A program made the position numbers and the translations under genes. Below are positions 1 through 64,000 of a DNA stretch of 64,000 nt, one piece after another. Location of the stretch: contig JAJYIV010000002.1 in NCBI GenBank assembly GCA_021789915.1, positions 613 to 64,612 on the forward strand, in the 5' to 3' direction. Positions within the stretch are counted from its first letter, which is position 1. Each line of letters begins with the position of its first letter. The notes under the pieces are model-generated. The model searched no databases, was not told the DNA's origin, and saw only the letters and a program-made list of their open reading frames with translations. Origin of the DNA: a bacterium (lineage in GTDB: Bacteria > Patescibacteriota > Patescibacteriia > UBA9934 > GWF2-40-263).

Positions 1-23
1 GCACGGACGCCGCGCGCACGCAG

Positions 24-1502
24 GTGAAGGATCCGGCGAACTGCCCGGCCGGCTCGGCGGCGCAGACGAAGTACGTCTGCACGAACGGTCAGACGGTCGA
101 CGACCCGTCCGCGTGCGAGCACGTCTGCCGCGGCGGGTACGCGCTCGACGAATCGACCGGCGCGTGCGTGAAAGTCTGCCCCGAAGGGCAGACGCTGGAT
201 TACGCTGGCGACTGCGAACCGCTGCCGCCGAACGACTGCCATGCGGACGCGGACTGCAGCGCCGGCGAGCGCTGCAACGTGAATGGCCACTGCGTCGTCC
301 CGTGCCATCGGGACGCGGATTGTCATGATCCGTCGCTCTGGTGCAACGCGCCGACGATCGTCGGCGACGACACGATGGGAAGCTGCCAGCCCGCCCCGTC
401 GGAAACGACGGGGACGGGGAAGCTCACCGTCACGACGGACGGAACGTCGCCGAAGTCGTCCATCGTGCTCGGCGGCAGCACGAGCGTTCCCGCCGCCGTG
501 TACGCTTTGGAAGCGACGAACAAGAACGCGACGATCCGCGGTCTGACGCTGTTCAACTGCGTCGGCATGCAGCCGGAACCGAAAGACGACTGCAGCGGCG
601 CAAACGAAAGCCACGAGGACGACGCGGCCGTCGAGGCCGTGTATCTGCACTACTTCGGAGCGGACGGGAATTCCGTAACCAAAACGGGGTTCCTGCAGTT
701 CGGCAAGGTGACGTTCGTCGGGCTCGACATGCCGGCGAACGTCGACGTGCACACGCTGCTGACGGTGACGGTGGACGCCGGCCTTGTTTCGTCCGTGAAC
801 GGCGTGCCGTCCGGCACGAAGTTCCAGCTGAACCTCGTCGCGACGGACTTCGATGCCGTCGCAACGGACGACGGGACGCCGATCCAGGCGACGTTCACGG
901 CCGCCGGCGACGCACAAGCGGTCGCCAGTCCGATGACGTTGCGCAAGACCAAGCCGACCGTGACGCTCGCCTCGGGTTCCCCGAGCGGCGCCGGAGTGCC
1001 CGGGTTCTCCGAGGTGCTTCGGTACAACGTGTCGGCGGCGTCGACCGGCTTCGTCGGCCTCGACATGATCACGTTCAAGCTCACGTCGACGGACATGGCT
1101 GGCAGCGGCTGGAACACGGACGCCCGGCTTGAGGGCAAGTTCCAGTTGTACGACATGGCGGATCCGTCGGCAGCAATCGGCGCGGCCGTGTGGCTGCACA
1201 ACTCCACCGGTGCGGTGGCGGGGCCGAATGACGTTGTGACCTACGTCACGTTCGTCTTCGACCCGGGCGAAGTACAAGTCTCCGCCGGCATGACGTCCAC
1301 CTTCTCGCTGAAGATGGACACGACGGGCGCGAACTCCGCGGACAACGACATCATCCGCATCGACATCCCGGCCCAGAGCGAGCTCGACCAGCTCGCGACG
1401 CCGCAGACATCGATCCGGTGGGAAGATGATATCGAAGCGCAAAGCCTCGACGGGACGCTCGTCAACAATCTTCCGATGACGGGCGGAACGATCGTCTTCT
1501 AA
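24..1502 (+). CDS. Cysteine-rich secreted/surface protein, hypothetical (N-terminal Cys-spaced repeats then Thr/Val-rich beta region)
   Basis: 492-aa ORF with GC3-rich codons; repeated C-x-C spacing in first ~110 aa; no family recognised; upstream context cut by window start. Confidence 0.5.
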   Translation: MKDPANCPAGSAAQTKYVCTNGQTVDDPSACEHVCRGGYALDESTGACVKVCPEGQTLDYAGDCEPLPPNDCHADADCSAGERCNVNGHCVVPCHRDADCHDPSLWCNAPTIVGDDTMGSCQPAPSETTGTGKLTVTTDGTSPKSSIVLGGSTSVPAAVYALEATNKNATIRGLTLFNCVGMQPEPKDDCSGANESHEDDAAVEAVYLHYFGADGNSVTKTGFLQFGKVTFVGLDMPANVDVHTLLTVTVDAGLVSSVNGVPSGTKFQLNLVATDFDAVATDDGTPIQATFTAAGDAQAVASPMTLRKTKPTVTLASGSPSGAGVPGFSEVLRYNVSAASTGFVGLDMITFKLTSTDMAGSGWNTDARLEGKFQLYDMADPSAAIGAAVWLHNSTGAVAGPNDVVTYVTFVFDPGEVQVSAGMTSTFSLKMDTTGANSADNDIIRIDIPAQSELDQLATPQTSIRWEDDIEAQSLDGTLVNNLPMTGGTIVF

Positions 1503-1508
1503 GGCGCG

Positions 1509-1576
1509 AACCCCTCCGCCTGCCAAAAAGGAAGCCAGCAGGCATCCTCCCCTTGGCAGGGGAGGTTCTGCCGCGG
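1509..1576. repeat. GC-rich palindromic repeat (family P, reverse orientation), intergenic copy downstream of CDS 24..1502
   Basis: rc reads CCTCCCCTGCCAAGGGGAGG-ATGCCTGCTGGC-...-TTGGCAGGCGGAGGGG, matching copies at 15583, 52544, 60812, 62622 and 63803. Confidence 0.7.
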
Positions 1577-1696
1577 ACACTCTCTGCCGGCTCACGTGCG
1601 TGCAACGCGCGCGTGGGCCGGTTTTTCTTTTTGCCCACGTCAGTCTTGCCAATCGCCCTTTTTCCGGCTACATTTCCGTCCGTTCCCGCCTTGCGT

Positions 1697-1767
1697 TCGG
1701 GGGTCGTCTAACGGCAGGACAGCAGCCTTTGAAGCTGTGAATCGTGGTTCGATTCCACGCCCCCGAA
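1697..1767 (+). tRNA. tRNA-Gln (anticodon TTG)
   Basis: Cloverleaf folded by hand: acceptor TCGGGGG/CCCCCGA, D-arm GTCT-AACGGCA-GGAC, anticodon arm GCAGC-CTTTGAA-GCTGT, T-arm CGTGG-TTCGATT-CCACG; CCA not encoded. Confidence 0.8.
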
Positions 1768-1782
1768 CGTAGAGCAGGAACG

Positions 1783-1814
1783 CATCCGACCGGACAACCG
1801 GCCGGATGTTTTCG
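1783..1814 (+). terminator. Hairpin plus T-run downstream of tRNA-Gln
   Basis: CATCCGACCGG-ACAA-CCGGCCGGATG followed by TTTTCG. Confidence 0.5.
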
Positions 1815-2117
1815 TCGCCTGTTGATATCTCGCGCCGACGGGAAAAATGCGGCTTGTGGATAAGGTCGCCGACCGTCCGTTTTTCAAGCATTGACGGCAC
1901 GTTGAGAGGTTGCACGCGCGGCGGTATCCTAAAGAGTGTTCGATGCGATGACGCCCCGTCGTCCGATGGCCGCTGCCGCTCATGCGTGTTTCCCGCCGAG
2001 GAACGCCGCGGAGCGTTGGCTTGAAATCGCCCAGGGAGGCACCGCGAAGGTTCCCCTTGTTCCTCTGGCGGTTTTTTTGCGCCGCCGATTCCCCTTTTTT
2101 CCGCGTTTATTCATCGT

Positions 2118-3944
2118 ATGTCCACCCAGACCCTCGTCCATCAAGACCCCGTCGTCTGCTCCATCGACCCGATCTCGACCATTGACGAGTATATCCACCA
2201 GGCCGACTGGCGGGTCAACGCGAACGCCAACCAGGGGTATTCGCTGGGCGGCATGATCCTGAACACCGTCGGCAAGGTGGTGGCGAATTACTGGCTTAAC
2301 AAGATTTACACCAAGGACATACGCGACGCGCATGTCCAGGGGGATTTTTACATCCACGATTTGGACGTGTTCGCCGGCTACTGCGCGGGGTGGAGCCTGC
2401 GCCAGCTGCTGGAGGAGGGCTTCAACGGCGTGCCGGGCAAGGTGGAATCGCTGCCGCCCAAGCACTTGGAGACGGCCGTGGCGCAGATGGTGAACTTCTT
2501 CGGCACGCTGCAGAACGAATGGGCGGGCGCCCAGGCGTTCTCCTCGTTCGACACGTACCTGGCGCCCTTCGTGAAGAAAGACCAGATGACCTACGAGGGC
2601 GTGAAGCAGTGCATCCAGCAATTCGTCTTCAACCTCAACGTCCCGTCGCGCTGGGGCACGCAGACGCCGTTCACCAACATCACGCTGGACTGGGTGTGCC
2701 CGGAGGACATGCGCGAGCGCCATCCGCTGGTCGGCGGCGAAGAGCAGCCGTTCACGTACGGCGATTGCCAAAAGGAGATGGACGCCATCAACAAGGCCTT
2801 CATCGAAGTCATGATCGCAGGCGACGCCAAGGGCCGCATCTTCACCTTCCCCATCCCGACCTACAACATCACGCGCGATTTCGACTGGGAAAACCCGAAT
2901 GTCCAGGGCCTGTTTGAAATGACGGCCAAATACGGCACGCCGTACTTCCAGAACTTCATCAATTCCCCGCTCAATCCGAGCGATGTGCGCAGCATGTGCT
3001 GCCGCCTGCAGCTCGACCTGCGCCAGCTGCGGCAGCGCGGCGGCGGCCTCTTCGGCTCGGCGGAGATGACGGGCTCCGTCGGCGTCGTCACCATCAACAT
3101 GGCGCGCCTGGGCCACGTTTCCAAGTCGAAAGAGGAGTTCTTCACGCGGCTGGACCGGCTGATGAAGCTGGCGAAAGAATCGCTGGAGCTCAAGCGCGAG
3201 ACGGTGGAGGACAATGTCCGACGCGGCCTGCTGCCGTTCACGCGCCGCTACCTGCCGTCGCTGCACAATCATTTTTCGACGATCGGCTTGAACGGCGTAA
3301 ACGAGGCGTGCCGGAATTTCTTCGGCGGCGACACGGACATCGCTTCGCCGGAAGGCAAGCAGTTCGCCGCGGACATCCTGGACTTCATGCGCAAGCGCTT
3401 GGCCGATTTCCAGGAAGAGACGGGGCACTTCTACAATCTCGAGGCCACGCCGGCGGAGGGCACGACGTACCGCTTCGCCAAGGAGGACCAGAAGCGCTTC
3501 CCCGACATCATCCAGGCCGGCACGACGGAGAATCCGTACTACACCAATTCGACGCACCTGCCCGTGACGCACACGGACAATCCGCTGGAAGCGCTGGACC
3601 ACCAGGACAGCCTGCAGACGATGTACACCGGCGGCACCGTGCTGCACCTGTTCCTCGGCGAACGCGTGCAGGATTGGAAGACGTGCCGCGCATTCGTGAA
3701 GAGCGTCGCCTACGGCTACCGCCTGCCGTATTTCACGATCACGCCGACGTTCAGCGTCTGTCCGTCGCACGGCTACCAATCCGGCGAACACCAGTGCTGC
3801 CCCACCTGCGGAGCCACCTGCGAAATCTGGTCGCGCATCGTCGGCTATTTCCGCCCTGTCGACCAGTGGAACCGCGGCAAGAAAGGCGAGTATGCCGAAC
3901 GCAAGGAATACGCGGTGCCGAACGCGTGCGAGACCTGCGTATGA
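2118..3944 (+). CDS. nrdD: Anaerobic ribonucleoside-triphosphate reductase (class III RNR)
   Basis: 608 aa; C-terminal glycyl-radical motif RIVGYFRP and a CxxC...CPTCG zinc site; stop overlaps the nrdG start (ATGA). Confidence 0.9.
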   Translation: MSTQTLVHQDPVVCSIDPISTIDEYIHQADWRVNANANQGYSLGGMILNTVGKVVANYWLNKIYTKDIRDAHVQGDFYIHDLDVFAGYCAGWSLRQLLEEGFNGVPGKVESLPPKHLETAVAQMVNFFGTLQNEWAGAQAFSSFDTYLAPFVKKDQMTYEGVKQCIQQFVFNLNVPSRWGTQTPFTNITLDWVCPEDMRERHPLVGGEEQPFTYGDCQKEMDAINKAFIEVMIAGDAKGRIFTFPIPTYNITRDFDWENPNVQGLFEMTAKYGTPYFQNFINSPLNPSDVRSMCCRLQLDLRQLRQRGGGLFGSAEMTGSVGVVTINMARLGHVSKSKEEFFTRLDRLMKLAKESLELKRETVEDNVRRGLLPFTRRYLPSLHNHFSTIGLNGVNEACRNFFGGDTDIASPEGKQFAADILDFMRKRLADFQEETGHFYNLEATPAEGTTYRFAKEDQKRFPDIIQAGTTENPYYTNSTHLPVTHTDNPLEALDHQDSLQTMYTGGTVLHLFLGERVQDWKTCRAFVKSVAYGYRLPYFTITPTFSVCPSHGYQSGEHQCCPTCGATCEIWSRIVGYFRPVDQWNRGKKGEYAERKEYAVPNACETCV

Positions 3945-4627
3945 GGATCGCTGGGTTCCAGCCGCTGTCCCTGCTCGATTTCCCCGAACGCCCCTGCGCC
4001 GTCGTCTTCACGCAAGGGTGCCCCTTGCGCTGCCCGTTCTGCCATAATCCGGGGCTCATCCCGAACGGCCCGGGGAAGATGCGCGCGGACGAGGTCCTTT
4101 CCGAGCTGGAACGCCACGCGAACACCGTCGCCGCCGTCTGCGTCACCGGCGGCGAGCCGACCGTGCAGCCGGACCTTCCGGCCTTTTTGCGCCTGCTCAA
4201 GCTGCGCGGCTTCGCCGTGAAGCTTGACACCAACGGCGTGCACCCGCGCATGGTCGCCCGCCTGCTCTCCGACCGTCTGGTCGACTACGTCGCCATGGAT
4301 TTCAAACACCGGTGGAGCGCCTACGCGGGGCTTACGAAGGCCGCGGCGCCGGCCGTCGAACACATCCGCCGGACGTTTTCCCTGCTGCAGCAAAGCGGCG
4401 TTCCGCACGAGTTCCGCACGACCGTCGTCCCCGCCTTCCACACGGCGGAAGACCTTGAACGCATGGCCGTGGAGCTTGCGCCGGGAACGTCGTGGGCCTG
4501 GCAGCCGGTGCGCTACGGCATCACGTACGATCCGAACCTCCCGAAGGGGGAAATGCCGCCGCTGGAAGAGATCCGCAGCCGCATCCTGGCGGCGCATCCC
4601 GATCTCTCGATTACGATTCGCCGCTGA
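3941..4627 (+). CDS. nrdG: Anaerobic ribonucleotide reductase activating protein (radical SAM)
   Basis: CPLRCPFCHN radical-SAM cysteine motif; translationally coupled to nrdD. Confidence 0.85.
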   Translation: MRIAGFQPLSLLDFPERPCAVVFTQGCPLRCPFCHNPGLIPNGPGKMRADEVLSELERHANTVAAVCVTGGEPTVQPDLPAFLRLLKLRGFAVKLDTNGVHPRMVARLLSDRLVDYVAMDFKHRWSAYAGLTKAAAPAVEHIRRTFSLLQQSGVPHEFRTTVVPAFHTAEDLERMAVELAPGTSWAWQPVRYGITYDPNLPKGEMPPLEEIRSRILAAHPDLSITIRR

Positions 4628-4666
4628 CAAAAACGGATCCGCGCGCGGATCCGTTTTTGTTGCCTT

Positions 4667-5584
4667 TCACACCCGCAGGTACCGCCGCATGGCAAGCGAC
4701 GTCGCGATCAGGTTCAGGATGGCGAGCGCGGCGAATTGCCCGCCGAAGATGAGCAGCCAGTTCTGCTGGAAATACGCGACGAGCCCCGTCTGGTAGCCGG
4801 CGCCGAGGAACACGTCGAGCTTCGGCTCCATCACGGCCACGGTCGGCAGCACGATGGCGACGACCACGAGCGTCGCGAGCAGGCTGTAGAACACGGCCTC
4901 GGCCAGGAACGGCCCCTTGACGAAGCGATCGGTGGCGCCTACCAGCTTCATGATGCCGATTTCCTCGCGGTGGATGAAAATGCCCATGCGCACCGTGTTG
5001 AACACGATGAGGACGGCGATCGCGAGGAACAACGCGGCGATGCCGATGCCCAGCGCGCGCGCCCGGTCCGTCAGGAAGCGGATGCGGTCGATGAGCTGGG
5101 AATAATTGCCGAAGTCCTTCTCGCGGATCTGGTCCTGGAATTGCGGATCCTGCAGCGCCTGGAGGATCACCGGAAAATCGTCCGCCGCGCGCGCCTTGAC
5201 GATGAGCGACGGCCCGAACGGATTGCCGCCCACTTCCGCGAGCGATTTCATGATGGCGTCCTCGCCGGCGTGCCGCGCCTTGAACTGGGCCAGGGCCTGA
5301 TCCGCCGTGACCGTCTCCACGTCCCGCACCTGCGGCAGGTTGCGCAGCTGCCCGGCGGCGGCCGTCAACTGGTCCGTCGTCACCTCCGGCTTGAAGTATA
5401 CGGACACTTCGACGCGGTCCTCGACCGCCTGGATGGCTTTCTGCGCCACGTGGTTCAGGACGACGAGGATGTTCACTGACAGAAGCGTCAGGGCAAGCAT
5501 GCTGACGGTGACGACGGACAGCCAGAAATTGCGCCAAAAGTTCTGGAACGCGAATTTCAGCACGCGCAGGAGGGGCGCCGTCAT
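4667..5584 (-). CDS. ftsX: Cell division ABC transporter permease FtsX
   Basis: 305 aa; 4-TM FtsX-like architecture; overlaps ftsE by 4 nt. Confidence 0.8.
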   Translation of the reverse strand: MTAPLLRVLKFAFQNFWRNFWLSVVTVSMLALTLLSVNILVVLNHVAQKAIQAVEDRVEVSVYFKPEVTTDQLTAAAGQLRNLPQVRDVETVTADQALAQFKARHAGEDAIMKSLAEVGGNPFGPSLIVKARAADDFPVILQALQDPQFQDQIREKDFGNYSQLIDRIRFLTDRARALGIGIAALFLAIAVLIVFNTVRMGIFIHREEIGIMKLVGATDRFVKGPFLAEAVFYSLLATLVVVAIVLPTVAVMEPKLDVFLGAGYQTGLVAYFQQNWLLIFGGQFAALAILNLIATSLAMRRYLRV

Positions 5585-6261
5585 AGTCGGTATTTTCCCT
5601 CTTCGACGTCCGAGACGATCCGGCCGCCGTCGAGGGCGATCACGCGCTTTTTGAGGCCGTTCACGACTTCGCGATTATGCGTCACCAGCACGACCGTGGT
5701 GCCGAACTCGTTGATCTTGCGCAGCAGCTCCATGATTTCGCGCGTGTTGATGGTGTCCAGGTTGCCGGTGGGCTCGTCGGCCAGCAGGATTTTGGGGCGG
5801 TGGACGAGCGCGCGGGCGATCGCGATGCGCTGCTGTTCGCCGCCGGACAGCTGCCTGGGGAAACGGTCGGCCTTGTCCTGAAGGTTCACGATGCGCAGGA
5901 CCTGCGGGACGATGTCGCGCACGCGCTCCAGCGGCAATCCGGAGACTTCCAGCGCGAACGCGATGTTCTCCGCCACCGTTTTGCGCTGGAGGAGCTTGAA
6001 ATCCTGGAACACGACGCCGATCTGCCGGCGCAGGAGCGGAACGTCGCGCTCGCGGATGCGGGTGATGTCCCAGCCGCCGACCACCACCTGACCTTCCGTC
6101 GGATGCTCCTCCGCGAACATGAGCTTGGCGAGCGTCGTCTTGCCCGTGCCGCTTTGGCCCACGATGGAAACGAATTCCCCGGCCTTGATATGCAACGAGA
6201 CGTCGCGCACGGCCGCGACGTTCGGATGGTAGATTTTGGTGACGTTCTTGAAGCGGATCAT
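5581..6261 (-). CDS. ftsE: Cell division ATP-binding protein FtsE
   Basis: Walker A GQSGTGKTT, ABC signature LSGGEQQR, Walker B ILLADEP; start taken at MIRFKNV. Confidence 0.85.
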   Translation of the reverse strand: MIRFKNVTKIYHPNVAAVRDVSLHIKAGEFVSIVGQSGTGKTTLAKLMFAEEHPTEGQVVVGGWDITRIRERDVPLLRRQIGVVFQDFKLLQRKTVAENIAFALEVSGLPLERVRDIVPQVLRIVNLQDKADRFPRQLSGGEQQRIAIARALVHRPKILLADEPTGNLDTINTREIMELLRKINEFGTTVVLVTHNREVVNGLKKRVIALDGGRIVSDVEEGKYRL

Positions 6262-6311
6262 GCCGTCTTGCGATTGGTCGGAACGTCGGCTATTATAGCG
6301 CACGCCATCGC

Positions 6312-6385
6312 GCAGGTATAGTTTAGTGGCAAAACGACTGCTTCCCAAGCAGTAGTCGCGGGTCCGATTCCCGCTACCTGCTCCA
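6312..6385 (+). tRNA. tRNA-Gly (anticodon CCC), CCA encoded
   Basis: Acceptor GCAGGTA/TACCTGC, D-arm GTTT-AGTGGCA-AAAC, anticodon arm ACTGC-TTCCCAA-GCAGT, T-arm GCGGG-TCCGATT-CCCGC. Confidence 0.8.
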
Positions 6386-6510
6386 AAAATCCCCGACTTG
6401 GTCGGGGATTTTTGCTTGTAAACGGGATGGGGGGCGCAAAAAACGCCGCCTGTTCCAAGAGGGGAACGGGCGGCAGCGTCAGTCGGCGGAGGGCGGCGGC
6501 CGCAGAAACG

Positions 6511-7686
6511 CTATGGTTCGCCGCGCGGGCGCAACAGCCACAGGACGGCGGCGACAGCCGCGAGCAGCGCGCCGCAAACCGTCCATGTCAATCGGATCGT
6601 GTCCGGCCCGTCGAGAAAGCGGCGGTCGGCAAGCCACAAGACAAGCGGCACGACGGTGAAACCGGCTTTCGCGGCGAATGAATGAAGCGATCCGGCGGTG
6701 GCGCGGTAGGCGCTTTCCACGCGACGGTGGATGAAGCGGTCCGTAAGCGGTTGGAAGGATCCGCGCGGCAGCTCGTGCAGCGCGAGCAGCGCCAGGAAGC
6801 CGACGCGGCCGCCGGAGAGCGGCAAGGCCAGCATTGCCAGCCCTGCGACGCCCATCGATACCGCCGTCGCGGCCGCGTCGTGCATGCCGGCGTCGGCCAA
6901 CCGCGGCATCAACAGGCCGCCGATGGAAGAGGCGAGGCACATTCCCGCAAAGACCAGGCCCAGGCGCGCGCGGCCGAACAGCCGTTCGGCATACGGCGCC
7001 CAAAAATAATTGATCCCGGCCACGAGGCCAAACGCGAACAGGCAGGCGGCGATCCATCGCAGCGCGCGCTGCGCGCGCAGGGCGCCGATCGCGCGTGCGA
7101 ACGCCTCCGTGCATGGCAGGCGATGCGCCGGATCGCCACGTCCGCGCATGCGCGTGCGCACGAACGCGACGAGTACGGGCGCGCACAAGAGTTCGGGAAC
7201 CCAGATCGCCCGTAGATGCCATGCGCCCAGCCAGCCGCCAAACGCGCCACCGGCCATCATGGCCAGGCCGCGCGCCGCGGACGCGCGGCCAAGAACGCCG
7301 CCGATATTTTCTCCATGGCCTTCGGCATGCAGCGTATCTACGAGCCATGCCTGCAGCGCGCCCGACTCGAACGCGAGACCGGCGCCTAGGACGATCTCCG
7401 CCGTCAGCGCCGAACCGAGCCCGCGCGCCAGCAGGTACGCGAGCGCGCCGGCGAACCGGATGACAGCACCCACGGCTAGCGTTCGCGCGCGCCCGAAACG
7501 ATCCGCCGCGAGACTCGTCGGAACGTCCATGGCAATCACGGCCGCACTGAAGAAACCGTTGATGAGCGCCACCTGGCCCAAGGTCAGGCCGATGGATCGC
7601 AGGAACGGCACGTAGTCCGCCATGGACATGGCAATGCCGAACGTGCTCAAGAATGCGAACGTCACGTACGTGCGCGCAGCGCGCAT
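6511..7686 (-). CDS. MFS transporter
   Basis: 391 aa, about 12 predicted TM helices, typical MFS loop composition. Confidence 0.7.
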   Translation of the reverse strand: MRAARTYVTFAFLSTFGIAMSMADYVPFLRSIGLTLGQVALINGFFSAAVIAMDVPTSLAADRFGRARTLAVGAVIRFAGALAYLLARGLGSALTAEIVLGAGLAFESGALQAWLVDTLHAEGHGENIGGVLGRASAARGLAMMAGGAFGGWLGAWHLRAIWVPELLCAPVLVAFVRTRMRGRGDPAHRLPCTEAFARAIGALRAQRALRWIAACLFAFGLVAGINYFWAPYAERLFGRARLGLVFAGMCLASSIGGLLMPRLADAGMHDAAATAVSMGVAGLAMLALPLSGGRVGFLALLALHELPRGSFQPLTDRFIHRRVESAYRATAGSLHSFAAKAGFTVVPLVLWLADRRFLDGPDTIRLTWTVCGALLAAVAAVLWLLRPRGEP

Positions 7687-7883
7687 GGTTCCTCCTTGGA
7701 AGGATCAAAAACGGCCGGGGGGTTTCCCGGCCGTTCGGGTCCTGATGCGCGTCACGCGCCCATCAGACCCCTGCCGCCGGGAAACGAAAAACACATAGAC
7801 GGGCGTCAAGAAGAATGGTCAGATCTCTCAAACGGCCCTTGTCCGACCGGACGTTTCTTGATATGGTGCCCGCGCTCAAGACG

Positions 7884-7905
7884 GGTCAGTATATACATAC
7901 TGACC
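7884..7905. promoter_or_regulatory. Perfect 9-bp inverted repeat GGTCAGTAT-ATAC-ATACTGACC in the divergent region between the MFS gene and tRNA-Lys (operator-like)
   Basis: seen directly; AT-rich centre resembles a -10 element. Confidence 0.35.
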
Positions 7906-7926
7906 TCTCGTCGTTCGGGCACGACT

Positions 7927-7945
7927 AATGCGTTTAGAACGCATT
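7927..7945. promoter_or_regulatory. Inverted repeat AATGCGT-TTAGA-ACGCATT just upstream of tRNA-Lys
   Basis: seen directly. Confidence 0.3.
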
Positions 7946-7965
7946 GGTCGCACCGCTCACTCCTT

Positions 7966-8040
7966 GGGTCAGTAGCTCAGTGGTAGAGCCAGGGCCTTTT
8001 AAGCCCGCGGTCGTGGGTTCGATCCCCACCTGACCCACCA
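7966..8040 (+). tRNA. tRNA-Lys (anticodon TTT), CCA encoded
   Basis: Acceptor GGGTCAG/CTGACCC, D-arm GCTC-AGTGGTA-GAGC, anticodon loop CTTTTAA, T-arm GTGGG-TTCGATC-CCCAC. Confidence 0.85.
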
Positions 8041-8041
8041 G

Positions 8042-8165
8042 AAAACCGCCTAAAGCAGCGATCTATCGGCTCAGGCCTCGCGTGCTCGCTCACCGTACAT
8101 ATCAGTACGGCTCGCTGCGCCCGCTTCGGCCTTCACCGATATCTCATCTGCTTTAGGCGGTTTTT
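8042..8165 (+). ncRNA. Structured element immediately 3' of tRNA-Lys, closed by a 17-bp perfect inverted repeat (AAAACCGCCTAAAGCAG ... CTGCTTTAGGCGGTTTT) and ending in a T-run
   Basis: Long-range perfect stem enclosing internal hairpins (CCGTAC-ATATCA-GTACGG; UUCG-containing stem); could be a compound terminator or a small RNA. Confidence 0.4.
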
Positions 8166-8408
8166 AAGATGGGATCGAACCGGAAGCCGGAGAATGGTCG
8201 AGTCTTGCAACGGTCTCAGTGCAGAAGCTTGACGGAATCCTCATTCCTGGTATCTTTCGTCCTTGCTCTTTTTATGTTTTCAACGTTTGATTGAGCCATG
8301 AGGCAAGCGTTTTTCCGATCTTTTCGAAGGCCGGCAAGCCGCTTGTCTCATGGAAATGAGTCAGCCGCACCGGGAGTCCCCCGACTGCGAAACAAAAGGA
8401 GAATGACG

Positions 8409-9296
8409 ATGCCGGCCACGCCGATCACGTCACCTCAGAAGCGCAAGATCGCAGCCCTCGTCTCCGAAGCGACCGAGAAGGTCATCGAGGAGATGGGACT
8501 CGACAAGGAAGGCGCACAGTGGGTCATAGAGATGAACGGCGACGAATTCGCCGCCGCCGTGCGCGAGAAGGTTCGCGAGCTGCTCACCCGTCTCTCCGTC
8601 TCCGACCAGTTCGCCGACGAGGAAGTCGCCTCGAACTACGGCTATCTCTCCGGCTACAAGCAGCCGAAAGGGATCACCGAGCAGACCAACCGCCTGCGTG
8701 AGCTGATCCGAGGCGTCGGGTTCGCGGACGAGAAGTTGGCGGAGCTCCCTCTGCCGAAGCTCGCGGAAGGCTTCTTCGCCATCCCGAAGTGGGAGACGGT
8801 CGCCCCGACCTACGGCGAGGCCGTCCAGAAGGTGCAGGATCTCCTGAGGGCCCAGCGCGGCGGCAAGTTCTACAGCTACCGCGAAGGCCAGCTCGGACCC
8901 CTGCACCTCCGGCAGAGCGCCCGCTCCGTCGCGTTCTGGAAGCGGCTCGCCGACGCGCAGAAGGGCTACGACATCCTCGTCGTTCCCGCTCAGTTCGGCA
9001 AGCGCGACGGGATCTCTCGTTCCGTCCGCCGCTCTCGTGTGGTCTTCACGGCGCAGGAGTTCGGTCTCGGGGCGTTCGCTTCCGGGATCATGCTCCTCAC
9101 CCACCCGGAGCGTCTGCAGCACTACGACGATCTCTGGATCGACTGTGCCGGAGACGAGTACGCTCCGGGGGCTGACGACCAATTCGTCAACGCGCCGTAC
9201 TTCTACTTCGACGTTGACGGGCTCGAGTTCGACGCGTTCGGTGTCGGCAGCTACTACGACTTCTGCGGGTCTGCGTCGGCCTTCTCCCCGGAGTAG
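8409..9296 (+). CDS. Hypothetical protein (about 296 aa)
   Basis: GC3-rich ORF with SD AAAGGAG 7 nt upstream of the ATG at 8409; GC slightly lower than neighbours; no family recognised. Confidence 0.55.
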   Translation: MPATPITSPQKRKIAALVSEATEKVIEEMGLDKEGAQWVIEMNGDEFAAAVREKVRELLTRLSVSDQFADEEVASNYGYLSGYKQPKGITEQTNRLRELIRGVGFADEKLAELPLPKLAEGFFAIPKWETVAPTYGEAVQKVQDLLRAQRGGKFYSYREGQLGPLHLRQSARSVAFWKRLADAQKGYDILVVPAQFGKRDGISRSVRRSRVVFTAQEFGLGAFASGIMLLTHPERLQHYDDLWIDCAGDEYAPGADDQFVNAPYFYFDVDGLEFDAFGVGSYYDFCGSASAFSPE

Positions 9297-9439
9297 AGTC
9301 CTCGTCCCTCAGTTCCTTTGTTACTCTTTCCGTTCTTTCCGTCTTGTCCCTTTTCGGGACACTACCGGCGTTCGTTTCAACAAACGCCGGTATTTCTTTT
9401 TCTTCGGCGGGGATCGGAGAGTGTTGTAAATCTCCTTTT

Positions 9440-9568
9440 CTCGTCATTGCGAGGAGCTGGTCCCAGTCGTGGCGACGAAGCAATCCTGCAGTTTCCTTCG
9501 AGAACGGAAGGATTGCTTCGCTCCGGCCTCCGGCTTTCGCTCGCAATGACGAGTTTTGCAACGGTCTC
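9440..9568. repeat. Nested palindromic element (14-bp outer stem CTCGTCATTGCGAG/CTCGCAATGACGAG) ending in TTTTGCAACGGTCTC
   Basis: Nested inverted repeats (GAAGCAATCCT/AGGATTGCTTC; TTCCTTC/GGAAGGA); its 3' motif matches the 3' ends of elements at 13610..13713 and 24242..24411 and the motif at 8207. Confidence 0.45.
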
Positions 9569-9659
9569 TGATCGAACGCTTGACGCGGCGCTTGACGCTC
9601 CCTTCCCTCCCGTTCAACGTCCTTTATAATGAAGGGATACTCAATCATCCTTTCATCCT

Positions 9660-9797
9660 ATGAACGATTTCGGGACGTGCGAAAACTGCGGTGCGGAAGA
9701 TCAGGAGCTTGACGAGAACGGCCTGTGTCCGGACTGCAGCGCGCAGGGACACACGGAGCGCGGCCCCGACATGGGCGACGAAGAAGAGAGCGCCTAG
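9660..9797 (+). CDS. Small zinc-ribbon protein (45 aa, two CxxC pairs)
   Basis: MNDFGTCENCGAEDQELDENGLCPDCSAQGHTERGPDMGDEEESA; GC3-rich codons; TATAAT at 9625; its stop overlaps the murG stop convergently; below the length cut-off of the ORF track. Confidence 0.4.
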   Translation: MNDFGTCENCGAEDQELDENGLCPDCSAQGHTERGPDMGDEEESA

Positions 9798-10885
9798 CGT
9801 CCGGCCAGGGCGCGCACGCGTTCCGCCAGGCGTTCCGCGGCGCCTCCCGGGAACAGCGCCCCGATCCGTTCGGACAGGCGGCGCTGTTTTTCTTTGTCTC
9901 CGACAAGCGCCGCGACCTGCGCGACGAGCGCGGTCCCGCCGCGCGCCTGCTCCACGGCCACCGCCGCCCCGCGGCGCAGGACGGCGCGCGCGTTTTCCTC
10001 CTGCGGCGAGCGCGGCAGCGGCACGAGCACGCACGGCTTGCGCAGCGCCGAGAGCTCCGCAAGCGTGCCCATGCCGGCGCGCGCGACCACGACGTCGGCA
10101 GCCGCCAAGGCGTCGGCCAAATCGCGGCCAAGGAGCAGCTCCACGGCGGCGTAGCCGGGCCCGGCCGCGCGCAGGCCCTCGGTGACTTTCCCGCGGCCCG
10201 TCACGTGGATGACGTCGGCGACGGCGCGCATGCGCTCCATCCCCGCCTCAAACGCCCGGTTGATCCACGCCGATCCGCCCCCGCCGCCCAGCACGAGCGC
10301 CACCGGACGCGCGCCGGAAAAGCCGTAGCGCGCGCGGGCGGCCGACGCATCGCCGCGCAGGATCGACGGCCGCACGGGCTGGCCGACGACGAGCGTTTTG
10401 TCCTTCGGGAACGCCGCGGCCGTCTCGGGCCACGCGACGGTGATGAGCGACGCGGCGCCCGCACACAGGCGGTTGGACAAGACCGGCCGCACGTCGGGCT
10501 GATGGATCCACGACGGAATCTTGAACCGGCGAGCCAGCAGGACGAACGGCACGCCGGTGAAGCCGCCGGCCGAGGCGACGACGTCCGGCCGTTCGCGGCG
10601 GAGCAGGCGCCACGCGGCGAACAGCGCCGCGGCGGCTTTGAACGGGAACACCAGCCACTCGGCGGACGCGTAGCGCGTCAGGCGCGCCACGGGCACGGCG
10701 TGGAACGGAATGCCCGCCTGCTCCACCAGCGCGCGCTCCGGCCCGCGCGCCGTTCCCGCCCACGCGAACGACGCGTCCGGATCGGACGCGCCATGCCTGT
10801 CGGCAGGCAGGCGCAACGCTTCGGCGACGGCGAGCAGCGGCGTGACGGGACCAAGCGTTCCTCCGCCGGCAAAGAGGATTTTCAT
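9794..10885 (-). CDS. murG: UDP-N-acetylglucosamine--N-acetylmuramyl-(pentapeptide) pyrophosphoryl-undecaprenol N-acetylglucosamine transferase
   Basis: MKILFAGGGTLGPV start, glycine-rich MurG N-terminus and GT28 C-terminal domain. Confidence 0.8.
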   Translation of the reverse strand: MKILFAGGGTLGPVTPLLAVAEALRLPADRHGASDPDASFAWAGTARGPERALVEQAGIPFHAVPVARLTRYASAEWLVFPFKAAAALFAAWRLLRRERPDVVASAGGFTGVPFVLLARRFKIPSWIHQPDVRPVLSNRLCAGAASLITVAWPETAAAFPKDKTLVVGQPVRPSILRGDASAARARYGFSGARPVALVLGGGGGSAWINRAFEAGMERMRAVADVIHVTGRGKVTEGLRAAGPGYAAVELLLGRDLADALAAADVVVARAGMGTLAELSALRKPCVLVPLPRSPQEENARAVLRRGAAVAVEQARGGTALVAQVAALVGDKEKQRRLSERIGALFPGGAAERLAERVRALAGR

Positions 10886-10897
10886 AGCGGTAAGCCA

Positions 10898-10916
10898 ACA
10901 GCCGTCAGCCGTCAGG
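10898..10916. repeat. Heptamer array GCCGTCA x2, left arm of the inverted repeat bracketing the four-helix-bundle gene
   Basis: AGCCGTCAGCCGTCAGG is the reverse complement of CTGACGGCTGACGGC at 11338..11352. Confidence 0.6.
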
Positions 10917-11280
10917 GATTGGCCTTCGGCCTCGAAGAACACAAGACGTTCAACATACGCAAAACTTCATGCAAGAGACAGTCGGCTCGATCGTAATCGA
11001 GTGAACCGGTTCTCGGAAGCCGCCGAGCGATCGAGAGTTGCGTCTGAAGCTCGGCCGCCGAACCGTAAGCGATCGAGAGGAACCTGGCAAACTCATTGTC
11101 GTAGCCGCGCATCTTCCCTTCCGCGATATTCGATGGAATGGAAACCGCTGCTCGTCTCATTTGGCTTGTTAAACCGAATCGTTCGTCCGTCGGGAAAGAG
11201 TCGGTCAAGAGGTAAATCTCAAGGGAAAGATCCATGGCTTTTTGCCAGACAATGAGATCTTCGTATGGTCCTGTCGACAT
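10912..11280 (-). CDS. Four-helix-bundle protein (TIGR02436 / 23S rRNA intervening-sequence protein family)
   Basis: 122 aa, MSTGPYEDLIVWQKAMDLSLEIY... with the AVSIPSNIAEG signature; local GC is lower than surrounding sequence; inserted between murG and ftsW. Confidence 0.75.
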   Translation of the reverse strand: MSTGPYEDLIVWQKAMDLSLEIYLLTDSFPTDERFGLTSQMRRAAVSIPSNIAEGKMRGYDNEFARFLSIAYGSAAELQTQLSIARRLPRTGSLDYDRADCLLHEVLRMLNVLCSSRPKANP

Positions 11281-11322
11281 ATTGGTTCGCATGGTTGGCG
11301 TCAAATACGCGAGACGCTCGTG

Positions 11323-11352
11323 CCTGATGGCTGATGGCTGACGGCTGACGGC
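11323..11352. repeat. Heptamer array (CTGATGG x2, CTGACGG x2), right arm of the inverted repeat bracketing the four-helix-bundle gene
   Basis: seen directly. Confidence 0.6.
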
Positions 11353-11360
11353 CCGCCCCA

Positions 11361-12536
11361 TCACGCTATCTTCCGATGCTTCGAAATGTTCAGCACGACG
11401 CCGATCGCCGAGAGCAGCACCGCCAGCGACGTGCCGCCGTAGGAGACGAACGGCAGCGTAATGCCCGTCATCGGCATGATGGCGAGCATGGAACCGACGT
11501 TCACGAAGGCCTGCACGATGATCCACGCGGCGATGCCGACCACAACGTATTTCGAAAACGCGTCCGGCGCGCGCTTCGCCACCGTCAGCAGGCGCTGGAA
11601 CAGCAGGAGGAACAGGCCGATCAGGACCGCGCAGCCGATCAGGCCGAGCTCCTCGCCGATGACGGCGAAGATCGAGTCGCTGACGGCTTCCGGCAGGTAC
11701 TGGAATTTCTGGCGCGAATGGCCGTAGCCGAGCCCGAAGACGCCTCCGGAACCGATGGCCAAGAGCGCCTGGTTGACGTGATAGCCGATGCCCTGCGGAT
11801 CGAGCTGCGGGTTCAGGAACGTCATCAGGCGCGCGGCGCGGTACGGCGCGATCTTTATGAGCAGCGCCAGGCCGGAGGCGCCGGAAACCACCAGCCCCGC
11901 GATATACGGCAGCGGCGCGCCGGCGACGAAATACACCGCCAGGGCCTGCACGACGACGACGGACATCGTCCCGATGGCCGGTTGCGCGATCAGCAGGAGA
12001 AGGACGGCGCCGAGCGCGACGAGGAAGGGGACGAGGCCCGTGGAAAAACGGCGCATGCCGTCGGCGCCGCGGCGCTCGAGCCAGGCGGCGAGATAAAACA
12101 GAAAGGTCAGCTTGACGATTTCCGACGGCTGGAAGGAAAACCACGGACCGATGGAAATCCAGCTGTGCGCGCCGTTGATGTTGCCGGAGGAAATACCCGG
12201 GACGAAGACGAGCACGAGGAGTCCGAGCGAAGCCGCGAAGATCTTCATGGCGTGCCGGCGCCAGAACGTGTACGGCACGCGGCTGCACGCATACAGGCCG
12301 ATCAGCCCCGGCAGCAGGCCGAACACGAACTGGTGCTTGACGTAATAGGACGCGTCGCCGAACTGGTCGAGCCCCATGCCCGTGCCCGCCGACGCGAGCA
12401 TCAGCAATCCGAAAAGAAGGAGCGCCGCGACCAGGGCGAGCAGGACATAATCGACGCGATGAGGATCTTTCAGCGGCATGAGAACGGAAAGATGCTGAAC
12501 AGGCTCTTGGGCGTTGGCTAATGGCGAACGGCTCAT
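11361..12536 (-). CDS. ftsW: Peptidoglycan glycosyltransferase FtsW/RodA (SEDS family)
   Basis: 391 aa polytopic membrane protein with SEDS conserved blocks. Confidence 0.8.
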   Translation of the reverse strand: MSRSPLANAQEPVQHLSVLMPLKDPHRVDYVLLALVAALLLFGLLMLASAGTGMGLDQFGDASYYVKHQFVFGLLPGLIGLYACSRVPYTFWRRHAMKIFAASLGLLVLVFVPGISSGNINGAHSWISIGPWFSFQPSEIVKLTFLFYLAAWLERRGADGMRRFSTGLVPFLVALGAVLLLLIAQPAIGTMSVVVVQALAVYFVAGAPLPYIAGLVVSGASGLALLIKIAPYRAARLMTFLNPQLDPQGIGYHVNQALLAIGSGGVFGLGYGHSRQKFQYLPEAVSDSIFAVIGEELGLIGCAVLIGLFLLLFQRLLTVAKRAPDAFSKYVVVGIAAWIIVQAFVNVGSMLAIMPMTGITLPFVSYGGTSLAVLLSAIGVVLNISKHRKIA

Positions 12537-12543
12537 GACTTTT

Positions 12544-13602
12544 TCAAATCAGCGCGTCCAGCAGGGCAAGGGCGACGCCCAGCGCCGCGGCGACATACGC
12601 GACGACCCACAGGCGCATGACGATTTGCGGCTCCGGCCAGCCGCGCGCTTCCAAATGATGGTGGAACGGCGCGGACAGGAAGAGCTTGCGCTTGAACAGG
12701 CGCCGCCAGGCAAGCTGGAGCAGCACGGACAGCGATTCCAGCACGAACACGAATCCGATCACCGGCAACAGCAGGGCGGCGTTCGTCAGCATGGCGATGA
12801 CGCCCAGCGTGATGCCGAGCGACATGGATCCCGTATCGCCCATGAAGAAACGCGCCGGGTGGATGTTGAACCACAGGAAGGCGAGCAGGCCGCCGATGAC
12901 GGCGGCGCAGAAGACGGCCAAATCGTATTTGCCCTGCGCGAACGCGATCAAGGCGTAGGCGGCATAGGCGGGAAACAGGACGCCGCCGGCCAGGCCGTCC
13001 AGGCCGTCCGTCTCATTGACGGAGAAGGCCGTCGCGATGAGGACGGCCATGAAGACCGGCACGTACCACCAGCCGATGTCGAAGGTGCCGAAGAACGGCA
13101 CGTGCAGGATGCGCCAATCGAGCTTGACCGTGAACCACCAGGCGCCGACGGCGGCGATGGCCGCGTAAATGAGCAGGCGGTGGCGGGCGCGCAATCCGCC
13201 GCCATGCGCGCCGATGCGGCGGATGTTGAAATAATCGTCCACCAGGCCGACCAGCGCCGAGGCGACGAGGGCGCCGAGCGGCAGCAGCGTCTGCGCGCGC
13301 GTCAGGAAAGACAGCCGCGCGAACGCCGAATCCGGCAGCAGCCAGCCGAGCAGCGCGCACAGGAGGATCACGGCGAGCACCGTTCCCCACACGAGCAGCC
13401 CGCCCATGGTGGGCGTGCCCGCCTTCCTGGCATGCAGCCTGGCATAGACCGGCGTCTCTTCCGCCAGACGGATCGATTTGCCCATCTTGTGCGATTCCAG
13501 CCAATGCAGCAGCGCCGGCGCCCACAGGAACGCCAGCAGGAACGTAAGCGAGGCGATGACCAGAAGGCGGATCAGCTGGAAAGACGCGAGAGGGAGAGTC
13601 AT
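12544..13602 (-). CDS. mraY: Phospho-N-acetylmuramoyl-pentapeptide transferase
   Basis: 352 aa; motifs DDxxN, NxxNxTDGLDGLA, HHHLE typical of MraY. Confidence 0.85.
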   Translation of the reverse strand: MTLPLASFQLIRLLVIASLTFLLAFLWAPALLHWLESHKMGKSIRLAEETPVYARLHARKAGTPTMGGLLVWGTVLAVILLCALLGWLLPDSAFARLSFLTRAQTLLPLGALVASALVGLVDDYFNIRRIGAHGGGLRARHRLLIYAAIAAVGAWWFTVKLDWRILHVPFFGTFDIGWWYVPVFMAVLIATAFSVNETDGLDGLAGGVLFPAYAAYALIAFAQGKYDLAVFCAAVIGGLLAFLWFNIHPARFFMGDTGSMSLGITLGVIAMLTNAALLLPVIGFVFVLESLSVLLQLAWRRLFKRKLFLSAPFHHHLEARGWPEPQIVMRLWVVAYVAAALGVALALLDALI

Positions 13603-13609
13603 ACACGCT

Positions 13610-13713
13610 GAGACCCCTGAAAAACCGATGGGTGTTCGTTGTCCGCCGGAGGCGGATCCGGCTCTGCCGGAAATGGACTGCGGAACCCGCGAGACGAACA
13701 GGCGCGATTTTGC
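13610..13713. ncRNA. Structured element A with 10-bp terminal inverted repeats GAGACCCCTG...CAGAGGTCTC (MITE-like or intercistronic RNA; sits in the mraY leader if transcribed on the minus strand)
   Basis: Shares architecture and conserved single-stranded segments with element B at 24242..24411; internal hairpins CGCC-GGAG-GCGG, CCGGC-UCU-GCCGG and GCGG-AAC-CCGC. Confidence 0.5.
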
Positions 13714-13720
13714 AGAGGTC

Positions 13721-14116
13721 TCACAGGTTAAGCAGCACCATGAAGGTGGACGCGATGAGCAAGACGGTTTCGACGAACACGGTCAGGCCGAGAAAAAACA
13801 AGGCGATGAGGCGCTCGCGGCGGAAGGCCCAGGCGCCCACGGCGACATTCACCGCAAGGACGGCCAAGCCGAAGGCGGCCGGCGTGAAGAGCCGCCACCA
13901 CGGCCCGAACTGGTCCACGCCGAAATAAACCGTGCCGTGCAGCGGCACGTACATGCCCGGCGTCGCGCGCGGAAAGACTTTCCAAAACGGCAGGAAGGCC
14001 GTGAGCGCGACAAGCAGGAGAGAGACGGCGGTCAACCACCGGTAGGCGCGCGAACGGGCGAACAGATCGCGGAGAGAGGCGGCAGCGGCCCCCGACGCGT
14101 GACGGAGCGCGCGCAT
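13721..14116 (-). CDS. Hypothetical membrane protein
   Basis: 131 aa, 3-4 hydrophobic helices. Confidence 0.5.
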   Translation of the reverse strand: MRALRHASGAAAASLRDLFARSRAYRWLTAVSLLLVALTAFLPFWKVFPRATPGMYVPLHGTVYFGVDQFGPWWRLFTPAAFGLAVLAVNVAVGAWAFRRERLIALFFLGLTVFVETVLLIASTFMVLLNL

Positions 14117-14117
14117 A

Positions 14118-14402
14118 CTACTCGGCCGCAGGGATTTTTCGCCCGGCAGGGCCCGGGATGCCGACGTCTTCCGCCGTGGCCGACGCCGTCACTTCCTTCA
14201 CCCACGGCAACGCTTCCTGCAGCGCCATCTCAACGCCCATCCTGAGCGTGATCGCCGACATCGGGCAGCCGTGGCAAGCGCCCTGCAGGCGGACGCGCAC
14301 GACGCCCGTGGATTCGTCGAAATCGACCAGTTCGATGTCGCCGCCGTCCATGCGGAGCGCCGGCCGCACCCGTTTCAAGATTTCCTCGATTCGTTCGCGC
14401 AT
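14118..14402 (-). CDS. NifU-like Fe-S cluster assembly protein (Nfu C-terminal domain)
   Basis: GACHGCPMS CxxC motif; start taken at MRERIEEIL. Confidence 0.65.
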   Translation of the reverse strand: MRERIEEILKRVRPALRMDGGDIELVDFDESTGVVRVRLQGACHGCPMSAITLRMGVEMALQEALPWVKEVTASATAEDVGIPGPAGRKIPAAE

Positions 14403-14482
14403 AGGCGTGCAGAGTATAGCCCGAGGCGGGTCTTTGGCGCAATCAAAACGCCCCGTCTGCATGCAGGCGGGGCGCGTTTTTC

Positions 14483-14761
14483 TTACTTCGTTTCGACGCG
14501 GGCGAAGGTGCGCGTCTGCAGCTTGCCGGCGAAATTCGGCATGCGCTTCTTGGCGAACTTCACGATGCCGTCGACGGCCGCATACAGCGTGTCGTCGCCG
14601 CCTTGGCGCATGTTGGCGCCGGGATGGATCTTGGTGCCGCGCTGGCGCACCACGATCTGGCCGGCCTTGGTGACCTGTCCGTCGGCAATCTTCACGCCCA
14701 GGCGCTGACCATGGGAATCGCGGCCAAGGGTTGTGGAACCTGTCGCTTTTTTGTGAGCCAT
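14483..14761 (-). CDS. rpmA: 50S ribosomal protein L27
   Basis: MAHKKA...[18 protein letters not shown]... diagnostic of L27. Confidence 0.9.
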
Positions 14762-14771
14762 AAAGGAAAGC

Positions 14772-14800
14772 TTTTAGCCATTAGCCTTTAGCCATGAGCC
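14772..14800. repeat. Heptamer tandem array (TTAGCCA/TTAGCCT)
   Basis: GCTTTTAGCCATTAGCCTTTAGCCATGAGCC; same family as arrays at 21876, 26863, 55766 and 59468. Confidence 0.55.
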
Positions 14801-14885
14801 GGAAAAACCGACAGACTGGCAAGCGAATGCGGGCAGTGTAGAGGAAGGACGGCCGGACGTCAAGGCACAACCTTAGAGCACAACC

Positions 14886-16211
14886 TTAGAGCCTGTTCAT
14901 CCGGCAGACGAAGCTCTTCAAATACGCCGCCTCGGGGAAATACACGGACAACGGATGATCCGGGCTCTGACGCACGACCTCGAGCACCTGCAGGTCGACG
15001 CCCGCCTGCACCGACGCGCGGCGCAGCAGGAAGACCAAGTCCTCCTCCGGCAGGAAATGCGAACAGCTGGACGTGATGAAGATGCCGCCGTCCTTCACGA
15101 GCTTGAGCGCGGCGCGGTTCAGGAAATGATAGGCCTTCTTCCCTTCCTCGGCGTCCTTCATCGACTTGATGAGCGCCGGCGGATCCATAACGACGACGTC
15201 GAAAGCGCCGGCAACCCCCTCAGACTCCCCCTTGGCAAGGGGGAGATGGTGCGGGTTGGCGAGCCACTGGAAGACGTCCGCTTTCTCCGTCGCGCAGACC
15301 TCGTCGGACAAGCCGGCCGCCGCCGCCTGCGCGCGCAGCGATGCCAGCGCTTCCTCGGATCCGTCGACGTTCAGGACGGATTTCGCCCCGCCGGCGAAAG
15401 CGGCGAAGGACGTGGCACCGGTGTATGAAAAGAGATTCAGAACCGTCTTCCCTTGCGCGAGCGCGGCGACCCGGTCGCGCAGGTCCTTCTGGTCGAGGAA
15501 GAATCCCGTCTTTTGTCCGTGAAGAGGATCGGCGACGCAACGCCGGCCGTGCTCGAGAAATTCGACTTGACCCAATGCGCGTCCTCCCCTTTCCAAGGGG
15601 AGGCTGCCTGCTGGCCGCTTTTCAGCAGGCGGAGGTGTTGCCGGCGTGTGAATTCTGACGACCGCCTCCAGGTTCTCCTCGCGCCGGCTCGGCATGTCGC
15701 TGCGCTCGACGATCGCGCGCGGCTTGAACGTCTCTTCCAGCGCGGCGACGACGTCGTCACGCAGCGCGTCGAGACCGGCGGTTGCGATCTGGCATACGAG
15801 CACGTCGCCGTAGCGGTCGACGACCAAGCCCGGAATCCCGTCGGACTCGCCGAACACGCAGCGGTAGCCGGTCGTGAACTTCTCCCCCTTTTCAAGGGGG
15901 AGACTCTGCTCCAGAGGGGGTCGAGGGCCGTATCCCATCAAAACCCGTTTCTGGTGCGCATCCGCGATCTTGGCCGCCAGCCAGGCGCGGTCGATGACGG
16001 CCTCTTTGAACGCAAACACGCGCACGGCGATGGACGAGCTGGCGGAGTACGTCCCCGTGCCGATGATGCGCCCCTGGCGGTCCGCGACGTGCACGAGGGC
16101 GCCATGCTCGGGTTTCTTCTGACCGTCGGCCAGCGCGCGCGAAAAAATCCACGGATGGCGGAAGCCGACATTGGCCTCCTTCCCTTCTTTGAGCTTCAGG
16201 ACGGGGTACAT
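14886..16211 (-). CDS. rlmI: 23S rRNA (cytosine-C5)-methyltransferase RlmI (PUA + class I SAM MTase) carrying in-frame repeat insertions
   Basis: MYPVLKLKEGKE... PUA N-terminus and an Ado-Met MTase domain; 442 aa versus about 395 typical; extra segments coincide with repeat copies at 15225, 15583 and 15882. Confidence 0.75.
   Translation of the reverse strand: MYPVLKLKEGKEANVGFRHPWIFSRALADGQKKPEHGALVHVADRQGRIIGTGTYSASSSIAVRVFAFKEAVIDRAWLAAKIADAHQKRVLMGYGPRPPLEQSLPLEKGEKFTTGYRCVFGESDGIPGLVVDRYGDVLVCQIATAGLDALRDDVVAALEETFKPRAIVERSDMPSRREENLEAVVRIHTPATPPPAEKRPAGSLPLERGGRALGQVEFLEHGRRCVADPLHGQKTGFFLDQKDLRDRVAALAQGKTVLNLFSYTGATSFAAFAGGAKSVLNVDGSEEALASLRAQAAAAGLSDEVCATEKADVFQWLANPHHLPLAKGESEGVAGAFDVVVMDPPALIKSMKDAEEGKKAYHFLNRAALKLVKDGGIFITSSCSHFLPEEDLVFLLRRASVQAGVDLQVLEVVRQSPDHPLSVYFPEAAYLKSFVCRMNRL
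15225..15245. repeat. Partial family-P hairpin (CTCCCCCTTGGCAAGGGGGAG) inside rlmI
   Basis: seen directly. Confidence 0.55.
15583..15648. repeat. GC-rich palindromic repeat (family P, forward orientation) in-frame inside rlmI
   Basis: CCTCCCCTTTCCAAGGGGAGG-CTGCCTGCTGGCC-GCTTTTCAGCAGGCGGAGGTGTTGCC; near-identical to 63803..63868. Confidence 0.75.
15882..15922. repeat. Partial family-P hairpin (CTCCCCCTTTTCAAGGGGGAG) inside rlmI
   Basis: seen directly. Confidence 0.55.
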
Positions 16212-16333
16212 AGGAAATTCGTGAAGATAGATGCGCGAGAAGAAAGCGAGTATGACAGAACGCCGCCGTCTTGTCGAGGAGAAGGCCGCGCCAAGAAAAA
16301 GCCCTCGTCCAGCGCTGGACGAGGGAGAGTCTT

Positions 16334-18099
16334 TCAAGTGGCGTTCCCGATGTTGTGCCGGCAGTGATCCGGCAGCATCGGCTGCAGCTTCCTGCGGAAG
16401 GCGGACGGCACGCGCTGCCACAGCAGGCGCGCCGCTTCGGGCTCGGCGGCGAGTCCCCAGAAGAGATCCTTCCATCCGTCGAGGCCGACGCCCTTCACGA
16501 AATCGTCCGGCTGGTCGCGGGTAAGGAACGCGAGCAGCCACGCCAGGAAGCGGAAGTCCCCGCCCCACCGGACGCCGAATCCCGGACCGACGGCCTGTAC
16601 AAGTCGGTGCGGCGTCAGAGATCCGTCGAACGCGCCGGACGCGAACAGCGCGAGGATGCCGTCGCGCAGCGGTTGTTCGCCGGCTTCCCACGCGTGCATC
16701 CAGAACCCGAGATCGAGGCGCTTGTTGTCGGGCCGCAGAATTTCCGGACCGAGATGACGCACCGCCACGTTGAGGCACGCGTGCACATCCGACGGCGGCA
16801 GATCGCTCGCGATGACCGCCGCCCACGGATACTCGTCTCGCATGCGCCGCTTCACGTCCGACGGCCATCGTTCGGCCCCGCCGAGGTATTGGCGCAGCAG
16901 CTTGGGCGGCAGTCGCAGCAGCACGTTCGCGTCCGCCGTCGCGACGACCAGGTCGGCGATCGTGCGCGACGCGCCGACGCCGTGGACGAAGATCCAGGCC
17001 GACCACGTGCGCAGCACTTCCTCTTCGCCCACGTCGATGTCGTCGCTCGCGAGAAACCGCGCCTTCACGGCGTCCACGAACGCGAGGAACGACTCCCTGG
17101 CGAACGCGACGAACGCGTCTTCGTCGCGCGAATCGTCCAACGGAACCTTGTCAAAGATGCGCTCCGGTTCCATGCACACGGTCGACAGCCGCAGCCATCG
17201 GCGCAGCGCGTCGACGGCCGCCGGCAATCGGCGCGCCACGGCCTGCGGCTCGAAGAACGTCCGCTCGACCAGATCCTTGAGCGCCAGCGGCTCGACCTGG
17301 AAGTTCAAATCCATGAAGCGGTCGAGGGACGTGCCGAGCCCGCCCGACACCGGGAGGAACAACGCATCCGGAAGCGTGAGCGCCCGGACGAAGTAGCTGC
17401 GGACGAACAGGTCCAGCAAGCCGCCGTGCGGGCACGGCGCGTCGACAGCCGGACGCCGGAACAGCCGGCGGACGTACACGTTGATGATGTCGTCGCCGCT
17501 GAACCAGCCTCGGATCGGGAACTGCTCCGCCGCCCGGCGCAGCAGCCGTTCGTTCTCGTCGCACGAAGCGACAGCGGCCAGGTACGCGGCGCGATCGGAC
17601 GGCGCGGACGCGCCGCGCGCGAGCGAGGCCAGCGCCTGCTCGCGCCCGACGCTCAGAAGCCCGAAGGCCGAGCCGCTGAGTACGACGACGTTCCGCCGCG
17701 ACAGGGACGCGGCGCGCACGGCGAGCTCCGAAAGGAGCGCGGCGCCGACACCGTACATCTCGAACAGCGACGCGGCACGCAGCATCACGACCGCGGCGTC
17801 CGCGTCGCCCTCCGCCGCTTCTTCGAGGCCGAGCGACAGGCACGCGCCGACGCGTTCCATGGCGGCGCGCCGGCCGTCCGGCTGCAGGAGATCGAGCTTC
17901 CGCTCGGCCGCCGCCTGAACAAGGCAGGCCTGCACGGCGTCCGCATCCGCGTCGCGCGCGGCGAGCTCCGCGTCCTGCCGGGCCCGCGCGTACGCGGCGC
18001 GGAAGAACGCGGAGGCGGTGCCCGGCTCTCGGCATTCGGCGCTCGGCGCGCGGAACGACCGCGCGAGCGCGCCTCCCGCTTGAACAATCGCCGTGTTCA
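16334..18099 (-). CDS. Hypothetical protein (about 588 aa), GTG start overlapping the upstream stop (GTGA)
   Basis: Long GC3-rich ORF; no motif recognised; N-terminal third Ala-rich and helical; the listed 736-aa ORF is an upstream over-extension. Confidence 0.5.
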
Positions 18100-18939
18100 C
18101 GGCCGCTCCTTCTCCGCGACGACCGCCTGCGCACGCAGCCGCTCGATGAGCGACTTCGCACTGACGGCGCTCGTGCGCGTCTTCGCTTCCTCCTGCGTCC
18201 GGCGCAGCAGCGCGGCGGCGCCCTCGGTCACCTCGACCGTCGCCGGGTGCGCGTCGAGCCAGTCGAACCGCTCTTCGAGCACGTGCAACGCGAGCGTCTG
18301 CCGATCGCCGGTGTTCATCCAGTAGACCACGGCGGAAGCGGCATTGAACGCCGCGGCGGCGATCTGCGTCACCCGCTCTTCCGCGTCTTCCGCGTCCAGC
18401 AAGGCGAGCGCCCAGTACTCGGCAGGCATCGCCTCGAGCGCCGCGCGCTTCCACGCGGCGTCGTTGCCGCTGTCCAGGACGGCGACGAGACGCTCGTACG
18501 CCTCGCTCGCGCGCACCTGGCACGGAAAGTTGCGGACGCCCCACAGCGTCACGGACGTCCCGACTGGATTGAAGTGGAGCGGGACGAGCCGGTTCCCCAG
18601 CGTCTTCACGAGCCCGCGCGCCTTGAGCGCCGCGTACTCCGCCGCCGACAGCTCGAAGTACCCGCCGTCCGCCAGCTCGTCGCCAAACCGGCCGAAGACC
18701 GGATCGAACACGTGCGCATCGCGCCGCAACACCTCTGGCACCTGCCCGGTCGCAAGCGCGGCGATGACGGCGCTGCGCGCGCTGCGCGTCGGCAGCGTCA
18801 GGAGCGCGGCGGCGACCTGCACGGCCGGCAGCGACGCGACGGCCGCCAAGCCTTGCGGCGTGTCGAGCCGAACGATCGAAACCGGCACGCCCGCCGGACG
18901 CGCGAGAGCTTCCGTCTGGTTTTGAAGGGTCTCACCCAT
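18097..18939 (-). CDS. Hypothetical protein (about 280 aa)
   Basis: Start MGETLQNQ preceded by GGAGGAAG SD; translationally coupled to the downstream 588-aa gene. Confidence 0.5.
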   Translation of the reverse strand: MGETLQNQTEALARPAGVPVSIVRLDTPQGLAAVASLPAVQVAAALLTLPTRSARSAVIAALATGQVPEVLRRDAHVFDPVFGRFGDELADGGYFELSAAEYAALKARGLVKTLGNRLVPLHFNPVGTSVTLWGVRNFPCQVRASEAYERLVAVLDSGNDAAWKRAALEAMPAEYWALALLDAEDAEERVTQIAAAAFNAASAVVYWMNTGDRQTLALHVLEERFDWLDAHPATVEVTEGAAALLRRTQEEAKTRTSAVSAKSLIERLRAQAVVAEKERP

Positions 18940-19051
18940 CTGTCTTCCTCCGAGGAAGCCTGGGCACCCGGGAATCGGATGCGCAGGCGGCCGAAGGAAG
19001 ACGGCGGACCATAACAATAAAACCGCCGCGTGTCAATCAAAAGCCGTCCGC

Positions 19052-19477
19052 TTACGACGCCAGCCCGAGCTTTGCCTCGACGACCTGCAAACGCCCCTCG
19101 AAGCGATCCATCCGCAAGGTCGGCGCGACCAGCTCCTGCTCGATCGTCAGCTGCAGCCGCGCCACCTGGTCGCTCACGGCAAGGACTTCCTGACGAACGT
19201 CTTGAAGATCCTCCTTTGTCGCGAAACGGTCGAAATCGTCTTTCGTGGCAAAGTTCTGCAGATCGTCTTTCGTGGCAAAGTTCTGCAGATCGTCTTTCGT
19301 GGCAAAGTTCTGCAGATCGTCTTTCGTGGCAAAACGGTCGAAATCGGCCTTCATTGCCACATTCTCCTTTACGAAACCGATGAATTCGTGCATTTCCGAC
19401 GTTAAACCTTCGACCTTCCGTTCAAGGCCATCGAACTTCTGCGCCAGCTGATTTGTCGTCAGGTGTTCCTCACTCAT
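19052..19477 (-). CDS. Coiled-coil protein with four tandem 9-aa repeats (FATKDDLQN), low-GC gene
   Basis: 141 aa; encoded by 27-nt tandem DNA repeats; GC clearly below flanking sequence. Confidence 0.6.
   Translation of the reverse strand: MSEEHLTTNQLAQKFDGLERKVEGLTSEMHEFIGFVKENVAMKADFDRFATKDDLQNFATKDDLQNFATKDDLQNFATKDDFDRFATKEDLQDVRQEVLAVSDQVARLQLTIEQELVAPTLRMDRFEGRLQVVEAKLGLAS
19215..19345. repeat. 27-nt tandem repeat (GATCGTCTTTCGTGGCAAAGTTCTGCA, about 4.5 copies) inside a CDS
   Basis: Near-perfect direct copies seen directly. Confidence 0.8.
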
Positions 19478-19595
19478 ATATCGCTTCGAAGTATACGTCC
19501 TGAATTAAATCGCTTCAAACGAAAAGATCCCGCGTCTGTTTCAGACAGGGGATCTTTTGTCTCTGTGTGCATTTAAGCGGAAAAAACGGGTTTCG

Positions 19596-20252
19596 TCAAT
19601 CGTCGTGTGTGGATATCTTCCGCTCCTTCAACAAGATAAGCGCCCGTCCAGACAACGGATTCTTAAGAATGCCTTCGATCTTCCACGCCGCCTCCTTGAA
19701 ATGAATGCCTTCCCCTTCCAATTGCTTCTTCCATCGAGTGAGCGGCACCGCATGCAGTCCGCCGTCTAAAGCGGCGGCAGGCGCATCGATTTCTTCCAGG
19801 TCCATCACGTGAATGGCGATGCCGCCTTCCCGTAACGCATTCCATGAATTCATCAGGACGTCCCACTGCTTTTCCGTCTCGATGAACTTCAAGAAGACGT
19901 GCGCGTACGTGATGTCGTACGGCCCGCCGGGGAAAGGTTTTGTCGCGTCATGTCGAATGACGCCAGGCGCCCCAGCAAGATGCTCGATAGCAATGTCCGA
20001 GGTCGTGAGATCGACGTCTCGACCCAACAATGACGAAAAGATGCGACGATGGTGATCGATGAAGCGCCTGTCCCCGCATCCGACGACGAAGATGCGAACG
20101 TGTTCATGCGCAGGATGACAAGGAACAACCGAAAAGATAGTTTTCAATTCCCGTTCCTTGATGTCTGCTCGGCGTTGAATTTCCGCATCGGACAGCGCCG
20201 CATACTTTTTGTGATAGTCGGAGAGGGCCATATGAATTTTTCTATTGCGCAT
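19596..20252 (-). CDS. Class I SAM-dependent methyltransferase-like protein (low-GC)
   Basis: Motif I VVGCGDRRF, acidic end of beta-2 (DLTTSD), motif IV-like DITYAHVFL. Confidence 0.5.
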   Translation of the reverse strand: MRNRKIHMALSDYHKKYAALSDAEIQRRADIKERELKTIFSVVPCHPAHEHVRIFVVGCGDRRFIDHHRRIFSSLLGRDVDLTTSDIAIEHLAGAPGVIRHDATKPFPGGPYDITYAHVFLKFIETEKQWDVLMNSWNALREGGIAIHVMDLEEIDAPAAALDGGLHAVPLTRWKKQLEGEGIHFKEAAWKIEGILKNPLSGRALILLKERKISTHDD

Positions 20253-20253
20253 T

Positions 20254-21864
20254 CTATTTCGCGACCGCCTTCAGGAACGCCCTGAACAGCGGATGCGGCT
20301 TCAGGGGCGAAGACTGGAACTCGGGATGGAATTGCACGCCGACGAAAAACGGATGATCCTTCAGCTCGATGATCTCCACGAGCTGACCGTCCGGAGACGT
20401 GCCGGCGACCACCAGCCCCGCCTTCGTCAGCGTCTCGCGGTACGCGTTGTTGAACTCGTAGCGGTGGCGGTGGCGTTCGCGGATCGCCGCCGTCCCGTAG
20501 GCGTGGCGGCTCACCGTCCCGGGCTTCAGCGCGCAGTCCCAGCTGCCCAGGCGCATCGTCGCGCCGTATTCGCGGTTCAACAGCTTTTTTTCCTGATCAG
20601 GCATGATGTGGACGACGGCGTGCGGCGCCTGCGGATCGATTTCCGTCGTATGCGCGCCCTTCAGTTCGCACGCGTCGCGGGCGAATTCGACGGCGGCCAG
20701 CTGCATGCCGTAGCAGAGGCCGAAGTACGGAACTTTTTTCTCCCGCGCGTAACGGATCGCCGCGATCACGCCTTCGATGCCGCGCGAACCGAAGCCGCCC
20801 GGCACCAGGACGCCGTCATAGCCCGCAAGGATTTTCTCCGCTCCGTGCTTTTCGATGTCCGCCGCGTCGATCCACGTGATCGCCGGCTTGCGGCTGATGG
20901 CCCACGCGGCGTGCTTCACCGCTTCGATGACGGAGATGTACACGTCGGAAAGCATGAAATCGCCGACGGCGAAATACTTGCCGACGATGGCGATCTTCAC
21001 GTCCCTCTTTGCGCGCCGGATCGCGTCGACGACGTCGCGCCACGGCTTCAAATCGGCGCGCTTCGGCTTGAGGCCGAGCCGCGCGAGCAGCCGCTGCGCG
21101 AAGCGCTGGTCTTCCAGGATGAGCGGCACCTCGTAGATCGATCCGCAATCCGGGTTGCTGATGACGTCCTCCTTGGCGACGTTGCAGAACAGCGCGATGC
21201 GCTCCTTGCGGCGGCCGTCCATCGCCTGCGACGAGCGGCCGACGACGAAATCCGGCTCGATGCCCATGCCGTTCAGCATGCGGACGCTCTGCTGCACCGG
21301 CTTCGTCTTCATCTCGCCCAGCGCGCCGGGAATCGGCAGGTACGCGACATGCACGTGCGCGACGTTCTTCGGCTCGCGGCGGCCGAGCAGGCGCGCCGCC
21401 TCGAAGAAGATGCCGTTCTGGTACTCGCCGACGGTGCCGCCCAGCTCGACGACGCAGATGTCGGCGCCCTGCCCGCCCAGCTTGAAGCGGCGGATGATCT
21501 CGTCGGTGACGTGCGGAATCGCCTCGACATCTTCGCCTTCGTAGGCAAACGCGCGCTCGCGGCGCAGCACTTCCGCGTACACCTGGCCCGTCGTCGCGTA
21601 CTGCGCGCGATGCAGCGGCCGGCCGATGAAGCGCTCGTAGTTGCCCAGGTCCTGGTCGGTTTCCAACCCGTCTTCCGTGACGAACACTTCCCCGTGTTCC
21701 GAAGGGCGTATGGTGCCGGCGTCCTGGTTCAGGTACATGTCCACCTTCATCGGCGCGACGCGGTAGCCGCGCGCTTCCAAGAGCGCCGACAACGACGCGG
21801 CGGTGATGCCTTTGCCGAGGCCGGAGATGACGCCGCCGGAGACGAACACGTACTTGGTGGGCAT
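20254..21864 (-). CDS. pyrG: CTP synthase
   Basis: 536 aa; N-terminal synthase domain plus C-terminal glutamine amidotransferase (GLCYGMQ, HPEF). Confidence 0.9.
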   Translation of the reverse strand: MPTKYVFVSGGVISGLGKGITAASLSALLEARGYRVAPMKVDMYLNQDAGTIRPSEHGEVFVTEDGLETDQDLGNYERFIGRPLHRAQYATTGQVYAEVLRRERAFAYEGEDVEAIPHVTDEIIRRFKLGGQGADICVVELGGTVGEYQNGIFFEAARLLGRREPKNVAHVHVAYLPIPGALGEMKTKPVQQSVRMLNGMGIEPDFVVGRSSQAMDGRRKERIALFCNVAKEDVISNPDCGSIYEVPLILEDQRFAQRLLARLGLKPKRADLKPWRDVVDAIRRAKRDVKIAIVGKYFAVGDFMLSDVYISVIEAVKHAAWAISRKPAITWIDAADIEKHGAEKILAGYDGVLVPGGFGSRGIEGVIAAIRYAREKKVPYFGLCYGMQLAAVEFARDACELKGAHTTEIDPQAPHAVVHIMPDQEKKLLNREYGATMRLGSWDCALKPGTVSRHAYGTAAIRERHRHRYEFNNAYRETLTKAGLVVAGTSPDGQLVEIIELKDHPFFVGVQFHPEFQSSPLKPHPLFRAFLKAVAK

Positions 21865-21875
21865 AGGGGGAAGCG

Positions 21876-21912
21876 GTTAGCCATTAGCTGTTAGCCGTTA
21901 GCTTCTAACTGT
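21876..21912. repeat. Heptamer tandem array (TTAGCCA/TTAGCTG/TTAGCCG/TTAGCTT)
   Basis: seen directly between pyrG and rplI. Confidence 0.55.
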
Positions 21913-21950
21913 TGACGAGAAACGGAAACACCTGCGGCGAGCGCAGGTGG

Positions 21951-22397
21951 TCAAGGAGACGGTTCGACAATGAGGGTGAATGAGGCTTCCGCCGTCGGGG
22001 CGAGGCGTGCGACGATCTTCGAGGTACCGGCGTTCTTCACGGGCTTGAACCCGGCGAGCGCGTGCTCGGGAACGGCGAACCCGGCTTTCGCGAGCGCCTC
22101 CGCGACCGTGCGCGGCGTGACGGCAGCGTAGAGATGTCCGGTTTCGGTGGCGGATTCCTTGAGGACGAGGCGGAACCCGTTCAGCCGCCGCGCCGTCTGC
22201 TGCACGGTCCCCGTCGCCTGCTTTGCCCGGCGGGCTTCGGCGTCCTTCTTTTCCTTGAGTCGGCGCCGCGCGTCCGCCGATGCCGGCACGGCCGCGCCCG
22301 AGGGGAGCAGCTGGTTGCGCGCCTGGCCGTCGGAGACCGTCACCATGTCCCCGGCCCGACCCAATCCTTTGACGGCCTTCACGAGAATGACATCCAT
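21951..22397 (-). CDS. rplI: 50S ribosomal protein L9
   Basis: MDVILVKAVKGLGRAGDMVTVSDGQARNQLLP... L9 N-domain. Confidence 0.85.
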   Translation of the reverse strand: MDVILVKAVKGLGRAGDMVTVSDGQARNQLLPSGAAVPASADARRRLKEKKDAEARRAKQATGTVQQTARRLNGFRLVLKESATETGHLYAAVTPRTVAEALAKAGFAVPEHALAGFKPVKNAGTSKIVARLAPTAEASFTLIVEPSP

Positions 22398-22485
22398 AGC
22401 ACGGCGGCAGTATACGCCCGCGCGGCGTCAGCGGGAAATCGCGGGCGGTGGATAACGCGGACGGGGACAGTTCTATTTCCGTTTG

Positions 22486-22652
22486 ACATCTGCGTGTTCG
22501 CCGGTCTTCCCGCCTTCTGTACATCCGAGAAGGACGGCATGGTCGTCACCCTCCCCTACCCGTTAGCGAACGGTCGGGAGAATTCTGTCAGCTTCCGACT
22601 CCGCGGGAAGACAACGGTCCTCGCCGCGCCGCACATCGTCTACGTCCACTGA
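22486..22652 (+). pseudogene. 3' fragment (about 55 codons) of a paralog of the small membrane protein gene at 24740..25207; no plausible start codon
   Basis: ICVFAGLPAFCTSEKDGMVVTL...APHIVYVH aligns with ACVFGGLPAICETSKRGTDVAVFL...APHIIYVP; the downstream 81 bp is nearly identical. Confidence 0.55.
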
Positions 22653-22706
22653 CGCACGCGCGTCCGCGCGGTTCGTGAGCCCGACGCTCACGGCCGCCGC
22701 GGGCGC
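22625..22706. repeat. Left copy of an 81-bp direct repeat (4 mismatches to 25181..25261)
   Basis: GCGCCGCACATCGTCTACGTCCACTGACGCACGCGCGTCCGCGCGGTTCGTGAGCCCGACGCTCACGGCCGCCGCGGGCGC; contains palindromes GTGAGCCCGACGCTCAC and CGCGCGTCCGCGCG. Confidence 0.8.
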
Positions 22707-22749
22707 GATCTTTTTTGTAAACCAAACCCCGCCAGGTTTCTTTTTTGCC

Positions 22750-23205
22750 TCATGTCACTTCGTCGCGAACCGCCGCCAGCAAATCTTCCAACCGCGCGAA
22801 CAGCGGCAACCGGAACCGGTCGCAAACCATCTCGACGTTTCCCTTGCGCCAGAATCCGTCCGGGCAGCACACCAGGACGTGCTTGTCCTTCACCAAGCCG
22901 AGCTCGAGCAGGCTGATCGGACTCTTGGTCGCCGGATCGAAATAAAACGCGACGACGTCCGCCCGGTCGAGTCCGTCCATCTCCCACGTGACCTGCCGGT
23001 TGAACTCGGGGTTCGCCATGGATTGCTTCCAGGAGGCGTCCCATGCGGCACGCCGCGGATTCAGCACGGTCGCGTCGGTGTCCGCGAGCGCGGCGACCGC
23101 TTTCGCCTGCCAGGGTTCGGCGGCCCCCATCTCGATGCTGCCGGCGAGGAAGACGACGGGGGACGCGGCGTCGGCGAAGGAATCGGGCGGCTGGATGTGG
23201 CGCAT
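22750..23205 (-). CDS. Nucleoside 2-deoxyribosyltransferase-like protein
   Basis: 151 aa, PVVFLAGSIE...VCCPDGFW Rossmann-like NDT fold; the rest of the listed 487-aa ORF is GC-driven read-through. Confidence 0.55.
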   Translation of the reverse strand: MRHIQPPDSFADAASPVVFLAGSIEMGAAEPWQAKAVAALADTDATVLNPRRAAWDASWKQSMANPEFNRQVTWEMDGLDRADVVAFYFDPATKSPISLLELGLVKDKHVLVCCPDGFWRKGNVEMVCDRFRLPLFARLEDLLAAVRDEVT

Positions 23206-23343
23206 AGGAAGGAGACGGCCGTCTTTGTACCACGGCGCCCCGATCGGCGCGAGCCGCGGATGGCAGGCGGCGATTGACAAGGTGCGAAAAAAGACCGAAG
23301 GTACCCGCGGTTCATCGCGGCCGCAAGCCGCACGGAGGGAACC

Positions 23344-24144
23344 ATGATTTCCGAGACGAAGATCGAGATCGTCACGCACGTAACGATAGAGGAACAGCCC
23401 GGCCGGAACGTCTGCGCGAACGACTATCGCAGCATTCTGCCACGACCCAACGACGACGGCATCCTGCTCGACCGGGAGACGGTCGAGCGCTTGTTCGCCG
23501 CGACGGATCTCGATGCGTTCCTCTCGTCCCTGCCGGGAATCTCGACGGATACGTGGCACCGTCACGCCGTCCTCGCGAACGTCATCAAGTTCTCGGAACC
23601 GACGGACGGAAACGCGTTCGGCATCGTCCTCGCCTGGACGACGAAGCGCCACCCCGCCTTCGGCGGCGATCCGACGAGCATGATGGATTACGCCATCGGC
23701 GTGCTCCCCGTGCCGACCGAAACGGCGGCGGTGGCCGCGAAGCTCTTCGCGCGCCGCTCGCTCCTGGCGGACTTGAAACTCGACGACCGCGGCCAGCGCG
23801 AACGGCAGGAGGAAATCCTGAAGGCCATCGGATGGGACGACGGAGCCGAGACCGCGCAGGCGCTGCGCGCGCTGCGCGAGGAGATGATGAGACGCTTGGA
23901 CGAGCTCACAAAAGCGCTCGAGGCGCGCGAGCGGGCGCGGGTGCAGGCCGTCCTCGGCTTGGCCGGCGTGTCGAGCGCTCAGCTCGACGCGCGCGTCGCG
24001 GACGTCGATGGTCAGCTCGACGCGGCGTTCAATGCGATGGCGACGGATCCGAAGCGGCTCGAACCTACGGCGCTCGCGAAGTGCGAGCTCGACATCTACG
24101 GCGCCGTTCCGCCCATCCTGCACGCAAGACTCACGGCCCAATAG
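23344..24144 (+). CDS. Hypothetical protein (266 aa)
   Basis: SD GGAGGG 6 nt upstream of ATG; GC3-rich; no family recognised. Confidence 0.5.
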   Translation: MISETKIEIVTHVTIEEQPGRNVCANDYRSILPRPNDDGILLDRETVERLFAATDLDAFLSSLPGISTDTWHRHAVLANVIKFSEPTDGNAFGIVLAWTTKRHPAFGGDPTSMMDYAIGVLPVPTETAAVAAKLFARRSLLADLKLDDRGQRERQEEILKAIGWDDGAETAQALRALREEMMRRLDELTKALEARERARVQAVLGLAGVSSAQLDARVADVDGQLDAAFNAMATDPKRLEPTALAKCELDIYGAVPPILHARLTAQ

Positions 24145-24241
24145 CCGTTCTCGACGCCTCTCCGCGAGGCGTTTTTCTTTTCGGGTTCGAAAAAGCTCCA
24201 ACGGGATCGCCACCGCGGCGGGTATCGCTTTCTTTGGAGCT

Positions 24242-24411
24242 AAAGAAAGATTGAGACCTCTGAAAAACTGATGGATTTTCGTTGTCAGCCAAAGGCTGAT
24301 CAGCCTCTGGCTGAAATGGGCTGCCGAGCCCCGCGAACCCTACTGAAACGTAGGGAGAGCGGGGTCGGCGGGCGCCCATGAAACGAAAAGACGCCGTTTT
24401 GCAGAGGTCTC
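24242..24411. ncRNA. Structured element B with 10-bp terminal inverted repeats GAGACCTCTG...CAGAGGTCTC (homologous to element A)
   Basis: Compensatory changes relative to A: CAGCC-UCU-GGCUG versus CCGGC-UCU-GCCGG, and UUUUCGUU/AACGAAAA versus UGUUCGU/ACGAACA; conserved CUGAAAAAC-YGAUGG, AAUGG and UUUUGCAGAGGUCUC segments. Confidence 0.55.
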
Positions 24412-24420
24412 GATTCTTTG

Positions 24421-24456
24421 CAAACCAAACCCCGCCTGGCCTGCAGGCGGGGCGGT
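24421..24456 (-). terminator. Rho-independent terminator on the minus strand (CCCCGCCTGCAGGCCAGGCGGGG + UUUGGUUUG)
   Basis: Perfect GC stem followed by a U-rich tract on the minus strand. Confidence 0.6.
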
Positions 24457-24467
24457 TGGTCCCGGGT

Positions 24468-24543
24468 CGTGGTGGACCTGATGGGAGTCGAACCCACATC
24501 TTATGGTGCTAACTCAGGCGAGGTTACCGTTTCCTCCACAGGC
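24468..24543 (-). ncRNA. tRNA-like element with encoded CCA and a non-canonical anticodon arm (tRNA pseudogene or tRNA-like small RNA)
   Basis: Acceptor GGGCCUG/CAGGUCC (one GU pair), D-arm GAGG-AAACGGUAA-CCUC, T-arm GUGGG-UUCGACU-CCCAU, discriminator A plus CCA; the 21-nt anticodon region cannot form a 5-bp stem. Confidence 0.45.
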
Positions 24544-24654
24544 CCCTATCCCTTCCCCGGGTCATTGGATAACGAAAAATCCCTCAGGCCCTTTCGGACC
24601 ATGGGGGATTCTTCTAGCACCAGGAGCAAGCCGTATGCTCACCTGAGTGACTCA

Positions 24655-24683
24655 AGTAAAACAGATATTTCCGTATTTGTCAA
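24655..24683 (-). promoter_or_regulatory. Sigma-70-like promoter on the minus strand (-35 TTGACA, 17-nt spacer, -10 TTTACT) driving the tRNA-like transcript
   Basis: seen directly; predicted transcript about 220 nt, from about 24648 down to the terminator at 24421. Confidence 0.45.
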
Positions 24684-24739
24684 TCGTCGCGTGTGGACAA
24701 AATGGCGGGCGGAGGTTGACAAATGACTGGGAAGGGGCC

Positions 24740-25207
24740 ATGTTTATGCGTCCCACGCTCGGCGTTCGGGACGAACAAGCCACCTTCCGGCCCTGCGGGG
24801 GCCTCACACAGAAGGAGAAAGCCGTGATCCACAGAATCGTGATTGGAACAGTCGTCGCCGTCGGTGTTCTCTACCTCGCAAAGCCCATCGTCGGGTACTT
24901 CCACGAACAGGACGTGAAGGTACGCGCCGAGACCGACGTCGTGTGCGCGCACGTGACCCCGGCCAACTGGGGCGGCGAGGACAGCGCAACCTGCCGTAAG
25001 CTCGTGGCCAAGTTCATCAACATCGACCTCAAGCCGAAGGCCTGCGTCTTCGGCGGACTCCCGGCCATTTGCGAGACGTCGAAGAGGGGCACCGATGTCG
25101 CCGTGTTCCTCAAACGAAAAGACGGGCCGCTCCAGTACAGCCTGCTGCCCATCATGACCAAGGAACAGCTGGCGAACTCGGCGCCGCACATCATCTACGT
25201 CCCCTGA
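24740..25207 (+). CDS. Small membrane-anchored protein (155 aa)
   Basis: SD GGGAAGGGG upstream of ATG; single TM segment IVIGTVVAVGVLYLA; its 3' end and downstream 81 bp are duplicated at 22486..22706. Confidence 0.55.
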   Translation: MFMRPTLGVRDEQATFRPCGGLTQKEKAVIHRIVIGTVVAVGVLYLAKPIVGYFHEQDVKVRAETDVVCAHVTPANWGGEDSATCRKLVAKFINIDLKPKACVFGGLPAICETSKRGTDVAVFLKRKDGPLQYSLLPIMTKEQLANSAPHIIYVP

Positions 25208-25261
25208 CGCACGCGCGTCCGCGCGGTTCGTGAGCCCAACGCTCACGGCCGCCGCGGGCGC
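25181..25261. repeat. Right copy of the 81-bp direct repeat
   Basis: see 22625..22706. Confidence 0.8.
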
Positions 25262-25604
25262 TTCTTTATTTTGAATCGAGAGATCCCTTCGGCGCCATGC
25301 TCCGTCCGCCGTATCATTCAGTCCCGCGGCACCATTGCCCCGCGGACGGAACGGGCCCGGCACAAGCGAGCCGTTCAGAGCCGCATCGGCCCGGCTCGCG
25401 ATGACGGAGACCGTCCGGCCAAGCGGGGCCTGGTGCCAAGATCTTTCTTTCTCCGGTTTCTTGGGATCGGCCAAGAAACCGGACCGCCGGAGGCTTCCGG
25501 CTTAAGAGGGTCTCGTGATCCCTCGCCCCGCCTGCATGCAGGCGGGGTCGGGACGACACAAGAAGGATGGCGCGCGTCGCCGGAGGCCTCCGGCGAAAAA
25601 AGAT

Positions 25605-26861
25605 TTATTCATACCGCAGCGCCTCGACGGGATCCAGGCGCGCGGCGTTGCGCGCGGGCAGGACGCCGAACACGATGCCGATGGCGGCGGAGACGCCGAC
25701 GCCGAGCAGGATGGCGGAAGGCGGGACGGCGAAGGTCCATGCCAACTGGTTGGCGCGCGCCACGGCGGCCACGATCCACCCGAGCAGGGCGCCCCAGGCG
25801 ATGCCCAAAGAGCCGCCGAGCACGGTCAGCAGCACGGCTTCCAGCAGGAACTCGCGCAGGATGGCGCCGCGCGTGGCACCGACGGCCTTCTTGAGGCCGA
25901 TCTCCGCCGTCCGTTCCGTCACGACGACGTACATGATGTTCATGATGCCCACCCCGCCCACCAGCAGCGAGATGGCGGCGATCGCGATCAGCAGGGCCGT
26001 GATGCCACTGAAGATCACGTTGAACGTATCAAGCGCCTGCGTCTGCGTCTGCACCTCGAAATCGTCCTTCGCCGGATCCGTGATCCGGTGATTGCGCTCC
26101 AGCGTGCTCCGGATTTCCGCCGCCGTCGCGTCGCCGAGCGACGTGTCGCGCATCTGCACGATGCCGACCGAGAGATAGTCGATGCCGAGCATCTTCTTCT
26201 GCGCCGTGGCGAGCGGGATGTAGGCGGAGCTGTCCGCCGTTCCGCCGAACGCCAGCCCGCCCTGCGGGGCGTACACGCCGATCACCTGGAAATTCAGCGT
26301 GCCCAGACGCACCAGCCGGCCGACCGGCTCGTTCTGGCCGAAGAGATCCTTGGCCAGGTCGCTGCCGAGGATGATGACCTGCGCCGCGCCCGCATCCTCC
26401 GCGGGCGTGTAGAAACGCCCTTCCTGCAGCGTGTGCTGGTCGATGCGGAAGCGCTCGGCCCCGGCGCCGTAGTAGATGACGCTTTTCTGATGGTTGCCCT
26501 CGCTGGCCTCCGCCTGGCCCGTCACCATGCCGTAGGCGTCCACGACATTCGGCAAACGGCGGATATCGTCCAAATCGCGCGTCTTGAACGTGTTGATGAC
26601 GATGCCCGTCACGCCGCCGCCCACGCCGGCCGAGAACTTCTGCGCGCGGCTCTTCGTCGTCGGCGGCACGCGCGTGCTGACGAACAGCGTGTTGCTGCCC
26701 AGGGCGTTCACCTGCGACGTGACGAGGCTGCGGAAGCCCGCGCCCGCGGACAGCACCAAGATCACCGTCGAAATGCCGATGACGATGCCGAGGGTCGTCA
26801 AGACCGTCCGGACGGGATTGGACGCGAGGCCGCGGAGGGATTGGCGAAAGGCGGGGAACAT
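25605..26861 (-). CDS. ABC transporter permease, MacB/FtsX-like (YknZ-like)
   Basis: 418 aa; N-terminal TM segment, large extracytoplasmic domain, C-terminal FtsX 3-TM bundle. Confidence 0.75.
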   Translation of the reverse strand: MFPAFRQSLRGLASNPVRTVLTTLGIVIGISTVILVLSAGAGFRSLVTSQVNALGSNTLFVSTRVPPTTKSRAQKFSAGVGGGVTGIVINTFKTRDLDDIRRLPNVVDAYGMVTGQAEASEGNHQKSVIYYGAGAERFRIDQHTLQEGRFYTPAEDAGAAQVIILGSDLAKDLFGQNEPVGRLVRLGTLNFQVIGVYAPQGGLAFGGTADSSAYIPLATAQKKMLGIDYLSVGIVQMRDTSLGDATAAEIRSTLERNHRITDPAKDDFEVQTQTQALDTFNVIFSGITALLIAIAAISLLVGGVGIMNIMYVVVTERTAEIGLKKAVGATRGAILREFLLEAVLLTVLGGSLGIAWGALLGWIVAAVARANQLAWTFAVPPSAILLGVGVSAAIGIVFGVLPARNAARLDPVEALRYE

Positions 26862-26862
26862 A

Positions 26863-26943
26863 GATGGCTGTAGGCTTTTAGCTTTTAGCTGTTAGCCGAA
26901 ATAGTTCCCATCCGGCCAGTAGCCAATGGCTAATGGCCAAAAG
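26863..26943. repeat. Inverted heptamer arrays (GCTTTTAGCTTTTAGCTGTTAGCC ... GCCAATGGCTAATGGCC) forming an intercistronic hairpin between the two permease genes
   Basis: seen directly; arms are reverse-complementary heptamer runs with a 23-nt spacer. Confidence 0.6.
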
Positions 26944-26949
26944 CCTCGA

Positions 26950-28212
26950 TCATTCATATCTCAGCGCCTCGATCGGATCCAGCCGCGCGGCCTTGAGCGC
27001 CGGATACAATCCGAAGCCGACGCCGGTCAGGACGGAGATGACCAGCGCCAGGACGACGGAAAACGGCGAGACGACATACGCCCACTCATAGCCCAGCGCG
27101 TGCATGACGAGAGCGGCTGCGAGCGCGATCGCGGCCCCGAGCGCGACGCCGACGAGCCCGCCTGCGCCCGTGAGCGCCGCGGCCTCCAGCAGGAATTGCC
27201 GTGCGATGGCGCCGTTGGTGGCGCCGACGGCCTTGCGCAGCCCGATCTCGCGCGTGCGCTCGGCCACCGTCACCAGCATGATGTTCAGGATGCCGACGCC
27301 GCCGACCACCAGCGAGATGGCCGCCATCGCGGCAAGGAACAGGCTGAGAGCCGACGTGATGGATGACAGGATGTTCATGATGTCGGCCTGGCTGCGCACC
27401 GTGAAATCCTCCTGGTCCTGCGTCCGCACGTGATGGCGTTCGTCCATCACCCGCGTGACGTCCGCGATGGCCTGCGGCACGTGCGCGGCGGCGTCGACCT
27501 TCAGGTCGATGAGCTGCAGATGGCGGATGCCGAGCAGCTGCTGCTGGCCGATCGGCAGCGGGAGGAAGACCTGGTCGTCCATGTTCACCACGGCGATGTT
27601 GCCGCGCGGATTGATCACGCCGACGACGCGCAGCGGCACGCCGCCGGCTTGCGCCTGCGCCGCGTTGCGCACCTTGATGACCTGCCCCACCGGATCCACG
27701 CCGCGGCTGCCGAACAATTCGTCGGCCACGGTGGAGCCGAGCACGGCGACGTTGGCGCCTGCGTCCGCCTGGGCGACGCTGAAATACGTCCCTTCGCGCA
27801 TGGTGAACGTCAGCACGTCCGGATGATAGCCGTCCGTGCCGAAAAAGTTGGTGTCGATGCTCTGATTGCCCCACGTCACCGTGGCCGTCCCGAGCACCAT
27901 CGCATCCGCCGCCTTGATGTGAGGCACGCGGCGCAAGGCGTCCGCGTCCGCGTTCGTCAGCGTCGTGACGACGATGCCGAAGAGCTGGACGGGCGGGCCC
28001 TTCTCGTTGCTCTTGCCCGGCTGCACGCTGAGCAAGTCGCTCCCAAGCTTGGTCACCTGCCCCAGGATGAGAGACTGCGCGCCGGCGCCCAATGCCAAAA
28101 TCACGATGACGCCGGAGACGCCGATCACGATGCCGAGCATGGTCAGCAAGGACCGCCCCTTGCGCGCCAACAGGGTGCGGGAGACGAGGCCGAACGTGTC
28201 GCGGACGTTCAT
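26950..28212 (-). CDS. ABC transporter permease, MacB/FtsX-like (second copy)
   Basis: 420 aa, same architecture as 25605..26861. Confidence 0.75.
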   Translation of the reverse strand: MNVRDTFGLVSRTLLARKGRSLLTMLGIVIGVSGVIVILALGAGAQSLILGQVTKLGSDLLSVQPGKSNEKGPPVQLFGIVVTTLTNADADALRRVPHIKAADAMVLGTATVTWGNQSIDTNFFGTDGYHPDVLTFTMREGTYFSVAQADAGANVAVLGSTVADELFGSRGVDPVGQVIKVRNAAQAQAGGVPLRVVGVINPRGNIAVVNMDDQVFLPLPIGQQQLLGIRHLQLIDLKVDAAAHVPQAIADVTRVMDERHHVRTQDQEDFTVRSQADIMNILSSITSALSLFLAAMAAISLVVGGVGILNIMLVTVAERTREIGLRKAVGATNGAIARQFLLEAAALTGAGGLVGVALGAAIALAAALVMHALGYEWAYVVSPFSVVLALVISVLTGVGFGLYPALKAARLDPIEALRYE

Positions 28213-28225
28213 AGACAGGAGTCAA

Positions 28226-28939
28226 CTATTTTCCCAACTCCCCTCGGTCCCCTGCCCGCGTGCGCTTTTTCACGACGACGTCCGAAACGACGAGGCCGTC
28301 CTTGAGGCGGATGATGCGCTTGGCGTGGTTGGCGGTGTCCGTCTCGTGCGTCACCAGGATGATCGTGCGTCCCTGGTCGTTCAGCGTCTGCAGGATGTCC
28401 ATCACGACGTTGCCGGATTTGGAGTCCAGATTGCCCGTCGGCTCGTCGGCGAAGATCACGGCCGGATCGCCCACGAGCGCGCGGGCGATCGCCACGCGCT
28501 GCTTCTCGCCGCCGGAGAGCTGGTTGGAGAGATGGCCCAGCCGATGCGTCAGCCCGACCGCCTCCAGCGCCCGGCGCGCCAGCGCGTCTTGGTTCCTCTT
28601 CGTCCCGTACAGCAGCGGCAGGCGCACGTTGTCGAGCACGGTCGTGCGCGGCAGCAGGTTGAACGCCTGGAACACGAAACCGACCCGCTCGTTGCGCAAG
28701 CGGGCCAGCTCGGCGTCCGTGAACGTGCGCGTGTCGCGGCCTTCGAAGAAATACGCGCCCGCCGTCGGGCGGTCCAGGAACCCGAGGATGTGCATCAGCG
28801 TGGATTTTCCAGAACCGGACGGTCCCATGACGGCGAGAAATTCGCCCGGCTCCACGGTGAAGCTGACGCCGTGGAGCACGGGCGTCACGACGTCCCCGTT
28901 GACGTAGTCCTTGCGCAGGTTTTCGACGCGGATGAGCAT
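28226..28939 (-). CDS. ABC transporter ATP-binding protein (MacB/LolD-type, YknY-like)
   Basis: Walker A GPSGSGKST, signature LSGGEKQR, Walker B IFADEPT, H-loop. Confidence 0.85.
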   Translation of the reverse strand: MLIRVENLRKDYVNGDVVTPVLHGVSFTVEPGEFLAVMGPSGSGKSTLMHILGFLDRPTAGAYFFEGRDTRTFTDAELARLRNERVGFVFQAFNLLPRTTVLDNVRLPLLYGTKRNQDALARRALEAVGLTHRLGHLSNQLSGGEKQRVAIARALVGDPAVIFADEPTGNLDSKSGNVVMDILQTLNDQGRTIILVTHETDTANHAKRIIRLKDGLVVSDVVVKKRTRAGDRGELGK

Positions 28940-28947
28940 GGGGGGAG

Positions 28948-30501
28948 TCAGTCAATCGCCACCACGACCGTCTGCCCTTCCGACAGGCCGCGGACAATCT
29001 CGTCCAGACCGTCGTCGGCCATCAAGCCGACCGTCACCGGCACCTCGTGGTAGGCGCCGCGCGCGGCATCGTCCACGACGCGCACGACCTGGGAGCCGTT
29101 GCGGTCGATCACCGCCGCCGACGGCACGGCCAGAACCTGCGAACGCTCGGCCGTGAGCACCGTCAGGTTGGCGGTCATGCCCGGCTTGATGTCCGGCGCA
29201 CCCTCGATGGACGCCTTCACCTTGTAGTCCACCACGCCCGCGATCACGGTCGAAGCGGGATTGATGGACGTGACGACGCCGGAGAAGTGCCGGTCCGGGC
29301 CGAGCGCGTCGAACGTGTCGTCGACGCTCTGGCCGACCGCAAGCGACGCGATGTCGGCCTCGCTGACCTGCGCTTCGGCGTACAGGTCGCCCACGTCCTG
29401 CAGCACCATCGCCTCCTGCAGCGCCGTCGCCTGCTCGCCCGCCTTCACGCTGACCGACGTGATCGTGCCGTCCGCCGGCGAGGCCAGCACCGTGTTGTCG
29501 AGCGCGGATTGCGCCGTCTCCACCTGGCCCTGGGCCGACAGCACGGCGGCGGCGGCCGCGGCGAGATCCGCCTGCGTCGGCGCCGCCTGCGCCTGCGCGA
29601 GCGACGCCTGCGCCTGCGCGCGCGACGCCTGGGCGGCGTTCACGCTCGCCTGCGCCGCGGCGACCTGCGTGTCGCGCGTCTTCTGCGCCGCGTCATACGC
29701 GTTCCTGTTCGTCACGTACGAGGCGTCCGTCGTGTTCGGCACGGCGATGGTCCAGGTATCGTTCGAGGAAGGCGACGACGTGCTGAATTTGATGAACAGC
29801 CCGTGCGTGCCGAGCGCCACCGGCTGCGTGCTGACGAATCCGTTGGCCGTCTCGAGGCCGGTCGCGTTGAATTGGATGCCGTTGCCGGTCTGGTACAGGA
29901 CGACGTCGTACGTCCCCTGCGCGGTACCGGCGTACGTGCCGCTCACGGTGATGGCCGCGCCGTCCGCATTGGCCGTGCCCGGCACGGCGGTGAACGTCGT
30001 GTTCATCAGCGCGGCTTGCGCGTTGGCGACGGCCGTGTCCTGCTGCGCCTGGACGGCCGCCAGATTGTCCTGCGCGTTTTGCAGCGTCACGTTGGCCGCA
30101 TCGACGGCTTTCTGCGCCACGGCGATCTGCTCGCTCGTACTGCCTTGCCGCACCTTCTCTTCGTTCGCCTGGGCCTGGGCGAGCGCGCCTTGCGCCGTGG
30201 TCAGCGCCGCGTGCGCGGACGCCTGGTCGATCACGGCGAGCGTCTGTCCCTTTTTCACGCGGTCGCCTTCGGCCACGTCGACCTCCCGCACCAGGCCGCT
30301 CGTCTGAAACGCCAGCGACAAATCAACCGTGCTCGTCACCTGTCCGGTGGCGAGAACCGTCGCGCGCAAATCCTGCCGCGTCACGGCGGCCGTCTGCAGC
30401 TTCGGCGCCTTTCCGCGGCGCGCCCAAGCGGCGATGCCGCCGCCGGCGACAAGGACGACGAGCATCCAAAACCACCAACGCTTGAGGAAGGAGAACTTCA
30501 T
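28948..30501 (-). CDS. HlyD/YknX-like periplasmic adaptor with a long Ala/Gln-rich coiled coil
   Basis: Start MKFSFLKRWWFWMLVVLV (TM anchor); biotinyl-lipoyl-like segments (GQTLAVID, GMTANLTVL) and beta-barrel C-terminus; the listed 710-aa ORF is over-extended upstream. Confidence 0.7.
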   Translation of the reverse strand: MKFSFLKRWWFWMLVVLVAGGGIAAWARRGKAPKLQTAAVTRQDLRATVLATGQVTSTVDLSLAFQTSGLVREVDVAEGDRVKKGQTLAVIDQASAHAALTTAQGALAQAQANEEKVRQGSTSEQIAVAQKAVDAANVTLQNAQDNLAAVQAQQDTAVANAQAALMNTTFTAVPGTANADGAAITVSGTYAGTAQGTYDVVLYQTGNGIQFNATGLETANGFVSTQPVALGTHGLFIKFSTSSPSSNDTWTIAVPNTTDASYVTNRNAYDAAQKTRDTQVAAAQASVNAAQASRAQAQASLAQAQAAPTQADLAAAAAAVLSAQGQVETAQSALDNTVLASPADGTITSVSVKAGEQATALQEAMVLQDVGDLYAEAQVSEADIASLAVGQSVDDTFDALGPDRHFSGVVTSINPASTVIAGVVDYKVKASIEGAPDIKPGMTANLTVLTAERSQVLAVPSAAVIDRNGSQVVRVVDDAARGAYHEVPVTVGLMADDGLDEIVRGLSEGQTVVVAID

Positions 30502-30596
30502 AATGAATGCGCCCATTCTAGGCCGGCGGGCGGCCAAAAACAAGACGCCGGATCGCTCCGGCGCCTTGGGAATCCGTTCTTCTTCGTCCTGCGCGC

Positions 30597-33353
30597 TCAC
30601 GGCCTGACATTGCGGCTTTCCAACGCCTGCGAAAGCGTACGGATGTTCCGTTCGTTCATGTCCACCAGGTTTTGCCAGTCGGCCTTCAGGGTGAATGGAG
30701 CGGATGCCAGGGATCGTTGCGCTTGAGCCAATTGCTGATGGGCCGTCTCCAATGCCTGTTGGAGATGCGGCACCGTCCATGCGGAGATGTCTTCGCCGGT
30801 GCGCTGAGTGATGTCGGTAACCCCCATGGCCTGTTCCGCACCGCTTGACGTCTGCGTCTCGACGACCTTGTCGCCTGACACGCGTGACACAGCCGTTGGG
30901 CGTTCGAAGAATGAAGAGCTGGCGGCATGTCCAGCTGCTGTGTGCGCGGCCGCGGTTTCGGCGACAGGATGCGCGGCGGCAACCGTCTCCGCGGCGGTCT
31001 GCGCGCGCGCCGCGACCGCGGCGGCCGCCTGTTCGTGGAACGGCGCGACGGCGGGAATGCGCGCCAGCCTGTCCTGCCATCCTTGCGGAAGCAGACGGCC
31101 GAACGGCCCATGTTGCAGCGCGAGGACTTGCTGCGTCAAGGCATCGACCAACGGTTCCCTTTGACCAGGCGCGGCGGCAGTGGCCTGCTCCAGCGTTTCG
31201 CGGACCTCCATGAGCTGTTTTCCGAAGGCGGCCTGATCCGCGGCGGACAGATGCTCGAACGCGTTCTTCCCCAGCATCGCCTCGCCCGCGGCATGCTCGT
31301 GCGCGGCGACCTGCGCCAGCACTTCCGCGTGGTGCTGCGCGAGCTGCGCGGCTTCCGCAGCCTGGTCAATGGCCGCGTGCGGCACGGGCGCCGCCGTCTC
31401 TACGGCTGCATGCGTGGCCGTTGCTGTTTTCGCCGCCGTCTCCACGGCTGCCTGCGCGTGCGTTCCGACGGCCGCCGCCGCTTCGGCCGCGTGGCCTTGG
31501 AGTTCCGCCAGGGTCTTCCCCGGCGCCAGGAATCCTTCCTTGACCGCTTCGGCGACGCTCATGCGGACGCCCTTGGCCGATTCCAGCACCAGCTTGCCGC
31601 CGACTTCGCCGACTTGGAAATTGCCGATCGCCTTGCTCGTGAGAAACAGGTCCGGCACGCCGCCTTTGCCCCACGCGCCGGCCGCTTCGACGACGTCGTG
31701 CGCGTGCTGCGCCGCGTCGATGTCCGTCGGATGCAGGCGCTCGATGATGCCGCTCAAGCTGTCGCCCTTGTGCACCATGACGAAGCCCTGGGCGCCCGCC
31801 TCGACATGCGCGCCCGCCGCGGCCGCGCCGGCCTCCGCGGCATGATGCGCCGGCGCACCGGCCGCCGCACCCGCCTCGCGGGTGTGACCCAGCAGACGAT
31901 GAAGCGTGTCGCCCAAAACGCCGCCGCCGACGAAGAGGCCCATCATGGTGCCGAAGAGCTTGGCGCGGCGTTCGTTGACGTTGTTCTTTTCACGCAAATC
32001 CGCCATCTGCCCGTCGGTTCTGTTCATCGCCTCGGTCATCTGTCTTTCGGTGCCCTGGAATGTTTTTTCCGCGAGCGCTTGTTCGAGTTTCCTGTACTGG
32101 GCGCGGAAATGTTCCTGGGTTGCATCGACTTTGCCTTCAAGGCCTTCTTTTGGTTCCCCAAGACTTACACCGTCGAAAACCGCGCGCTCGTTCATCCGCG
32201 TGAGCCGCGTCATGATGTCCTCGGCGCTCATCTTTGAGATATCCGCATCGGTAAACTTCTCGGCGTCGCGATTTTCGCCCGCTCTGCGGACGGCGTCCAT
32301 GCTGCCGTAGCCCATGCCGAGCCCGGAAGCGGCGCGGTTCATGGCCATGATGCCTCCCGTTACCGCAAGTCCGGCGCCGCTCACGGCAGCAGCGCCCATG
32401 AGTCCGTAGGTAATTGCCGTGCGCGCGTTCAAGGCCTTCTCACTGATTTTCGTGATGCCGTATCGAAGCGCTTGCGCGTACATGAGCGGATTGAACCAGC
32501 TCTTTTCCCTGATATCCGCCCGCACGTTCCGCATGCTCTCCTCGTACAGTTCCTTCTGTCTCTTTCCAAACAAATTCGAAATATTGAACGCACCGAGCTT
32601 GCGATAGCCCTCGTAGAATTTGCGGCCGAATCCTTTGTCCTTGCTCAATTTCCCGGCACGGACATCCGCGAGTTCGCGCAGTTCTTCGGTAAACTTTTTG
32701 GCATCGGCGCCAATCGCTTCCGAGCGCATGCCGAGATATTCCTGGCGCGCCGCCTCGAGCTCCGCTTGCGCCTGAACGTATCCCTTTTTCGTCTCTGAGA
32801 AAATGCCTCGGCGCACGCCGCCGGTTACGCCGCCGTATGTCTTTTCCATCTGGGCAAGCAACGTCGCATAGCGGTCGCGAGCGTTGGAAAGACTTTCACG
32901 CGACGGCTTGGGGGGTTCTCCCTCAATGACGTCCACATATCCAGGCGGATGCGGATCGCGCCCACCTCCAGGGGTCGTCTCTCCACCTCCGCCTTGCGGC
33001 TCGACAATGGTTGGCGGCTCTGTCTCTCCGCCTCCGCCTGGCGGCGTAGGTTCATCTTGTTTCAACGCCGACTTTTCCCGCGCCGTGGCAATCTCATCAT
33101 CGATTTTGGCAAGCGCAATTTCATAGCTCAGCACGTCCTTGAACAGTTCCGTGTGTCCGTAGATCTCCTGTCGCCGCTTGTTCAATGCATCCATTTTCGC
33201 CTTGATGGCGTCTGTCGAATCCTTCGGCCTTTCCGCTTCGTCCGCCTTAAGATCCGGCGCTTCCACGCCGTTCAACTCCCGCGGATCCCCGAATTTCCTT
33301 CCGGGCTCCAAATCCGGGGCCATCCCCATGTTCGGTCCCTCGTACCCTGCCAT
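30597..33353 (-). CDS. Large hypothetical protein (918 aa): low-GC N-terminal half, two central TM helices, LysM-like segment (VMVHKGDSLSGIIERL), Ala/His-rich C-terminal half
   Basis: Continuous GC3-consistent ORF; strong composition shift at about 32.4 kb; Gly-rich PGGGGETEPP repeats. Confidence 0.55.
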   Translation of the reverse strand: MAGYEGPNMGMAPDLEPGRKFGDPRELNGVEAPDLKADEAERPKDSTDAIKAKMDALNKRRQEIYGHTELFKDVLSYEIALAKIDDEIATAREKSALKQDEPTPPGGGGETEPPTIVEPQGGGGETTPGGGRDPHPPGYVDVIEGEPPKPSRESLSNARDRYATLLAQMEKTYGGVTGGVRRGIFSETKKGYVQAQAELEAARQEYLGMRSEAIGADAKKFTEELRELADVRAGKLSKDKGFGRKFYEGYRKLGAFNISNLFGKRQKELYEESMRNVRADIREKSWFNPLMYAQALRYGITKISEKALNARTAITYGLMGAAAVSGAGLAVTGGIMAMNRAASGLGMGYGSMDAVRRAGENRDAEKFTDADISKMSAEDIMTRLTRMNERAVFDGVSLGEPKEGLEGKVDATQEHFRAQYRKLEQALAEKTFQGTERQMTEAMNRTDGQMADLREKNNVNERRAKLFGTMMGLFVGGGVLGDTLHRLLGHTREAGAAAGAPAHHAAEAGAAAAGAHVEAGAQGFVMVHKGDSLSGIIERLHPTDIDAAQHAHDVVEAAGAWGKGGVPDLFLTSKAIGNFQVGEVGGKLVLESAKGVRMSVAEAVKEGFLAPGKTLAELQGHAAEAAAAVGTHAQAAVETAAKTATATHAAVETAAPVPHAAIDQAAEAAQLAQHHAEVLAQVAAHEHAAGEAMLGKNAFEHLSAADQAAFGKQLMEVRETLEQATAAAPGQREPLVDALTQQVLALQHGPFGRLLPQGWQDRLARIPAVAPFHEQAAAAVAARAQTAAETVAAAHPVAETAAAHTAAGHAASSSFFERPTAVSRVSGDKVVETQTSSGAEQAMGVTDITQRTGEDISAWTVPHLQQALETAHQQLAQAQRSLASAPFTLKADWQNLVDMNERNIRTLSQALESRNVRP

Positions 33354-33385
33354 AGGACAAGAACATTAAAAAGTAAGGTCTGCTC

Positions 33386-33721
33386 TCAGACGGCCGGATG
33401 ATGTTCGGCGTTTTCCACCAGTTCGGCCTTGACCTTTTCGGTTTCTTCGGACAGGAGTCTTGGCATGTCGAACCTTTCGCTTAAAAATGCCATGAGCTTA
33501 TCCGAATCATCCGACAGATCCTCGGCTTTTTTGGCGTCCGCCCCATCGAGCTGGGTCATGACGTCCAGCATCACCCGCTTAAGGACGAGATCGGCCATCT
33601 GATCCAAAAGAGCGACTTTCTTCTCATCTGGCAAGGCCTCAATTCCGAGCAAAGCAATGATGTTTTGGTTTTCCGTGCTCGTTTGTTCGGTCATAAAATG
33701 AGAGAGTGAATAAGTTTCCAT
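33386..33721 (-). CDS. Small acidic helical protein (111 aa, low-GC)
   Basis: METYSLSHFMTEQTS...; first gene of the minus-strand operon; chaperone-like composition. Confidence 0.5.
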   Translation of the reverse strand: METYSLSHFMTEQTSTENQNIIALLGIEALPDEKKVALLDQMADLVLKRVMLDVMTQLDGADAKKAEDLSDDSDKLMAFLSERFDMPRLLSEETEKVKAELVENAEHHPAV

Positions 33722-33766
33722 TAAGATTAAACTGGCACATTGTCGGGAAACGTTAAGAATGCCCGT

Positions 33767-33795
33767 ATGGTAAAACAGCCGCGCGGACTTCGCAA
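33767..33795 (-). promoter_or_regulatory. Putative sigma-70-like promoter (-35 TTGCGA, 17 nt spacer, -10 TACCAT) for the operon 33721 down to 25605
   Basis: seen directly in an AT-rich leader. Confidence 0.35.
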
Positions 33796-33833
33796 TGGAA
33801 AAGACGCAAACGGCGGCGCACGGCGGTCTTCCG

Positions 33834-34736
33834 TCACGCCTTGGTCGCGTGCCCGCCGAATTGGCCGCGCAGCGCGGAGAGCAGCCGGCCGGCATAGCTC
33901 GGCGCGGCGGCGGAATCCTTGCGGAATTGCAGGGCGTCCGCAATGACGGGCACGGGCACGCCAAGATGCCTTGCCGCCTCGACCGTCCATGCGCCTTCGC
34001 CCGTGTGCGCGACGGAGCCCGTGACGCCTTCCATGTCCGGTCCGTAGGTTTCAAAAGCGGACTTCATCCAGCCAACGAGGCGCGACTCGACGACGCTGCG
34101 GTGCTGGTACACGTCGGCGACGCGGGCCAAGTCGAGCTGGAACGGCGCGGCTTTCATGACGGCGAAGCCTTCGGCGATGGCCTGCATCATGCCGTACTCG
34201 ATGCCGTTGTGGACCATCTTCACGAAATGCCCGGCGCCGGCCCCGCCGAAGAATCGATAGCCGTCCGGCACGGCCGCGTCCTTGAACAACGGTTCGAGTT
34301 CCGCGAACGCCGCGCGGTCGCCGCCGATCATGAGACAGGCGCCGGCGCGCGCGCCGCCGGGGCCGCCCGACGTGCCGCAATCCAGAAAGCGTATGCCTTC
34401 GGCCGCAAGCGCCGCGGCATGGCCCGCGTCATCGGCGTAATGCGTGTTGCCGCCGTCGACCACCGTGTCGCCGGGCGCGAGCAGCTCCGCCAGTTCCGCG
34501 ACCGCCTCGTCCGTCGGGGCGCCCGCGGGCAGCATGAGCCAGACGGTGCGCGGCGCTCCCAGAGCGGCGACGAGATCCTGCGGCGTACGCGCGGGGACGA
34601 GCCCTTCCGCCGCCATGCCTTCGGCGACCGTGAACGTGCGGTTCCATCCGATAACGCGCCAGCCCCGTTCCATCCAATGCCGCGCGAGGTTCGCTCCCAT
34701 CTTTCCGAGGCCGATGATGCCAAGTTCTTTGCGCAT
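33834..34736 (-). CDS. gnd: 6-phosphogluconate dehydrogenase (decarboxylating)-like, short NAD-binding form
   Basis: Start MRKELGIIGLGKMGANLA (GxGxxG) plus the 6PGD catalytic domain. Confidence 0.75.
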   Translation of the reverse strand: MRKELGIIGLGKMGANLARHWMERGWRVIGWNRTFTVAEGMAAEGLVPARTPQDLVAALGAPRTVWLMLPAGAPTDEAVAELAELLAPGDTVVDGGNTHYADDAGHAAALAAEGIRFLDCGTSGGPGGARAGACLMIGGDRAAFAELEPLFKDAAVPDGYRFFGGAGAGHFVKMVHNGIEYGMMQAIAEGFAVMKAAPFQLDLARVADVYQHRSVVESRLVGWMKSAFETYGPDMEGVTGSVAHTGEGAWTVEAARHLGVPVPVIADALQFRKDSAAAPSYAGRLLSALRGQFGGHATKA

Positions 34737-34779
34737 AGGTTCTGACAGGACCTGTCGGTCCAAGAGGTTTACGTCTCTC

Positions 34780-36015
34780 TCACACCGGTTCCGTTCCGGG
34801 CGCATACGTCCCCAGCGGCGTTTCGTTATTCCTCCACGCGCGCTCGATCGGATCCGTCCATGCCCACAATGCGTCGATTTCCTCCACGCTCAGGAACGGC
34901 GTCTGGTCGCCCGCGAAGGCGGCGAGGAACAGGGATTCGTACTCAACGACGTATTGCGCCCGCGCCTGCCTGGAATAGTCGAAGTCGAAGGTCTTGGACG
35001 AGCCGTCCTTGAAGGTGACGACGACGTCCTTTCTGGTCTCCGGCATGCGCTTGCCGGCTTCCAGGATGATCTCGACGCCCTGCCAGCGGCGCGGCGACAG
35101 CCAGGTCTTCGCGCGGAAATACGTTTCCGTGTCCGAGGCCGGGTCGACGCCGACGATGGCGCGGTAGCCTTCGTACTGCGCGCGGAACGTCTCGGCCGGC
35201 TGCGGCGGGACGAGGCCGCGCAGCAGTTCCACGCGCCGCGCGCGGACGGGGGCCGCGTCGAAGGACGCGGGCTTTTCCATCGTCGCGTACGCCAGCATTT
35301 CCAGCAGATGGTTCTGGCCGACGTCGCGCAGCGCGCCGAGGCGGTCGTAGAAGGCGCCGCGCTTCTCCACGCCGAGCGTCTCCCACAGGCGCACGCGGAT
35401 GCGCGCGACGCGCTCCGCATTCCAGCGCGGCTCGCCAGGGCCGTCCGCGAAACGGAAGCCGGCGAGCGCGCGCAGGGCGTCCTTGGCCAGATAGTGGTCG
35501 ACGCGGTAAATCTGCTCCTCCGCGAAGCAGCCGGCGAGCGCGGCGTCGAGGGCGCGGGCGCTCTCGCCGTCCCAGCCGATCGGCTTCTCCAGCATGACGC
35601 GCGTCCATGCGCCCGGCCGCCGCCCGATGCACAAGCGGGAGAACTGGGACAGGATCGGCGGCACGGACGCCGTCGGGACGGACAGGTACAGCAGCGCGTT
35701 CTGCCCCTGGATGTCCCGCCGCAGGCGGTCATATCCCTCCGGCGCTTCAAAATGCCCGCGGACATACGCGCACCGCCCCAGGAACGCATCGACGCTTTCC
35801 GCATCCGCCCGGGGCGCATGGCCGCGGAGGATGCCGCGCACGTGGACGCGGAAATCCTCGTCCGACCAGTCGCGGCGGGCGAAACCGATCAGCCGGAAAT
35901 CCGCCGGCAGGCGATGTTCCGCGTGGAGCTGGAACAAGGCGGGGGCGATTTTTCTGGCCATGAGGTCGCCGGTGGCGCCGAATACGACGAAAGCGGTGGG
36001 CAAAGAGGCAGACAT
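34780..36015 (-). CDS. zwf: Glucose-6-phosphate 1-dehydrogenase
   Basis: FVVFGATGDLMARK NADP-binding N-terminus and EKPIGWD active-site region; start at MSASLPTAF. Confidence 0.85.
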   Translation of the reverse strand: MSASLPTAFVVFGATGDLMARKIAPALFQLHAEHRLPADFRLIGFARRDWSDEDFRVHVRGILRGHAPRADAESVDAFLGRCAYVRGHFEAPEGYDRLRRDIQGQNALLYLSVPTASVPPILSQFSRLCIGRRPGAWTRVMLEKPIGWDGESARALDAALAGCFAEEQIYRVDHYLAKDALRALAGFRFADGPGEPRWNAERVARIRVRLWETLGVEKRGAFYDRLGALRDVGQNHLLEMLAYATMEKPASFDAAPVRARRVELLRGLVPPQPAETFRAQYEGYRAIVGVDPASDTETYFRAKTWLSPRRWQGVEIILEAGKRMPETRKDVVVTFKDGSSKTFDFDYSRQARAQYVVEYESLFLAAFAGDQTPFLSVEEIDALWAWTDPIERAWRNNETPLGTYAPGTEPV

Positions 36016-36598
36016 AGGCGAGAAGATGATGGGAACATCGAACCGAAACGGCATGAACGCCGGATGAAGCGGCGGAACCATTCTACCTTGCGATACGGCG
36101 GCGTCGAGGGATGAAAAACGCCCGGAAAAACCAGGCGAGACGTCCGTCGAGATACGGCGCGGCCAAGATCAGACCGGCGAGCGCATCCGCCTGGACACAG
36201 ATGAACAAAGCGTCCGGCAGGCCGGCGACGCCTCGCAAGCAGCCGCGGACGTATCGTGCAGGACGTCCACCGGCTTTTCCGGAGCGTTCGTCGATCCTCC
36301 TTGCTCCGCACGATGACGAAGCGCCCCGACCCTATGCCGTGCGCCGGGAAAAGAAAAAGCGCCGGGAACCCTTGCGGGAACCCGACGCAAGAAGCGTCGC
36401 GGCGTGAAGCGCCTAGAACTTCGGACCGCGCGGCGGGACGCCCTCCTCGCCGAAGGCGTCGCGGCGCGAACGGCCAACGGACGGCCTCGGCGGCGCGCCG
36501 GTTCCGACGAGCGCCGCCCACGGGATGGTCGCGCCGACCTGGCGCACGCCGATGACGGCAGGAAGGCCCGCTTCTTCTTCGTCGCCGAGGAAGGCCAC

Positions 36599-37354
36599 AT
36601 GGTGTGGTTCGACCTCAACCCGAATGCCGATGGTCCCCACGAGGTGGCCGCGCTTGTCTCGGCCCGGGGCGTCAACGCTCTCACGGGCCAGCGCCTGACC
36701 CCGCCGCCGCGATTGGAGCAGTACGCGCACCAGTGTCCCGTGCACGCCGTGCCGTTCACGCGCGTGGGGACGGAAACGAAGTTCTGCCCGACCTGCAACT
36801 TCGGCTGGGCGCCCCAGAACTACTTCTCGACCACGTCGGTCGGCCGCGGCCTCTTCTGGCGCGACGGCTTTCGCGGCCCCGACGGGAACACGCGCGAATT
36901 CGTCTTCACCGCGGAGCGGAATCGCGGCGTCGCGCGCGCCGTGATCGGCGACGACGCCGTGGACGCGTTCGGCGTCGCGCTGTTTCGCTCCGCGAAGTCC
37001 AAGGCGCCGCCCGTCGCATACCGCACGCCGTACGCGTTCAAGGGTTCGCCCTTTTCATTCGGAGGCGAATTCGGCGGCGTCCGACTCGAATCGTCCGCCA
37101 GTCACCGTCGGCACCTCGGGATTGCCGAACGGAACGAAGCGCTCGAGGTAGCCGCCGGCGCCGTCGTCGATCAGGGTGTCAGGCCGGACGAACACCGGCT
37201 CGACTTTTGGAGGGAAGCGCCCGACGCCTGCCTCATCCTGTACTACGTCGGACCGCATGCCTTCCGCGACATCGCCGGTTTCGACGGCACGGAAAATCCC
37301 GCCGACGAAGGCTGGCTCGGCAAAGCCGGCGTGCCGGTGGGCAACGACGCGTAG
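36599..37354 (+). CDS. Hypothetical protein (251 aa)
   Basis: SD GAGGAAGG 5 nt upstream of ATG; motifs QCPVHAVPF and CPTCNFGW; no family recognised. Confidence 0.45.
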   Translation: MVWFDLNPNADGPHEVAALVSARGVNALTGQRLTPPPRLEQYAHQCPVHAVPFTRVGTETKFCPTCNFGWAPQNYFSTTSVGRGLFWRDGFRGPDGNTREFVFTAERNRGVARAVIGDDAVDAFGVALFRSAKSKAPPVAYRTPYAFKGSPFSFGGEFGGVRLESSASHRRHLGIAERNEALEVAAGAVVDQGVRPDEHRLDFWREAPDACLILYYVGPHAFRDIAGFDGTENPADEGWLGKAGVPVGNDA

Positions 37355-37371
37355 AGCCTGTTCTCCCTTCC

Positions 37372-37398
37372 GCCCGTGCCATGTGCACGGGCTTTTTT
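37372..37398 (+). terminator. Rho-independent terminator (GCCCGTGC-CATG-TGCACGGGC + TTTTTT)
   Basis: seen directly. Confidence 0.7.
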
Positions 37399-37706
37399 AG
37401 AGCCTGTCCAGCATCTTTCTTCCAGGGACATTCGGATGACGTTTTGTGCGAAACATGTGATGGCTGACGAAGCGTAGCCAACGCTACGGTGAGGAGGCCA
37501 GCGCATGTTGCAGCCAAAACGGCGCCAAATGGAGCCGGGAGAGGAGATGTTGAACAGGCTCTTACGGACGCGCAAGACCGAAGGCTTGCCCTATGCGCGC
37601 CGATGCGCCGGCCCGCGAAGCTGCCATGGGCCGTACGGGATCGACCCGCCGCCCTTCTCTTCTCTTCCGCCGCCTCTTCCGGACCGGCGGTTTTCAGATA
37701 ACGAAA

Positions 37707-37732
37707 GGCACCCTCTCGCACGAGAGGGTGCC
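37707..37732. terminator. Bidirectional terminator hairpin (GGCACCCTCTCG-CA-CGAGAGGGTGCC flanked by AAA/TTT)
   Basis: Perfect 12-bp stem. Confidence 0.65.
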
Positions 37733-37741
37733 TTTGACAGG

Positions 37742-38857
37742 CTAGGATCGTGGCGCGGCCGCGGCTTTCACGGCGGCGTCGCGCGTCGAGCGCGCGGAGG
37801 CGAGGGCGGCTTGCTCATCGCCGTATGCCTTGGCCAAGGCCTGGCGATACGACGCCTGCGCCGACCTCACGGCGGCGAGATAGGCCTGGAGGGCGGCCTT
37901 CCGGGAAGCGGCGTCCTTCGCGGATGCGCGCGCGGCGGCCAGGGCCGTGCGGGCGGATGCGAAGGCCTGCTGTCGGGCCGAAAGAGCGGAGGCGTCGGCG
38001 CTGCGACGAGCGCTCACGGCCGCGGCGACCGCCTTTTCGAAGGCGCCGTGCGCCGCCTGAAGCGCGGCTTTGCGAGCTTGGACGGCGGCGGCAGCGGCCG
38101 TCTTTGCGGAAGCCACGGCCGCCTGCAGCGCCTGCTTCGCGGAAGCGACGGCGGCGTCATAGGCGTCCTGCGCGGCCTTCAGCGCGGCGCCGCGGGCCGT
38201 ACGGGCGGAGGCGAGCGCGGCCTGCTCGTCGCTTTGGGCTTTGGCGACGGCCTGTTGGAAAGCCGTCTGCGCCGCCTTCACCGCGGCGAGATAGGCCTGG
38301 CGCGCCGTCGTTTGAGCGGACGCGTCCGTTCCGGCGCAGGCGCTCTGCCAGGCGGCGAGCGCGGCGTCCACGGCATCTCGGCGGGCCTTCAAAGCCGCAT
38401 CCACGGCATCTCGGCGGGCGCTGACCGCGGCGTCCTGCGCCGCGCGGAACGCGTCGACGGCCGTCTTCACGGCTGCCTCGCGCGTCTGCGCCGCCGACTG
38501 GACGGCCGCCTGAAAGGCGGACACGGCCTCTCCGACGGAGGCCGGCGCCTTCGACGTCTCCCGTTTCTGCCACGCCGCCGTCAGGCGTTGCGCCAGCTTC
38601 GCGGGCGCATCCGCCGAACGCGCGTCCGCGGCTTCACGCGCCGACGCGATCCTCGCGTCGATGTCCGCGCGCCGCGACGCGAGCTTGGCGTCGGCGTCCG
38701 CGCGGGCGGCGTCAAGCGCATGTTCGCGATTCATCAGAGCCGACGGACAGGCGGCCGGAACCCTGGATGGCGCGCGCCCGGGCGGGGCCGCAAAGGCGGG
38801 AACGGCGAGCGACAGCACGGACGAAACCGTCACGATGGAAGCAAGGAGCTTCTTCAT
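37742..38857 (-). CDS. Secreted Ala-rich repetitive coiled-coil protein
   Basis: Signal peptide MKKLLASIVTVSSVLSLAVPAFA; about 340 aa of AxxAxxA helical repeats. Confidence 0.6.
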   Translation of the reverse strand: MKKLLASIVTVSSVLSLAVPAFAAPPGRAPSRVPAACPSALMNREHALDAARADADAKLASRRADIDARIASAREAADARSADAPAKLAQRLTAAWQKRETSKAPASVGEAVSAFQAAVQSAAQTREAAVKTAVDAFRAAQDAAVSARRDAVDAALKARRDAVDAALAAWQSACAGTDASAQTTARQAYLAAVKAAQTAFQQAVAKAQSDEQAALASARTARGAALKAAQDAYDAAVASAKQALQAAVASAKTAAAAAVQARKAALQAAHGAFEKAVAAAVSARRSADASALSARQQAFASARTALAAARASAKDAASRKAALQAYLAAVRSAQASYRQALAKAYGDEQAALASARSTRDAAVKAAAAPRS

Positions 38858-38932
38858 AGAAAGATGGAAACGGCCCGAAACGGGCGTATGCCATATGATA
38901 CCCGTCCCGCCGCCAAAACGTTACTGAGACCT

Positions 38933-39523
38933 CTACCGTCGGTTCCGATCTTTCGGAACGGAGGAACTTTTCAACAGCGTGGCGTCGGGCCGAGGCCCGC
39001 GATCCGGCTTCTCAAGACGGCGCCGGATGCGCACTTCGAGATCGGCCGTCGCCGGGTCGTCCCGGTCAAGCTTCGCGGAAACCGTGCGCAATCGCGTCTT
39101 GAGGGATTTGATCTCGGCTTCCGTCATGCGCGTCGATTTATGTTCGATCCGTTCCACGACGGCCTCCGATTCGCGCTTCCGTATCGTCTTCAAATAGAAT
39201 TCCGCCTTGGCATTCGGCGTGCGCTGCAGACGCTCCTCGACGGTTTCGATCTGGCGTTTGACCGGATACAGGATGGAATCGGGCCCGACCGTCGGACTGG
39301 CATAGGCGTATGCGCCCGTGGCAAAGCTCGCGCAGACGGCCAGCGAGGAAAACGAGGATATGGCCAGGCGGAAGCCGCGCGTGCGGTACCAGACGGACGA
39401 CGGCACGCGCCGCGCCTGCAGGGTCGCCGAAAGACGCCCCCACAGACGGCGGCGGAACGGGCGGGACGGGACGGCGCGGCGGCGGGCGAGCCGGAGGCGC
39501 GCGCGGAACAGCCAGGAGTTCAT
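38933..39523 (-). CDS. Putative anti-sigma factor (membrane-anchored)
   Basis: Overlaps the ECF sigma gene by 4 nt; single TM helix; Arg-rich cytoplasmic N-terminus. Confidence 0.4.
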   Translation of the reverse strand: MNSWLFRARLRLARRRAVPSRPFRRRLWGRLSATLQARRVPSSVWYRTRGFRLAISSFSSLAVCASFATGAYAYASPTVGPDSILYPVKRQIETVEERLQRTPNAKAEFYLKTIRKRESEAVVERIEHKSTRMTEAEIKSLKTRLRTVSAKLDRDDPATADLEVRIRRRLEKPDRGPRPDATLLKSSSVPKDRNRR

Positions 39524-40035
39524 ACGGAAGACCGAAGGCGCTTCAAGGCGCGGTGGACGGCGACTTTGACGGCCGTCTCCGTCATGCCGACGGCGGCGGC
39601 GACGTCCTTGTATCCATACCCGTCCAGATAGTGCATCGTTACAAGTTCGCGGTCTTTCGCGGGCAGGAGGCCCAGCAGCCAGGCGAGTTCGCGGACGGCC
39701 ACGTCGCGGGACTGGTGCAGCAGGCTGCGGGCCAGCAAAAGCCGGTCGGCCTCCAGGATCGCCTCTTCCCCGTCCGTCTTTTCCTCAACCAGGGACAAGG
39801 TCTCCTTGCGCGCGCGCCAAAAATTGATGAGATGGTTGCGCGCGATCGTCATGATCCAGGCGCTGCGGCTGATGGACGGATCATAGGCGTCGAAATGATC
39901 CAGGGCCTTCAAGAAAACGTCGGAGGTCAAATCCTCGGCTATGGCCCGGTCCTGCCCGCAGCGGAAAAACAGGAACCGATACACGCGGTCCATGTGGCGG
40001 CGATAAAACGCTTCGAACTCGCGGGCGTCGCGCAT
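39520..40035 (-). CDS. RNA polymerase ECF-type sigma factor
   Basis: Sigma-70 region 2 (FYRRHMDRVYRFLFFRC...DLTSDVFLKAL) and region 4 (LPAKDRELVTMHYLDGYGYKDVAAAVGMTETAVKVAVHRA). Confidence 0.8.
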   Translation of the reverse strand: MRDAREFEAFYRRHMDRVYRFLFFRCGQDRAIAEDLTSDVFLKALDHFDAYDPSISRSAWIMTIARNHLINFWRARKETLSLVEEKTDGEEAILEADRLLLARSLLHQSRDVAVRELAWLLGLLPAKDRELVTMHYLDGYGYKDVAAAVGMTETAVKVAVHRALKRLRSSV

Positions 40036-40114
40036 GCCGACGCATGGTCGAGGAAACATCCGGATCCGTCAAGGACGGACCAAAACCCCGCCGTCTCCGG
40101 CGGGGTCGGCGGCC

Positions 40115-40348
40115 TCAAGCCTTGGCCATCTTTGCCAGGTCGTATGTCTTTCCCTCCGCGTCCCACTTTTTGAGCGTGCGCAATCCGCGGGACGTAATGA
40201 ACACGCGGACCATCCGGCCGGTGGCCGGATTGCGCAATCTCCGCTGCTGCAAATTCGGATACAAGCGGCGCTTTGTGTGGCGGTTGCTATGGCTCACGTT
40301 GAAGCCCGTGGTGACTTTCTTGCCGGTGACGACGCAGGATTTGGTCAT
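40115..40348 (-). CDS. rpmB: 50S ribosomal protein L28
   Basis: MTKSCVVTGKKVTTGFNVSHSNRHTKRRLYPNLQ... diagnostic; the rest of the listed 617-aa ORF is spurious. Confidence 0.85.
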   Translation of the reverse strand: MTKSCVVTGKKVTTGFNVSHSNRHTKRRLYPNLQQRRLRNPATGRMVRVFITSRGLRTLKKWDAEGKTYDLAKMAKA

Positions 40349-40470
40349 AAACGTGGAACGTAGAGCGTAGAACGGCGGGACGGGGAACGGGGATGTTCGC
40401 GAATGAGATGGCGGAAGGATAACAAGAAGGAAAAAACTTGGCAAGGGGAGCAGAGATGTGAGACAGGCTC

Positions 40471-41595
40471 TCAGGAGACGAGGGGACGCGCGATCGCGGC
40501 GGCGAGCGCTTCCATCCCCTGCCCCGTCGCCGCGGACACCGGCGCCACGGCCGCGAAGGCCCCCGCGTCGAACGCCGGGCCAAGGCGTCGCCGCCAATCG
40601 GCGCCGGCGGCGTCGATCTTGTTCACCGCGAGCACGCGCGGCGTTTCCGCGGCGCCCAAGCGCTTCAGGATCTCGTCCACCACGCGCAGATGGTCCGCCG
40701 CATGCGCGTCGGCGGCATCCACGACCTGCACGAGCACGTCGGCGTCCGCCGCCTCCGAGAGCGTCGATGCGAACGCGTTCAAGAGCTCGGGCGGCAGATT
40801 TTGGATGAAGCCGATCGTGTCGGAGACGAGCACCTGGCGCGGCGGCTCGTTCTCTTTCCTTGCGACGTACAGCGAGCCAACGCGCGTGTCGAGCGTGGCG
40901 AAGAGCTCGTCGGCCGCATACTCGCGCCGGCGCGTGAGCCGGTTCAGCAGCGACGTCTTGCCGGCGTTCGTGTAGCCGACGAGCGCCGCCGTGGGCAGGC
41001 CCTGCCGCCGACGCCGTTCCTGGCGCGCGCGACGCATCGTCTGATACCGCGCGAGCTTCTCCCCGACCGCTTCGGCGCGCTCGCGCAGGTGCCGGCGCAT
41101 GATCTCCGTGTTCGTCTCGCCCTTGCCGCGCGTACCGGTGCCGCCGCCCTGGCGCGACAATTCCAGGCCCATGCCGTAGATGCGCGGGCCCATGTGCCGG
41201 ATGCCGGCCAACTCGATCTCCAGCCGCGCCTCCGTCGTGCGCGCGTGCTTGGCGAAGATCTTCAAGATGAGATCGAGGCGGTCCCACACCTGGAGGCCGG
41301 CCGGGCGCAGCGCTTCCGAGAGAAGATAGACTTGCCGCGGCTTGAGCCGGTCGTTGATGACCACGAGCGCCGCCCCGAGCCGCTTCCCTTCCTCGGCCAG
41401 CTGCTCGATCTTTCCCGTACCGAGGAATGTCGCCGGATGCGGCGCCGCGCGGCGCTGATGCGTCTTCACGACGACGATGCCGCCGTACGTGCGCACGAGT
41501 TCTTCCAATTCCTGCAGCCGATCCAAACTCTCCGCCTTCGTGAGCCGCGGCGGGATCAGATCGACGAGAATGGTTTTGAGGAGACGGTCGGCCAT
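40471..41595 (-). CDS. hflX: GTPase HflX
   Basis: N-terminal HflX domain plus G-domain (GYTNAGKTSLLN, DTIGF, NKID). Confidence 0.85.
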   Translation of the reverse strand: MADRLLKTILVDLIPPRLTKAESLDRLQELEELVRTYGGIVVVKTHQRRAAPHPATFLGTGKIEQLAEEGKRLGAALVVINDRLKPRQVYLLSEALRPAGLQVWDRLDLILKIFAKHARTTEARLEIELAGIRHMGPRIYGMGLELSRQGGGTGTRGKGETNTEIMRRHLRERAEAVGEKLARYQTMRRARQERRRRQGLPTAALVGYTNAGKTSLLNRLTRRREYAADELFATLDTRVGSLYVARKENEPPRQVLVSDTIGFIQNLPPELLNAFASTLSEAADADVLVQVVDAADAHAADHLRVVDEILKRLGAAETPRVLAVNKIDAAGADWRRRLGPAFDAGAFAAVAPVSAATGQGMEALAAAIARPLVS

Positions 41596-42074
41596 GCGGA
41601 GACAGCGTTTCAAAAAGATTGACGGGCGTCAAACGAAAAAAGCCCGGCGGTTCGCTCAACCGCCGGGGCGTGGACGTCGTCGCGGCGGTTTGCGTCATCT
41701 GCCGAACGCTCGACGCCGTTCCCGTGCCTGCGCGTTCAAAAGCGCCGTCAGCTCTTCGGCCATCGTACGATCGTCCTCGGCCACGACGGGGACTGACGCC
41801 GACGGCAGGTCCGGATGCCCCAAGTAATCGAGGAAGTGGGTTACGCCTCCGTCTCGCCGACGGACGACGGTTTCCCGCGGGACGAAAAACGTCTGCTTCG
41901 TCTTGCCCGTGCTTCGCCTCCTTTCTAGACGCGGATACGTGCCTGCACAAAGGTACCCGACGCAGCATGTTCCGACAAACTCGCGTCCGCGCCCATCAAA
42001 AATCCCCGCGCGAGCAGTGCCAAACAAAAAACGCTCCGTCCTTGTCCGGTGAGAGACGAGAACGGAGCCGTCGT

Positions 42075-42731
42075 TTAATCAGCCATGAAGACGCGGACTG
42101 TCTCGGCCAGAGACCGGCAGTCGTCCATGTCGGCGAGCCCGTACAACCGATGCCCAGTCCGCAAAACAATCAGGCAGTGGGCGTACACGTTCCCGCGCGG
42201 GCCTTGGAAACCGGGAGCGAAGTAATCACAGCTCCGATCGACCGGTTCGAGTCCCCTCGGGAACATCTCGCTCTCGAACAGCGCCCGCAGGACGTTGGAA
42301 GGCAGGCAGCGCGGCGAGCGCAGCGCCTTCACGAAGACGTCCAAGTCGAACCGACGGAGTCCCTTCGCATCGTCGAAGGGGTTGCGGGGCCAATACGCCT
42401 TGCCGTCGATGCTCACGCCAGTTTTGCCTGGCCCGATGGATTGAACGGCGACCCAGTGCGGCTCTTTCACTGGCTCATCCGGCGGATGCGGCGAACCGAC
42501 GACGGTTTCGTCGAACCACTGCGGACAATTCAGATCGACTTCCACCGTCTCCGCATCCGCGAGCCGCCACCTGGGAAAGAACTCGCGCTGAAGCGCGGCG
42601 AGCGCGCGTTCCACGCCATTCCTCCGGCGGATCTCACGGCCAAGCGCGGCCGTGAAACGGAAGTCGTGCACGAGCTGCACAACCGTTTCGAGCCCTTCGC
42701 CGAAGGGCCTGTCGAGCAGGCGTGCCGTCAT
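42075..42731 (-). CDS. Hypothetical protein (218 aa)
   Basis: SD AAGGAAGAGAGG upstream of ATG; followed by a hairpin plus T-run terminator at about 42030-42060. Confidence 0.45.
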   Translation of the reverse strand: MTARLLDRPFGEGLETVVQLVHDFRFTAALGREIRRRNGVERALAALQREFFPRWRLADAETVEVDLNCPQWFDETVVGSPHPPDEPVKEPHWVAVQSIGPGKTGVSIDGKAYWPRNPFDDAKGLRRFDLDVFVKALRSPRCLPSNVLRALFESEMFPRGLEPVDRSCDYFAPGFQGPRGNVYAHCLIVLRTGHRLYGLADMDDCRSLAETVRVFMAD

Positions 42732-42871
42732 GGCGTACCTCTCTTCCTTTGCGCATGCCGTCGGCGTACCACGGACGAGACGCATTCCCGTCGAGGTGGC
42801 GTACCCGTTTGTTGAATACGGCACCAACGTCGTATCACGACCGTGAACCTGCGTCAAGAATCGCGTCCATC

Positions 42872-42899
42872 AAAAATCCCCGCATGCGCGGGGATTTTT
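42872..42899. terminator. Bidirectional terminator (AAAAATCCCCGC-ATG-CGCGGGGATTTTT)
   Basis: seen directly downstream of hup. Confidence 0.7.
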
Positions 42900-42909
42900 C
42901 TGTCGACGT

Positions 42910-43191
42910 TTACAGCAGCGCGTCCTTGGCGGCCTTCGCGACGCGGAACTTCACCACCGTCTTGGCCGGGATCTGGATCGTGGCGCCCGTGGCCGGGTTG
43001 CGGCCCTGGCGCGCGGCGCGATGGACCTTCACCAGCTTGCCAATGCCAGGCAGGGCGAACTCGCCGGAAGACTTCACTTCCTTGTACGCCAGGTTGACGA
43101 GCTTCTCCATGAACATCGCCACGTCTTTTTTCGACATGCCGGACGCGTCCGCGAGAGCGCTCATCACCTGACTCTTCGTCATCTTGGCCAT
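42910..43191 (-). CDS. hup: DNA-binding protein HU
   Basis: 93 aa; GFGKF-type arm (LPGIGKLVKVHRAARQGRNPATGATIQIPAKTVVKFR). Confidence 0.85.
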   Translation of the reverse strand: MAKMTKSQVMSALADASGMSKKDVAMFMEKLVNLAYKEVKSSGEFALPGIGKLVKVHRAARQGRNPATGATIQIPAKTVVKFRVAKAAKDALL

Positions 43192-43262
43192 AAAGGCTGT
43201 GGATAAGATTAATTTTACGCAAATAGTATAGCAAGGCCTCTGAAAACGGGCCAGAAACGCCG

Positions 43263-43844
43263 TCAAGAGGATCTCGAGGGAACGGCCTTCCGATGCCCGA
43301 AGACGTATTCCATGCCCTTGCGCAGGATCGGGATCATGTCCGAATAACTGGAGGCCTGCAGAACCCGCTTGGCATTGACCCATCGCGCTTCGTACGCATG
43401 CTGGGTCGGATCCGGATGCAAGGCCGCCTGTTCCGGAGCCTCGAACAGATAATAATGAATGTCCTTGTGGACAAGGGCGCCGTGCTTCTCGAAGCGATCC
43501 CTGAACCAGATGTCAATCTTGCCCAGGTATTCCAGCAGGCGTATCTGCTCGAGGCCGAGCTCTTCCAAGGTCTCGCGCGCCGCGGCCTCCTCCAGCGTCT
43601 CCCCGTTTTCCACGCGGCCCTTCGGGAAGGCCCACTTGCCGTAGGAGTCGAGCATCACGGCGAAAAACACGCCGCGGGAAGTGCGCTTGAAGACGACGCC
43701 GCCTGCCGACACTTCCTGCACCGCCCGCTCGCCCGCCTGCCGGCCGCCGGACGGGCGGCCGGACAAGGAACGATCAACGCTTCCCGGCAAGGGCGGCCTG
43801 GATGATCGCAACGGCTTTTTCCTTTTGTACATCCCGCTTGTCAT
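43263..43844 (-). CDS. NUDIX hydrolase
   Basis: Nudix box GKWAFPKGRVENGETLEEAAARETLEELG; the start is uncertain because the listed ATG overlaps about 70 nt of the ctp 3' end (a GTG near 43720 is an alternative). Confidence 0.65.
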   Translation of the reverse strand: MTSGMYKRKKPLRSSRPPLPGSVDRSLSGRPSGGRQAGERAVQEVSAGGVVFKRTSRGVFFAVMLDSYGKWAFPKGRVENGETLEEAAARETLEELGLEQIRLLEYLGKIDIWFRDRFEKHGALVHKDIHYYLFEAPEQAALHPDPTQHAYEARWVNAKRVLQASSYSDMIPILRKGMEYVFGHRKAVPSRSS

Positions 43845-45030
43845 GAATGTCCTTGTCCGTGAGGGCGACGACGACGTCCGGCGTGATGCCCGTGCCGTTG
43901 ATGCTGCGGTCTTTCGGCGTGTGCCACGCGGCGATGGTGACTTTCACCGCCGAGCCGTCGGAAAGGTCGATGAGATCCTGCACGGAGCCCTTGCCGAAGG
44001 TCTGCGTGCCCACCAGGGTCGCGAAGCCGTCATCCTGCAGGGCGCCGGCGACGATTTCGGACGCGGATGCGGATCCGCCGTCCACCAGGACGACGGTCGG
44101 CAACCCTGCCAGGCGCGCCGGCCCGTGGCCGTCGTATGTCTGGTCGTCGTTCGGCCCCTTCTCGCGCACGACGGTCCGGTCGCCCACCCAAGCGGACGCC
44201 ACGTCGATGGCGTCCGTGAGCAAGCCACCCGGATTGCCGCGCACGTCGAGGATGACGCCCTTCGCTCCCTGGGCCAGGGCGTCGGTCACCGCTTTGGAAA
44301 ACAGCGATGGCGTATCCGGCCCGAAGATGGAAATGGTGATGGTGGCGATCCCGTGATCCACGTTCGACGTCACGCTGTCCACCGTGATCGTGGCGCGGGT
44401 GATCGCGACGTCCTTCGGCGCCTCCTTGCCATGGCGCACCGTCAGGGTCACCTGCGTCCCGGCCTGGCCGCGGATCTTGCTCACCGCCTCGTCGACGGAC
44501 ATGCCCTGCGTGGACGCCTTGTCGATGGCCAGGATGGCGTCCCCGGCCGCCAGGCCGGCGCGCATCGCCGGCGTGTCCGGCAGCGGGGCGATGATCTGCA
44601 GCTGGCCGTTCTTGACGCCGATCTCGGCGCCGATGCCGTCGAAGGCGCCGTCCAGATCGTCCGTGAACTGCTTCGCTTCGTCCGGCGTCATGAACAGCGT
44701 GTAGGGGTCGCCGGCGCCTGCCACCAGCCCCTTGACGGCGCTGTCGTACAGGTTCTTGTCATCGAGCGGTTTGTAGAACCGCTGTTTCAGGATGCCCCAC
44801 ACCTCCCAAAACTGGTTGAAATCGACGTCTTTGCCGAGATGCAGGGAGGCCGGAGCCGATGCGCCCTGATTCGCGACGTCCGACGGGCGGGCGGAGGCGG
44901 GGGGCGCTTCCCCGCGGCCGACGACCATGCCGCTTGCGAATGAAAGCCCGACGGCAAAAAGGACGATCAGGGCGAGGAGCGCGCGCGGGAACGGCGGGCG
45001 CGGGCGTGGAAGGAAGGCGGAGTCGGGCAT
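43774..45030 (-). CDS. ctp: Carboxyl-terminal processing protease (S41 family)
   Basis: N-terminal TM anchor, PDZ domain, catalytic GNPGG...SASASE region. Confidence 0.8.
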   Translation of the reverse strand: MPDSAFLPRPRPPFPRALLALIVLFAVGLSFASGMVVGRGEAPPASARPSDVANQGASAPASLHLGKDVDFNQFWEVWGILKQRFYKPLDDKNLYDSAVKGLVAGAGDPYTLFMTPDEAKQFTDDLDGAFDGIGAEIGVKNGQLQIIAPLPDTPAMRAGLAAGDAILAIDKASTQGMSVDEAVSKIRGQAGTQVTLTVRHGKEAPKDVAITRATITVDSVTSNVDHGIATITISIFGPDTPSLFSKAVTDALAQGAKGVILDVRGNPGGLLTDAIDVASAWVGDRTVVREKGPNDDQTYDGHGPARLAGLPTVVLVDGGSASASEIVAGALQDDGFATLVGTQTFGKGSVQDLIDLSDGSAVKVTIAAWHTPKDRSINGTGITPDVVVALTDKDIHDKRDVQKEKAVAIIQAALAGKR

Positions 45031-45108
45031 GGGCCACAGCATACCGGAACGGACGCGCTTCCGTCAAAAACTTCTCTTCTTCCCGCCGGCGCGTTACACT
45101 GCCTCGGT

Positions 45109-46440
45109 ATGTCCACGGGGATGCGCCGCGGCCTGGCTTGGGCGTTTGTCATCCTGTTCCTCATCAGCGCCCCGGTTGTCGTCCTGTACACGGCCGGGTA
45201 CCGGCTCAACCTCCCGTCCGGCCGCCTCGTGCAGACCGGCATCCTTTCCATCAGCAGCGTCCCGTCCGGCGCGCGGGTGCTGGTGGACGGCGTTTTGTCC
45301 GGCACGACGTCGGCGCTCGTCAAGAATCTGCTGCCGGGATCCCACCGCGTCGAGCTGCGCAAGGACGGCTATCTGCCGTGGAGCAAGACGCTGCCGATCG
45401 AAAGCCAGCGGACGACGTTCGTGCAGAACGCCGTCCTGAACGCGGACAAGCCGGCCGTGCTGCAACGCGCGGCTTCGGCCGGCGCGGGCGCGTTCGCCCG
45501 CGCGACGGGAAACGCCGCGTACGTGCGGCAGGGCAAGGTCTGGAATGAGATCTGGTCCTATCAGCCGCAGGACGGCGGCGACCGTTTGGTCGCGCGGCGG
45601 CCGTCTTCCGACGGCATGCCGGCGCTCGCCTGGTCGCCGGACGGCACCACGCTGGCGATTTCAACGGGTTCCGGCCCGTCGCGTTCCGTCTCGCTGGTCA
45701 ACGTGGACGACGGACGGCGCTTCGACCTTCCCGCCAAATCGGGAACGCCCGCCGGCTGGGATGCGGGCACGGGCGCGGCGTATCTTCTTTCGGCGAAGGA
45801 CGGGATCTCGAGCGCGGACGTGGACGGCGACGTGGTTTCCATCGCGCCGTCGCCCGCCCTGGCGCTCGAAACGTCCGCGGACGGCTCCTATGCCATCGTG
45901 GCGGCGGAAGGCGAGCGCCTTGCCGTCGTCCATCGGCAGGCGAACGGCGTTTCGCTGGTCGGCTATGTCCCGATGGGGAATTACCGGTTCGCGCCGGCGC
46001 CGGACGGCTGGCTTGCGCTGGACGACGCCGACCGCCAATCGCTCATCGTCCTGGACGGAAACGGATCGGGGGCCGCCGTGCTGACGGCGAATGCGTCGCA
46101 ATGGCAGTGGGAGCCGAAGGGACGCCGCCTGCTGTACACCGACGGACATGAGTTGCACCTGTTCGATCCGCTCGGCGGCGGAGACGAGACCTTGACCCGC
46201 GTCTCGGATCCCATCACCGGCATCGCCTGGCGCGTCGGGCTTGACGCCGCCTTGTACGCGCAAGGGGCGCAGCTCGTTTCGATCGAGTTCGACCGGCGCG
46301 ACGGGCGCGAAACGGCGACGCTGGCGCAAGGCAACGGCTTCCAAAGCCTGTGGACGGACCCGTCGGGAAAGACGGCATTCACGTTCGGAAGCTTGGACGG
46401 CGGAAAGACGAGCGGGCTGATCAGCCGGGGGCTGGAGTGA
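45109..46440 (+). CDS. PEGA-domain protein with C-terminal beta-propeller-like region
   Basis: TM anchor, PEGA motif (PSGARVLVDGVLSGTTSALVKNLLPGSHRVELRKDGY), then WD40/TolB-like repeats. Confidence 0.6.
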   Translation: MSTGMRRGLAWAFVILFLISAPVVVLYTAGYRLNLPSGRLVQTGILSISSVPSGARVLVDGVLSGTTSALVKNLLPGSHRVELRKDGYLPWSKTLPIESQRTTFVQNAVLNADKPAVLQRAASAGAGAFARATGNAAYVRQGKVWNEIWSYQPQDGGDRLVARRPSSDGMPALAWSPDGTTLAISTGSGPSRSVSLVNVDDGRRFDLPAKSGTPAGWDAGTGAAYLLSAKDGISSADVDGDVVSIAPSPALALETSADGSYAIVAAEGERLAVVHRQANGVSLVGYVPMGNYRFAPAPDGWLALDDADRQSLIVLDGNGSGAAVLTANASQWQWEPKGRRLLYTDGHELHLFDPLGGGDETLTRVSDPITGIAWRVGLDAALYAQGAQLVSIEFDRRDGRETATLAQGNGFQSLWTDPSGKTAFTFGSLDGGKTSGLISRGLE

Positions 46441-46600
46441 TGGAGTCAGAAGTCAGAAGTCAGAAGTCAGGGCGGAGGAGTAGCCAGGAGCATGTAGTTC
46501 GTAGTCAGGGCGAGACACGCGGGCTAAAGCCTAACACCTGCCGAATGCCGAATGCCGCCGGCTGAAACCTAGAACCTGAAACCTAAAGCCCAACGCCTCA
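46441..46600. repeat. Cluster of short tandem repeats (AGTCAGA x3-4, TGCCGAA x2-3, GAAACCT-type x3)
   Basis: seen directly in the convergent intergenic region. Confidence 0.6.
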
Positions 46601-46601
46601 C

Positions 46602-46649
46602 AAAAAATCGCCCCGCCTCCTCGTCGTGAGGAAGCGGGGCTTTGCGTTG
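46602..46649. terminator. Bidirectional terminator (A-run, CGCCCCGCCTCCTC-GTCG-TGAGGAAGCGGGGC, TTTGCGTTG)
   Basis: seen directly. Confidence 0.6.
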
Positions 46650-46659
46650 GAGCGCCGGT

Positions 46660-47520
46660 CTAGACGAGCGGCGGGAACACGTCGGGCTGCCGCGCGACGG
46701 CGCGCGTGTAGCGGTGCAGAGCCGCGAGCGTGAAGCCGTCGTAGAACGCGCCGCGCTCCTCGAGTTCGTCCGCCTGCGCCTGCGTGAAGTACTGCACACG
46801 CAGGATGGCCTCGTTGGGGTCGGTCATGTCCGGCGGCAGCGTGCGGGACGGATCGACGACGGCCGCCATCAAGTCCACGAGGTGGACCGACTGGCCGGTG
46901 TTGTCGCAGACCTGGCCGAGCGAACCGACGACGCGCACGGCCGTCCCCATCTCCTCCTGCGCCTCGCGGACGGCCGCGTCCGTACCGGCCTCGCCCGCCT
47001 TGGCGTAGCCGCGCGGGATTTCCCAGACCTCGCGGCCGAGCACGTCGCCGACGAACAGGCCGTCGAACGCCCGTCGAAACGCGCCGGCGGCGTACGCTCC
47101 GTTCTGCGAATCCGCAGCGAACGCCTTGGCGAAGGAGGAAAACCCTCCGGCCATCGCGAAATCGGCCAGCTCGCGCTTGAAACGCGCCCAAGCCGCGCGC
47201 ACGTCTTCCTCGCGCTCGGGCTTGATCTGGTAGCGCACGCGCTTCTGCAGGCCGAGCAGGCCGCCCGCTCGCACGTCGGCCTGGTCGATGAGTTTGACGA
47301 CGAGGGTCGCGCCGCCGCCGGCCTCGAGCCGCATGAGGTGCCTGTACTTGTGGCGCTCCACGCCGTCGGCACCGACGTCCACGAAGTCCAAACCGAGATA
47401 CCCCACCGGCACGGCGGGCTTCAGCAGGAGCAGAGCGGAGTCCACCCCCTCAGGACACAGCACCCACTCAGGCTTGTCGAAGAACGCATTGCCGCGAACT
47501 GCCTTGATTGCTTCCGTCAT
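46660..47520 (-). CDS. NUDIX-domain protein (286 aa)
   Basis: SD GGGAGGAACG upstream of ATG; Nudix box GEAGTDAAVREAQEEMG. Confidence 0.6.
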   Translation of the reverse strand: MTEAIKAVRGNAFFDKPEWVLCPEGVDSALLLLKPAVPVGYLGLDFVDVGADGVERHKYRHLMRLEAGGGATLVVKLIDQADVRAGGLLGLQKRVRYQIKPEREEDVRAAWARFKRELADFAMAGGFSSFAKAFAADSQNGAYAAGAFRRAFDGLFVGDVLGREVWEIPRGYAKAGEAGTDAAVREAQEEMGTAVRVVGSLGQVCDNTGQSVHLVDLMAAVVDPSRTLPPDMTDPNEAILRVQYFTQAQADELEERGAFYDGFTLAALHRYTRAVARQPDVFPPLV

Positions 47521-47655
47521 CGTTCCTCCCGTTCCATCCGGACCCCATGTCAGGACTCGGCCTGCCACTCAGGGCAAAACCGAGGCGGTACTTTAGCAAG
47601 CACGCCGAATCCGTCAATGGACAGGATGCGAGAGCATTGTTAGCATGGCCGGGCT

Positions 47656-48579
47656 ATGCGCATCATCCTTCTCGGCGCCGACGGGCGGCTCGGCACGGCG
47701 CTGCGGCGCGTGCTGCCGCAGTATGCGTGGATCGCGCCGACACGCGAGGCGCTCGACGTCCTCGACCGCGCGGCGGTCGACGCGTATCTTGCGGCGCATC
47801 CCGCGGACGTGCTCGTGAACGCGATCGCGGACAACCGCGTGGACGATGCGGAGACGGATCCGGCGCCGGCGCAGCGGCTCAACGCCGACCTTCCCGGCCT
47901 GCTCGCGGAAGCCGCGGCCGCGCACGACATGCCGTTCGTCCACTTCTCGACGGACTACGAGTTCGACGGGACGAAGCGCGACGGCTATGTCGAGAGTGAC
48001 GAACCGCATCCGCTCAGCGTCTACGGCCGCACGAAAGCGGAAGGGACGAAACGCGCGCTCGGAAAAAATCCGCGCGCGTACGTCGTCCGCCTCTCGCGTC
48101 TCTACGGCGAGCCTGGGACGTTCCCGGGCGCGAAGCGCAGCTTCGTGGAAATCATCCTGGACCAGGCCTCGCGCGAAGCGCGCTTCGAGGTGAACGACGC
48201 GGAAGTTTCCGCGCCGACGTGGGTGGATGACGTCGCGCGGCATTTGGACCAGTACATCCTGCAGCCCTCGTCCCTTCTACCCACTACCCACGACCCAAGA
48301 CCCCTTTCCCCCGGCCTCTACCACATGGCCAATCAAGGCGGCGCCACATGGTACGAGTGGGCCAAGGCGATCATCGAGCTGAAGGGGTTGCCCAACGAGA
48401 TCGTGCCGCGCGCGCCGACGGCGCGGCCGGCCAAGCGTCCGGCGTTTTCCGCGCTGCGCTCGACGAAGATTCCGCCCATGCGTCCGTGGCGCGAAGCGCT
48501 TGAGGAGTATCTTTGTTGTCATCCCGAGGGAGCACAGCGACCGAGGGATCCGCTAGATTCTTCGCTTTGCTCAGAATGA
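47656..48579 (+). CDS. rmlD: dTDP-4-dehydrorhamnose reductase
   Basis: MRIILLGADGRLG Rossmann start and the YGRTK catalytic motif. Confidence 0.75.
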   Translation: MRIILLGADGRLGTALRRVLPQYAWIAPTREALDVLDRAAVDAYLAAHPADVLVNAIADNRVDDAETDPAPAQRLNADLPGLLAEAAAAHDMPFVHFSTDYEFDGTKRDGYVESDEPHPLSVYGRTKAEGTKRALGKNPRAYVVRLSRLYGEPGTFPGAKRSFVEIILDQASREARFEVNDAEVSAPTWVDDVARHLDQYILQPSSLLPTTHDPRPLSPGLYHMANQGGATWYEWAKAIIELKGLPNEIVPRAPTARPAKRPAFSALRSTKIPPMRPWREALEEYLCCHPEGAQRPRDPLDSSLCSE

Positions 48580-48588
48580 CAAAGGATT

Positions 48589-49152
48589 ATGCCCATTCTT
48601 CCTCCCATCGAACTCGGCATCGCCGGCTGCCGGCTGGAACCCCAGCCGCTGTTCGGCGACGCGACCGGCGGCGTGCAGCACATTCTTTCCGGCGGCGAGA
48701 AAAACCCGCAATGGTTCGGCGGACCGATTCTCGACGTCTACGCCTGCTTCAGCACGCCCGGTACGTCGCGCGGCGGGCATTATCATCCCGTCCTAAACGA
48801 GCTGTTTGAAACGGTGTCCGGCACGTCGTTGTGGATCGTTTCCGATTTCCGAGACGATTCCCCGACCAAGGGGAAGACCGCCGCGTGCATCATAGGATGG
48901 AAGAAGCCGGCGGACGCGCACGGGCTTCCCTGCCACACGTTCGAAGGCGAAGGATCGCTCGCGCGCCTGCGCATCCCCGCCGGCGTGTATCACGCCGTCT
49001 TCGCGCTCGGCACCGGGCCTTCCTTGTCCGTGGCGCTCGGCACCACCGGCTTTGACGCGAACGATTACCGCTACCCCGCTCCCGAGGACGTCCCCGGCAT
49101 GAAAGAAATCCTGGACCGTTTCGGCCTGAAGATGCCGGCGAAGAAAACATAA
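48589..49152 (+). CDS. RmlC-like cupin sugar epimerase
   Basis: 187 aa cupin fold adjacent to rmlD. Confidence 0.5.
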   Translation: MPILPPIELGIAGCRLEPQPLFGDATGGVQHILSGGEKNPQWFGGPILDVYACFSTPGTSRGGHYHPVLNELFETVSGTSLWIVSDFRDDSPTKGKTAACIIGWKKPADAHGLPCHTFEGEGSLARLRIPAGVYHAVFALGTGPSLSVALGTTGFDANDYRYPAPEDVPGMKEILDRFGLKMPAKKT

Positions 49153-49198
49153 AAACCGCGTCTCTGACGATTGAGACGCGGGGAGGTTCATCGACGAG

Positions 49199-50092
49199 TC
49201 AGCCGGCGATTTTTTCGTCCGCGGACCGAACCTCGAGACGCTGCACCTCGAACAGTTCCGCTGTACGGGGACAGCGCTTCCACAGATCACTGATCAATGC
49301 GCACACATCCTCACCCTCACGGAAGAGGAGGTACGGCGGAGCGCCGTAGCGCCAGCGGCAGGCGATGATACCCGTCGTATGCCCGTGAACCGGCTGATGA
49401 CGCCGCCAACTCGTGTAACAGTAACTGTCCCAGTGTGCCTTCCGTCCATCATGCTCCGAGAGCTGTTCGACCGTCTTCTCCGGATCGCCGTCGTCGGCGC
49501 CCTGTTCCGGCAGATCGACGGCTTCGACATGCAGTTCCTCCGACGTCGGGTGCTCCACGGGCGGCGGGACGTTCAGGCTGCACACCGCGAACAGCTTGGC
49601 CGTGCGGGGGCAAAGCCTCCACAGCTTTTCGTACACTTCGTCGGGACTTTCGCCGAAAAGGAGAAACGGCGGGGCCCCGTAACGCCACCGACAGGCGAAC
49701 CATCCTTCCGCGTGTCCGTTGATCGGCCGTTGATCTCGCCACGACGCGTACTCCCTGCTGAGGTAAAGCACGCGCGTGCCGTCCTCCAAGAGCTGCTCGG
49801 TCGTCCTCTGCGGATCGCCCCTGTCGCCGCCCATGTCTGGAAGATCGACGGCTTCGACATCCATGGCATGAGCATCGTTCACGTTCACCGGCAGGCTTAC
49901 CTCGTCGCACTCGAGCCTTTCGCCCGTTCTGTGCGCCGTAAGGAAGACGCGCCAGCGCAGAACATCGACGGCGCTGTCGAGGTTTCCTTCCCTTCGCCAC
50001 ACCTCCATCATGGCCGTAACGAGGCTCTTGGTGAACCTCTTCTCGAAGAAGAGCGCCCAGAAAATCCTGACCTTCCAAAAGAACGCTCGCAT
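49199..50092 (-). CDS. Hypothetical protein with internal tandem duplication (two about 130-aa domains)
   Basis: Both repeats contain EAVDLP..G.D.GDP...EQL...W...SWR...P..GH..G..ACRWRYGAPP.LLF...RCPRTA.LF. Confidence 0.5.
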   Translation of the reverse strand: MRAFFWKVRIFWALFFEKRFTKSLVTAMMEVWRREGNLDSAVDVLRWRVFLTAHRTGERLECDEVSLPVNVNDAHAMDVEAVDLPDMGGDRGDPQRTTEQLLEDGTRVLYLSREYASWRDQRPINGHAEGWFACRWRYGAPPFLLFGESPDEVYEKLWRLCPRTAKLFAVCSLNVPPPVEHPTSEELHVEAVDLPEQGADDGDPEKTVEQLSEHDGRKAHWDSYCYTSWRRHQPVHGHTTGIIACRWRYGAPPYLLFREGEDVCALISDLWKRCPRTAELFEVQRLEVRSADEKIAG

Positions 50093-50235
50093 GACGGCCT
50101 CCAGACCGCCGGATGGCGGTCGAATCCTTCGGCTGTCGGACGACGCGCCGACCGCCTGGCCATACCGTAGAAAAAGGCGGCGGCCCTGTCAATCCGCGTC
50201 GCTTCGGTGTCGCTTCGGCCTGCCGCTGCCGGTGT

Positions 50236-51348
50236 TCACCACCTTACGATCGCCAGCACCAGCGCCTTGAAGGCCGCCAGCAGCGGATCGACCAGCGCGC
50301 GCTTCCAGGCGGGCGACACTTGCGCGGATTCCACCGTCGACGCCATCAGGCGCAGGAGATCGCGGTCAGGCACGGTGCGGATCTGCGCGGCCAGCGCCCG
50401 ACGCTCGGCGATCCACGCCCACGTACTCGGCTTCCAAAAGAACGCCCACGCCCGCAGTTTCTTGCCCGCCCAGCCGGAACGCAGCGCGAAGAGAAACGTC
50501 ACGGCGTCCGCCGCGAGCATCGGCAGCAGCAGCACGGCGAGCGTCTTCGCCTTGAGATTGGACAGCGCGCACACCCAGCGGTTGCGCTCCATCCAATAGA
50601 ACTTCTTCATGCTGCGGTTGAACTCGTAGTGATGGGACACGACCGACCGGTCCGCATAGCCGATGCCGAGCCCCGCAAGCCGCGCGCGCCACGAGAGGTC
50701 CGTGTCCTCGTGGTACATGTAGTAGCGCGCGTCGAAAATCCCGCCGATCTTTTCGAGCGCGGACATCCGCACCAGCACCGCGGCGCCGGACGCGTAGAAT
50801 ACGGGCGCCTGCCTGCCGGCAGGCAGGTCTTTGATCTTCGCCGCCGCCTCGGGCGTCAGGTTTTCGCCAAGCGCATAGCCGTAGCCCAGGATCTGCAGCG
50901 CGTTGCCGATCGAGTTGAGCTTCTCCGGATCCTGCAGCAGCATGAGACGCGACTGGATGACGGCGTCCTGGGGATGCATTTCCGCGTACGCGACAGCCTC
51001 GCGCAGAAACCCAGGATCCACCGCCGTATCCTGGTTGAGCAGATAGACGTACTCGGCGCCCCAGGCACGCGCGTGCTCCACGCCGACGACGTTCGCGCCG
51101 GCGTAGCCGAGGTCGCGCACGTTCGGATGCAGCTCCATCTCCGGCAACGTCTTCCCTGCTTTGGGCAGCCAGTCGCTCGTGAGGAATGGGATGGACGCCC
51201 CGTGCGGCGACGGATTCTCCACGTCGATGATGCGCCAACATTCCTTTGGGTAATCGACATGCTCGAGCGACGCCAAACATCGCCCGATTTCCTCCGGCGA
51301 GCTCGGCGTGTAGTACGAAAGGTAGATGACGGCGACCTTGGGAGGCAT
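50236..51348 (-). CDS. Glycosyltransferase family 2
   Basis: Start MPPKVAVIYLSYYTP; GT2 DxD region (YLLNQDTAVDPGF). Confidence 0.7.
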   Translation of the reverse strand: MPPKVAVIYLSYYTPSSPEEIGRCLASLEHVDYPKECWRIIDVENPSPHGASIPFLTSDWLPKAGKTLPEMELHPNVRDLGYAGANVVGVEHARAWGAEYVYLLNQDTAVDPGFLREAVAYAEMHPQDAVIQSRLMLLQDPEKLNSIGNALQILGYGYALGENLTPEAAAKIKDLPAGRQAPVFYASGAAVLVRMSALEKIGGIFDARYYMYHEDTDLSWRARLAGLGIGYADRSVVSHHYEFNRSMKKFYWMERNRWVCALSNLKAKTLAVLLLPMLAADAVTFLFALRSGWAGKKLRAWAFFWKPSTWAWIAERRALAAQIRTVPDRDLLRLMASTVESAQVSPAWKRALVDPLLAAFKALVLAIVRW

Positions 51349-51349
51349 A

Positions 51350-53398
51350 TCACCGCACGCGCGTCCGGAACAGCTCGTCCGGCCACTTGGCGAAATACTT
51401 GAGGAAGCTGATCGAGTGCGCGCGGGCCATCCGGTTGACGAGCAGCGTGCGCAGCAGGCTGCCCTGGCGCACCGATCCCTTGCCGTAGGCATGCTGCAGC
51501 GCCGCATCGGCCACATAGTACACCGGCCGGTGCATCGCCCACGAGCGGCGGCACAGATCCACGTCCTCGAAGTACATCCAGAAGCGCTCGTCGAAGCCGC
51601 CCAGCGCGCGCCAGTGCTCCATCGGCAGGAACAGCGCGGAGCCCTGCGCCCAATCCACCATGCGCGTTTCGCCTGGCGGCGTGTCGCGCATCAGGAAACG
51701 ATGGAGGTAGCGGCGGCCGAAGGCCGTGCCGCCGAGCGTCGTGCGCTGGACGAGCGGCAGCGGCCACGACGGGAAGCGGCGCACGGTTTCCTGCGCCTGT
51801 CCGTCGGGATAGACGATCTTGGGCGCGGCGATGCCGGCGCGCGGATGCGCGCGCATGAACGCGACGAGCTTGGCGAAGAGCCGATCGTCGACGAGTTCCG
51901 TATCCGGGTTCAGCACGAAGAGGAACTCGGCGTCGAGCTCGGCGGCGCCGCGGTTCACGGAGCTGCCGTAGCCGGCGTCCCAGTTGCGCTGGACGACCAC
52001 GCCGTCGGGAATCGCGTCCCACAGCACGGCCGCGGCATCGTACGCCGTCGACGCGTTGTCCACGACGACGACGCCGACGCGCAGGCCGGACGCCTTGCGC
52101 GCGCGATCGAGCGAACGCAGACACGCGGCGCTCAAATCGTCGTGCGAGACGATGACGACGGCGATGTCGAGGTAAGTAGCTGGCGGCTGGGGGCTGGCGG
52201 CTGGGGGAGAAAACGGGAGCGGGGCCTGCGCGCGCGCCGCGTCCGCGGGCGACGGCACGGCGCGAACCGCGCCGAACCGCGCGGCGTACGCGCGCCGCTT
52301 CGTGATCAGCTCATGCCGATGCTCCCACGTTTCCCGCCACGCCTCGGTGCACACGCGCGGCCGCATGACGAGCCAATATGCCGCCTTCGCCGCCTCATAC
52401 GGAAGCACGGCCCATGCGCGCGCCGGCGCCGAACGGAACTCCCCCTGGCTCCCTCTTGAAAAGAGGGGGAAGTGCATCGCCAGCGTCCAAAGATGGTTGC
52501 GGTACGAGTGGAACACCGGCCGCCAGGTTTGCGCGGTGCGGCCGATTCCCCCCCTGCCTGCCTCGCATACCCCCCGCCTGCCAAAATGCGGCCAGCAGGC
52601 AGCCCCCCTTGGCAGGGGGGCAATCCTGGCCGTGCCGAAGCTGCGGCGATGGTACGCGACGGCGTCGGACACGACGCCGGAGGCGAAGCCCGCGCGGCGC
52701 AATCTCCACGCAAGCTCGACGTCTTCCTTGTACGAGACGAACGACGGGTCAAACAAATTCCCGTCCAACGACGCCGCCTCTACCGCCGCACGGCGATACA
52801 TCGGCAGGCAGCCCGACACCCCGAACGCCTCGTGCACGCCCTCATGCAGCTGCGCCGTCGAAACACGCTCCCCTGCTCCGATGTCGCGCACGGCGCCCGT
52901 TGCCGACATCGCCAAGCCGAAACTGTCGATCACGTCCGTGCGCCCGCCGGACCCCTCTGCCCAGCTGAGCTGGGCCGTCCCCCCTTGGCAGGGGGGGACG
53001 ACACACGCCGCCCGATCGAAATCCCATCGATACACGCGCCCGGCGACGGACCCGAGCCGCGCGTCCGCGTCCAGCGCGGCGACGAGCCGCTCGAGATACG
53101 CCGGTTCCAGGATCGCATCGTCGTTGTGCAGCATCACGTACGCCGCCTGATGCTTGGAGAACAGCAGGTTATGCGCGCCGGCAAAGTCGACGTTGCGCGG
53201 CCCGACGTCCACGTACACGGCGCGGTCGCCGAGTTCCCGCGCGAACGCGCGCACCGCCTCGGCCTGCACGGGATCCGACGCATTGTCCGTCACGTACAGC
53301 GTCCAATCGCGGAACGTCTGCGCGCGCAGGGACGCCAAAATATGCGGCAGGTACCGCGCGCCGTCGTAGCAGGAAAGTTGGATGGCGAGTTTGGACAT
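51350..53398 (-). CDS. Tandem double-domain glycosyltransferase family 2, with in-frame family-P repeat insertions
   Basis: Two GT2 modules (LYVTDNASD...; VVVVDNASTAYD...); repeat-derived peptides VPPCQGGT and PLPRGAACWP. Confidence 0.7.
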   Translation of the reverse strand: MSKLAIQLSCYDGARYLPHILASLRAQTFRDWTLYVTDNASDPVQAEAVRAFARELGDRAVYVDVGPRNVDFAGAHNLLFSKHQAAYVMLHNDDAILEPAYLERLVAALDADARLGSVAGRVYRWDFDRAACVVPPCQGGTAQLSWAEGSGGRTDVIDSFGLAMSATGAVRDIGAGERVSTAQLHEGVHEAFGVSGCLPMYRRAAVEAASLDGNLFDPSFVSYKEDVELAWRLRRAGFASGVVSDAVAYHRRSFGTARIAPLPRGAACWPHFGRRGVCEAGRGGIGRTAQTWRPVFHSYRNHLWTLAMHFPLFSRGSQGEFRSAPARAWAVLPYEAAKAAYWLVMRPRVCTEAWRETWEHRHELITKRRAYAARFGAVRAVPSPADAARAQAPLPFSPPAASPQPPATYLDIAVVIVSHDDLSAACLRSLDRARKASGLRVGVVVVDNASTAYDAAAVLWDAIPDGVVVQRNWDAGYGSSVNRGAAELDAEFLFVLNPDTELVDDRLFAKLVAFMRAHPRAGIAAPKIVYPDGQAQETVRRFPSWPLPLVQRTTLGGTAFGRRYLHRFLMRDTPPGETRMVDWAQGSALFLPMEHWRALGGFDERFWMYFEDVDLCRRSWAMHRPVYYVADAALQHAYGKGSVRQGSLLRTLLVNRMARAHSISFLKYFAKWPDELFRTRVR
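52544..52625. repeat. GC-rich palindromic repeat (family P, reverse orientation) in-frame inside the tandem GT2 gene
   Basis: rc reads GCCCCCCTGCCAAGGGGGGGCTGCCTGCTGGCCGCATTTTGGCAGGCGGGGGGTATGCGAGG. Confidence 0.75.
52977..53000. repeat. Partial family-P hairpin (CCCCCCTTGGCAGGGGGGG) inside the tandem GT2 gene
   Basis: seen directly. Confidence 0.55.
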
Positions 53399-53404
53399 AG
53401 ATCG

Positions 53405-53535
53405 CTGGCAACCCCTCCGCCTGCCGATGGTCGGCCAGCAGGCAGCCTCCCCTTGGGGGGGCGCGTTTTTCCGCGTCCCCTCTTTTCCAAGAGCCTGTCC
53501 TGAGCGAGCGGAGCGAGTCGAAGGAAGGGGTCAAG
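53405..53535. repeat. Composite repeat (family P core plus the GCCTGTCCTGAGCGA..GTCGAAGGA.GGG module) filling the intergenic space
   Basis: seen directly. Confidence 0.65.
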
Positions 53536-53551
53536 GGGTGGTTGCCGCATT

Positions 53552-54418
53552 TTACGCTCTCGCCTTTCCCTTCAGGCCGAGCTCGTCCACGACGCAGGCG
53601 CCCAAGATCATCGGCCATCGCAGCGCGGCGAAGACGGCCGCCTGCCACCACGGATGCCACTTCGCAAAGTAGTGGACCATGCTGGCGGTGAAGATCGCCT
53701 GGGTTTCCGCGCGCGGCATCTTGGACGTGCCGCGGCCGACCAAGTCGTGGCAGGACACGTCCGCCAGATAACGGACGCGCAGCCCCGCTTCCTTCGCGCG
53801 CCGGCAATAGTCCACTTCCTCGAACCAAATGAAGTAGCCTTGGTCGAGATAGCCGACGCGGTTCAGCATCTCGCGCCGGAAGGCGAAGAACGAGCCGCGC
53901 ACCGCGTCGACGTCCTGCGATTTCGCGTAGTCGAAATCCGCCGGGATGTAGCGATCCAGCGCGTGCGGAAACAGATGCGGGATCTTGAGCAGCGTGACGA
54001 GCTGGTCGGCGAAGCCGGGAAAACGGCGGACCGACTTCAGCGGCTTGCCTTCCGCGTCGTTGAGCCGCACGCCGAGCACGCCGATGTCGCGCGCGGCCGT
54101 CAGCGTCTCGTACGCCGCATCCACGGCGCCGTCGCCCACGATCATGTCGGGGTTCAGCAGGATGACGACCTCGCCTTGAGCCAACCGCAACGCCTGGTTG
54201 TTCGCGTGCGAAAATCCGCTCCCCCAATCGTTTTGGACGTACTTTACCTGCGGAAATTCCTCGCGCACCATCTTCCCCGTCCCGTCGGCGGACGCGTTGT
54301 CCACCACGAAAACCTCAAAGGAATGCCGCGGCGGGTGCGCAAACAACCGGGCCAGGTTTTCGCGCAAATGCTCCCGGACGTTCCAGCTCACGATGACGAT
54401 CGAAATGTCCTTGACCAC
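53552..54418 (-). CDS. Glycosyltransferase family 2
   Basis: SIVIVSWNVREHL...VVDNASADGT GT2 signature. Confidence 0.75.
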   Translation of the reverse strand: MVKDISIVIVSWNVREHLRENLARLFAHPPRHSFEVFVVDNASADGTGKMVREEFPQVKYVQNDWGSGFSHANNQALRLAQGEVVILLNPDMIVGDGAVDAAYETLTAARDIGVLGVRLNDAEGKPLKSVRRFPGFADQLVTLLKIPHLFPHALDRYIPADFDYAKSQDVDAVRGSFFAFRREMLNRVGYLDQGYFIWFEEVDYCRRAKEAGLRVRYLADVSCHDLVGRGTSKMPRAETQAIFTASMVHYFAKWHPWWQAAVFAALRWPMILGACVVDELGLKGKARA

Positions 54419-54463
54419 AAAGGTGTTTGGCGTCTAGGATAAGCCTGTTATCGTCCGAATCCT

Positions 54464-55273
54464 ATGGAAACAGCCGCCGTCCGTCAACCCGTGCCCGTCG
54501 TCATTTTCTGCGGCGGCAAAGGCTCGCGCCTGAAGGAAGAAACCGATTTCCGCCCGAAGCCGATGGTCACGATCGGCGGCCGGCCCGTCCTCTGGCACAT
54601 CATGAAGGGCTTCGCCCGCCACGGGCACAACCGGTTCATCCTGGCGCTCGGGTACAAGGGCCAGATGATCAAGGAATATTTCCTGAACCACCGGCTGCTG
54701 GCGTCGGATTTTCACCTGGAAACCGGCAACGGCTTCGTGACGCTGCCGCACGGGTCGGCGCGGGATGATTTCCAGATCACCTTCGCCGACACCGGCGAGG
54801 AGACGCTGACCGGCGAGCGCCTGCTCAAGGTGATGAAATACATCCCGGGCGACCGCTTCATGGCGACGTACGGCGACGGCGTGACGGACTTGGACATCAA
54901 TGTCCTGCTCGCGCACCACGAGGCGCAGCGCACGACATACGGCACCGTCGGCATCGTCACGGGCGTGCATCCGCGCTCCAAGTACGGCCTGGTGCAGACG
55001 GACGAGCGCGGCGTCATCCGCGAGTTCCGCCAATATCCGGTGATGAAGGAATACACCAACGGCGGCTTCATGGTGTTCGAGAAGGCGGGCATCCTGCCGT
55101 ACCTCAAGGAGGGCGAGATGGTCGAGGACGCGCTGATGCGCATGGCGGCGGACGGCAAGCTCGCCCTGTACAACCATGACGGCTATTGGCACTGCATGGA
55201 CACGTACCAGGACATGAAGGAGCTCAACGCGCAGTGGGAAAGCGGGCCGAAGTGGAAAACGTGGACGGAGTAA
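54464..55273 (+). CDS. rfbF: Glucose-1-phosphate cytidylyltransferase
   Basis: VVIFCGGKGSRLKEETDFRPKPMVTIGGRPVLWHIMK matches the RfbF N-terminus. Confidence 0.8.
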   Translation: METAAVRQPVPVVIFCGGKGSRLKEETDFRPKPMVTIGGRPVLWHIMKGFARHGHNRFILALGYKGQMIKEYFLNHRLLASDFHLETGNGFVTLPHGSARDDFQITFADTGEETLTGERLLKVMKYIPGDRFMATYGDGVTDLDINVLLAHHEAQRTTYGTVGIVTGVHPRSKYGLVQTDERGVIREFRQYPVMKEYTNGGFMVFEKAGILPYLKEGEMVEDALMRMAADGKLALYNHDGYWHCMDTYQDMKELNAQWESGPKWKTWTE

Positions 55274-55319
55274 AACAACACCGCCTCTCTTCCGTGTCAC
55301 AGGGAGAGGCGGTGTTTTG

Positions 55320-55757
55320 TCATTCCAGCGGCCAGGTTTCCAGCGGCAGGTTCACGCTTTCGTCCGGCTCCCAGGCGACGGTCGCCCCGTTGCAGACGAT
55401 CGCGGCGCCTTCGCCGGCGCAGCGCCACGCATAGGCCACGCCCGGCGGGATCGTCAGCAGGAAGGACTTCCCTTCCGCCGGCGCCAGCTCGTACGTCTCC
55501 GCCGCGCCCCTGGCCGGCGAACCGTCGCGCTCGTCGCGGATCCAGAAGCGCATCGCGCCGGAGACGACCGCCATGTTGGACGTGGAACGGGCGTGCCGTT
55601 TCCATCCTTTCGTCACGCCCGGGTTCACGGTCGAAAAATACACCTCGCCGAAGCGCGTGAACGGCGCGCGCCCCTCGCGCAGGAAATGCATCACGCTTCC
55701 CCGCTCGTCGCGGACGATCTTGAGGGGCGTCAGCAGGACGCCGGGAATGGAGGACAT
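55320..55757 (-). CDS. RmlC-like cupin (sugar 3,5-epimerase/ketoisomerase family)
   Basis: MSSIPGVLLTPLKIVRDERGSVMHFLR resembles the RmlC start IPGVL...DERG. Confidence 0.55.
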   Translation of the reverse strand: MSSIPGVLLTPLKIVRDERGSVMHFLREGRAPFTRFGEVYFSTVNPGVTKGWKRHARSTSNMAVVSGAMRFWIRDERDGSPARGAAETYELAPAEGKSFLLTIPPGVAYAWRCAGEGAAIVCNGATVAWEPDESVNLPLETWPLE

Positions 55758-55765
55758 AGAAGTTC

Positions 55766-55836
55766 GCCGTTAGCCGTTAGCCGTTAGGAAAAAGGACGCG
55801 CAGCCCCCCAAAGCCAAAGGCTAATGGCTAATGGCT
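55766..55836. repeat. Inverted heptamer arrays (GTTAGCC x3 ... GGCTAAT x2) between co-directional genes
   Basis: seen directly. Confidence 0.6.
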
Positions 55837-55840
55837 TTTT

Positions 55841-56854
55841 CTACGACATCAGCGCGTCCGGGCTCGCGACCGCCGCGTGGTCCTGCGCGCGGAAATAATT
55901 CTTGTACCACTCGACCGTCTCGGCCAATCCTTCCTCCAGCGTATACGACGGCTTCCAACCGAGCAGCCGGCCGGCCTTCTCGCTGGAGAGCGTCTGGTCG
56001 TGGATTTCCGCCTTGGCCTGGTTCAGGATGACGGGCTGCAAGTCCGAACGGCCGACGGCGCGCAGGACGGCGCCGACGATCTCCGTCACCTTCATCCCGT
56101 TGCCCGTGGACAAATTGAACGCCTGGCCGGCGATTTCCGGACGATCCATGTTCTCGGCGATCGTGAGATAGCCGAGCGCCGCGTCGCGCATGAAGAAATA
56201 GTCGCGCACGAAGGTGCCGTCGGAACGAATGACCGGCGCCTCGCCGGCGAGCGCGTGCTTGATCGTCTCGGGCACCACGCGGCTGAAATTCAGGTCGCCA
56301 GGGCCGTAAAGATTGCCGCAGCGCGTGACGCACACGGGCAGCTTGTAAGTTTTGACGTACGCCTGCGCCAACAGATCGGCGCAGGACTTGGAGACGTCGT
56401 ACGGATGCCGCCCCTGCAGCGGCGCGTCCTCCGTGTACGGCAGCACCGGCTGGTCGCCGTAGGCCTTGTCGGAGGAAGCGACGAGCACGCGCTTCACCGT
56501 CGGCGCCAGGCGCGCGGCTTCCAGTACGTGGGCCGTGCCCAGGATGTTCGTGCGCAGCGTCGGCAGCGGCGCGCGGTTGGCGATCGGGGCGATGGCCTGC
56601 GCGCCCACGTGGAAGACCGTCTCGATCTCGTAGTCCGCGAGCGTGCGCAGGACGAGATCGAAATCCTCGAAGTCGCCGCGCACGACGGCGACCTCGCCGT
56701 GCGCGCCCGTCTCGAACAGGCGGCTGGTCGGGACGTGGTCGCGCTGCAGCACGACGACGGCGGCGCCGCACTCGACGAGGAACTCCGTGATGGTGGAGCC
56801 CAGCAGCCCGAAGGCGCCGGTCACGAACGCGCGCCGGCCGTTCCAGAACGCCAT
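55841..56854 (-). CDS. rfbG: CDP-glucose 4,6-dehydratase
   Basis: Start MAFWNGRRAFVTGAFGLLG (GxxGxxG) and the YDVSK catalytic YxxxK motif. Confidence 0.8.
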   Translation of the reverse strand: MAFWNGRRAFVTGAFGLLGSTITEFLVECGAAVVVLQRDHVPTSRLFETGAHGEVAVVRGDFEDFDLVLRTLADYEIETVFHVGAQAIAPIANRAPLPTLRTNILGTAHVLEAARLAPTVKRVLVASSDKAYGDQPVLPYTEDAPLQGRHPYDVSKSCADLLAQAYVKTYKLPVCVTRCGNLYGPGDLNFSRVVPETIKHALAGEAPVIRSDGTFVRDYFFMRDAALGYLTIAENMDRPEIAGQAFNLSTGNGMKVTEIVGAVLRAVGRSDLQPVILNQAKAEIHDQTLSSEKAGRLLGWKPSYTLEEGLAETVEWYKNYFRAQDHAAVASPDALMS

Positions 56855-56971
56855 CCGCTCCTTGGTTTTGAACGCGGGTTTCATGGGCATAGGAAGAAAG
56901 GAGAGTCCAACCTTAAACCAGCGGGCCGGCATCCGTCAAAAAAACGCCGCCCATCCAGAGGGAACGAGCGG

Positions 56972-57382
56972 CTAGGGATCGAAGAGCACCAGGCGCACGG
57001 CAAACTCCCACCGCTTCGGCGCTGGATCCGCGCCGGATTCCGGCGGCGGCGCGGGCGGCGTGGCATCGGCGAGCTTGAGGCGGCCGTACAGGACGGCGGC
57101 GGCGAGCCGCACGGCCGCGTCGCCGACGAGCCAGGCGAGATGGAACTCCTGGTGCGCGTCGAACGTCACGCCGGGCGGAAAGACGAAGTCGGTGTTTTCC
57201 CTCAGCACGTGGTCGAGCGCCACGTCATTGCCGCCCCCGTCCACGCGTTTCTGGACCTGCGCGTCCAGCCGCGCAAGAAAGGAGCTGAGAACGGCGAAGC
57301 GATGCCGCGCGTTTTCGATGCGTTCCTTGGCCGTGCTCCCGTACGGCGTCCCCGGGACGGGCGTGCCTTTCGTCGCGATCAT
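56972..57382 (-). CDS. Hypothetical protein (136 aa), paralog of 57474..57857
   Basis: SD GGAAGGAGGAAG upstream of ATG. Confidence 0.45.
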   Translation of the reverse strand: MIATKGTPVPGTPYGSTAKERIENARHRFAVLSSFLARLDAQVQKRVDGGGNDVALDHVLRENTDFVFPPGVTFDAHQEFHLAWLVGDAAVRLAAAVLYGRLKLADATPPAPPPESGADPAPKRWEFAVRLVLFDP

Positions 57383-57473
57383 GTCTTCCTCCTTCCGGAT
57401 CGTCTGGAAACCGGCGGACGGCATCGTGCCGCAGACGTAAAAAGACGTCAAGAAAAAACCGCCCGAAGGACGG

Positions 57474-57857
57474 TCAAGGCTCCTGGTAGAAGACGATGCG
57501 GACGGTGAAACAGCGTCCGATCGGCGTCGCTCCTTCGTCGACGAACTCCACGGCCCCGAAGAGCTGCGCCGCCGCGAGCCGAATGCGGGCAGCGGCGTCG
57601 AAGATCCACGACGGGTCGAACGCATCCTCGTCGTCGATCAGCGTCCCGTCCGGGAATCGGAAATCGACGGTCTCGATGAGGCGGAACACGTCGGCATGCG
57701 CGCGGCCTTCCTGTTGGGCGCTCTCGACGGCCCGACCAAACGTCTGGGCCGCATGGAGAGCCGTCAAGCGGCGGCGGCGCGCCTCGGCTTTGCGCTCGTC
57801 GAGCGTGGCGTCGCGCGGCAGGTCTCTCCCTCCCGGCAGAACGTGCGTGGCGATCAT
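57474..57857 (-). CDS. Hypothetical protein (127 aa), paralog of 56972..57382
   Basis: Shared F.FP.G....D..F...W...DAA.R.AAA.L.G motif. Confidence 0.4.
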   Translation of the reverse strand: MIATHVLPGGRDLPRDATLDERKAEARRRRLTALHAAQTFGRAVESAQQEGRAHADVFRLIETVDFRFPDGTLIDDEDAFDPSWIFDAAARIRLAAAQLFGAVEFVDEGATPIGRCFTVRIVFYQEP

Positions 57858-57943
57858 GGCGTCCCTCGTTTGCCGACAGCCGGCCGTCATGGCGGGCTGA
57901 TCGGAACACCCTAGAGAAAAATCCGGCCGCCGTCAATCGGCGT

Positions 57944-58354
57944 TCACGCGAGCGCGGCGCGGATCTTCGCGGCGACGTCGGATAAATGATGATCCCCTTC
58001 CGGCCCGTGCCACATCTTGTATCCGTCGGCGGCGAAACGCGGCATGAAATGGAAATGCGTGTGGAAGACGAGCTGCCCCGCCGCGCGGCCGTTGTTGGCC
58101 GTGAAGTTGAACGCATCGGCGCCGACGGCCTTCAGAATGGCCGGCGAGAGCGTCTGCGCCGCGCGCATCACCGCCGCCACGTCCTCCGGCGGCGTCACGG
58201 CGAAGGAATCGCTGTGGCGTTTCGGGATGATCAGCGTGTGGCCGGGATTGATCGGATGAATGTCGAGAAAGGCCAGCGTGCCGTCATCCTCGTATACGAT
58301 TTCGGCTGGAATTTCCCTGGCGATGATTTTGCAGAAGAGACAATCAGAGGGCAT
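57944..58354 (-). CDS. HIT family hydrolase
   Basis: Histidine triad HTHFHFMPR. Confidence 0.8.
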   Translation of the reverse strand: MPSDCLFCKIIAREIPAEIVYEDDGTLAFLDIHPINPGHTLIIPKRHSDSFAVTPPEDVAAVMRAAQTLSPAILKAVGADAFNFTANNGRAAGQLVFHTHFHFMPRFAADGYKMWHGPEGDHHLSDVAAKIRAALA

Positions 58355-58408
58355 AGGTTTCCTATATCGCGTGATCCTTCGACTTCGCTCGCCTTCGGCT
58401 CGCTGCGC

Positions 58409-58624
58409 TCAGGATGACACAGGGACGGGCTCTTCGTGAAGAGCCCCCCACCACGAGGCAAAGACGATCGCGGCGAGCAAAAACCAATGCACGGAAAAAT
58501 AATCCGAGACGAAGCCGGCGCGGATCGCGTCGCAGGCCCAGAAGACCGCGTATGAAACGATCGACGCGTAAAACCCGGTGCGGGCGACGGCTTGCTGGGC
58601 AGGGCTATCAAGGTGCAAGGTCAT
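58409..58624 (-). CDS. Small membrane protein (71 aa)
   Basis: Two TM helices; its start overlaps the upstream stop (ATGA). Confidence 0.4.
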   Translation of the reverse strand: MTLHLDSPAQQAVARTGFYASIVSYAVFWACDAIRAGFVSDYFSVHWFLLAAIVFASWWGALHEEPVPVSS

Positions 58625-59460
58625 ACGTGCAGGAGCGTTTTCAGCGTGTCGGCAAGATTCGGCCGCGTCATCGTCACGTCCATGCGGTGGATGACGAAGG
58701 AAATTGGGGGCAGGGGGGGATTCGCCACGCCGGGCACCGACAGGACGATCTTCCATGCGCCGTTCTGCCGCAGGGCCGTCTTCGGGTTCACGGTGAACGT
58801 CGCAACCGTCCAGCCGTCCACCGTCCGCGGCGTCGCGTAGCGCGCGATCACGAAATCGATTCCCGCCGCGTCCAGATCCAAGCTCGGCAGCAGGCGCGAC
58901 GCGCCGGCGGGCAGCAAGCCGTCGTAGCGGTACTGCGCCATGCGGCTCCCCGCCGGCGGATGCGCGAGGAAATCCGCGATCGACGCGTACGTCGGCGTGC
59001 GCTGCAGCAGCACGAGGCCGTCCGCATCCAGCCGATGCCACGGCGAATCGTCGATCAGGGTGTTTTCCAGCGGTTGCAAATCATACTGCTCGTCCGGTCC
59101 TGGCTTCGTCAATGCGCCCGCCTCGACGATCGGCACGCCGGCATCCTTGAACCACACGTTGACCGTGACCGCGTCGAAGCGGCGCAGCGGATGCACGAAC
59201 GTGTATACCGGATCGCCGACGACGGCCTGCGCCGCAAGATTTCCCCCCTGCCAAGGGGGGAACGCCCGGCCCGGCTGGGCAAGGGGGGTCGGTGCCTGAA
59301 CGCGCTGGTCCGGCCGCAGCGGATCGACGAAGGCGCTGCGTTCTCCCGGCTCCCAGGAGACGCGGAACGTTCCCGTCGGCACGAGGAATTGCCAGCCCAA
59401 CCAGCCGAAGATCGCGATCGGCACGGCGATGATCAGGATTTGGAACGGACGTGGGGACAT
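58621..59460 (-). CDS. Hypothetical membrane-anchored protein with an in-frame family-P repeat
   Basis: N-terminal TM helix; the repeat at 59243..59293 is translated as RAFPPWQGGNLAAQ. Confidence 0.5.
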   Translation of the reverse strand: MSPRPFQILIIAVPIAIFGWLGWQFLVPTGTFRVSWEPGERSAFVDPLRPDQRVQAPTPLAQPGRAFPPWQGGNLAAQAVVGDPVYTFVHPLRRFDAVTVNVWFKDAGVPIVEAGALTKPGPDEQYDLQPLENTLIDDSPWHRLDADGLVLLQRTPTYASIADFLAHPPAGSRMAQYRYDGLLPAGASRLLPSLDLDAAGIDFVIARYATPRTVDGWTVATFTVNPKTALRQNGAWKIVLSVPGVANPPLPPISFVIHRMDVTMTRPNLADTLKTLLHV

Positions 59461-59467
59461 GGGAAGC

Positions 59468-59530
59468 GTTTAGCCATTAGCCGTTAGCCTTTAGCATGTG
59501 TCTCTCGCCTGACGGCTGACGGCTAATGGC
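59468..59530. repeat. Inverted heptamer arrays (TTAGCCA/TTAGCCG/TTAGCCT ... CTGACGG x2, CTAATGG)
   Basis: seen directly. Confidence 0.6.
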
Positions 59531-61409
59531 TTGCAATGACATACAGCGTCTCGATCCCGAACGTCTGCACCGGCACGAACGTAAGGCCGTCGGCCTTCAG
59601 TTTGTCCGTGTTGAGATAGTTCAGATCTTGCGCCGGCAGCGTGATGCCGAAGTAGTACGTCGGCGCGTGCGCGACGAGCGCGGGCAGCAGCGCATAGGTC
59701 CGCGGATCGCGCAGCGGATAGCGCACGGCGCGATCCGGAAAGAAGATTTTGTCGTCGCGGTCAACGACGATGACGGCGTCCGCCGGCGTCAGGCGCATCA
59801 CGGCGTCATGCACGGCGCGCTCTTGCGCCAACACCTGCGCCTCAGCGAACAAGCCGTCCTCCGGGGTCAGGAACGCCGTGCGGAACCCGAGCGCCGCCCA
59901 GGCGACCCAGCCGACGACGAGCACGACGGAGCCGAGGCGCTTCGCACGCGCGGCAAGCTCGTCGAGCGCCACGGCCGCGAGCGGCACCCAGGCGACGAAG
60001 ATCGGCAGCCAGTACCGCACGTGCGAATTGCCGACGGTGATCTGCGTCGGATCCGGATTGTCCGTGAACGTCCAGCTGCCGTACATCAGCACGAGCCAGA
60101 CCGTCACGACGAGGGCGACGAGGAGATAGGGCCAAAAGCAGCTGGCAGCTGGCAGCTGGCAGCTGGGGGAAGAACCGCGACGGCGCTTCGACAAGACGCG
60201 GACGGCCAACAAGATGATGCCGAGCGCCGCCAGGACGAACTCCCACCAGAACATCCTCAAGCCATAGGCGACGAACTGCCGCCAGGCCAGGCGCGGATGG
60301 ATGCCGAAGGGAAAGACGAAGGAGAGCGCTCGCTCCATGGCGCGCCGCCACGCGGGCATGGAGGCTCCGGGGGCGAGCGCTGCCGCAGACGTGGATGATT
60401 CCCCCCCTGCCAAGCCTGTCCTGAGCGAAGTCGAAGGAGGGGGGCTGCCGGCTGACTCCATGACGGCCGGCGGGGGGGTATGCGCCACGGCTATGGCCGG
60501 CACGGAGACGAGATCGCCGCCGGACGCGTCCGCCGCCGCCTGGTAGCCCGTCGTCCACGGCGAACCGTACAGACGCTGGTTCAAAAACGGCATGGGCGAG
60601 AGGACGACGAGGAACCCAAGCACGCCGGCGGCGACGAAGCGGCGATCCAGCTGCCGCCATTGCCAGGCGAAGGCGGCCGCCGCGGGAACGACCAACCACA
60701 CGGCTTCCGACGCGCGGATGAAGAGCGCGAGCCCCAGCAGCGCGCCCGCGGCGAAACCGTCGAGCGCATGGTGCCAGCGCCCCGCGGATGCACGGGAAGC
60801 GCCCGCGAGGATTGCCCCCCTGCCAAGGGGGGCTGCCTGCTGGCCGTCATGCGGCAGGCGGGGGGTATGCGAGGTGGACGTGGTGGAAGCGTTTTGAAAC
60901 GGCCGCGCGAGGAAAAACCAGAAGGCGAAGCCCACGCATGCGAGGAACGGCACATTGGGCATGAGCGAGCGGGCCGTGTAGAACCACCACGCCGGCTGCA
61001 GCGCGAGCAGCGCGCCCGCGATCCATCCCGCGCGCCGGCCGAACAGGCGCCCGAAGACGGCCGCCCACGCGAGCACGCCGAGCGCGGAGAGCAGGATCGG
61101 CACGTACGGGATCGCCCGGGCGCCGAACGCCTTCGCCGCGACGCCGAGCGCGAGCGGCAAGCCGAGGAAGCTCGCGGGAACGAGCGCGCCGCGCGTCGCA
61201 AGCACGCTGCGCGGATGCAGCGCGTCGCCGAGCGCGGCGGCGAGCGGCTCGGGCGCGGACAGCGTCGACGTCGCCGCGTACGCCCCGGCGAAGAACGACA
61301 CGGCCGTTTCGTCCGGCGACACGAAGATGGCTCCCGACGCGCGCAGCGCGAGGGAACCGAGGACGAGCAGCAGGCAGGAAGAGGCGAGCAGCCAGCGGAC
61401 GGGGTTCAT
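59523..61409 (-). CDS. Polytopic membrane glycosyltransferase, GT39/GT83-like (ArnT/PMT family), with two in-frame family-P repeat insertions
   Basis: 628 aa, more than 10 TM helices; repeat-derived peptides HDGQQAAPLGRGAILAG and SPPPSTSLRTGLAGGES. Confidence 0.5.
   Translation of the reverse strand: MNPVRWLLASSCLLLVLGSLALRASGAIFVSPDETAVSFFAGAYAATSTLSAPEPLAAALGDALHPRSVLATRGALVPASFLGLPLALGVAAKAFGARAIPYVPILLSALGVLAWAAVFGRLFGRRAGWIAGALLALQPAWWFYTARSLMPNVPFLACVGFAFWFFLARPFQNASTTSTSHTPRLPHDGQQAAPLGRGAILAGASRASAGRWHHALDGFAAGALLGLALFIRASEAVWLVVPAAAAFAWQWRQLDRRFVAAGVLGFLVVLSPMPFLNQRLYGSPWTTGYQAAADASGGDLVSVPAIAVAHTPPPAVMESAGSPPPSTSLRTGLAGGESSTSAAALAPGASMPAWRRAMERALSFVFPFGIHPRLAWRQFVAYGLRMFWWEFVLAALGIILLAVRVLSKRRRGSSPSCQLPAASCFWPYLLVALVVTVWLVLMYGSWTFTDNPDPTQITVGNSHVRYWLPIFVAWVPLAAVALDELAARAKRLGSVVLVVGWVAWAALGFRTAFLTPEDGLFAEAQVLAQERAVHDAVMRLTPADAVIVVDRDDKIFFPDRAVRYPLRDPRTYALLPALVAHAPTYYFGITLPAQDLNYLNTDKLKADGLTFVPVQTFGIETLYVIASH
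60400..60490. repeat. Family-P repeat plus GCCTGTCCTGAGCGAAGTCGAAGGAGGGG module, in-frame in the GT39-like gene
   Basis: seen directly. Confidence 0.7.
60812..60872. repeat. Family-P repeat (forward orientation), in-frame in the GT39-like gene
   Basis: GCCCCCCTGCCAAGGGGGGCTGCCTGCTGGCCGTCATGCGGCAGGCGGGGGGTATGCGAGG. Confidence 0.75.
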
Positions 61410-61430
61410 ACCATCACTCCACCACTTTTC

Positions 61431-62012
61431 TCACAACCCATACGTGAACAAGCTGATCACGGCCAGCATGAGGGCGATCACGAGGATGGCGACGGACCAG
61501 GCGAACAGCATGGCGTTGCCCGCCCACACGGACACCAGCAGCAAACTGACGCCGAGCGCCTGCGCGAACATCTTGGCCTTGCCGAAGACGTTCGCGCGCA
61601 TGTGGCGGCCGTGCCGTTTGCCCCAATAGCCGCCCAGCGCGATCAGCACGTCCACGCCGAGGATGGACAGCGCGAAGCGCATGCCGACATAACGGGCCAC
61701 GATGAGCAGGATGACGGAGCCGATGAGAAGCTTGTCGGCGACGGGATCGTAAAACGACCCCCAGTCCGTGATCTGGCGGCGGACGCGCGCGAGGGAACCG
61801 TCCAGCGCATCCGTCAATGCCGCAAAGACGAAGAGCGGCACGCCCCAAGCCCATCGTCCGGCGACAAGCAGCGCCAGGACGATCGGCGTCAGCGCGAAAC
61901 GCAGCCCCGTGACCATGTTCGGCGTCACCGAGTCCGGAATGAACGGCAAGATCGTGCGCGCCAGCACCCGGTCGTGCGGATACAGGGCGCGCGGGTCTCG
62001 TTGCAATGGCAT
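61431..62012 (-). CDS. CDP-alcohol phosphatidyltransferase (PgsA-like)
   Basis: DALDGSLAR...G...DPVADK CDP-OH phosphatidyltransferase motif; the rest of the listed ORF is an upstream over-extension. Confidence 0.75.
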   Translation of the reverse strand: MPLQRDPRALYPHDRVLARTILPFIPDSVTPNMVTGLRFALTPIVLALLVAGRWAWGVPLFVFAALTDALDGSLARVRRQITDWGSFYDPVADKLLIGSVILLIVARYVGMRFALSILGVDVLIALGGYWGKRHGRHMRANVFGKAKMFAQALGVSLLLVSVWAGNAMLFAWSVAILVIALMLAVISLFTYGL

Positions 62013-62106
62013 ACGACGGACGTGATACACTCTTTGCGCTATGCCTCGCGGACGGTTTGTCGTTAAATCTACCACCATTTGGACGATTTTTCCATTCGTT
62101 TTTGCC

Positions 62107-64000
62107 GTGAACGCGCTTTGGGTGAAAAACGCGGCCCTGGGCCTCGTACTGCTTGCGGCGTTTTTGGCGCTGCTCGGCTCGGCCGTCGGGCGCGCGGCGG
62201 CGCCCGAGGAGGGACGCGCGGTGCGCTGGTGGCTGGGCGTCTGGCAGCTGCTGTCCGCCCTCATCATTGTCGCCGCAGCGATGTATTATGCCATGCCGTT
62301 TTCGCCGGCGGCGGCCGATGTGCTCGTCATCCTCGCCCTCGCCGCTGCCTGGACGATCCGCGGGCGCGCGAAGACGCCGCCGCCTCGCCGGGCGGACGCT
62401 CCGGCGCAGCGCGGATGGCCTTTGGCCGCCGGGCTCGCCGCGCTCGCGGGTTTCGCCTCCACGCTGTTCCTGCTGCGCGCCTCCGCGACCGTCCGCGCGG
62501 TCGCGTCGCCGTGGGACGTCGTGTCCCCGTGGACATTCGTCGCGTTCGGCGCGGGTGTCTTGGCGCTGTCCGCTCTCTGGTTCCAGGGCCGCGGACGCGC
62601 GTCCGTTCCTCCGCCGGGATCGCCCCCCTGCCAAGGGGGGCTGCCTGCTGGCCTTGCCCCCCTGCCAAGGCCTGTCCTGAGCGAAGTCGAAGGAGGGGCT
62701 GCCCGCTGTCCGCACGGCGCCGGGCGGGGGGTTCCGTCGGCAGGCGTGGGGTTCATCGTCCCGCTCACGATTCTGGCGCTGTTCGTCTTTCTCAGCGTGA
62801 ACCTCGCCGTCTTCCCGCTGGGCGCCGGCTTCGACGCCTTCATCCATCGCGCGACGGAAGCGCACATCGCCGCGACCGGCAGCATCACGCCCAAGCCGCT
62901 TTACTACGCCGGCCAGTACGCGCTCGTCGTCCTCCTGCACCACGCCTTCGCGCTGCCCGTGGACGCCGTCGATCTCTGGCTGCTGCCGCTGCTCGCCGCG
63001 TTCCTGCTCCCGTCGGCGTGGACGGATGCGGCCGACCGTCTTCTTCCCGAGCGCCGCTGGGCGCCGTTCACGCTCGCGCTCCTGTTCCTGCTGCCGCTCG
63101 GCGCGTTCGCCACGACGACGCCGCAAGGTCTGGCGGATCTTTGGATTCTGCTGCTCGTGCTGGCAAGCGTGCCGCTGCTGGCGGCGTCTCCGCTTGACGG
63201 CCCGGCGCGGCGGCGGCGCCTGTGGCTGCTCGCGCTCTCCGCGCTGGCGACCGCGGCCATTCATCCGCTCGCCGGACTGCCCGCGCTTGCCTTCGTCGCG
63301 TATCTTGCCGCCGCGCGCACGCGATGGTTGCGCCGCGCGATCATCGCCGTCGGCGCGCTGCTGCTGCCCGTCAGCTTCCTCGTGGAGAACCGCGGCCTGG
63401 GCGGACGCGGGCTGGATCTTGCCGGGCTCTGGACGAAGCTCGCCGCGCTGTTCCCCGCCCCGCCCGCGCTGGGCGCGCCGTACCATCCGGCGCTGGATTT
63501 CGCCGCGGCGCTCGGCTGGGCGGCGGGATGGATCGTCCTGCTGCTGGCCATCCTCGGCTGGCGGCGCGCGCCGAACCGCCTGCGCTGGGCGGCGGCGGCG
63601 ATGGCGGGCCTGTTGCTGGCGGATTACGTGTTACTCGGCACCATCGTGGATTTTTCGTACCTGATCGACTATGAACGCGCGAGCTATGCCGCGCGCCTGC
63701 TGCCGCTCGCGCTGTTCTTTCTCGCGCCGCTCGCCATGGTCGGGTTGGGACGGATCCGGCAGCGGCTGGATGGATTCCCCCGCGCACGGGAGTCTGCCTC
63801 GTCCTCCCCTTTCCAAGGGGAGGCTGCCTGCTGGCCGCTTTCTGGCAGGCGGAGGGGTTGCCGGCGCAGCGAACAGGAAGGAAGGAAAGCGCCGCGCGCG
63901 GTGCGCTGGTTCGCCGTCGCGCTCGCCGCGGGAGCCGTGCTCGGCGCGTGGTATGCCGCCTATCCGCGCGACGACGCCTATCTCAAAGGCCACGGCTACA
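62107..64000 (+). CDS. Polytopic membrane protein (3' end beyond the window), GTG start, with two in-frame family-P repeats
   Basis: Hydrophobic frame runs from 62107 to the window end; absent from the ORF track because no stop is reached; repeats at 62622..62740 and 63803..63868 are translated as PPCQGGLPAG...SEVEGG and SPFQGEAACWP. Confidence 0.5.
   Translation, partial: MNALWVKNAALGLVLLAAFLALLGSAVGRAAAPEEGRAVRWWLGVWQLLSALIIVAAAMYYAMPFSPAAADVLVILALAAAWTIRGRAKTPPPRRADAPAQRGWPLAAGLAALAGFASTLFLLRASATVRAVASPWDVVSPWTFVAFGAGVLALSALWFQGRGRASVPPPGSPPCQGGLPAGLAPLPRPVLSEVEGGAARCPHGAGRGVPSAGVGFIVPLTILALFVFLSVNLAVFPLGAGFDAFIHRATEAHIAATGSITPKPLYYAGQYALVVLLHHAFALPVDAVDLWLLPLLAAFLLPSAWTDAADRLLPERRWAPFTLALLFLLPLGAFATTTPQGLADLWILLLVLASVPLLAASPLDGPARRRRLWLLALSALATAAIHPLAGLPALAFVAYLAAARTRWLRRAIIAVGALLLPVSFLVENRGLGGRGLDLAGLWTKLAALFPAPPALGAPYHPALDFAAALGWAAGWIVLLLAILGWRRAPNRLRWAAAAMAGLLLADYVLLGTIVDFSYLIDYERASYAARLLPLALFFLAPLAMVGLGRIRQRLDGFPRARESASSSPFQGEAACWPLSGRRRGCRRSEQEGRKAPRAVRWFAVALAAGAVLGAWYAAYPRDDAYLKGHGY
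62622..62740. repeat. Two tandem family-P cores plus the GCCTGTCCTGAGCGAAGTCGAAGGAGGGG module
   Basis: seen directly. Confidence 0.7.
63803..63868. repeat. Family-P repeat, near-identical to the rlmI copy at 15583
   Basis: 64 of about 66 nt identical. Confidence 0.8.

Follow-up and report, generated by a model that had tools for sequence, protein, structure and literature searches.

Patescibacteria have small genomes in which many genes have no assigned function. We analyzed a window of 64,000 nucleotides from a high-GC Patescibacteria genome, in which four genes lie between two housekeeping genes, and compared them with the closest described systems. For the largest of the four products this is the Pfam family DUF6178 (PF19676). 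Our literature search found no paper mentioning DUF6178, so membership in the family is uninformative on function. The proteins studied here differ from the Pfam profile in that about 350 further residues lie outside it and in that a separate upstream partner, absent from the profile description, is always present. Structural matches to the N-terminal helical (armadillo-like) domains of FliG and MgtE and to HEAT, ARM and TOG solenoids span 49–153 of the 588 residues. The remaining systems for comparison are the class I SAM-dependent methyltransferases (Pfam Methyltransf_11/25), short tandem-repeat helical proteins (CCDC90-like/DUF1640), and the RNA thermometers (ROSE, fourU) and translational operators, which the leader described below resembles in having the Shine-Dalgarno sequence in the 3' arm of a hairpin before the start codon. 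Our preferred reading, to which we assign a probability of about 0.55, is that the four genes make up three independent units and that the third, a gene pair, encodes a non-enzymatic cytoplasmic complex whose synthesis is gated at translation by the leader.

The pyrG gene (20254–21864) and an rlmI-like gene (14886–16211) bracket four open reading frames (ORFs).
19596–20252, minus strand: class I SAM-dependent methyltransferase-like gene, 218 aa (Pfam Methyltransf_11 and motif I)
19052–19477, minus strand: gene for a 141-aa repeat protein, probably helical (ORF and translation; low GC)
18097–18939, minus strand: small partner gene, 280 aa (homologs immediately upstream of every large homolog)
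16334–18100, minus strand: large partner gene, 588 aa, with a GTG start in a GTGA overlap; a divergent DUF6178-superfamily member, almost all alpha-helical

This arrangement agrees with an earlier, sequence-only reading of this DNA, which had placed four co-oriented genes between pyrG and rlmI. The lower GC that it reported for 19030–20252 was likewise borne out, with values of 0.47–0.55 over about 19000–20400 as compared to 0.65–0.76 in the surroundings. The GC3 of the methyltransferase gene (0.63) and the repeat gene (0.70) is below that of the neighboring genes (0.79–0.90), and these two genes are compositionally foreign; we infer that both are of horizontal origin. The pair, at 0.88–0.90, has the genome-typical GC3 ascribed to it before. 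The closest relatives found are Candidatus Uhrbacteria, where rlmI comes straight after pyrG; at L011, L012, L014 and L015, with pyrG 72–74% identical, the order is L9-pyrG-(156–465 bp)-rlmI. Since pyrG is directly followed by rlmI in these relatives, the whole four-gene block has been inserted in the window genome. A tblastn search with all four proteins against 80 pyrG loci detected none of them within 10 kb of pyrG, and a profile search done afterwards picked up a single distant homolog of the large family, in L074.

The block contains the following control elements, of which the sigma-70-like promoters and the terminators are consensus matches.
19513–19558, minus strand: intrinsic terminator of the methyltransferase gene; hairpin with 17-nt arms (19522–19558) followed by TTTTCGTTT
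19490–19518, minus strand: promoter-like site TTGAAG-17-TATACT before the repeat gene (consensus scan, 9/12 matches; consensus only)
19008–19036, minus strand: promoter of the pair, TTGACA, a 17-nt spacer with TG, and TATGGT (consensus scan, 10/12 matches)
18942–19002, minus strand: 5' leader hairpin of the pair mRNA, 61 nt (folding, RNAalifold and comparison with locus L001)
16302–16325, minus strand: intrinsic terminator after the 588-aa gene (terminator scan; stem of 10 bp, 7 of them GC, and T-rich tail)

Over residues 57–147, the 218-aa protein scores above the Pfam cut-off for Methyltransf_11 (24.0 bits, cut-off 21.2), and the glycine-rich SAM-binding motif I (GxGxG-type) is readable in its translation as VVGCGDRR, with GCGD. 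These features place it with the class I enzymes and uphold its earlier label as methyltransferase-like; NCBIfam held no match that would give it a specific function, and no solved structure matched below E 0.09. In the public annotation of this metagenome-assembled genome the gene starts at an ATG at 20231, giving 211 aa. As the start of the 218-aa ORF lies 1 nt past the pyrG stop codon, the gene is probably read through from pyrG. Its terminator coincides with the inverted repeat I16, whose arms are 88% complementary around a 3-nt loop with a T-run after it, and the 96-nt fold has a free energy of −29.6 kcal/mol (z = −4.3). Unit 1 would be a stand-alone class I SAM methyltransferase, expressed by pyrG read-through and ended by a strong terminator. 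Twenty-five homologs with 44–55% identity were found in metagenome contigs with a GC of 0.27–0.58, most of them lower in GC than the window genome, and the methyltransferase gene was probably acquired horizontally. The contexts of these homologs are unrelated, with none beside pyrG, the repeat gene or the pair, and no restriction or defence gene is linked to the methyltransferase in the window or in the 20 homologous loci with clustered neighbors. Unit 2 would consist of a small repeat-containing protein, probably helical, under its own promoter, and unit 3 would be the gene pair, a self-contained module that has a sigma-70-type promoter and a terminator to itself.

The genes for the 280- and 588-aa proteins form a true two-gene module, apart from chance neighbors. 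As read before, the stop codon of the former and the GTG start of the latter overlap as GTGA. A Shine-Dalgarno sequence, AAGGAG, lies 5 nt upstream. Spacing in the core family ranges from a 4-nt overlap to a 21-nt gap, and the small and large genes are usually translationally coupled. The earlier reading had proposed a survey of gene neighborhoods for conservation of the pair: a small homolog lies immediately upstream of a large one, on the same strand, in every locus examined (12/12 independent loci with varied flanks, namely the window, L001, L006, L007, a JGI contig, L009, L010, L091, L092, L119, L121 and L074). It had also suggested a search for remote homology, in which the pair matched no ordinary housekeeping family. 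The two proteins have diverged together across independent genomes, their normalised similarities being correlated with r = 0.90 over 55 locus pairs. Small partners are 29–45% identical in the core family, and distant members are recognized by hhalign with probabilities of 94–99.8%. The common gene order TGT-ClpB-small-large-MraY-like in L092 and L121 indicates vertical inheritance there. The family is small, with 27 clusters at 50% identity among 1.84 billion representatives. In several genomes the pair is richer in GC than its host locus, suggesting horizontal transfer; no integrase, transposase or other mobile-element gene flanks the pair in any locus.

In 11/11 loci tested, a promoter of the form TTGAC(A/G) with a spacing of 17 or 18 nt precedes the small gene by 40–70 nt; 7/11 have the strict pattern, against a background of 0.08 per kb. 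In the window, the leader hairpin begins at about the predicted transcription start; its 3' arm contains the Shine-Dalgarno sequence GGAGGAAG, and the ATG follows 3 nt on. The 81-nt fold of the window leader has a free energy of −44.1 kcal/mol (z = −4.4), and that of L001, with the same architecture, −50.6 kcal/mol (z = −8.2). RNAalifold on these two leaders gave 24 pairs, of which 4 are compensatory and 0 broken, so that a stable fold that buries the Shine-Dalgarno sequence is joined by covariation, in two sequences only. The upstream region including the leader has a mean column identity of 75% between the window and L001, where the proteins are 43–45% identical. The leader motif occurs once in the window. 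Rfam covariance models at E up to 1 matched nothing in 16100–20400, the leader hairpin included, and only four tRNAs in the whole window. Only two of 11 lineages (the window and L001) have the hairpin; the other loci lack it, so it does not characterise the family as a whole. In this subclade, the hairpin is predicted to bury the ribosome-binding site and so to repress translation, such that synthesis of the pair would be gated at this step. It differs from RNA thermometers in lacking an Rfam match and in being far more stable than they typically are (about −44 kcal/mol over the 81-nt fold). To be opened, it may have to be cleaved, for instance by RNase III, or be acted on by a helicase or a protein factor; alternatively, the hairpin may mainly stabilise the 5' end.

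The 588-aa protein matches DUF6178 weakly and partially, with 30.5 bits (E 1.8e-7; gathering cut-off 25.5) over profile positions 304–391 only, or 88 of 561. The earlier statement that neither large ORF has recognizable motifs therefore stands for the 280-aa protein, which has no family match, and not for its partner. DUF6178 is the only match for the 588-aa protein and for each of the 23 relatives tested; the 24 aligned members reach it at E up to 5 (best 6.7e-13), with scores mostly near the cut-off and some members below it when scored alone. One relative, P0019 (MFH1631525.1), is named "DUF6178 family protein" by NCBI. The AlphaFold model of the 588-aa protein (pLDDT 85) is almost all alpha-helical, and among solved and viral structures it has no convincing counterpart. 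Similarity to the MgtE N-domain, to FliG helical repeats and to HEAT/ARM solenoids is weak and local. It concerns how the folds are built and does not establish membership; no sequence-level match to the FliG, MgtE, HEAT, ARM or TOG families was found. Six residues (D52, E154, R216, R234, D515 and R517) are invariant in an alignment of 14 large proteins. The 280-aa protein is acidic (pI 5.4 in the window and 4.6–5.1 in relatives) and soluble; apart from a short beta region it is mainly helical. Pfam, NCBIfam and PDB contained no match to it, its structure model (pLDDT 47) is unusable, and no conserved transmembrane segment was seen in its family; both proteins of the pair are free of transmembrane segments.

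We propose that the module consists of this acidic protein of about 260–280 aa and an alpha-helical DUF6178-superfamily protein of about 580–600 aa, which, judging from their strict pairing and co-divergence, would form a stable heteromeric complex in the cytoplasm. The complex would work by binding, as a scaffold, adaptor or regulator, and a binding surface may be formed on the large subunit by its conserved aromatic and Arg/Glu positions. A non-enzymatic role is consistent with the lack of matches to catalytic families in Pfam, NCBIfam, PHROGs, PADLOC and PDB sequences, although the helical fold is compatible with catalysis, for which E154 or R216 would be candidates.

The sequence-only reading had instead taken all four genes as co-transcribed, in a context suited to a defence or modification module. 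Their close spacing, their common orientation and the abutment of the methyltransferase gene on pyrG fit one operon in which methyltransferase and repeat protein are coupled to the pair, but the block is split by the terminator after the methyltransferase gene and by two internal promoter-like sites, and its two halves differ sharply in composition. Moreover, the methyltransferase family occurs with neither pair nor repeat gene nearby in 25/25 loci, and none of the pair loci outside the window has a methyltransferase or repeat gene. We regard a single operon as extremely improbable; in our reading the block comprises three separate insertions and transcription units. It is unlikely, too, that the pair is a single-chain DUF6178 protein split in two, with the small protein corresponding to the N-terminal ~250 positions, the large one to the rest plus an extension, and the complex rebuilding the ancestor. 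The strict adjacency of the genes would suit such a split, as would the fact that all large members match at most positions ~250–455 of the 561 in the profile and have their own start near that point, leaving the N-terminal ~250 and C-terminal ~100 positions unmatched, with a small partner (~255–285 aa) about as long as the missing N-terminal half. Against it, 0/12 small partners match DUF6178 even at E up to 10, hhalign does not relate the small family to the large one, and no fusion of the two occurs among 27 family representatives.

As for function, the pair could be a toxin-antitoxin-like, abortive-infection or other anti-phage module, in which the acidic upstream protein neutralises or senses for a large effector and the hairpin keeps expression low. 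An autonomous, rare two-gene unit with its own promoter, varied contexts and a GC above that of several host loci has the look of such a module, and a buried ribosome-binding site would fit a harmful product. At L001, the pair adjoins a type IIG restriction-modification gene and an AAA_15 ATPase gene; the other 11 loci have housekeeping-type flanks, so that in this small sample defence-type neighbors accompany 1/12 loci only. PADLOC-DB 2.0 gave no match for the large protein, the repeat protein or the methyltransferase, a single marginal Cas8a match for the small protein (E 0.005, 14 bits) that recurred in 0/5 homologs, and no consistent match over 24 large and 6 small members. Effector domains, whether nuclease, HEPN, Fic, kinase, NTPase or other, were not detected, neither protein matches the type II toxin or antitoxin families of Pfam, NCBIfam or PADLOC, and neither viral contigs nor viral predicted structures contain relatives. 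Together with the genome-typical codon usage in the window, the stable synteny among housekeeping genes in L092 and L121 and the missing integrases and transposases, these results provide no positive evidence for defence or modification and make an anti-phage role doubtful. Neighbors such as ClpB and the MraY-family glycosyltransferase in those two loci, a GT4 glycosyltransferase in L007 and, five genes downstream of the window pair on the same strand, mraY-ftsW-murG would rather suit a lineage-specific helical scaffold serving the envelope, division or proteostasis. This is improbable as well, since neighbors elsewhere are inconsistent (rnc/nusB, ComM, pyrH, PIF1 helicase, gyrA), a family this rare can hardly serve a general Patescibacteria function, and the pair is missing at the syntenic site of the closest relatives. 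A more far-reaching and rather unlikely proposal is that the pair is an undescribed two-protein system, so far seen only in Patescibacteria-type loci, with a large-subunit fold that has no solved counterpart, spread by horizontal transfer, to which GC-rich islands within hosts of low GC would point, and silenced by a very stable leader, and that it may serve these episymbiotic bacteria in addiction, defence or host interaction.

At present, the result is the delimitation of the pair and not a discovery of function. A conserved two-gene module has been separated from chance neighbors, with its boundaries, promoter, leader and terminator defined, and for DUF6178 there is now an obligate partner along with an all-helical model of high confidence. 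For experiments the target is compact: the two genes plus a leader of 61 nt. Should the pair prove to be selfish or related to defence or symbiosis, it would be a new type of system; as a scaffold, it would still add context to DUF6178.

The repeat gene of unit 2 carries one further element.
19235–19333, no strand assigned: tandem repeat of 3.7 perfect 27-bp copies, in frame within the 141-aa gene (Tandem Repeats Finder)

The 141-aa protein had been described as built around four exact 9-aa repeats. The repeat is real, but three units are exact (FATKDDLQN) and two are degenerate (FATKDDFDR and FATKEDLQD). Its repeat region matches PHROGs 19741 and 30808 (E 5e-9 and 5e-8), both of function unknown; viral contigs contained no close relatives and phage genomes one marginal match only. 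Its resemblance to short tandem-repeat helical proteins is weak, with a sub-threshold Pfam match to the CCDC90-like family (E 0.03; 14.6 bits against a cut-off of 33.5), and it differs from them in having no transmembrane anchor. Tandem Repeats Finder reported 100% matches and a score of 198 for the 27-bp unit, with degenerate flanking copies as family D1, and the perfect state of the copies points to a recent expansion.

The 280-aa and 588-aa genes (hereafter the small and large partners) constitute a genuine, cleanly delimited two-gene module. They belong, as the sequence-only reading had stated, to four co-oriented genes between pyrG and an rlmI-like gene, all of which are on the minus strand and are listed here in the order of transcription.

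20254-21864, minus strand: pyrG, preceded by L9
19596-20252, minus strand: methyltransferase gene, 218 aa
19052-19477, minus strand: repeat gene, 141 aa
18097-18939, minus strand: small partner gene, 280 aa
16334-18100, minus strand: large partner gene, 588 aa
14886-16211, minus strand: rlmI-like gene, followed by L27, NifU and mraY

The observations in that reading were largely right. The GC content drops from 0.65-0.76 to 0.47-0.55 across approximately 19000-20400, the low-GC stretch reported earlier, and third-position GC is likewise low in the 218-aa (0.63) and 141-aa (0.70) genes compared with 0.79-0.90 in the neighboring genes. The pair has the genome-typical values attributed to it (0.90 for the 280-aa and 0.88 for the 588-aa gene), and its stop and start codons do overlap at GTGA, with an AAGGAG ribosome-binding site before the GTG. 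A contig of GCA_027328745.1 (L004) matched window positions 9417-24329 at 99.88% (12 mismatches and 3 gaps over 14.9 kb), where the match ends; the two represent a near-identical population and carry the same number of copies of the tandem repeat, the window being from another, longer assembly, of a metagenome-assembled genome. Beyond L9 are an unannotated 266-aa ORF (23344-24144, plus strand) and a small nucleoside deoxyribosyltransferase-like gene (22750-23205, minus strand) with Nuc_deoxyri_tr2 (Pfam) in the public annotation.

The four genes had been taken as a single operon, but the block is split by a terminator and internal promoter-like sites. Immediately 3' of the methyltransferase gene is a hairpin with 17-nt arms, inverted repeat I16 (fold z = -4.3), and TTTTCGTTT follows it. 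Of the two promoter-like sites, TTGAAG-17-TATACT precedes the repeat gene, and TTGACA-17-TATGGT, with TG, precedes the pair. The 588-aa gene is followed by a clean predicted terminator. Since the methyltransferase gene starts 1 nt past the pyrG stop codon, it is probably transcribed by read-through from pyrG. With this probable read-through, the hairpin terminator and the promoter-like sites, the block therefore comprises three predicted transcription units.

The whole four-gene block is an insertion. The most similar pyrG genes in one-per-species genomes are 72-74% identical and mostly labelled Candidatus Uhrbacteria, within Patescibacteria. The order in the four closest pyrG loci reaching past pyrG is L9-pyrG-rlmI, with 156-465 bp between the latter two, and none of the four block proteins was detected by tblastn in 80 pyrG loci spanning 10 kb on either side of pyrG. 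As for marks of a mobile element, no direct or inverted repeats flank the block. One of the closest relatives, L011, has a 120-aa ORF between pyrG and rlmI. The closest relatives also have about 3 kb of extra sequence between rlmI and L27 (L011:13242-16221 and L015:13150-16037), two genes that are neighbors in the window, and the stretch from pyrG to L27 thus varies in more than one place. Candidatus Uhrbacteria RIFCSPHIGHO2_02_FULL_53_13 has a distantly related pair (645 aa and about 272 aa; L074:18664-21509) 7 kb from pyrG, lying immediately 5' of a metallo-beta-lactamase-fold gene and gyrA. The same beta-lactamase-fold/gyrA group is present in L001, a few kb from the pair there.

For each of the pair proteins, word-indexed homologue searches added only a single further lineage, and a rerun with a 14-sequence profile gave no more; an exhaustive search of representatives was required to uncover the large-partner family. 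In this search, the 588-aa profile matched only 27 clusters among 1.84 billion representatives, with 14 of them being full-length relatives at 25-43% identity. No relatives were found among GTDB species representatives with a two-sequence alignment, the narrow patterns of which have little bearing on the wider family. The two genes are kept as neighbors: a gene of about 253-285 aa is directly upstream on the same strand in every readable locus (the window, L001, L006, L007, a JGI contig, L009, L010, L091, L092, L119, L121 and L074), and the intergenic spacing in the core family ranges from a 4-nt overlap to a 21-nt gap. The small proteins are homologous, with 29-45% identity in the core family, hhalign probabilities of 94-99.8% for distant members and 49% identity between those of L121 and L092. 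Their similarity follows that of the large proteins (r = 0.90 over 55 locus pairs). A promoter-like arrangement, TTGAC(A/G) separated by 17-18 nt from a -10-like box, lies 40-70 nt before the small gene in each of the 11 loci tested. Homology of the pair to housekeeping families, named beforehand as an outcome that would speak against it, did not turn up.

The genes flanking the pair vary almost everywhere, the exception being two distant members (L092:637-9203 and L121:925-10791) that have in common the order TGT, a 125-aa gene, ClpB, small-large and an MraY-family glycosyltransferase. This common neighborhood therefore implies vertical inheritance of the pair in that lineage, unlike the scattered contexts elsewhere. 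At L119:6001-10698, the large-family member P0017 (1565 aa) has seven Pfam INT_rpt repeats fused C-terminally, and its gene is immediately preceded by that of a homologous partner of 275 aa (hhalign probability of 99.8%). In low-GC hosts, the third-position GC of the small partner (L009:282-1043, L010:2267-3124, L092:5161-5931 and L001:8124-8897) is well above that of its neighbors and of the adjoining large gene, for example 0.86 in L009, where the others have 0.41-0.53, and 0.79 in L092, where they have 0.50-0.61. The GC-rich stretch in L009 takes in the small gene and continues for approximately 350 nt into the large gene. This excess may reflect transfer, gene conversion or codon selection.

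The two proteins had been described as free of recognizable motifs. This holds for the 280-aa protein, which gave no match, but not for the 588-aa protein, to which Pfam DUF6178 aligns weakly and only in part. DUF6178 is the sole match for all 24 members of the large family, always at profile positions of about 250-455. Testing gave no support for the small protein as the N-terminal half of DUF6178 missing from the large protein. We found no useful literature on DUF6178, PF19676 or INT_rpt, and profiles of both pair proteins gave no PDB sequence matches. The AlphaFold model of the large protein from a 24-sequence alignment is confident (pLDDT 85, pTM 0.63) and nearly all helical with three short hairpins, and its best Foldseek matches among PDB and viral models (E 0.05, TM 0.25) are all HEAT/ARM-type solenoids; the small-protein model from a 2-sequence alignment was unusable (pLDDT 47). 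Within DUF6178, the large subunit is a divergent member without a solved structural counterpart. Aromatic or structural residues make up most of its invariant positions, the few charged ones being D52, E154, R216, R234, D515 and R517, and no catalytic family is detectable. Conserved transmembrane segments are absent from both proteins, of which the small partner is acidic (pI 4.6-5.4) and the large partner near neutral. The module most likely forms a cytoplasmic binding complex.

The pair had instead been placed in the context of defense, a framing that the analysis does not support, and a defense or addiction module is a minority reading of the present data. The rarity of the family and its variable contexts favor mobility, as does the GC-rich island at the pair, above all at the small gene, in several low-GC hosts. 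However, no family member consistently matched PADLOC models, the scan of viral contigs found no large-protein relatives, and tblastn of plasmids with the large-family member P0019 (MFH1631525.1, DUF6178 family protein) found nothing. No integrase or transposase is beside the pair at any locus, and defense-type neighbors occur only at L001 among the pair loci. L001, the nearest foreign lineage, has on the strand opposite the pair, and immediately upstream of it, a 1054-aa type IIG restriction-modification enzyme with Eco57I/MmeI-type domains and an AAA_15/AAA_21 ATPase (L001:3224-7748); RNase III and nusB are immediately downstream. The two-gene module is a good experimental target.

The region upstream of the pair, comprising the promoter and the small-gene mRNA leader, has a mean column identity of 75% between the window and L001, against only 43-45% identity for the pair proteins. 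The leader (18942-19002) folds into a long hairpin with the ribosome-binding site within its 3' arm (-44.1 kcal/mol for the 81-nt fold, z = -4.4). That of L001 has a like architecture (-50.6 kcal/mol, z = -8.2), with the start codon buried as well. Their consensus fold has 24 pairs, 4 with compensatory changes and 0 broken. The motif occurs once in the window, is likewise unique among the fetched loci, has no match in Rfam and is absent from nine other lineages. We infer that the leader is a subclade-specific translational gate or 5' stabilizer.

The methyltransferase-like gene was correctly recognized, as its 218-aa product scores above the Pfam Methyltransf_11 cut-off (24.0 versus 21.2 bits). 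It has 25 homologues in metagenome contigs (44-55% identity, contig GC 0.27-0.58), none of which adjoins pyrG, the repeat gene or the pair; their neighborhoods have no consistently recurring gene. The scattered contexts of these homologues and the atypical codon usage of the gene point to a stand-alone enzyme gained horizontally. Scans of viral contigs found no relatives of either the methyltransferase or the repeat protein. Four exact 9-aa repeats had been claimed for the latter; the repeats are there, but as three exact FATKDDLQN units and two degenerate ones. Within the 141-aa gene, 3.7 perfect copies of a 27-bp unit stand in tandem, and this perfection at the DNA level suggests recent expansion. 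The repeat protein matched two function-unknown PHROGs, in its repeat region, and otherwise had only sub-threshold Pfam matches and one marginal match in phage genomes (E 9e-4). In 6 of the 20 neighbor-clustered loci (L103:1460-4985, L112, L111, L109, L107 and L099), the methyltransferase homologues are flanked by Cys-rich paralogues of about 535-620 aa, often in tandem and with many CxxC motifs.

Follow-up and report, generated by a model that had tools for sequence, protein, structure and literature searches.

The 3' end of a gene is a classic attachment (att) location for integrative elements, as in the cases of e14 at icd and ICESt3 at fda. Integron attC sites carry R''/R' core sites (RYYYAAC/GTTRRRY) and are associated with a nearby IntI integrase and single promoterless ORFs. 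Gene conversion of the RecA type requires flanking identity. The reduced genomes of Patescibacteria are considered poor in mobile DNA. Here, we describe a locus from a Uhrbacteria-like Patescibacteria genome, located in a 64-kb stretch of DNA (referred to here as the window), in which two copies of a short direct repeat (DR1) were described in a first-pass annotation as the possible attL/attR-like borders of an integrative island. We conclude that the locus overall is an ordinary variable region.

Results

A lineage-specific block between rplI and macB1

The variable block (22430..25604; ~3.2 kb) extends from rplI to the stop codon of macB1. Its left anchor, rplI (21951..22397, - strand), encodes ribosomal protein L9 with both the N- and C-terminal Pfam domains, and its right anchor is macB1 (25605..26861, - strand; MacB_PCD plus FtsX permease). 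In L088, a related Patescibacteria contig, the macB1 orthologue (76% amino acid identity) ends 75 bp before rplI. This 75-bp spacer replaces the whole of ~22430-25604; both repeat copies and the gene for a small exported protein (see below) are missing, and the spacer has no similarity to either the 81-bp repeat or that gene. Upstream of rplI, a TATACT (-10-like) motif and ~25 nt are alignable with L088 (in an alignment to L088 and L087). The absence of the block from L088 supports the view that the DNA next to rplI is a lineage-specific insertion.

An insertion had indeed been proposed, with the small membrane-protein gene as its pre-existing target and the repeats as its junctions. The DNA is absent from L088, as an insertion would predict, but what is missing is all 3.2 kb, and its junctions are not the repeats. 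Neither repeat copy is present in L088, nor is the gene taken to be the target; the insertion is thus wider than the repeats, and the gene is part of the missing DNA rather than a pre-existing target. The anticipated empty site, in which the membrane-protein gene would come immediately after rplI, was not observed; the MacB orthologue occupies that position in L088. L088 is the sole informative relative and a distant one (L9, 69% amino acid identity), and the order of events and any intermediate states lie beyond its reach. The closest relative by L9 (L087) has 38 bp of sequence upstream of rplI, and another contig (L012) has a MacB gene 265 bp upstream of pyrG. In a pyrG-based genome scan, the best relatives reached ≤74%, and their gene order upstream of rplI was unrelated.

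The genes in the block have a G+C content of 63 to 70% and a GC3 of 0.86 to 0.87, and the flanking genes are alike (i.e., the base composition is not atypical). The last part of the block, before the macB1 stop codon (25440..25604), is a hairpin-rich spacer, in which two palindromic 17-18-mers (CGCCGGAGGC[T/C]TCCGGC) enclose a hairpin (CCCCGCCTGCATGCAGGCGGGG).

The direct repeat and its hairpin

The 81-bp repeat was confirmed: its copies (22626-22706 and 25181-25261) are identical at 78 of 81 positions (96%; ~95% had been reported) with a spacing of 2555 bp. If gaps are allowed, the similarity reaches 22716/25271 (93.5% over 92 columns; ~91 nt), with identity stepping sharply at both edges. 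The window contains just these two copies, even when 3 mismatches are allowed, and shuffled sequences are expected to contain none. In other assemblies of the same strain, the two copies are held by separate contigs and show identical differences; thus, the repeat is not a scaffolding artefact.

Each copy (DR1-L, 22626..22716, and DR1-R, 25181..25271; both + strand) consists of the last 8 codons and stop codon of an ORF, a 21-22-bp hairpin, and a U tract. The repeat had been described as noncoding, which applies to all but the first 27 nt (i.e., the 8 codons and the stop). The two palindromes previously distinguished within it are the outer and inner parts of a single hairpin. Between the copies, none of the 44 stem positions differs, there is no compensatory change, and the only difference in the DR1-R hairpin relative to that of DR1-L is a G to A in the loop. 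The hairpins have predicted energies of -38.4 and -40.5 kcal/mol (z, -3.3 and -4.1), and 0 of 200 shuffles folded as well. On the + strand they are followed by CUUUUUUG and UUCUUUAUUUUG, respectively. Both copies therefore have the features of a Rho-independent terminator (a GC-rich hairpin after the stop codon, then a U tract), although a simple terminator scanner missed the hairpin because its stem and loop limits were narrower. These features support a function in transcription termination for + strand genes, one of the roles suggested in the first-pass annotation.

An old pair of gene copies with a young shared end

The right repeat copy overlaps the end of a gene for a small exported or membrane-anchored protein (24824..25207, + strand; likely start, GTG at 24824 with AAGGAG in front of it; ATG 24740 opens the longest ORF). 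The protein is an ORFan without a homologue among 5.8 billion proteins. A full HMMER scan gave a single weak match, a repeat protein, and a Cys-containing motif weakly resembles the repeats of a giant secreted protein.

The left repeat copy overlaps the end of a truncated homologue of this protein (22485..22652, + strand), which comprises 55 codons of the C-terminal half, retains the CVFxGLPAxC motif, and has a coding-like GC3 of 0.82. It is a fragment, as reported, given that it lacks ~72 N-terminal residues of the full-length protein, membrane anchor included. The accompanying statement that it has no start codon does not hold: in-frame GTG (22494) and ATG (22540) codons are present, and gene callers call a 37-aa ORF (22540-22652). 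The nucleotide identity to the intact gene upstream of DR1 is 52% (earlier estimate, 50 to 60%), barely over the shuffle baseline of 47%, yet homology at the protein level is highly significant (Smith-Waterman score, 59; shuffles, 22.4 +/- 4.2; 0 of 20000 reached 59), with 15 of 44 residues identical. The left fragment is thus a true but ancient in-frame homologue of the small exported protein.

The age of the repeat is different. Over the 44 codons before DR1, first, second, and third codon positions are identical at 25, 27, and 12 sites, respectively (i.e., third positions are saturated), and the corresponding counts inside DR1 are 8, 8, and 9 of 9, both coding differences being nonsynonymous. 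All nine third positions are identical inside DR1, compared with 12 of 44 in the adjoining codons, and the 44 stem positions hold no compensatory change; the DR1 block is therefore young rather than conserved. It would have arisen through recombination or gene conversion or at the junction of a duplication.

Genes between the repeats

The four features previously reported between the repeat copies (a nucleoside 2-deoxyribosyltransferase-like [NDT-like] gene, a hypothetical gene, structured element B, and a tRNA-like gene) are all present. The NDT-like gene (22750..23205, - strand; 151 aa; PF15891/phrog_30579) encodes a protein that is 46 to 58% identical to the products of genes on 74 IMG/VR viral contigs. 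The hypothetical gene (23344..24144, + strand; 266 aa), which is followed by its own terminator hairpin (24153-24173), is another ORFan: no homologue was found among the same 5.8 billion proteins, and a match to T7 gp14 was insignificant (E = 0.059). Since both lack homologues, neither this protein nor the small exported protein leads to syntenic relatives.

ARAGORN and the Rfam tRNA model identified a divergent tRNA-Ala(AGC)-like gene of 76 nt (24470..24545, - strand). It has a G3:U70 pair, A73, an encoded CCA end, and good acceptor, D, and T arms; the anticodon stem is weak (3 of 5 pairs; 2 mismatches). Its RF00005 score is 39.8 bits (cut-off, 29); the remaining tRNAs of the window score 60 to 69 bits. 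An AGC anticodon is unusual in bacteria. A reading as tmRNA or two-piece tmRNA was rejected: the RF00023 score is 29.8 bits (cut-off, 47), the alignment is confined to both ends of the model (34 nt instead of 324), ARAGORN calls no tmRNA, and the gene has no tag reading frame or pseudoknots. A generic tRNA 3'-end pattern searched in viral contigs matched ordinary tRNA and tmRNA ends only.

The tRNA-like gene is followed by a terminator hairpin and U tract (24415..24462, - strand), the distal part of which (D4-R, 24414-24439) recurs elsewhere in the block. This relic (D4-L, 22707..22736) is a copy of the U tract and distal half-stem, identical to D4-R at 23 of 26 positions plus a GAT lead-in, and has no pairing partner at its site. 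It lies directly after DR1-L; therefore, rearrangement has occurred within the block.

Element B belongs to a MITE-like family

Element B (24253..24410, + strand) is a MITE-like imperfect palindrome with terminal inverted repeats (GAGACCTCTG/CAGAGGTCTC), a nested two-hairpin module of 30-32 nt (24285-24316), and a 4-bp target-site duplication (GATT; 24249-24252 and 24411-14). Because this insertion with its duplication sits there, the spacer evidently accepts insertions. Same-strain assemblies break within the element.

Related copies were found at 29 JGI loci and in L048, including two on one contig (L287/L302) and two within L048. Family members are about 130 nt long, show strong covariation, have no coding capacity, and are often placed just upstream of housekeeping genes; neighbors include dnaK, tsf, pnp, and tRNA genes. 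Every full copy ends in GRGAYCTCTG ... CAGAGRTCYC. Of 22 distinct copies, 10 are flanked by a perfect 4-bp direct repeat, and in 16 the repeat matches at ≥3 of 4 positions. Element B thus belongs to a MITE-like repeat family that is dispersed in Patescibacteria. Readings as a hammerhead, riboswitch, 6S, SRP, or Y-RNA were rejected, given the lack of an Rfam match, the multicopy and dispersed distribution, and the target-site duplications. The family is absent from Rfam and was not found in the literature searched, and no transposase or autonomous partner with element B ends was noticed among the loci collected.

Tests of the integrative reading

The first-pass annotation pointed to a search for an integrase or recombinase that recognizes the palindromic core, and none was found in the window ORFs scanned. 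No integrase, recombinase, or transposase is present in the block or within ~10 kb on either side. The search covered the three proteins of the island (Pfam, NCBIfam, and PHROG), gene calls at ~1-9.6 kb and 11.9-35.2 kb (Pfam), and 20 ORFs at 36-62 kb; no recombinase was detected among these main ORFs, a nonexhaustive set drawn from the 64-kb window. Furthermore, the repeats do not coincide with the boundaries of the DNA absent from L088, as the block exceeds them on both sides, and L088 (at 69% L9 identity, a distant relative) has no single att copy at a target-gene end. The attL/attR reading of the repeats is not supported.

An integron cassette array was rejected, as no integrase was found among the ORFs scanned and the repeats enclose three genes in mixed orientation together with RNA genes. 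Inspection alone also led us to reject attC sites in the hairpin (no GTTRRRY core was seen) and a Xer/dif reading of it.

Discussion

On balance, and with real reservations, we favor reading the locus as an accreted, lineage-specific intergenic block of ~3.2 kb that holds two anciently diverged gene copies with a recently copied 3' end/terminator. The block would have built up between rplI-pyrG and an ABC-transporter operon of the MacB type. Of the two anciently diverged small exported-protein copies, the left would have been cut to its last 55 codons and the right left intact, with the phage-type NDT-like gene, the ORFan, the MITE insertion (element B), and the divergent tRNA-Ala-like gene gathering between and around them. 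The 81-91-bp repeat is the 3' end of the gene family, comprising 8 final codons together with a strong Rho-independent terminator hairpin. Its transfer between the two gene copies would be recent, long postdating the divergence of their coding regions. Likely routes would be gene conversion/concerted evolution nucleated on the long GC hairpin or a duplicative-rearrangement junction; we infer both the copying mechanism and the order of events. The start of a conversion would be hard to explain because the left flank is only ~52% identical, unless DR1 was homogenized repeatedly.

Another consideration against this explanation is that further DR1 copies, or a recombinase acting in trans, may lie in the genome beyond the window. 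In addition, att sites of integrative elements also look like sharp-edged blocks of 3'-end identity. The DR1 pair could accordingly be read as attL/attR of a defective, integrase-less, cis-mobilizable integrative element of 2555 bp, for which the 3' end and terminator of a resident copy of the small gene would have been the site-specific integration target and which would have brought along a full-length copy of its own beside attP; the resident copy would later have lost its 5' part. Such a history fits a sharp-edged, near-identical block at a classic att location with diverged but collinear gene sequence 5' of it, a cargo including a phage-type gene and a divergent tRNA, and the absence of the region from a relative. 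However, neither an integrase nor an excisionase was found in the element or in the scanned ORFs of the window, no attB is demonstrated (L088 lacks the target gene and both repeat copies), the G+C content is host-like, and exact-pattern scans of JGI metagenome contigs and IMG/VR viral contigs gave no match to the DR1 core. Moreover, the fragment precedes the intact gene. This order is opposite to that normally left when an element replaces a gene's 3' end, so an extra deletion event is needed. We regard this origin as unlikely. A bolder version, which we think improbable, is that the DR1 copies are working recombination sites of an integrase-less 2.55-kb cassette that could loop out and re-enter via the terminator hairpin, using a host recombinase in trans or homologous exchange, with a tRNA-Ala mimic, the NDT-like gene, and a small surface protein as its cargo. 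If true, gene-end terminator hairpins would be portable att sites in reduced Patescibacteria genomes.

The spacer already hosts a dispersed MITE and other recurring GC hairpins, and DR1 might likewise be a small dispersed mobile or REP-like terminator element with many genomic sites, two copies of which are neighbors by chance. This is very improbable: the 64-kb window holds only two copies at up to 3 mismatches, both lie in the same register at homologous ORF ends with the last 8 codons in common, and there are neither target-site duplications nor matches elsewhere. The least probable of the readings weighed here is the other proposal of the first-pass annotation, namely, that the duplication (tandem or segmental) is old and that DR1 has been kept nearly identical by strong purifying selection acting on it as a functional RNA/DNA element. 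The very stable hairpin with its terminator features does indicate function, and the coding flanks show that the gene duplication itself is old. Selection on a hairpin nevertheless tolerates compensatory and loop changes, yet the stems are identical throughout; the third-position contrast indicates recent common ancestry, both coding differences in DR1 change the amino acid, and DR1 is not conserved in any other collected locus or sequence collection.

The locus illustrates ordinary genome plasticity, namely, a variable spacer beside a conserved ribosomal-protein gene that has gathered a MITE, a divergent tRNA, a phage-type gene, and ORFans and in which two paralogue ends were homogenized. It also shows in practice how a young, short block of identity can be recognized inside old paralogy: third-codon positions and the absence of compensatory stem changes sufficed here to separate "young" from "conserved." The more valuable by-product is the element B family, which is well defined and spread through Patescibacteria metagenomes, breaks assemblies, and may affect the expression of neighboring genes.

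Comparison with known systems

Element B resembles the ERIC, Correia (CREE/NEMIS), and RUP MITEs in being a ~130-bp imperfect palindrome with terminal inverted repeats and short target-site duplications, in its multicopy, intergenic distribution, often just 5' of start codons, and in its size variants with internal insertions and high conservation between species. It differs from them in its host clade (Patescibacteria) and its 4-bp rather than TA duplication, and it has no sequence similarity to them. The tRNA-Ala-like gene is comparable to divergent tRNA genes borne by phages and islands and to the tRNA-like domain of tmRNA, in that it is low scoring with the G3:U70 alanine identity pair and an encoded CCA, and the parts of it that align to the tmRNA model, at the two ends of the model, are the acceptor and T arms.

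Like other Rho-independent (intrinsic) terminators, DR1 has a GC-rich hairpin right after the stop codon and a U-rich tract on the coding strand, but its stem is unusually long (21-22 bp, interrupted). As in concerted evolution or gene conversion of paralogues, a short tract is nearly identical, synonymous sites included, within strongly diverged paralogues. In contrast to such cases, the tract is very short (~91 nt), consists mostly of the terminator hairpin, and lies between flanks with almost no identity from which RecA-mediated exchange could be primed.

The border duplications of e14/phage 21 at icd and of ICESt3/CIMEs at fda are similar in several respects: DR1 spans the final codons of a gene, the intervening DNA has at its opposite end a partial gene copy in like orientation, identity peaks in a short block, and CIMEs likewise lack an integrase. 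Here, however, no integrase was found, the related "empty" site is without the gene and both repeats, and the partial copy is upstream of the intact gene rather than downstream. Moreover, the homology outside DR1 is ancient and confined to the protein level, rather than a matter of a few substitutions.

Genomic setting and the ancestral gene order

The host is a high-GC member of the Patescibacteria (CPR) whose CTP synthase shares at most 74% identity with those of Candidatus Uhrbacteria MAGs. In the window, pyrG (20254 to 21864, minus strand) and rplI (21951 to 22397, minus strand) are followed by a block of other genes, then by two tandem MacB/FtsX permease genes, macB1 (25605 to 26861) and macB2 (26950 to 28212; both minus strand), and then by the remainder of an ABC/HlyD-type operon. 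Elsewhere, a low-GC patch (19000 to 20400; 47 to 55% versus 63 to 72% in the surroundings) covers a minus-strand ORF (19596 to 20252) without a Pfam family, and the window differs from the other assembly by approximately 10 bp in length near 19279 to 19289.

The key comparison was with a short Logan contig (L088, from SRR22388089), whose L9 protein is 69% identical to that of the window. On L088, a macB1 orthologue (76% identity to macB1 over 120 residues, versus 45 to 70% to macB2) lies directly upstream of rplI in the same orientation. Alignments with the window extend through the −10-like TATACT box of rplI on one side and through the macB1 stop codon on the other. A second relative (L012) carries HlyD-ABC-MacB, then 265 bp, and then pyrG. 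These orders indicate that the ancestral order in the clade was ABC-transporter operon, (rplI), pyrG. Relative to it, the window contains approximately 3.2 kb of extra DNA (about 22430 to 25604), which includes both copies of an 81-bp direct repeat, a whole small-protein gene, and a 340-nt hairpin-rich spacer. The first-pass annotation had proposed an insertion next to rplI, bracketed by the repeat and targeting the small-protein gene. The extra DNA was confirmed, but it does not end at the repeats, nor was the small-protein gene a pre-existing target. The search for an empty site in relatives led to the 75-bp spacer of L088, which separates the macB1 orthologue from rplI and in which homology to the window is lost.

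The TATACT box is common to the window (22398 to 22430) and L088 (380 to 436). In the window it lies just 12 nt before the rplI ATG, with no Shine-Dalgarno sequence, versus 36 nt including GAGGAAAAA in L088. Both the promoter and the leader of rplI may have been remodeled by the insertion. Past macB1, the spacer at 25440 to 25604 contains two near-identical palindromic 17- to 18-mers (CGCCGGAGGCYTCCGGC) around a CCCCGCCTGCATGCAGGCGGGG hairpin that resembles the terminator of the tRNA-like gene described below (fold z, about −5.6 to −6 on both strands).

Gene content of the block

The block contains a nucleoside 2-deoxyribosyltransferase-like (NDT-like) protein of 151 aa (PF15891; phrog_30579, E = 2e-47), with 46 to 58% identity to its counterparts on 74 viral contigs. 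The further contents are a 266-aa ORFan, a noncoding element (element B), a tRNA-like gene, and the small-protein gene. The tRNA-like gene (76 nt; 24470 to 24545, minus strand) was called by ARAGORN as tRNA-Ala(AGC) and scored 39.8 bits with the Rfam tRNA model, above its threshold, versus 60 to 69 bits for the other tRNAs of the window. It has G3:U70, A73, an encoded CCA end, sound acceptor, D, and T arms, and a clean terminator on its 3′ side; the anticodon stem has two mismatches, and the anticodon AGC is unusual. The gene may represent a tRNA of the island or phage type or a mimic of one. A tmRNA identity was rejected (29.8 bits against a cutoff of 47, with the alignment covering the two model ends alone). 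Upstream (24575 to 24700, minus strand), the tRNA-like gene has a promoter-like TTGACA-17-TTTACT and, approximately 40 nt short of its 5′ end, a stable hairpin with a UUUUU run after it (AAUCCCCCAUGGUCCGAAAGGGCCUGAGGGAUUUUU); this may form an attenuating leader or a small RNA in its own right. Another ARAGORN call, a 94-nt tRNA-Ala(GGC) at 40523 to 40616 (minus strand), lies within an HflX-like GTPase ORF (40474 to 41613), was unconfirmed by Rfam, and is probably a false positive.

The small protein (24824 to 25204, plus strand) probably starts at the GTG at 24824, which is preceded by AAGGAG. It is an ORFan by a full HMMER scan, and no homologues were found among 5.8 billion proteins. Its Cys motif bears a weak resemblance to repeats found in a giant secreted protein (P0011; 3,394 aa, with a T9SS sorting domain), in which the C...F.GLP.(I/V)C motif common to the small protein and its truncated copy occurs many times. 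This likeness suggests a small Ig-like surface module.

A young terminator repeat at the ends of two old paralogues

The repeat reported in the first-pass annotation is real: the copies at 22626 to 22706 and 25181 to 25261 (spacing, 2,555) are identical at 78 of 81 positions, and with two small gaps allowed the match runs on across a T-rich tract to 22716/25271. Only these two copies occur in the 64 kb, even at three mismatches (chance expectation, none). In same-strain assemblies (ENA ERZ27233565 and Logan SRR13170411), each copy lies on its own contig with the same differences; thus, the repeat is no assembly artefact. Its core had no match in IMG/VR or JGI metagenome contigs. The sequence had been described as noncoding, which holds beyond the first 27 nt; those encode the last eight codons and stop on the plus strand. 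The two palindromes noted within it are the outer and inner stems of one interrupted 21- to 22-bp hairpin (−40.5 and −38.4 kcal/mol; none of 200 shuffles folded equally well). Next comes CUUUUUUG in one copy and UUCUUUAUUUUG in the other, making this a strong intrinsic terminator on the plus strand, a role that had been suggested for it.

Upstream of the left copy, the in-frame translation of 22485 to 22625 is a collinear match to the C-terminal half of the small protein, and both contain CVFxGLPAxC. Aligned without the repeat, the two gave a Smith-Waterman score of 59, versus 22.4 ± 4.2 for shuffles (0 of 20,000 reached 59); the other two frames scored 16 to 17. The fragment lacks the first ~72 residues of the small protein, including the membrane anchor; it has a coding-like GC3 of 0.82, and gene-calling programs place a 37-aa ORF in it. 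Nucleotide identity upstream of the repeat is 52% (shuffle baseline, 47%). Codon positions 1, 2, and 3 are identical there at 25, 27, and 12 of 44 sites. Saturation at third positions, set against retention at positions 1 and 2, marks a long divergence of these ends under protein-level selection. At a sharp boundary, identity then steps from about 50% to 96%. Inside the repeat, positions 1 and 2 are each identical at 8 of 9 codons, both differences being nonsynonymous, and within the hairpin the copies differ solely in the loop.

The step, together with the codon and stem patterns, indicates that the block of identity has a far more recent ancestor than its flanks and must stem from recent copying, whether by gene conversion, at a duplication junction, or through site-specific recombination. 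An old duplicate that was simply conserved is ruled out, since third positions are identical at 9 of 9 codons inside the repeat versus 12 of 44 upstream and the stem is unchanged; the same pattern contradicts the earlier proposal of an old segmental duplication maintained by selection on the noncoding block.

A second, shorter repeat (D4; 26 to 30 nt, 23/26 identical) adjoins the 3′ end of the left copy (22707 to 22736 versus 24414 to 24439). Its left copy corresponds to the tRNA-like terminator's U tract and distal half-stem, without the pairing partner, so that the left junction reads gene end, terminator, tRNA-like terminator. As read from this placement, D4 shows rearrangement inside the block. 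A unit of tRNA-like gene, small-protein gene, and terminator may once have been duplicated or circularized, or the NDT/ORFan segment may have entered at the tRNA-like terminator.

Were site-specific recombination the source, the repeats could be attL and attR of a defective cassette mobilized in trans, which we consider unlikely. The DNA missing from L088 extends beyond the repeats on both sides, the L088 spacer shows no similarity to the repeat or the small-protein gene, and the island genes match the host in GC content and GC3. Neither the island proteins, nor the called genes over roughly 1 to 9.6 kb and 11.9 to 35.2 kb, nor 20 more ORFs at 36 to 62 kb included an integrase, recombinase, or transposase. 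The attL/attR island of the first-pass annotation is thus unsupported by boundaries, recombinase, empty site, or composition. Our best reading, which we favor with modest confidence, is that the block would be a lineage-specific spacer formed by accretion, within which the ends of two old paralogues have recently been homogenized or copied across the terminator hairpin.

A dispersed MITE-like family

A BLAST comparison of the noncoding island DNA with fetched loci matched a distant relative (L048) at 30 of 30 bases within element B, and a 19-mer scan recovered 29 JGI metagenome loci with the family. Members are imperfect palindromes of ~130 nt with terminal inverted repeats (GRGAYCTCTG/CAGAGRTCYC), strongly conserved internal loops, and variable tips. 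Of the 52 pairs predicted by RNAalifold, 18 show compensatory changes; on the plus strand, several U-G pairs do not vary. Copies occur in unrelated contexts, often just 5′ of start codons (dnaK, tsf, and pnp) or beside tRNA genes, and two are possible on one contig. Flanking 4-bp direct repeats were perfect in 10 of 22 distinct copies and matched at three or more positions in 16 of 22; those in the window are GATT (24249 to 24252 and 24411 to 24414). They represent target-site duplications, and the element therefore transposes. Other same-strain assemblies break at 24282 and 24330/24357 because the element is multicopy. Element B is a MITE of a dispersed MITE-like Patescibacteria family (24249 to 24414 in the window; L048 and loci L284 to L311 elsewhere).

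Nested in the window copy (24285 to 24316) is a 30- to 32-nt two-hairpin module (GTCAGCCAAAGGCTGATCAGCCTCTGGCTGAA), which also occurs in L302 (two copies) and L297/L300 (~1631 to 1662), both inside another element B copy and alone, in the manner of an independent, very small insertion element.

Element B has no Rfam family, and no description of its family was found in the literature searched. Homogenized or copied paralogue ends are an ordinary kind of event, and the MITE family is a more novel observation than the repeat.

What the first reader, a model, noticed from the sequence alone, without database searches (positions are those of the whole stretch)
24421..24700. Promoter-to-terminator transcription unit whose 3' module is a tRNA-like structure with encoded CCA but no foldable anticodon stem
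On the minus strand, a near-consensus promoter (TTGACA, 17 nt spacer, TTTACT) and a clean rho-independent terminator delimit a transcript of about 220 nt. Its last 76 nt form acceptor, D and T arms with the TTCGA T-loop, discriminator A and CCA. The 21 nt where the anticodon arm should be cannot form a stem. The element sits inside the putative island and carries an unusually long leader of about 105 nt. Possible identities are a degenerate tRNA retained as an integration-site remnant, a tRNA-like regulatory RNA, or a real tRNA with an aberrant anticodon arm.
Basis: seen in the sequence. Interest (0 to 1): 0.6.

Follow-up and report, generated by a model that had tools for sequence, protein, structure and literature searches.

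The report
Self-locking alanine-type tRNA-like RNA gene
This is one copy of an apparently undescribed, multi-copy RNA gene of Uhrbacteria (tiny candidate-phyla bacteria): a tRNA-shaped RNA carrying the alanine recognition mark is transcribed together with its own upstream antisense segment, which base-pairs with the region where the anticodon arm should be, so it looks built to accept alanine but not to read codons.

Summary
Window 24683-24420 (- strand) is a promoter-to-terminator unit. Its 76-nt module (24545-24470) has a perfect acceptor stem with G3:U70, A73 and encoded CCA, plus D and T arms, but only 2 of 5 anticodon-stem pairs.

ARAGORN and Rfam call it a tRNA, weakly: 39.8 bits against 60-69 for the window's ordinary tRNAs.

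It is not a relic or a one-off. A genome scan plus a profile search found about 50 homologous units in Uhrbacteria/Patescibacteria MAGs, at least 1-4 per genome and at conserved chromosomal positions. All have the same architecture:
- promoter
- ~100-nt leader
- internal terminator-like hairpin
- flanking stem
- tRNA-like module
- terminator

In every copy the leader carries two blocks complementary to that copy's own D-stem 3' strand, anticodon stem strands and anticodon loop. These pair in 95% of cells, and 16 of 21 pairs show compensatory changes. That is better conserved than the anticodon stem itself (77%).

The loop triplet differs between syntenic, presumably orthologous copies, so it does not look like a codon reader.

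Best reading: a leader-locked, alanine-accepting, non-decoding tRNA-like RNA. Its physiological role is unknown. No Rfam family or paper found describes it.

The parts
24678..24683 (-). -35 box, TTGACA
   Evidence: Read. TTGACA/TTGACG is seen at the same distance in several family members (L024, L030, L033, L036).
24655..24663 (-). Extended -10 box, TG-t-TTTACT, 17 nt after the -35 box
   Evidence: Read. Not called by the consensus scan. The equivalent TGnTTTAAT-like box is conserved in alignment columns ~20-30.
24638..24648 (-). Leader block A' (ACUCAGGUGAG) at the predicted 5' end of the transcript. It is complementary to module positions 23-33 (D-stem 3' strand, N26, 5' strand of the anticodon stem).
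   Evidence: 11-nt run. Family helix 1 is 94.3% paired, with 6 of 10 pairs showing double changes, and N26 covaries with leader column 44. The minimum-energy fold of the whole unit uses this pairing.
24616..24650 (-). P1: the hairpin the leader forms on its own (A' with the start of B', plus an apical hairpin)
   Evidence: Fold of the leader alone. The lower stem is paired in 81.3% of family cells.
24614..24622 (-). Leader block B' (UGGUGCUAG), complementary to module positions 41-33 (3' stem strand and anticodon loop). In the isolated leader this is the single-stranded 'toehold' tail.
   Evidence: 9-nt run. Family helix 2 is 95.7% paired, with 10 of 11 pairs showing double changes. RNAalifold chooses it unguided. 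The tail is unpaired with p = 0.74 here and 0.80 on average.
24574..24614 (-). P2: internal A-tract / GC hairpin / U5, a terminator-like hairpin between leader and module
   Evidence: Present in all aligned copies (GGGG-UUUUU consensus). It has the same style as the genuine terminator after tRNA-Gly in this window.
24556..24561 (-). P3 5' strand (CCCGGG), 10 nt before the module
   Evidence: It pairs with 24466-24461. The stem covaries in the family (e.g. CCCGGAUCG/CGAUCCGGG, UCCUGAGACG/UGUCUCAGGA).
24470..24545 (-). tRNA-like module:
- acceptor 5' strand 24545-24539
- D arm 24536-24520
- anticodon-arm region 24519-24498
- T arm 24497-24481
- acceptor 3' strand 24480-24474
- A73 at 24473
- CCA at 24472-24470
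   Evidence: ARAGORN. Rfam tRNA 39.8 bits. The tmRNA model aligns only the acceptor and T arms. G3:U70 is present in 44 of 44 relatives.
24457..24466 (-). P3 3' strand (CCCGGG) followed by ACCA
   Evidence: By eye, an (N)CCA-like motif follows P3 in most family trailers.
24420..24453 (-). Rho-independent terminator of the unit: 10-bp GC-rich stem and a U-rich tail

Best explanation
The element is one member, with an unusually weak anticodon stem, of a family of stand-alone RNA genes in Candidatus Uhrbacteria and related Patescibacteria.

SHOWN
- Each gene is a single transcription unit: sigma-70-type promoter; ~100-nt leader; internal terminator-like hairpin (P2); a flanking stem (P3) that clamps the module; a 76-78-nt tRNA-like module; terminator.
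- The module keeps everything that makes the top half of a tRNA(Ala): G1-C72, G2-C71, G3:U70, A73, CCA, T arm and the G18G19 D loop.
- The leader carries two blocks, each about one helical turn long. A' lies at the 5' end. B' lies about 5-35 nt later.
- Together the two blocks are complementary to that copy's own positions 22-43: D-stem 3' strand, N26, both anticodon-stem strands and the anticodon loop.
- This cross-pairing is better conserved than the anticodon stem.
- Nearest-neighbour energies favour it by about 19 kcal/mol over 'cloverleaf plus leader hairpin'.
- In the isolated leader, the part facing the anticodon loop is single-stranded and the rest is held in a hairpin.

INFERRED
- The anticodon-like loop nucleates pairing on the leader tail. 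Four-strand exchange then opens the anticodon and D stems.
- The leader is therefore a built-in antisense lock, acting in cis on read-through transcripts.
- It may also act in trans, as the short RNA released at P2 or by RNase P.
- The lock removes the decoding half of the molecule and leaves the acceptor/T minihelix free.
- From established AlaRS biology (own knowledge: G3:U70 suffices even in minihelices), the RNA should be charged with alanine.
- Because the loop triplet drifts between syntenic copies, it is not a codon-specific decoder.
- It is more likely an alanine-accepting RNA whose availability or conformation the leader controls.

UNKNOWN
The physiological use: an alanine donor outside normal decoding, a regulated mistranslator or decoy, or a sensor.
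For: FAMILY AND ARCHITECTURE
- 44 loci from the genome scan.
- Sequences and flanks; alignment A1.
- The profile search finds the window copy at E = 1e-30, plus further copies, a decayed copy and a solo leader.

LEADER-MODULE PAIRING
- Each copy's own leader gives a mean perfect run of 9.3 nt, against 5.3 for non-cognate leaders.
- 95.0% of 908 cells pair. 16 of 21 pairs have compensatory changes, in 189 cells. With the partner slid by 1-3 columns only 26-43% pair. 0 of 500 shuffles reach the observed values.
- Loop position 36 pairs with its leader partner in 44 of 44 sequences through five pair types.
- N26, which is unpaired in any cloverleaf, covaries with the leader.
- The cloverleaf anticodon stem is paired in only 76.8% of cells, and pair 31-39 in 17 of 44.
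- The leader's own lower stem is paired in 81.3% of cells.
- RNAalifold, unguided, selects helix B.

ENERGIES AND ACCESSIBILITY
- Helix A about -18 and helix B about -18.5 kcal/mol, against -9.7 (leader hairpin) and -7.4 (D plus anticodon arms). The net for the window copy is -18.2.
- The toehold tail is unpaired with p = 0.80, against 0.22-0.29 for the sequestered parts.

ALANINE MARKS
- G3:U70 is present in 44 of 44 copies although those positions were free in the search pattern.
- It is also present in three copies found independently of the pattern.

NOT A DECODER
- ARAGORN reads Ser, Thr, Pro, Ala, Leu or SeC triplets.
- Triplets differ within syntenic groups (neighbours identified).
- Members score 32-49 bits on the Rfam tRNA model, against 60-66 bits for ordinary tRNAs in the same loci.

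SPECIFICITY AND AUTONOMY
- Ordinary tRNAs of the window lack the leader and P3.
- No protein gene is consistently linked to the element.

WINDOW COPY
- Complementary blocks of 11 nt and 9 nt; 16 of 20,000 shuffles do as well.
Against: - There are no expression, processing or aminoacylation data, so everything beyond base-pairing is inference.
- The retrieval pattern fixed U8-G9, the D-stem sequence, part of the T loop and CCACCA. Invariance of those positions is not evidence.
- Helices A and B cross each other and the acceptor stem (pseudoknot topology).
- In L030 and L036 only 5-6 nt link A' and B', so it is unproven that both helices can form at once. The energy comparison ignores this and the tRNA tertiary structure.
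- The well-conserved D loop and the 5-bp D stem argue that the cloverleaf form also matters.
- The conserved loop sequence UUG-N-CACC is not explained by pairing alone.
- The data cannot separate cis from trans action.
- The window copy itself deviates from the family:
  - positions 42 and 43 mismatch both the stem partner and the leader;
  - A replaces the U that closes the D stem in 43 of 44 relatives;
  - the leader has GAGC instead of GAGG;
  - P3 has only 6 bp.
  It could be a copy in early decay.
Confidence: 0.55

Rival explanations
1. Feedback attenuator, with T-box-like logic. The mature, free tRNA-like RNA binds the nascent leader of its own gene through the anticodon loop and changes how often transcription stops at the internal hairpin P2. 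Each copy would then set its own level.
For: - The leader tail pairs with the anticodon loop as a T-box specifier does, and it lies directly 5' of a terminator-like hairpin.
- The tail is single-stranded in the isolated leader.
- There is no room for a separate promoter between P2 and the module, so expression of the module must depend on read-through.
Against: - I found no alternative antiterminator pairing.
- No T-box sequence or NCCA-binding bulge is present, and Rfam gives no T-box match.
- The complementarity extends far beyond the loop into both stem strands and the D stem, which a simple loop sensor would not need.
Confidence: 0.15
2. RNA-only toxin/antidote pair. The alanine-charged module is harmful when free, through mistranslation or by sequestering AlaRS, EF-Tu or ribosomes. 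The leader is a labile antisense antidote made in excess because most transcripts stop at P2.
For: - The gene order 'antisense, terminator, effector' resembles type III ToxIN operons (own knowledge).
- Pairing is copy-specific.
- Decayed copies and a solo leader indicate gain and loss of copies.
- The alanine identity is combined with non-alanine triplets.
Against: - Copies sit at conserved chromosomal positions next to housekeeping genes in different species, which looks vertically inherited rather than mobile.
- None was found in viral contigs.
- There is no evidence of toxicity.
- In the canonical register position 37 is C, and many copies have a 9-nt loop, so ribosomal decoding is doubtful.
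Confidence: 0.1
3. This particular copy is a decaying pseudogene of the family, whatever the family does.
For: - It has the weakest anticodon stem in the sample: 2 of 5 pairs, against 3 or more in the copies I tabulated by hand from the sequences.
- Positions 42 and 43 mismatch the leader.
- It has the only A at the D-stem-closing position.
- Its profile score is in the lower range of the family, 104.7 bits against up to 148.
- Clearly decayed copies exist elsewhere (L027:4753-4935; solo leader at L043:5121-5220).
Against: - The promoter, A' (11 contiguous pairs), B' (9 pairs), P2, P3, acceptor stem, T arm, CCA and terminator are all intact.
- Random decay would not spare the 16 other stem pairs.
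- The leader lock is still strongly favoured (-18.2 kcal/mol).
Confidence: 0.1
4. An ordinary, translating tRNA-Ala(AGC) with a slightly imperfect anticodon stem, as the tRNA finders report.
For: ARAGORN calls tRNA-Ala(AGC), and Rfam tRNA passes its gathering score.
Against: - It scores 20-30 bits below the window's real tRNAs.
- The stem has 2-3 of 5 pairs.
- Relatives have Ser-, Thr-, Pro- or Leu-like triplets combined with the same G3:U70.
- The triplets drift between syntenic copies.
- The family-specific antisense leader and P3 are absent from real tRNAs.
Confidence: 0.03
5. An integration-site (att) remnant of a tRNA or tmRNA gene, left by a mobile element.
For: - The neighbouring ORFs are orphans.
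- A metagenome assembly of the same organism breaks just downstream of the unit.
- The tmRNA model aligns to the acceptor and T arms.
Against: - Both acceptor strands and the D and T arms are present.
- There is no second copy of either half in 64 kb.
- The complete unit is conserved family-wide.
- The tmRNA score of 29.8 is below the cut-off of 47, there is no tag ORF, and ARAGORN finds no tmRNA.
Confidence: 0.02

Closest known systems
T-box riboswitch leaders (Rfam RF00230)
   Same: A 5' leader reads a tRNA through Watson-Crick pairing with its anticodon loop, and it sits just upstream of an intrinsic-terminator-like hairpin.
   Different: - Here the partner is the RNA encoded immediately downstream in the same unit, not a cellular tRNA that reports on a downstream amino-acid gene.
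- Pairing covers about 21 nt, including both stem strands and the D stem, rather than 3-4 nt.
- There is no Stem I platform, no T-box sequence, no NCCA-binding bulge and no Rfam match.
tmRNA tRNA-like domain
   Same: Alanine identity (G3:U70, A73, CCA), a canonical T arm, and no functional anticodon. In the locked state the anticodon stem is replaced by helices leading into another RNA segment.
   Different: - No tag reading frame and no pseudoknots.
- A true D stem is present.
- The module is contiguous and tRNA-sized.
- It scores below the tmRNA gathering score and is not called by ARAGORN.
- The gene is multi-copy.
Non-proteinogenic tRNAs that donate amino acids outside translation (e.g. 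staphylococcal tRNA-Gly for cell-wall bridges; Ala-tRNA used by FemX/MurM, alanyl-phosphatidylglycerol synthases and RqcH alanine tailing; own knowledge)
   Same: Extra tRNA-type genes that keep the acceptor identity but carry features that disfavour normal decoding.
   Different: - Those tRNAs keep a normal anticodon arm and alter the D or T loops or the T stem.
- Here G18G19 and the T loop are canonical, the anticodon arm is the deviant part, and a dedicated antisense leader exists.
- No link to such enzymes was tested.
Fold-back and antisense RNA locks of type I toxin-antitoxin systems (hok mRNA fbi element; Sok, CopA and RNA-OUT loop-to-tail recognition through U-turn loops; own knowledge)
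   Same: A hairpin loop with an anticodon-like U-turn nucleates on a single-stranded tail and the helix then propagates. A long-range 5'-3' pairing keeps an RNA inert until it is processed.
   Different: The locked molecule is a tRNA-like RNA, not an mRNA. The antisense lies on the same strand and in the same transcript, as two permuted blocks.
Type III ToxIN-like operons
   Same: The order 'RNA antidote, terminator, effector', in which the terminator would set the ratio of the two products.
   Different: The effector here is an RNA, not an endoribonuclease protein. There are no antidote repeats, and toxicity has not been demonstrated.

Membership tests
Canonical elongator tRNA (Rfam RF00005), specifically tRNA-Ala | Cloverleaf with a 7-bp acceptor stem, 4-bp D stem and 5-bp T stem, and conserved U8, G18G19 and T-loop residues | tested here: met
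   acceptor stem 99.7% and T stem 98.6% paired across the family. The window copy is perfect in all three stems.
Canonical elongator tRNA (Rfam RF00005), specifically tRNA-Ala | A 5-bp anticodon stem closing a 7-nt loop with U33 and a purine at position 37 | tested here: not met
   - Window copy: 2 of 5 pairs in the canonical register.
- Family: stem 76.8% paired; pair 31-39 formed in 17 of 44; C at position 37 in the canonical register, or a 9-nt loop in the alternative register.
Canonical elongator tRNA (Rfam RF00005), specifically tRNA-Ala | An anticodon that matches the acceptor identity and is conserved between orthologues | tested here: not met
   G3:U70 is present in all copies, yet ARAGORN reads Ser, Thr, Pro, Ala, Leu or SeC triplets. 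The triplets differ within syntenic groups.
Canonical elongator tRNA (Rfam RF00005), specifically tRNA-Ala | Score at or above the curated Rfam gathering threshold | tested here: met
   39.8 bits against a cut-off of 29. This is 20-30 bits below ordinary tRNAs in the window and in related loci.
Canonical elongator tRNA (Rfam RF00005), specifically tRNA-Ala | Aminoacylation by AlaRS and use on the ribosome | not testable with these tools
   Only the sequence determinants (G3:U70, A73, G2-C71) can be read.
tmRNA (RF00023 / permuted RF04321) | A tRNA-like domain with alanine identity | tested here: met
   The tmRNA model aligns the acceptor and T arms end to end.
tmRNA (RF00023 / permuted RF04321) | An internal tag reading frame with a resume codon, pseudoknots, and a score at or above the gathering threshold | tested here: not met
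   - Only 21 nt lie between the D and T arms.
- 29.8 bits against 47 for tmRNA, and 13.9 bits for the permuted model.
- ARAGORN reports no tmRNA.
- No conserved stop codon or reading frame is visible by eye in the leaders.
T-box riboswitch | A leader element that pairs with the tRNA anticodon | tested here: met
   Leader block B' pairs with loop positions 33-38, with covariation. This resembles how a T-box works. It does not show homology.
T-box riboswitch | A T-box sequence or antiterminator bulge pairing with NCCA, a Stem I with distal platform, and control of a downstream amino-acid-related gene | tested here: not met
   - No Rfam match at E <= 10 in the window leader, and none at gathering threshold in 13 loci.
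- The base preceding GGUG that would pair with A76 is not conserved (read).
- What lies downstream is the tRNA-like module itself, followed by a terminator.
att-site relic of a tRNA or tmRNA gene | A partial (3') gene segment duplicated from an intact gene, next to integrated DNA | tested here: not met
   The module is full length. Neither half recurs in the window at up to 3 mismatches. The unit is conserved as a whole. Integrase genes were not searched for systematically.
Antisense-locked or toxin-antitoxin-type RNA pair | Extended, specific complementarity between two RNA segments, with a loop-to-single-strand nucleation site | tested here: met
Antisense-locked or toxin-antitoxin-type RNA pair | A harmful effector and a less stable antidote | not testable with these tools
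   Requires expression and half-life measurements.

The most novel reading that the evidence does not exclude
Uhrbacteria maintain several chromosomal copies of a new class of RNA: an alanine-charged tRNA mimic that is kept out of codon reading by its own co-transcribed antisense leader and released on demand. It would work either as a dedicated template-independent alanine donor (for example for ribosome rescue or alanine tailing, or for cell-envelope aminoacylation) or as a switchable mistranslating or decoy tRNA. Either way it would be an RNA-only regulatory module with no protein component of its own.
Probability: 0.3. Interest if true: 0.95.

Novelty: categorically new. Interest (0 to 1): 0.85.

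Why it matters
If the reading is right, this is a new way of controlling a tRNA-shaped molecule. The control is written into the same transcript as a two-block antisense that swaps partners with the D and anticodon stems. The system is protein-free and rests on strong covariation.

It occurs in candidate-phyla-radiation bacteria, whose translation apparatus is already known to be unusual.

It gives a directly testable case of an RNA that keeps the universal alanine mark (G3:U70) but has given up a fixed anticodon. That bears on three questions:
- how cells use aminoacyl-tRNAs outside decoding;
- how mistranslation might be switched on and off;
- how tRNA genes evolve into new RNAs.

There is also a practical point. 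tRNA finders annotate these genes as Ser, Thr, Pro, Ala, Leu or SeC tRNAs, so tRNA inventories and codon-reassignment screens of Patescibacteria genomes are contaminated by them.

Tried and rejected
1. The first genome-contig scan used a wrong pattern: 9 instead of 8 free bases before CCACCA. It did not match even the window. Its zero result is void. The corrected pattern was checked on the window and then run.

2. The single metagenome scan used a looser D-loop/T-loop pattern. None of the 120 loci is a family member. It therefore says nothing about distribution.

3. The viral contig scans found only phage tRNA-Met genes or chance matches inside coding sequence.

4. Synteny through the neighbouring 266-aa ORF failed because it has no homologue other than itself.

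5. Searching for a linked protein gene found none: the best cluster is present in 5 of 45 loci. The recurrent neighbours are BipA, aminoacyl-tRNA synthetases of the ValRS type, ThrRS and SerRS, and a Mur ligase. They are divergently or otherwise unrelatedly placed (checked for L045), and their amino-acid specificity does not track the loop triplet.

6. The apparent window-L037 synteny rests only on MacB-type transporter paralogues in a different arrangement, so I dropped it.

7. The second ARAGORN 'tRNA-Ala' at 40523-40616 lies inside an ORF and gets no Rfam support. It is a false positive, not a partner or an att duplicate.

8. tmRNA, permuted tmRNA, mascRNA and T-box identities were rejected on score and anatomy.

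9. A small ORF or Shine-Dalgarno reading of the conserved leader GAGG was rejected by eye: no conserved start codon or frame.

10. Literature searches found no description of the family.
Full report
WHAT IS IN THE WINDOW

On the minus strand, TTGACA (24683-24678) is followed by a 17-nt spacer and TG-t-TTTACT (24663-24655). A 103-nt leader comes next, then a 76-nt tRNA-like module (24545-24470), a short trailer and a clean intrinsic terminator (24453-24429).

The module has these features:
- acceptor stem GGGCCUG/CAGGUCC with a G3:U70 pair;
- U8;
- D arm GAGG-AAACGGUAA-CCUC;
- T arm GUGGG-UUCGACU-CCCAU;
- discriminator A73 and an encoded CCA.

The 21 nt between the D and T arms (CCUGAGUUAGCACCAUAAGAU) form only two Watson-Crick pairs in the canonical register.

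ARAGORN still calls it tRNA-Ala(AGC) by accepting a 3-of-5 stem. Rfam's tRNA model gives 39.8 bits (cut-off 29), while the three ordinary tRNAs of the window score 60-69 bits.

The tmRNA model aligns end to end, but only through the acceptor and T arms, and stays below its cut-off at 29.8 against 47.

Folded alone, the 76-mer does not adopt a cloverleaf. The whole unit folds more stably than its shuffles (z = -3.5), and its minimum-energy structure pairs the 5' end of the leader with the D/anticodon region.

A second ARAGORN 'tRNA-Ala' at 40523-40616 lies inside an ORF and has no Rfam support. It is a false positive.

CONTEXT

The flanking genes are:
- L9, CTP synthase, a nucleoside-deoxyribosyltransferase-like gene and a 266-aa orphan on one side;
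- a small orphan ORF and a MacB-type ABC transporter on the other.

Neither half of the module recurs in the 64 kb. A related MAG locus (L006, Candidatus Uhrbacteria) is collinear with window 1700-6262 at up to 74% amino-acid identity. The organism is therefore an Uhrbacteria-like member of the Patescibacteria.

An 'island' is not demonstrated. The GC dip at 24-25 kb coincides with the AT-rich promoter and terminator parts of this RNA gene.

A FAMILY, NOT A RELIC

My first pattern was mis-specified, so its zero result is void.

A corrected pattern fixed the unusual D arm, the T loop and CCACCA, and left the acceptor stem and anticodon region free. It found 44 loci in GTDB species genomes. 43 of them are Uhrbacteria or Patescibacteria MAGs, including some TPA records labelled 'uncultured Gammaproteobacteria'. 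The remaining one is an ordinary Actinoplanes tRNA-Met.

Several genomes have 2-4 hits. A profile built from the alignment finds additional copies that the pattern missed. Some have altered D stems, one has a ruined T arm, and one is a leader with no module. The same search shows that the window holds exactly one copy, at E = 1e-30.

Across the 44 aligned sequences:
- G1-C72, G2-C71 and G3:U70 are invariant, although these positions were free in the pattern;
- pairs 4-7 covary;
- acceptor and T stems are 99.7% and 98.6% paired.

ARAGORN names the members Ser(UGA/CGA), Thr(UGU/CGU), Pro(UGG), Ala(UGC), Leu or SeC. Rfam scores them 32-49 bits, against 60-66 bits for ordinary tRNAs in the same loci, and no curated family covers the leader.

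No family member was found in IMG/VR.

The one metagenome scan was swamped by tRNA-Gln-type genes and is uninformative.

THE DECISIVE FEATURE

Every copy has the same unit architecture:
- an extended -10-like box;
- a 5'-terminal block A' (NNNNN-N-UGAGG);
- a variable hairpin or short linker;
- a block B' (NNNNN-GGUGNCAA);
- an A-tract / GC-hairpin / U-tract;
- a UCCCGGG-type box;
- the module;
- a matching CCCGGGA box, usually followed by CCA;
- a terminator.

A' is complementary to the copy's own positions 22-31: the D-stem 3' strand, N26 and the 5' strand of the anticodon stem. B' is complementary to positions 33-43: the anticodon loop and the 3' strand.

Each copy's own leader gives a mean perfect run of 9.3 nt (up to 13) at a constant distance. 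Non-cognate leaders give 5.3 nt.

On the alignment, the 21 leader-module pairs behave as follows:
- they are standard pairs in 95.0% of 908 cells;
- 16 pairs show changes on both sides, in 189 cells;
- 0 of 500 shuffles reach the observed values;
- only 26-43% of cells pair when the partner is slid by 1-3 columns.

The loop positions, which have no partner in a cloverleaf, pair with the leader. Position 36 gives UA 25, AU 9, CG 5, GC 3 and GU 2, with none unpaired. N26 covaries with its leader partner.

By contrast, the cloverleaf anticodon stem is paired in only 76.8% of cells, and pair 31-39 in 17 of 44. The leader's own lower stem is paired in 81.3%.

RNAalifold, run without guidance, chooses helix B rather than the anticodon stem. 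It also reveals a 5-bp D stem: the closing U-A or U-G pair is present in 43 of 44 sequences, while the window has A·A.

The flanking stem P3 also covaries, for example CCCGGAUCG/CGAUCCGGG, UCCCGAGUCG/CGACUCGGGA, UCCUGAGACG/UGUCUCAGGA and UGUCGAUUU/AAAUCGGCA.

Ordinary tRNA genes of the window, and a genuine tRNA-Gly(GCC) of L007, have none of this.

HOW IT PROBABLY WORKS

Nearest-neighbour energies put helices A and B at about -18 and -18.5 kcal/mol. The structures they replace are the leader hairpin (-9.7) and the D plus anticodon arms (-7.4). The leader-bound state is therefore favoured by roughly 19 kcal/mol in essentially every copy, and by 18.2 in the window copy. This ignores tertiary and topological terms.

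In the isolated leader, the tail facing the anticodon loop is single-stranded (mean unpaired probability 0.80). A', the GAGG box and the stem-complementary part of B' are mostly sequestered (0.22-0.29).

This is the layout of loop-to-tail antisense pairs. An anticodon-like U-turn loop nucleates on a free tail, and the helix then spreads by strand exchange. Here the exchange involves four strands, because the leader hairpin and the anticodon hairpin have complementary stems.

I infer that the leader is a built-in lock. It removes the D and anticodon half of the module while leaving the acceptor/T minihelix exposed. That minihelix carries all the sequence marks that, by established knowledge (my own, not tested here), suffice for charging by alanyl-tRNA synthetase.

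The internal terminator-like hairpin leaves no room for a separate promoter. The module can therefore be made only by read-through, and a short leader RNA is expected to be produced in excess. Whether the lock acts in cis, in trans or both cannot be decided from sequence.

NOT A CODON READER

Copies that share three or more neighbouring gene clusters sit at the same chromosomal position in different species. Examples are positions next to a ValRS-type synthetase, next to SerRS and next to a Mur ligase.

Within these groups the variable loop base differs: GUC against GAC, UCAC against GCC, and GAC against GGC. The flanking UUG and CACC are kept, and the leader changes in step.

A decoding tRNA would keep its anticodon, and that anticodon would fit its identity. 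Here an invariant alanine mark is combined with drifting triplets.

In the canonical register position 37 is C. In the alternative register (U32 U33 G34 N35 C36 A37 C38) the loop looks like that of a GNC tRNA, but it carries two extra 5' nucleotides.

THE WINDOW COPY IN PARTICULAR

A' pairs with positions 23-33 (11 contiguous pairs) and B' with 41-33 (9 pairs). Only 16 of 20,000 shuffled leaders do as well.

The leader block CCUGGUGCUA is identical to that of L039. The L039 module has the same UUAGCAC loop and an intact stem (…CACCAGG). The window module instead reads …CACCAUA.

The 'missing' stem therefore comes down to two positions (42, 43), which mismatch both the 5' strand and the leader.

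Three further deviations leave open that this copy is drifting: A instead of U at the D-stem-closing position, GAGC instead of GAGG in A', and a minimal 6-bp P3. All other parts are intact.

COMPARISON WITH KNOWN SYSTEMS

- It fails the membership tests for a canonical tRNA (anticodon arm, anticodon conservation).
- It fails for tmRNA: no tag frame or pseudoknots, and a sub-threshold score.
- It fails for T-box leaders: no T-box sequence, no platform and no regulated gene.
- It fails for att relics: the module is full length and unique in the window.
- It works most like antisense or fold-back locks, with a T-box-like anticodon contact and a ToxIN-like 'RNA, terminator, effector' order.
- It shares with tmRNA and with non-proteinogenic tRNAs the idea of an aminoacyl acceptor that does not decode.

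Rfam 15 has no model for the leader. Six full-text searches, including a 2026 survey of tRNA genes in 95 complete Patescibacteria genomes, turned up no description. A report outside the searchable library cannot be excluded.

LIMITS

- The sample was ascertained with a pattern that fixes part of the D arm, the T loop and the 3' end.
- Simultaneous formation of both helices is topologically unproven, since L030 and L036 have linkers of only 5-6 nt.
- The conserved UUG-N-CACC loop and the NCCA-like motif after P3 remain unexplained.
- Nothing is known about expression, processing, charging or phenotype.

VERDICT

The relic and ordinary-tRNA readings are rejected. The element belongs to a structurally well-supported and, as far as I can find, undescribed class of leader-locked alanine-type tRNA-like RNAs.

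Noticed in passing
window 40523-40616 (-): ARAGORN calls a 94-nt 'tRNA-Ala(GGC)' here. It lies inside an ORF and gets no Rfam tRNA match, so it is a false positive and not a partner of the element.
   Followed up: partly
window ~24330-24357: An ENA metagenome assembly of the same organism (ERZ27233565) breaks into two contigs that abut or overlap here, immediately downstream of the unit's terminator. This could reflect strain variation or a repeat at this point.
   Followed up: partly
window 23344-24144 (+): The convergent 266-aa ORF next to the unit has no homologue other than itself among 5.8 billion clustered proteins, and no Pfam domain.
   Followed up: yes
window 19052-19477 (-): A 141-aa ORF with tandem 9-residue repeats (FATKDDLQN, about four copies) and no Pfam match.
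   Followed up: no
L021:57-121 (-) and L045:2767-2816 (+): In two otherwise unrelated loci the same sequence (AAATCTGACTTT…GGCGGCGCAAAGC) starts directly after the module's CCA and replaces the usual trailer and P3 3' strand. This looks like a mobile element inserted at the 3' end of the tRNA-like gene.
   Followed up: no
L007:2465-2492 (+) and L049:53-80 (-): A 28-nt insert (CGTCGTTCGCGAACGACGTGGTCCACCA) directly after the CCA. It consists of a small hairpin plus a repeat of the module's last 9 nt (GGTCCACCA), which looks like a target-site duplication.
   Followed up: no
L043:5121-5220 (+) and L027:4753-4935 (+): L043 holds a solo leader (A', B', P2 and the CCCGGG box) with no tRNA-like module after it. 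L027 holds a copy whose T arm has decayed, next to an intact copy. The family gains and loses copies.
   Followed up: partly
Trailers of most family loci, e.g. window 24457-24466 and L033, L034, L038: The 3' strand of the flanking stem P3 is usually followed by ACCA, UCCA or AUCA. This forms a second, outer 'stem plus NCCA' end nested around the module. It may be an RNase P or 3'-end determinant. Unexplained.
   Followed up: partly
L008:2040-2075, L026:1610-1650 and L042 (trailer of the copy at 6801-6876): Several trailers carry an extra conserved hairpin (…GGCUGGCAAGCC…) between the CCA and the P3 3' strand.
   Followed up: no
Metagenome loci L055-L174: Many ordinary tRNA-Gln genes share a D arm (GGUGUAAUGGUAACAC) that resembles the family's GGAGGUAAYGGUAACCUC. 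This is a possible hint to the evolutionary origin of the module's 5' half.
   Followed up: no
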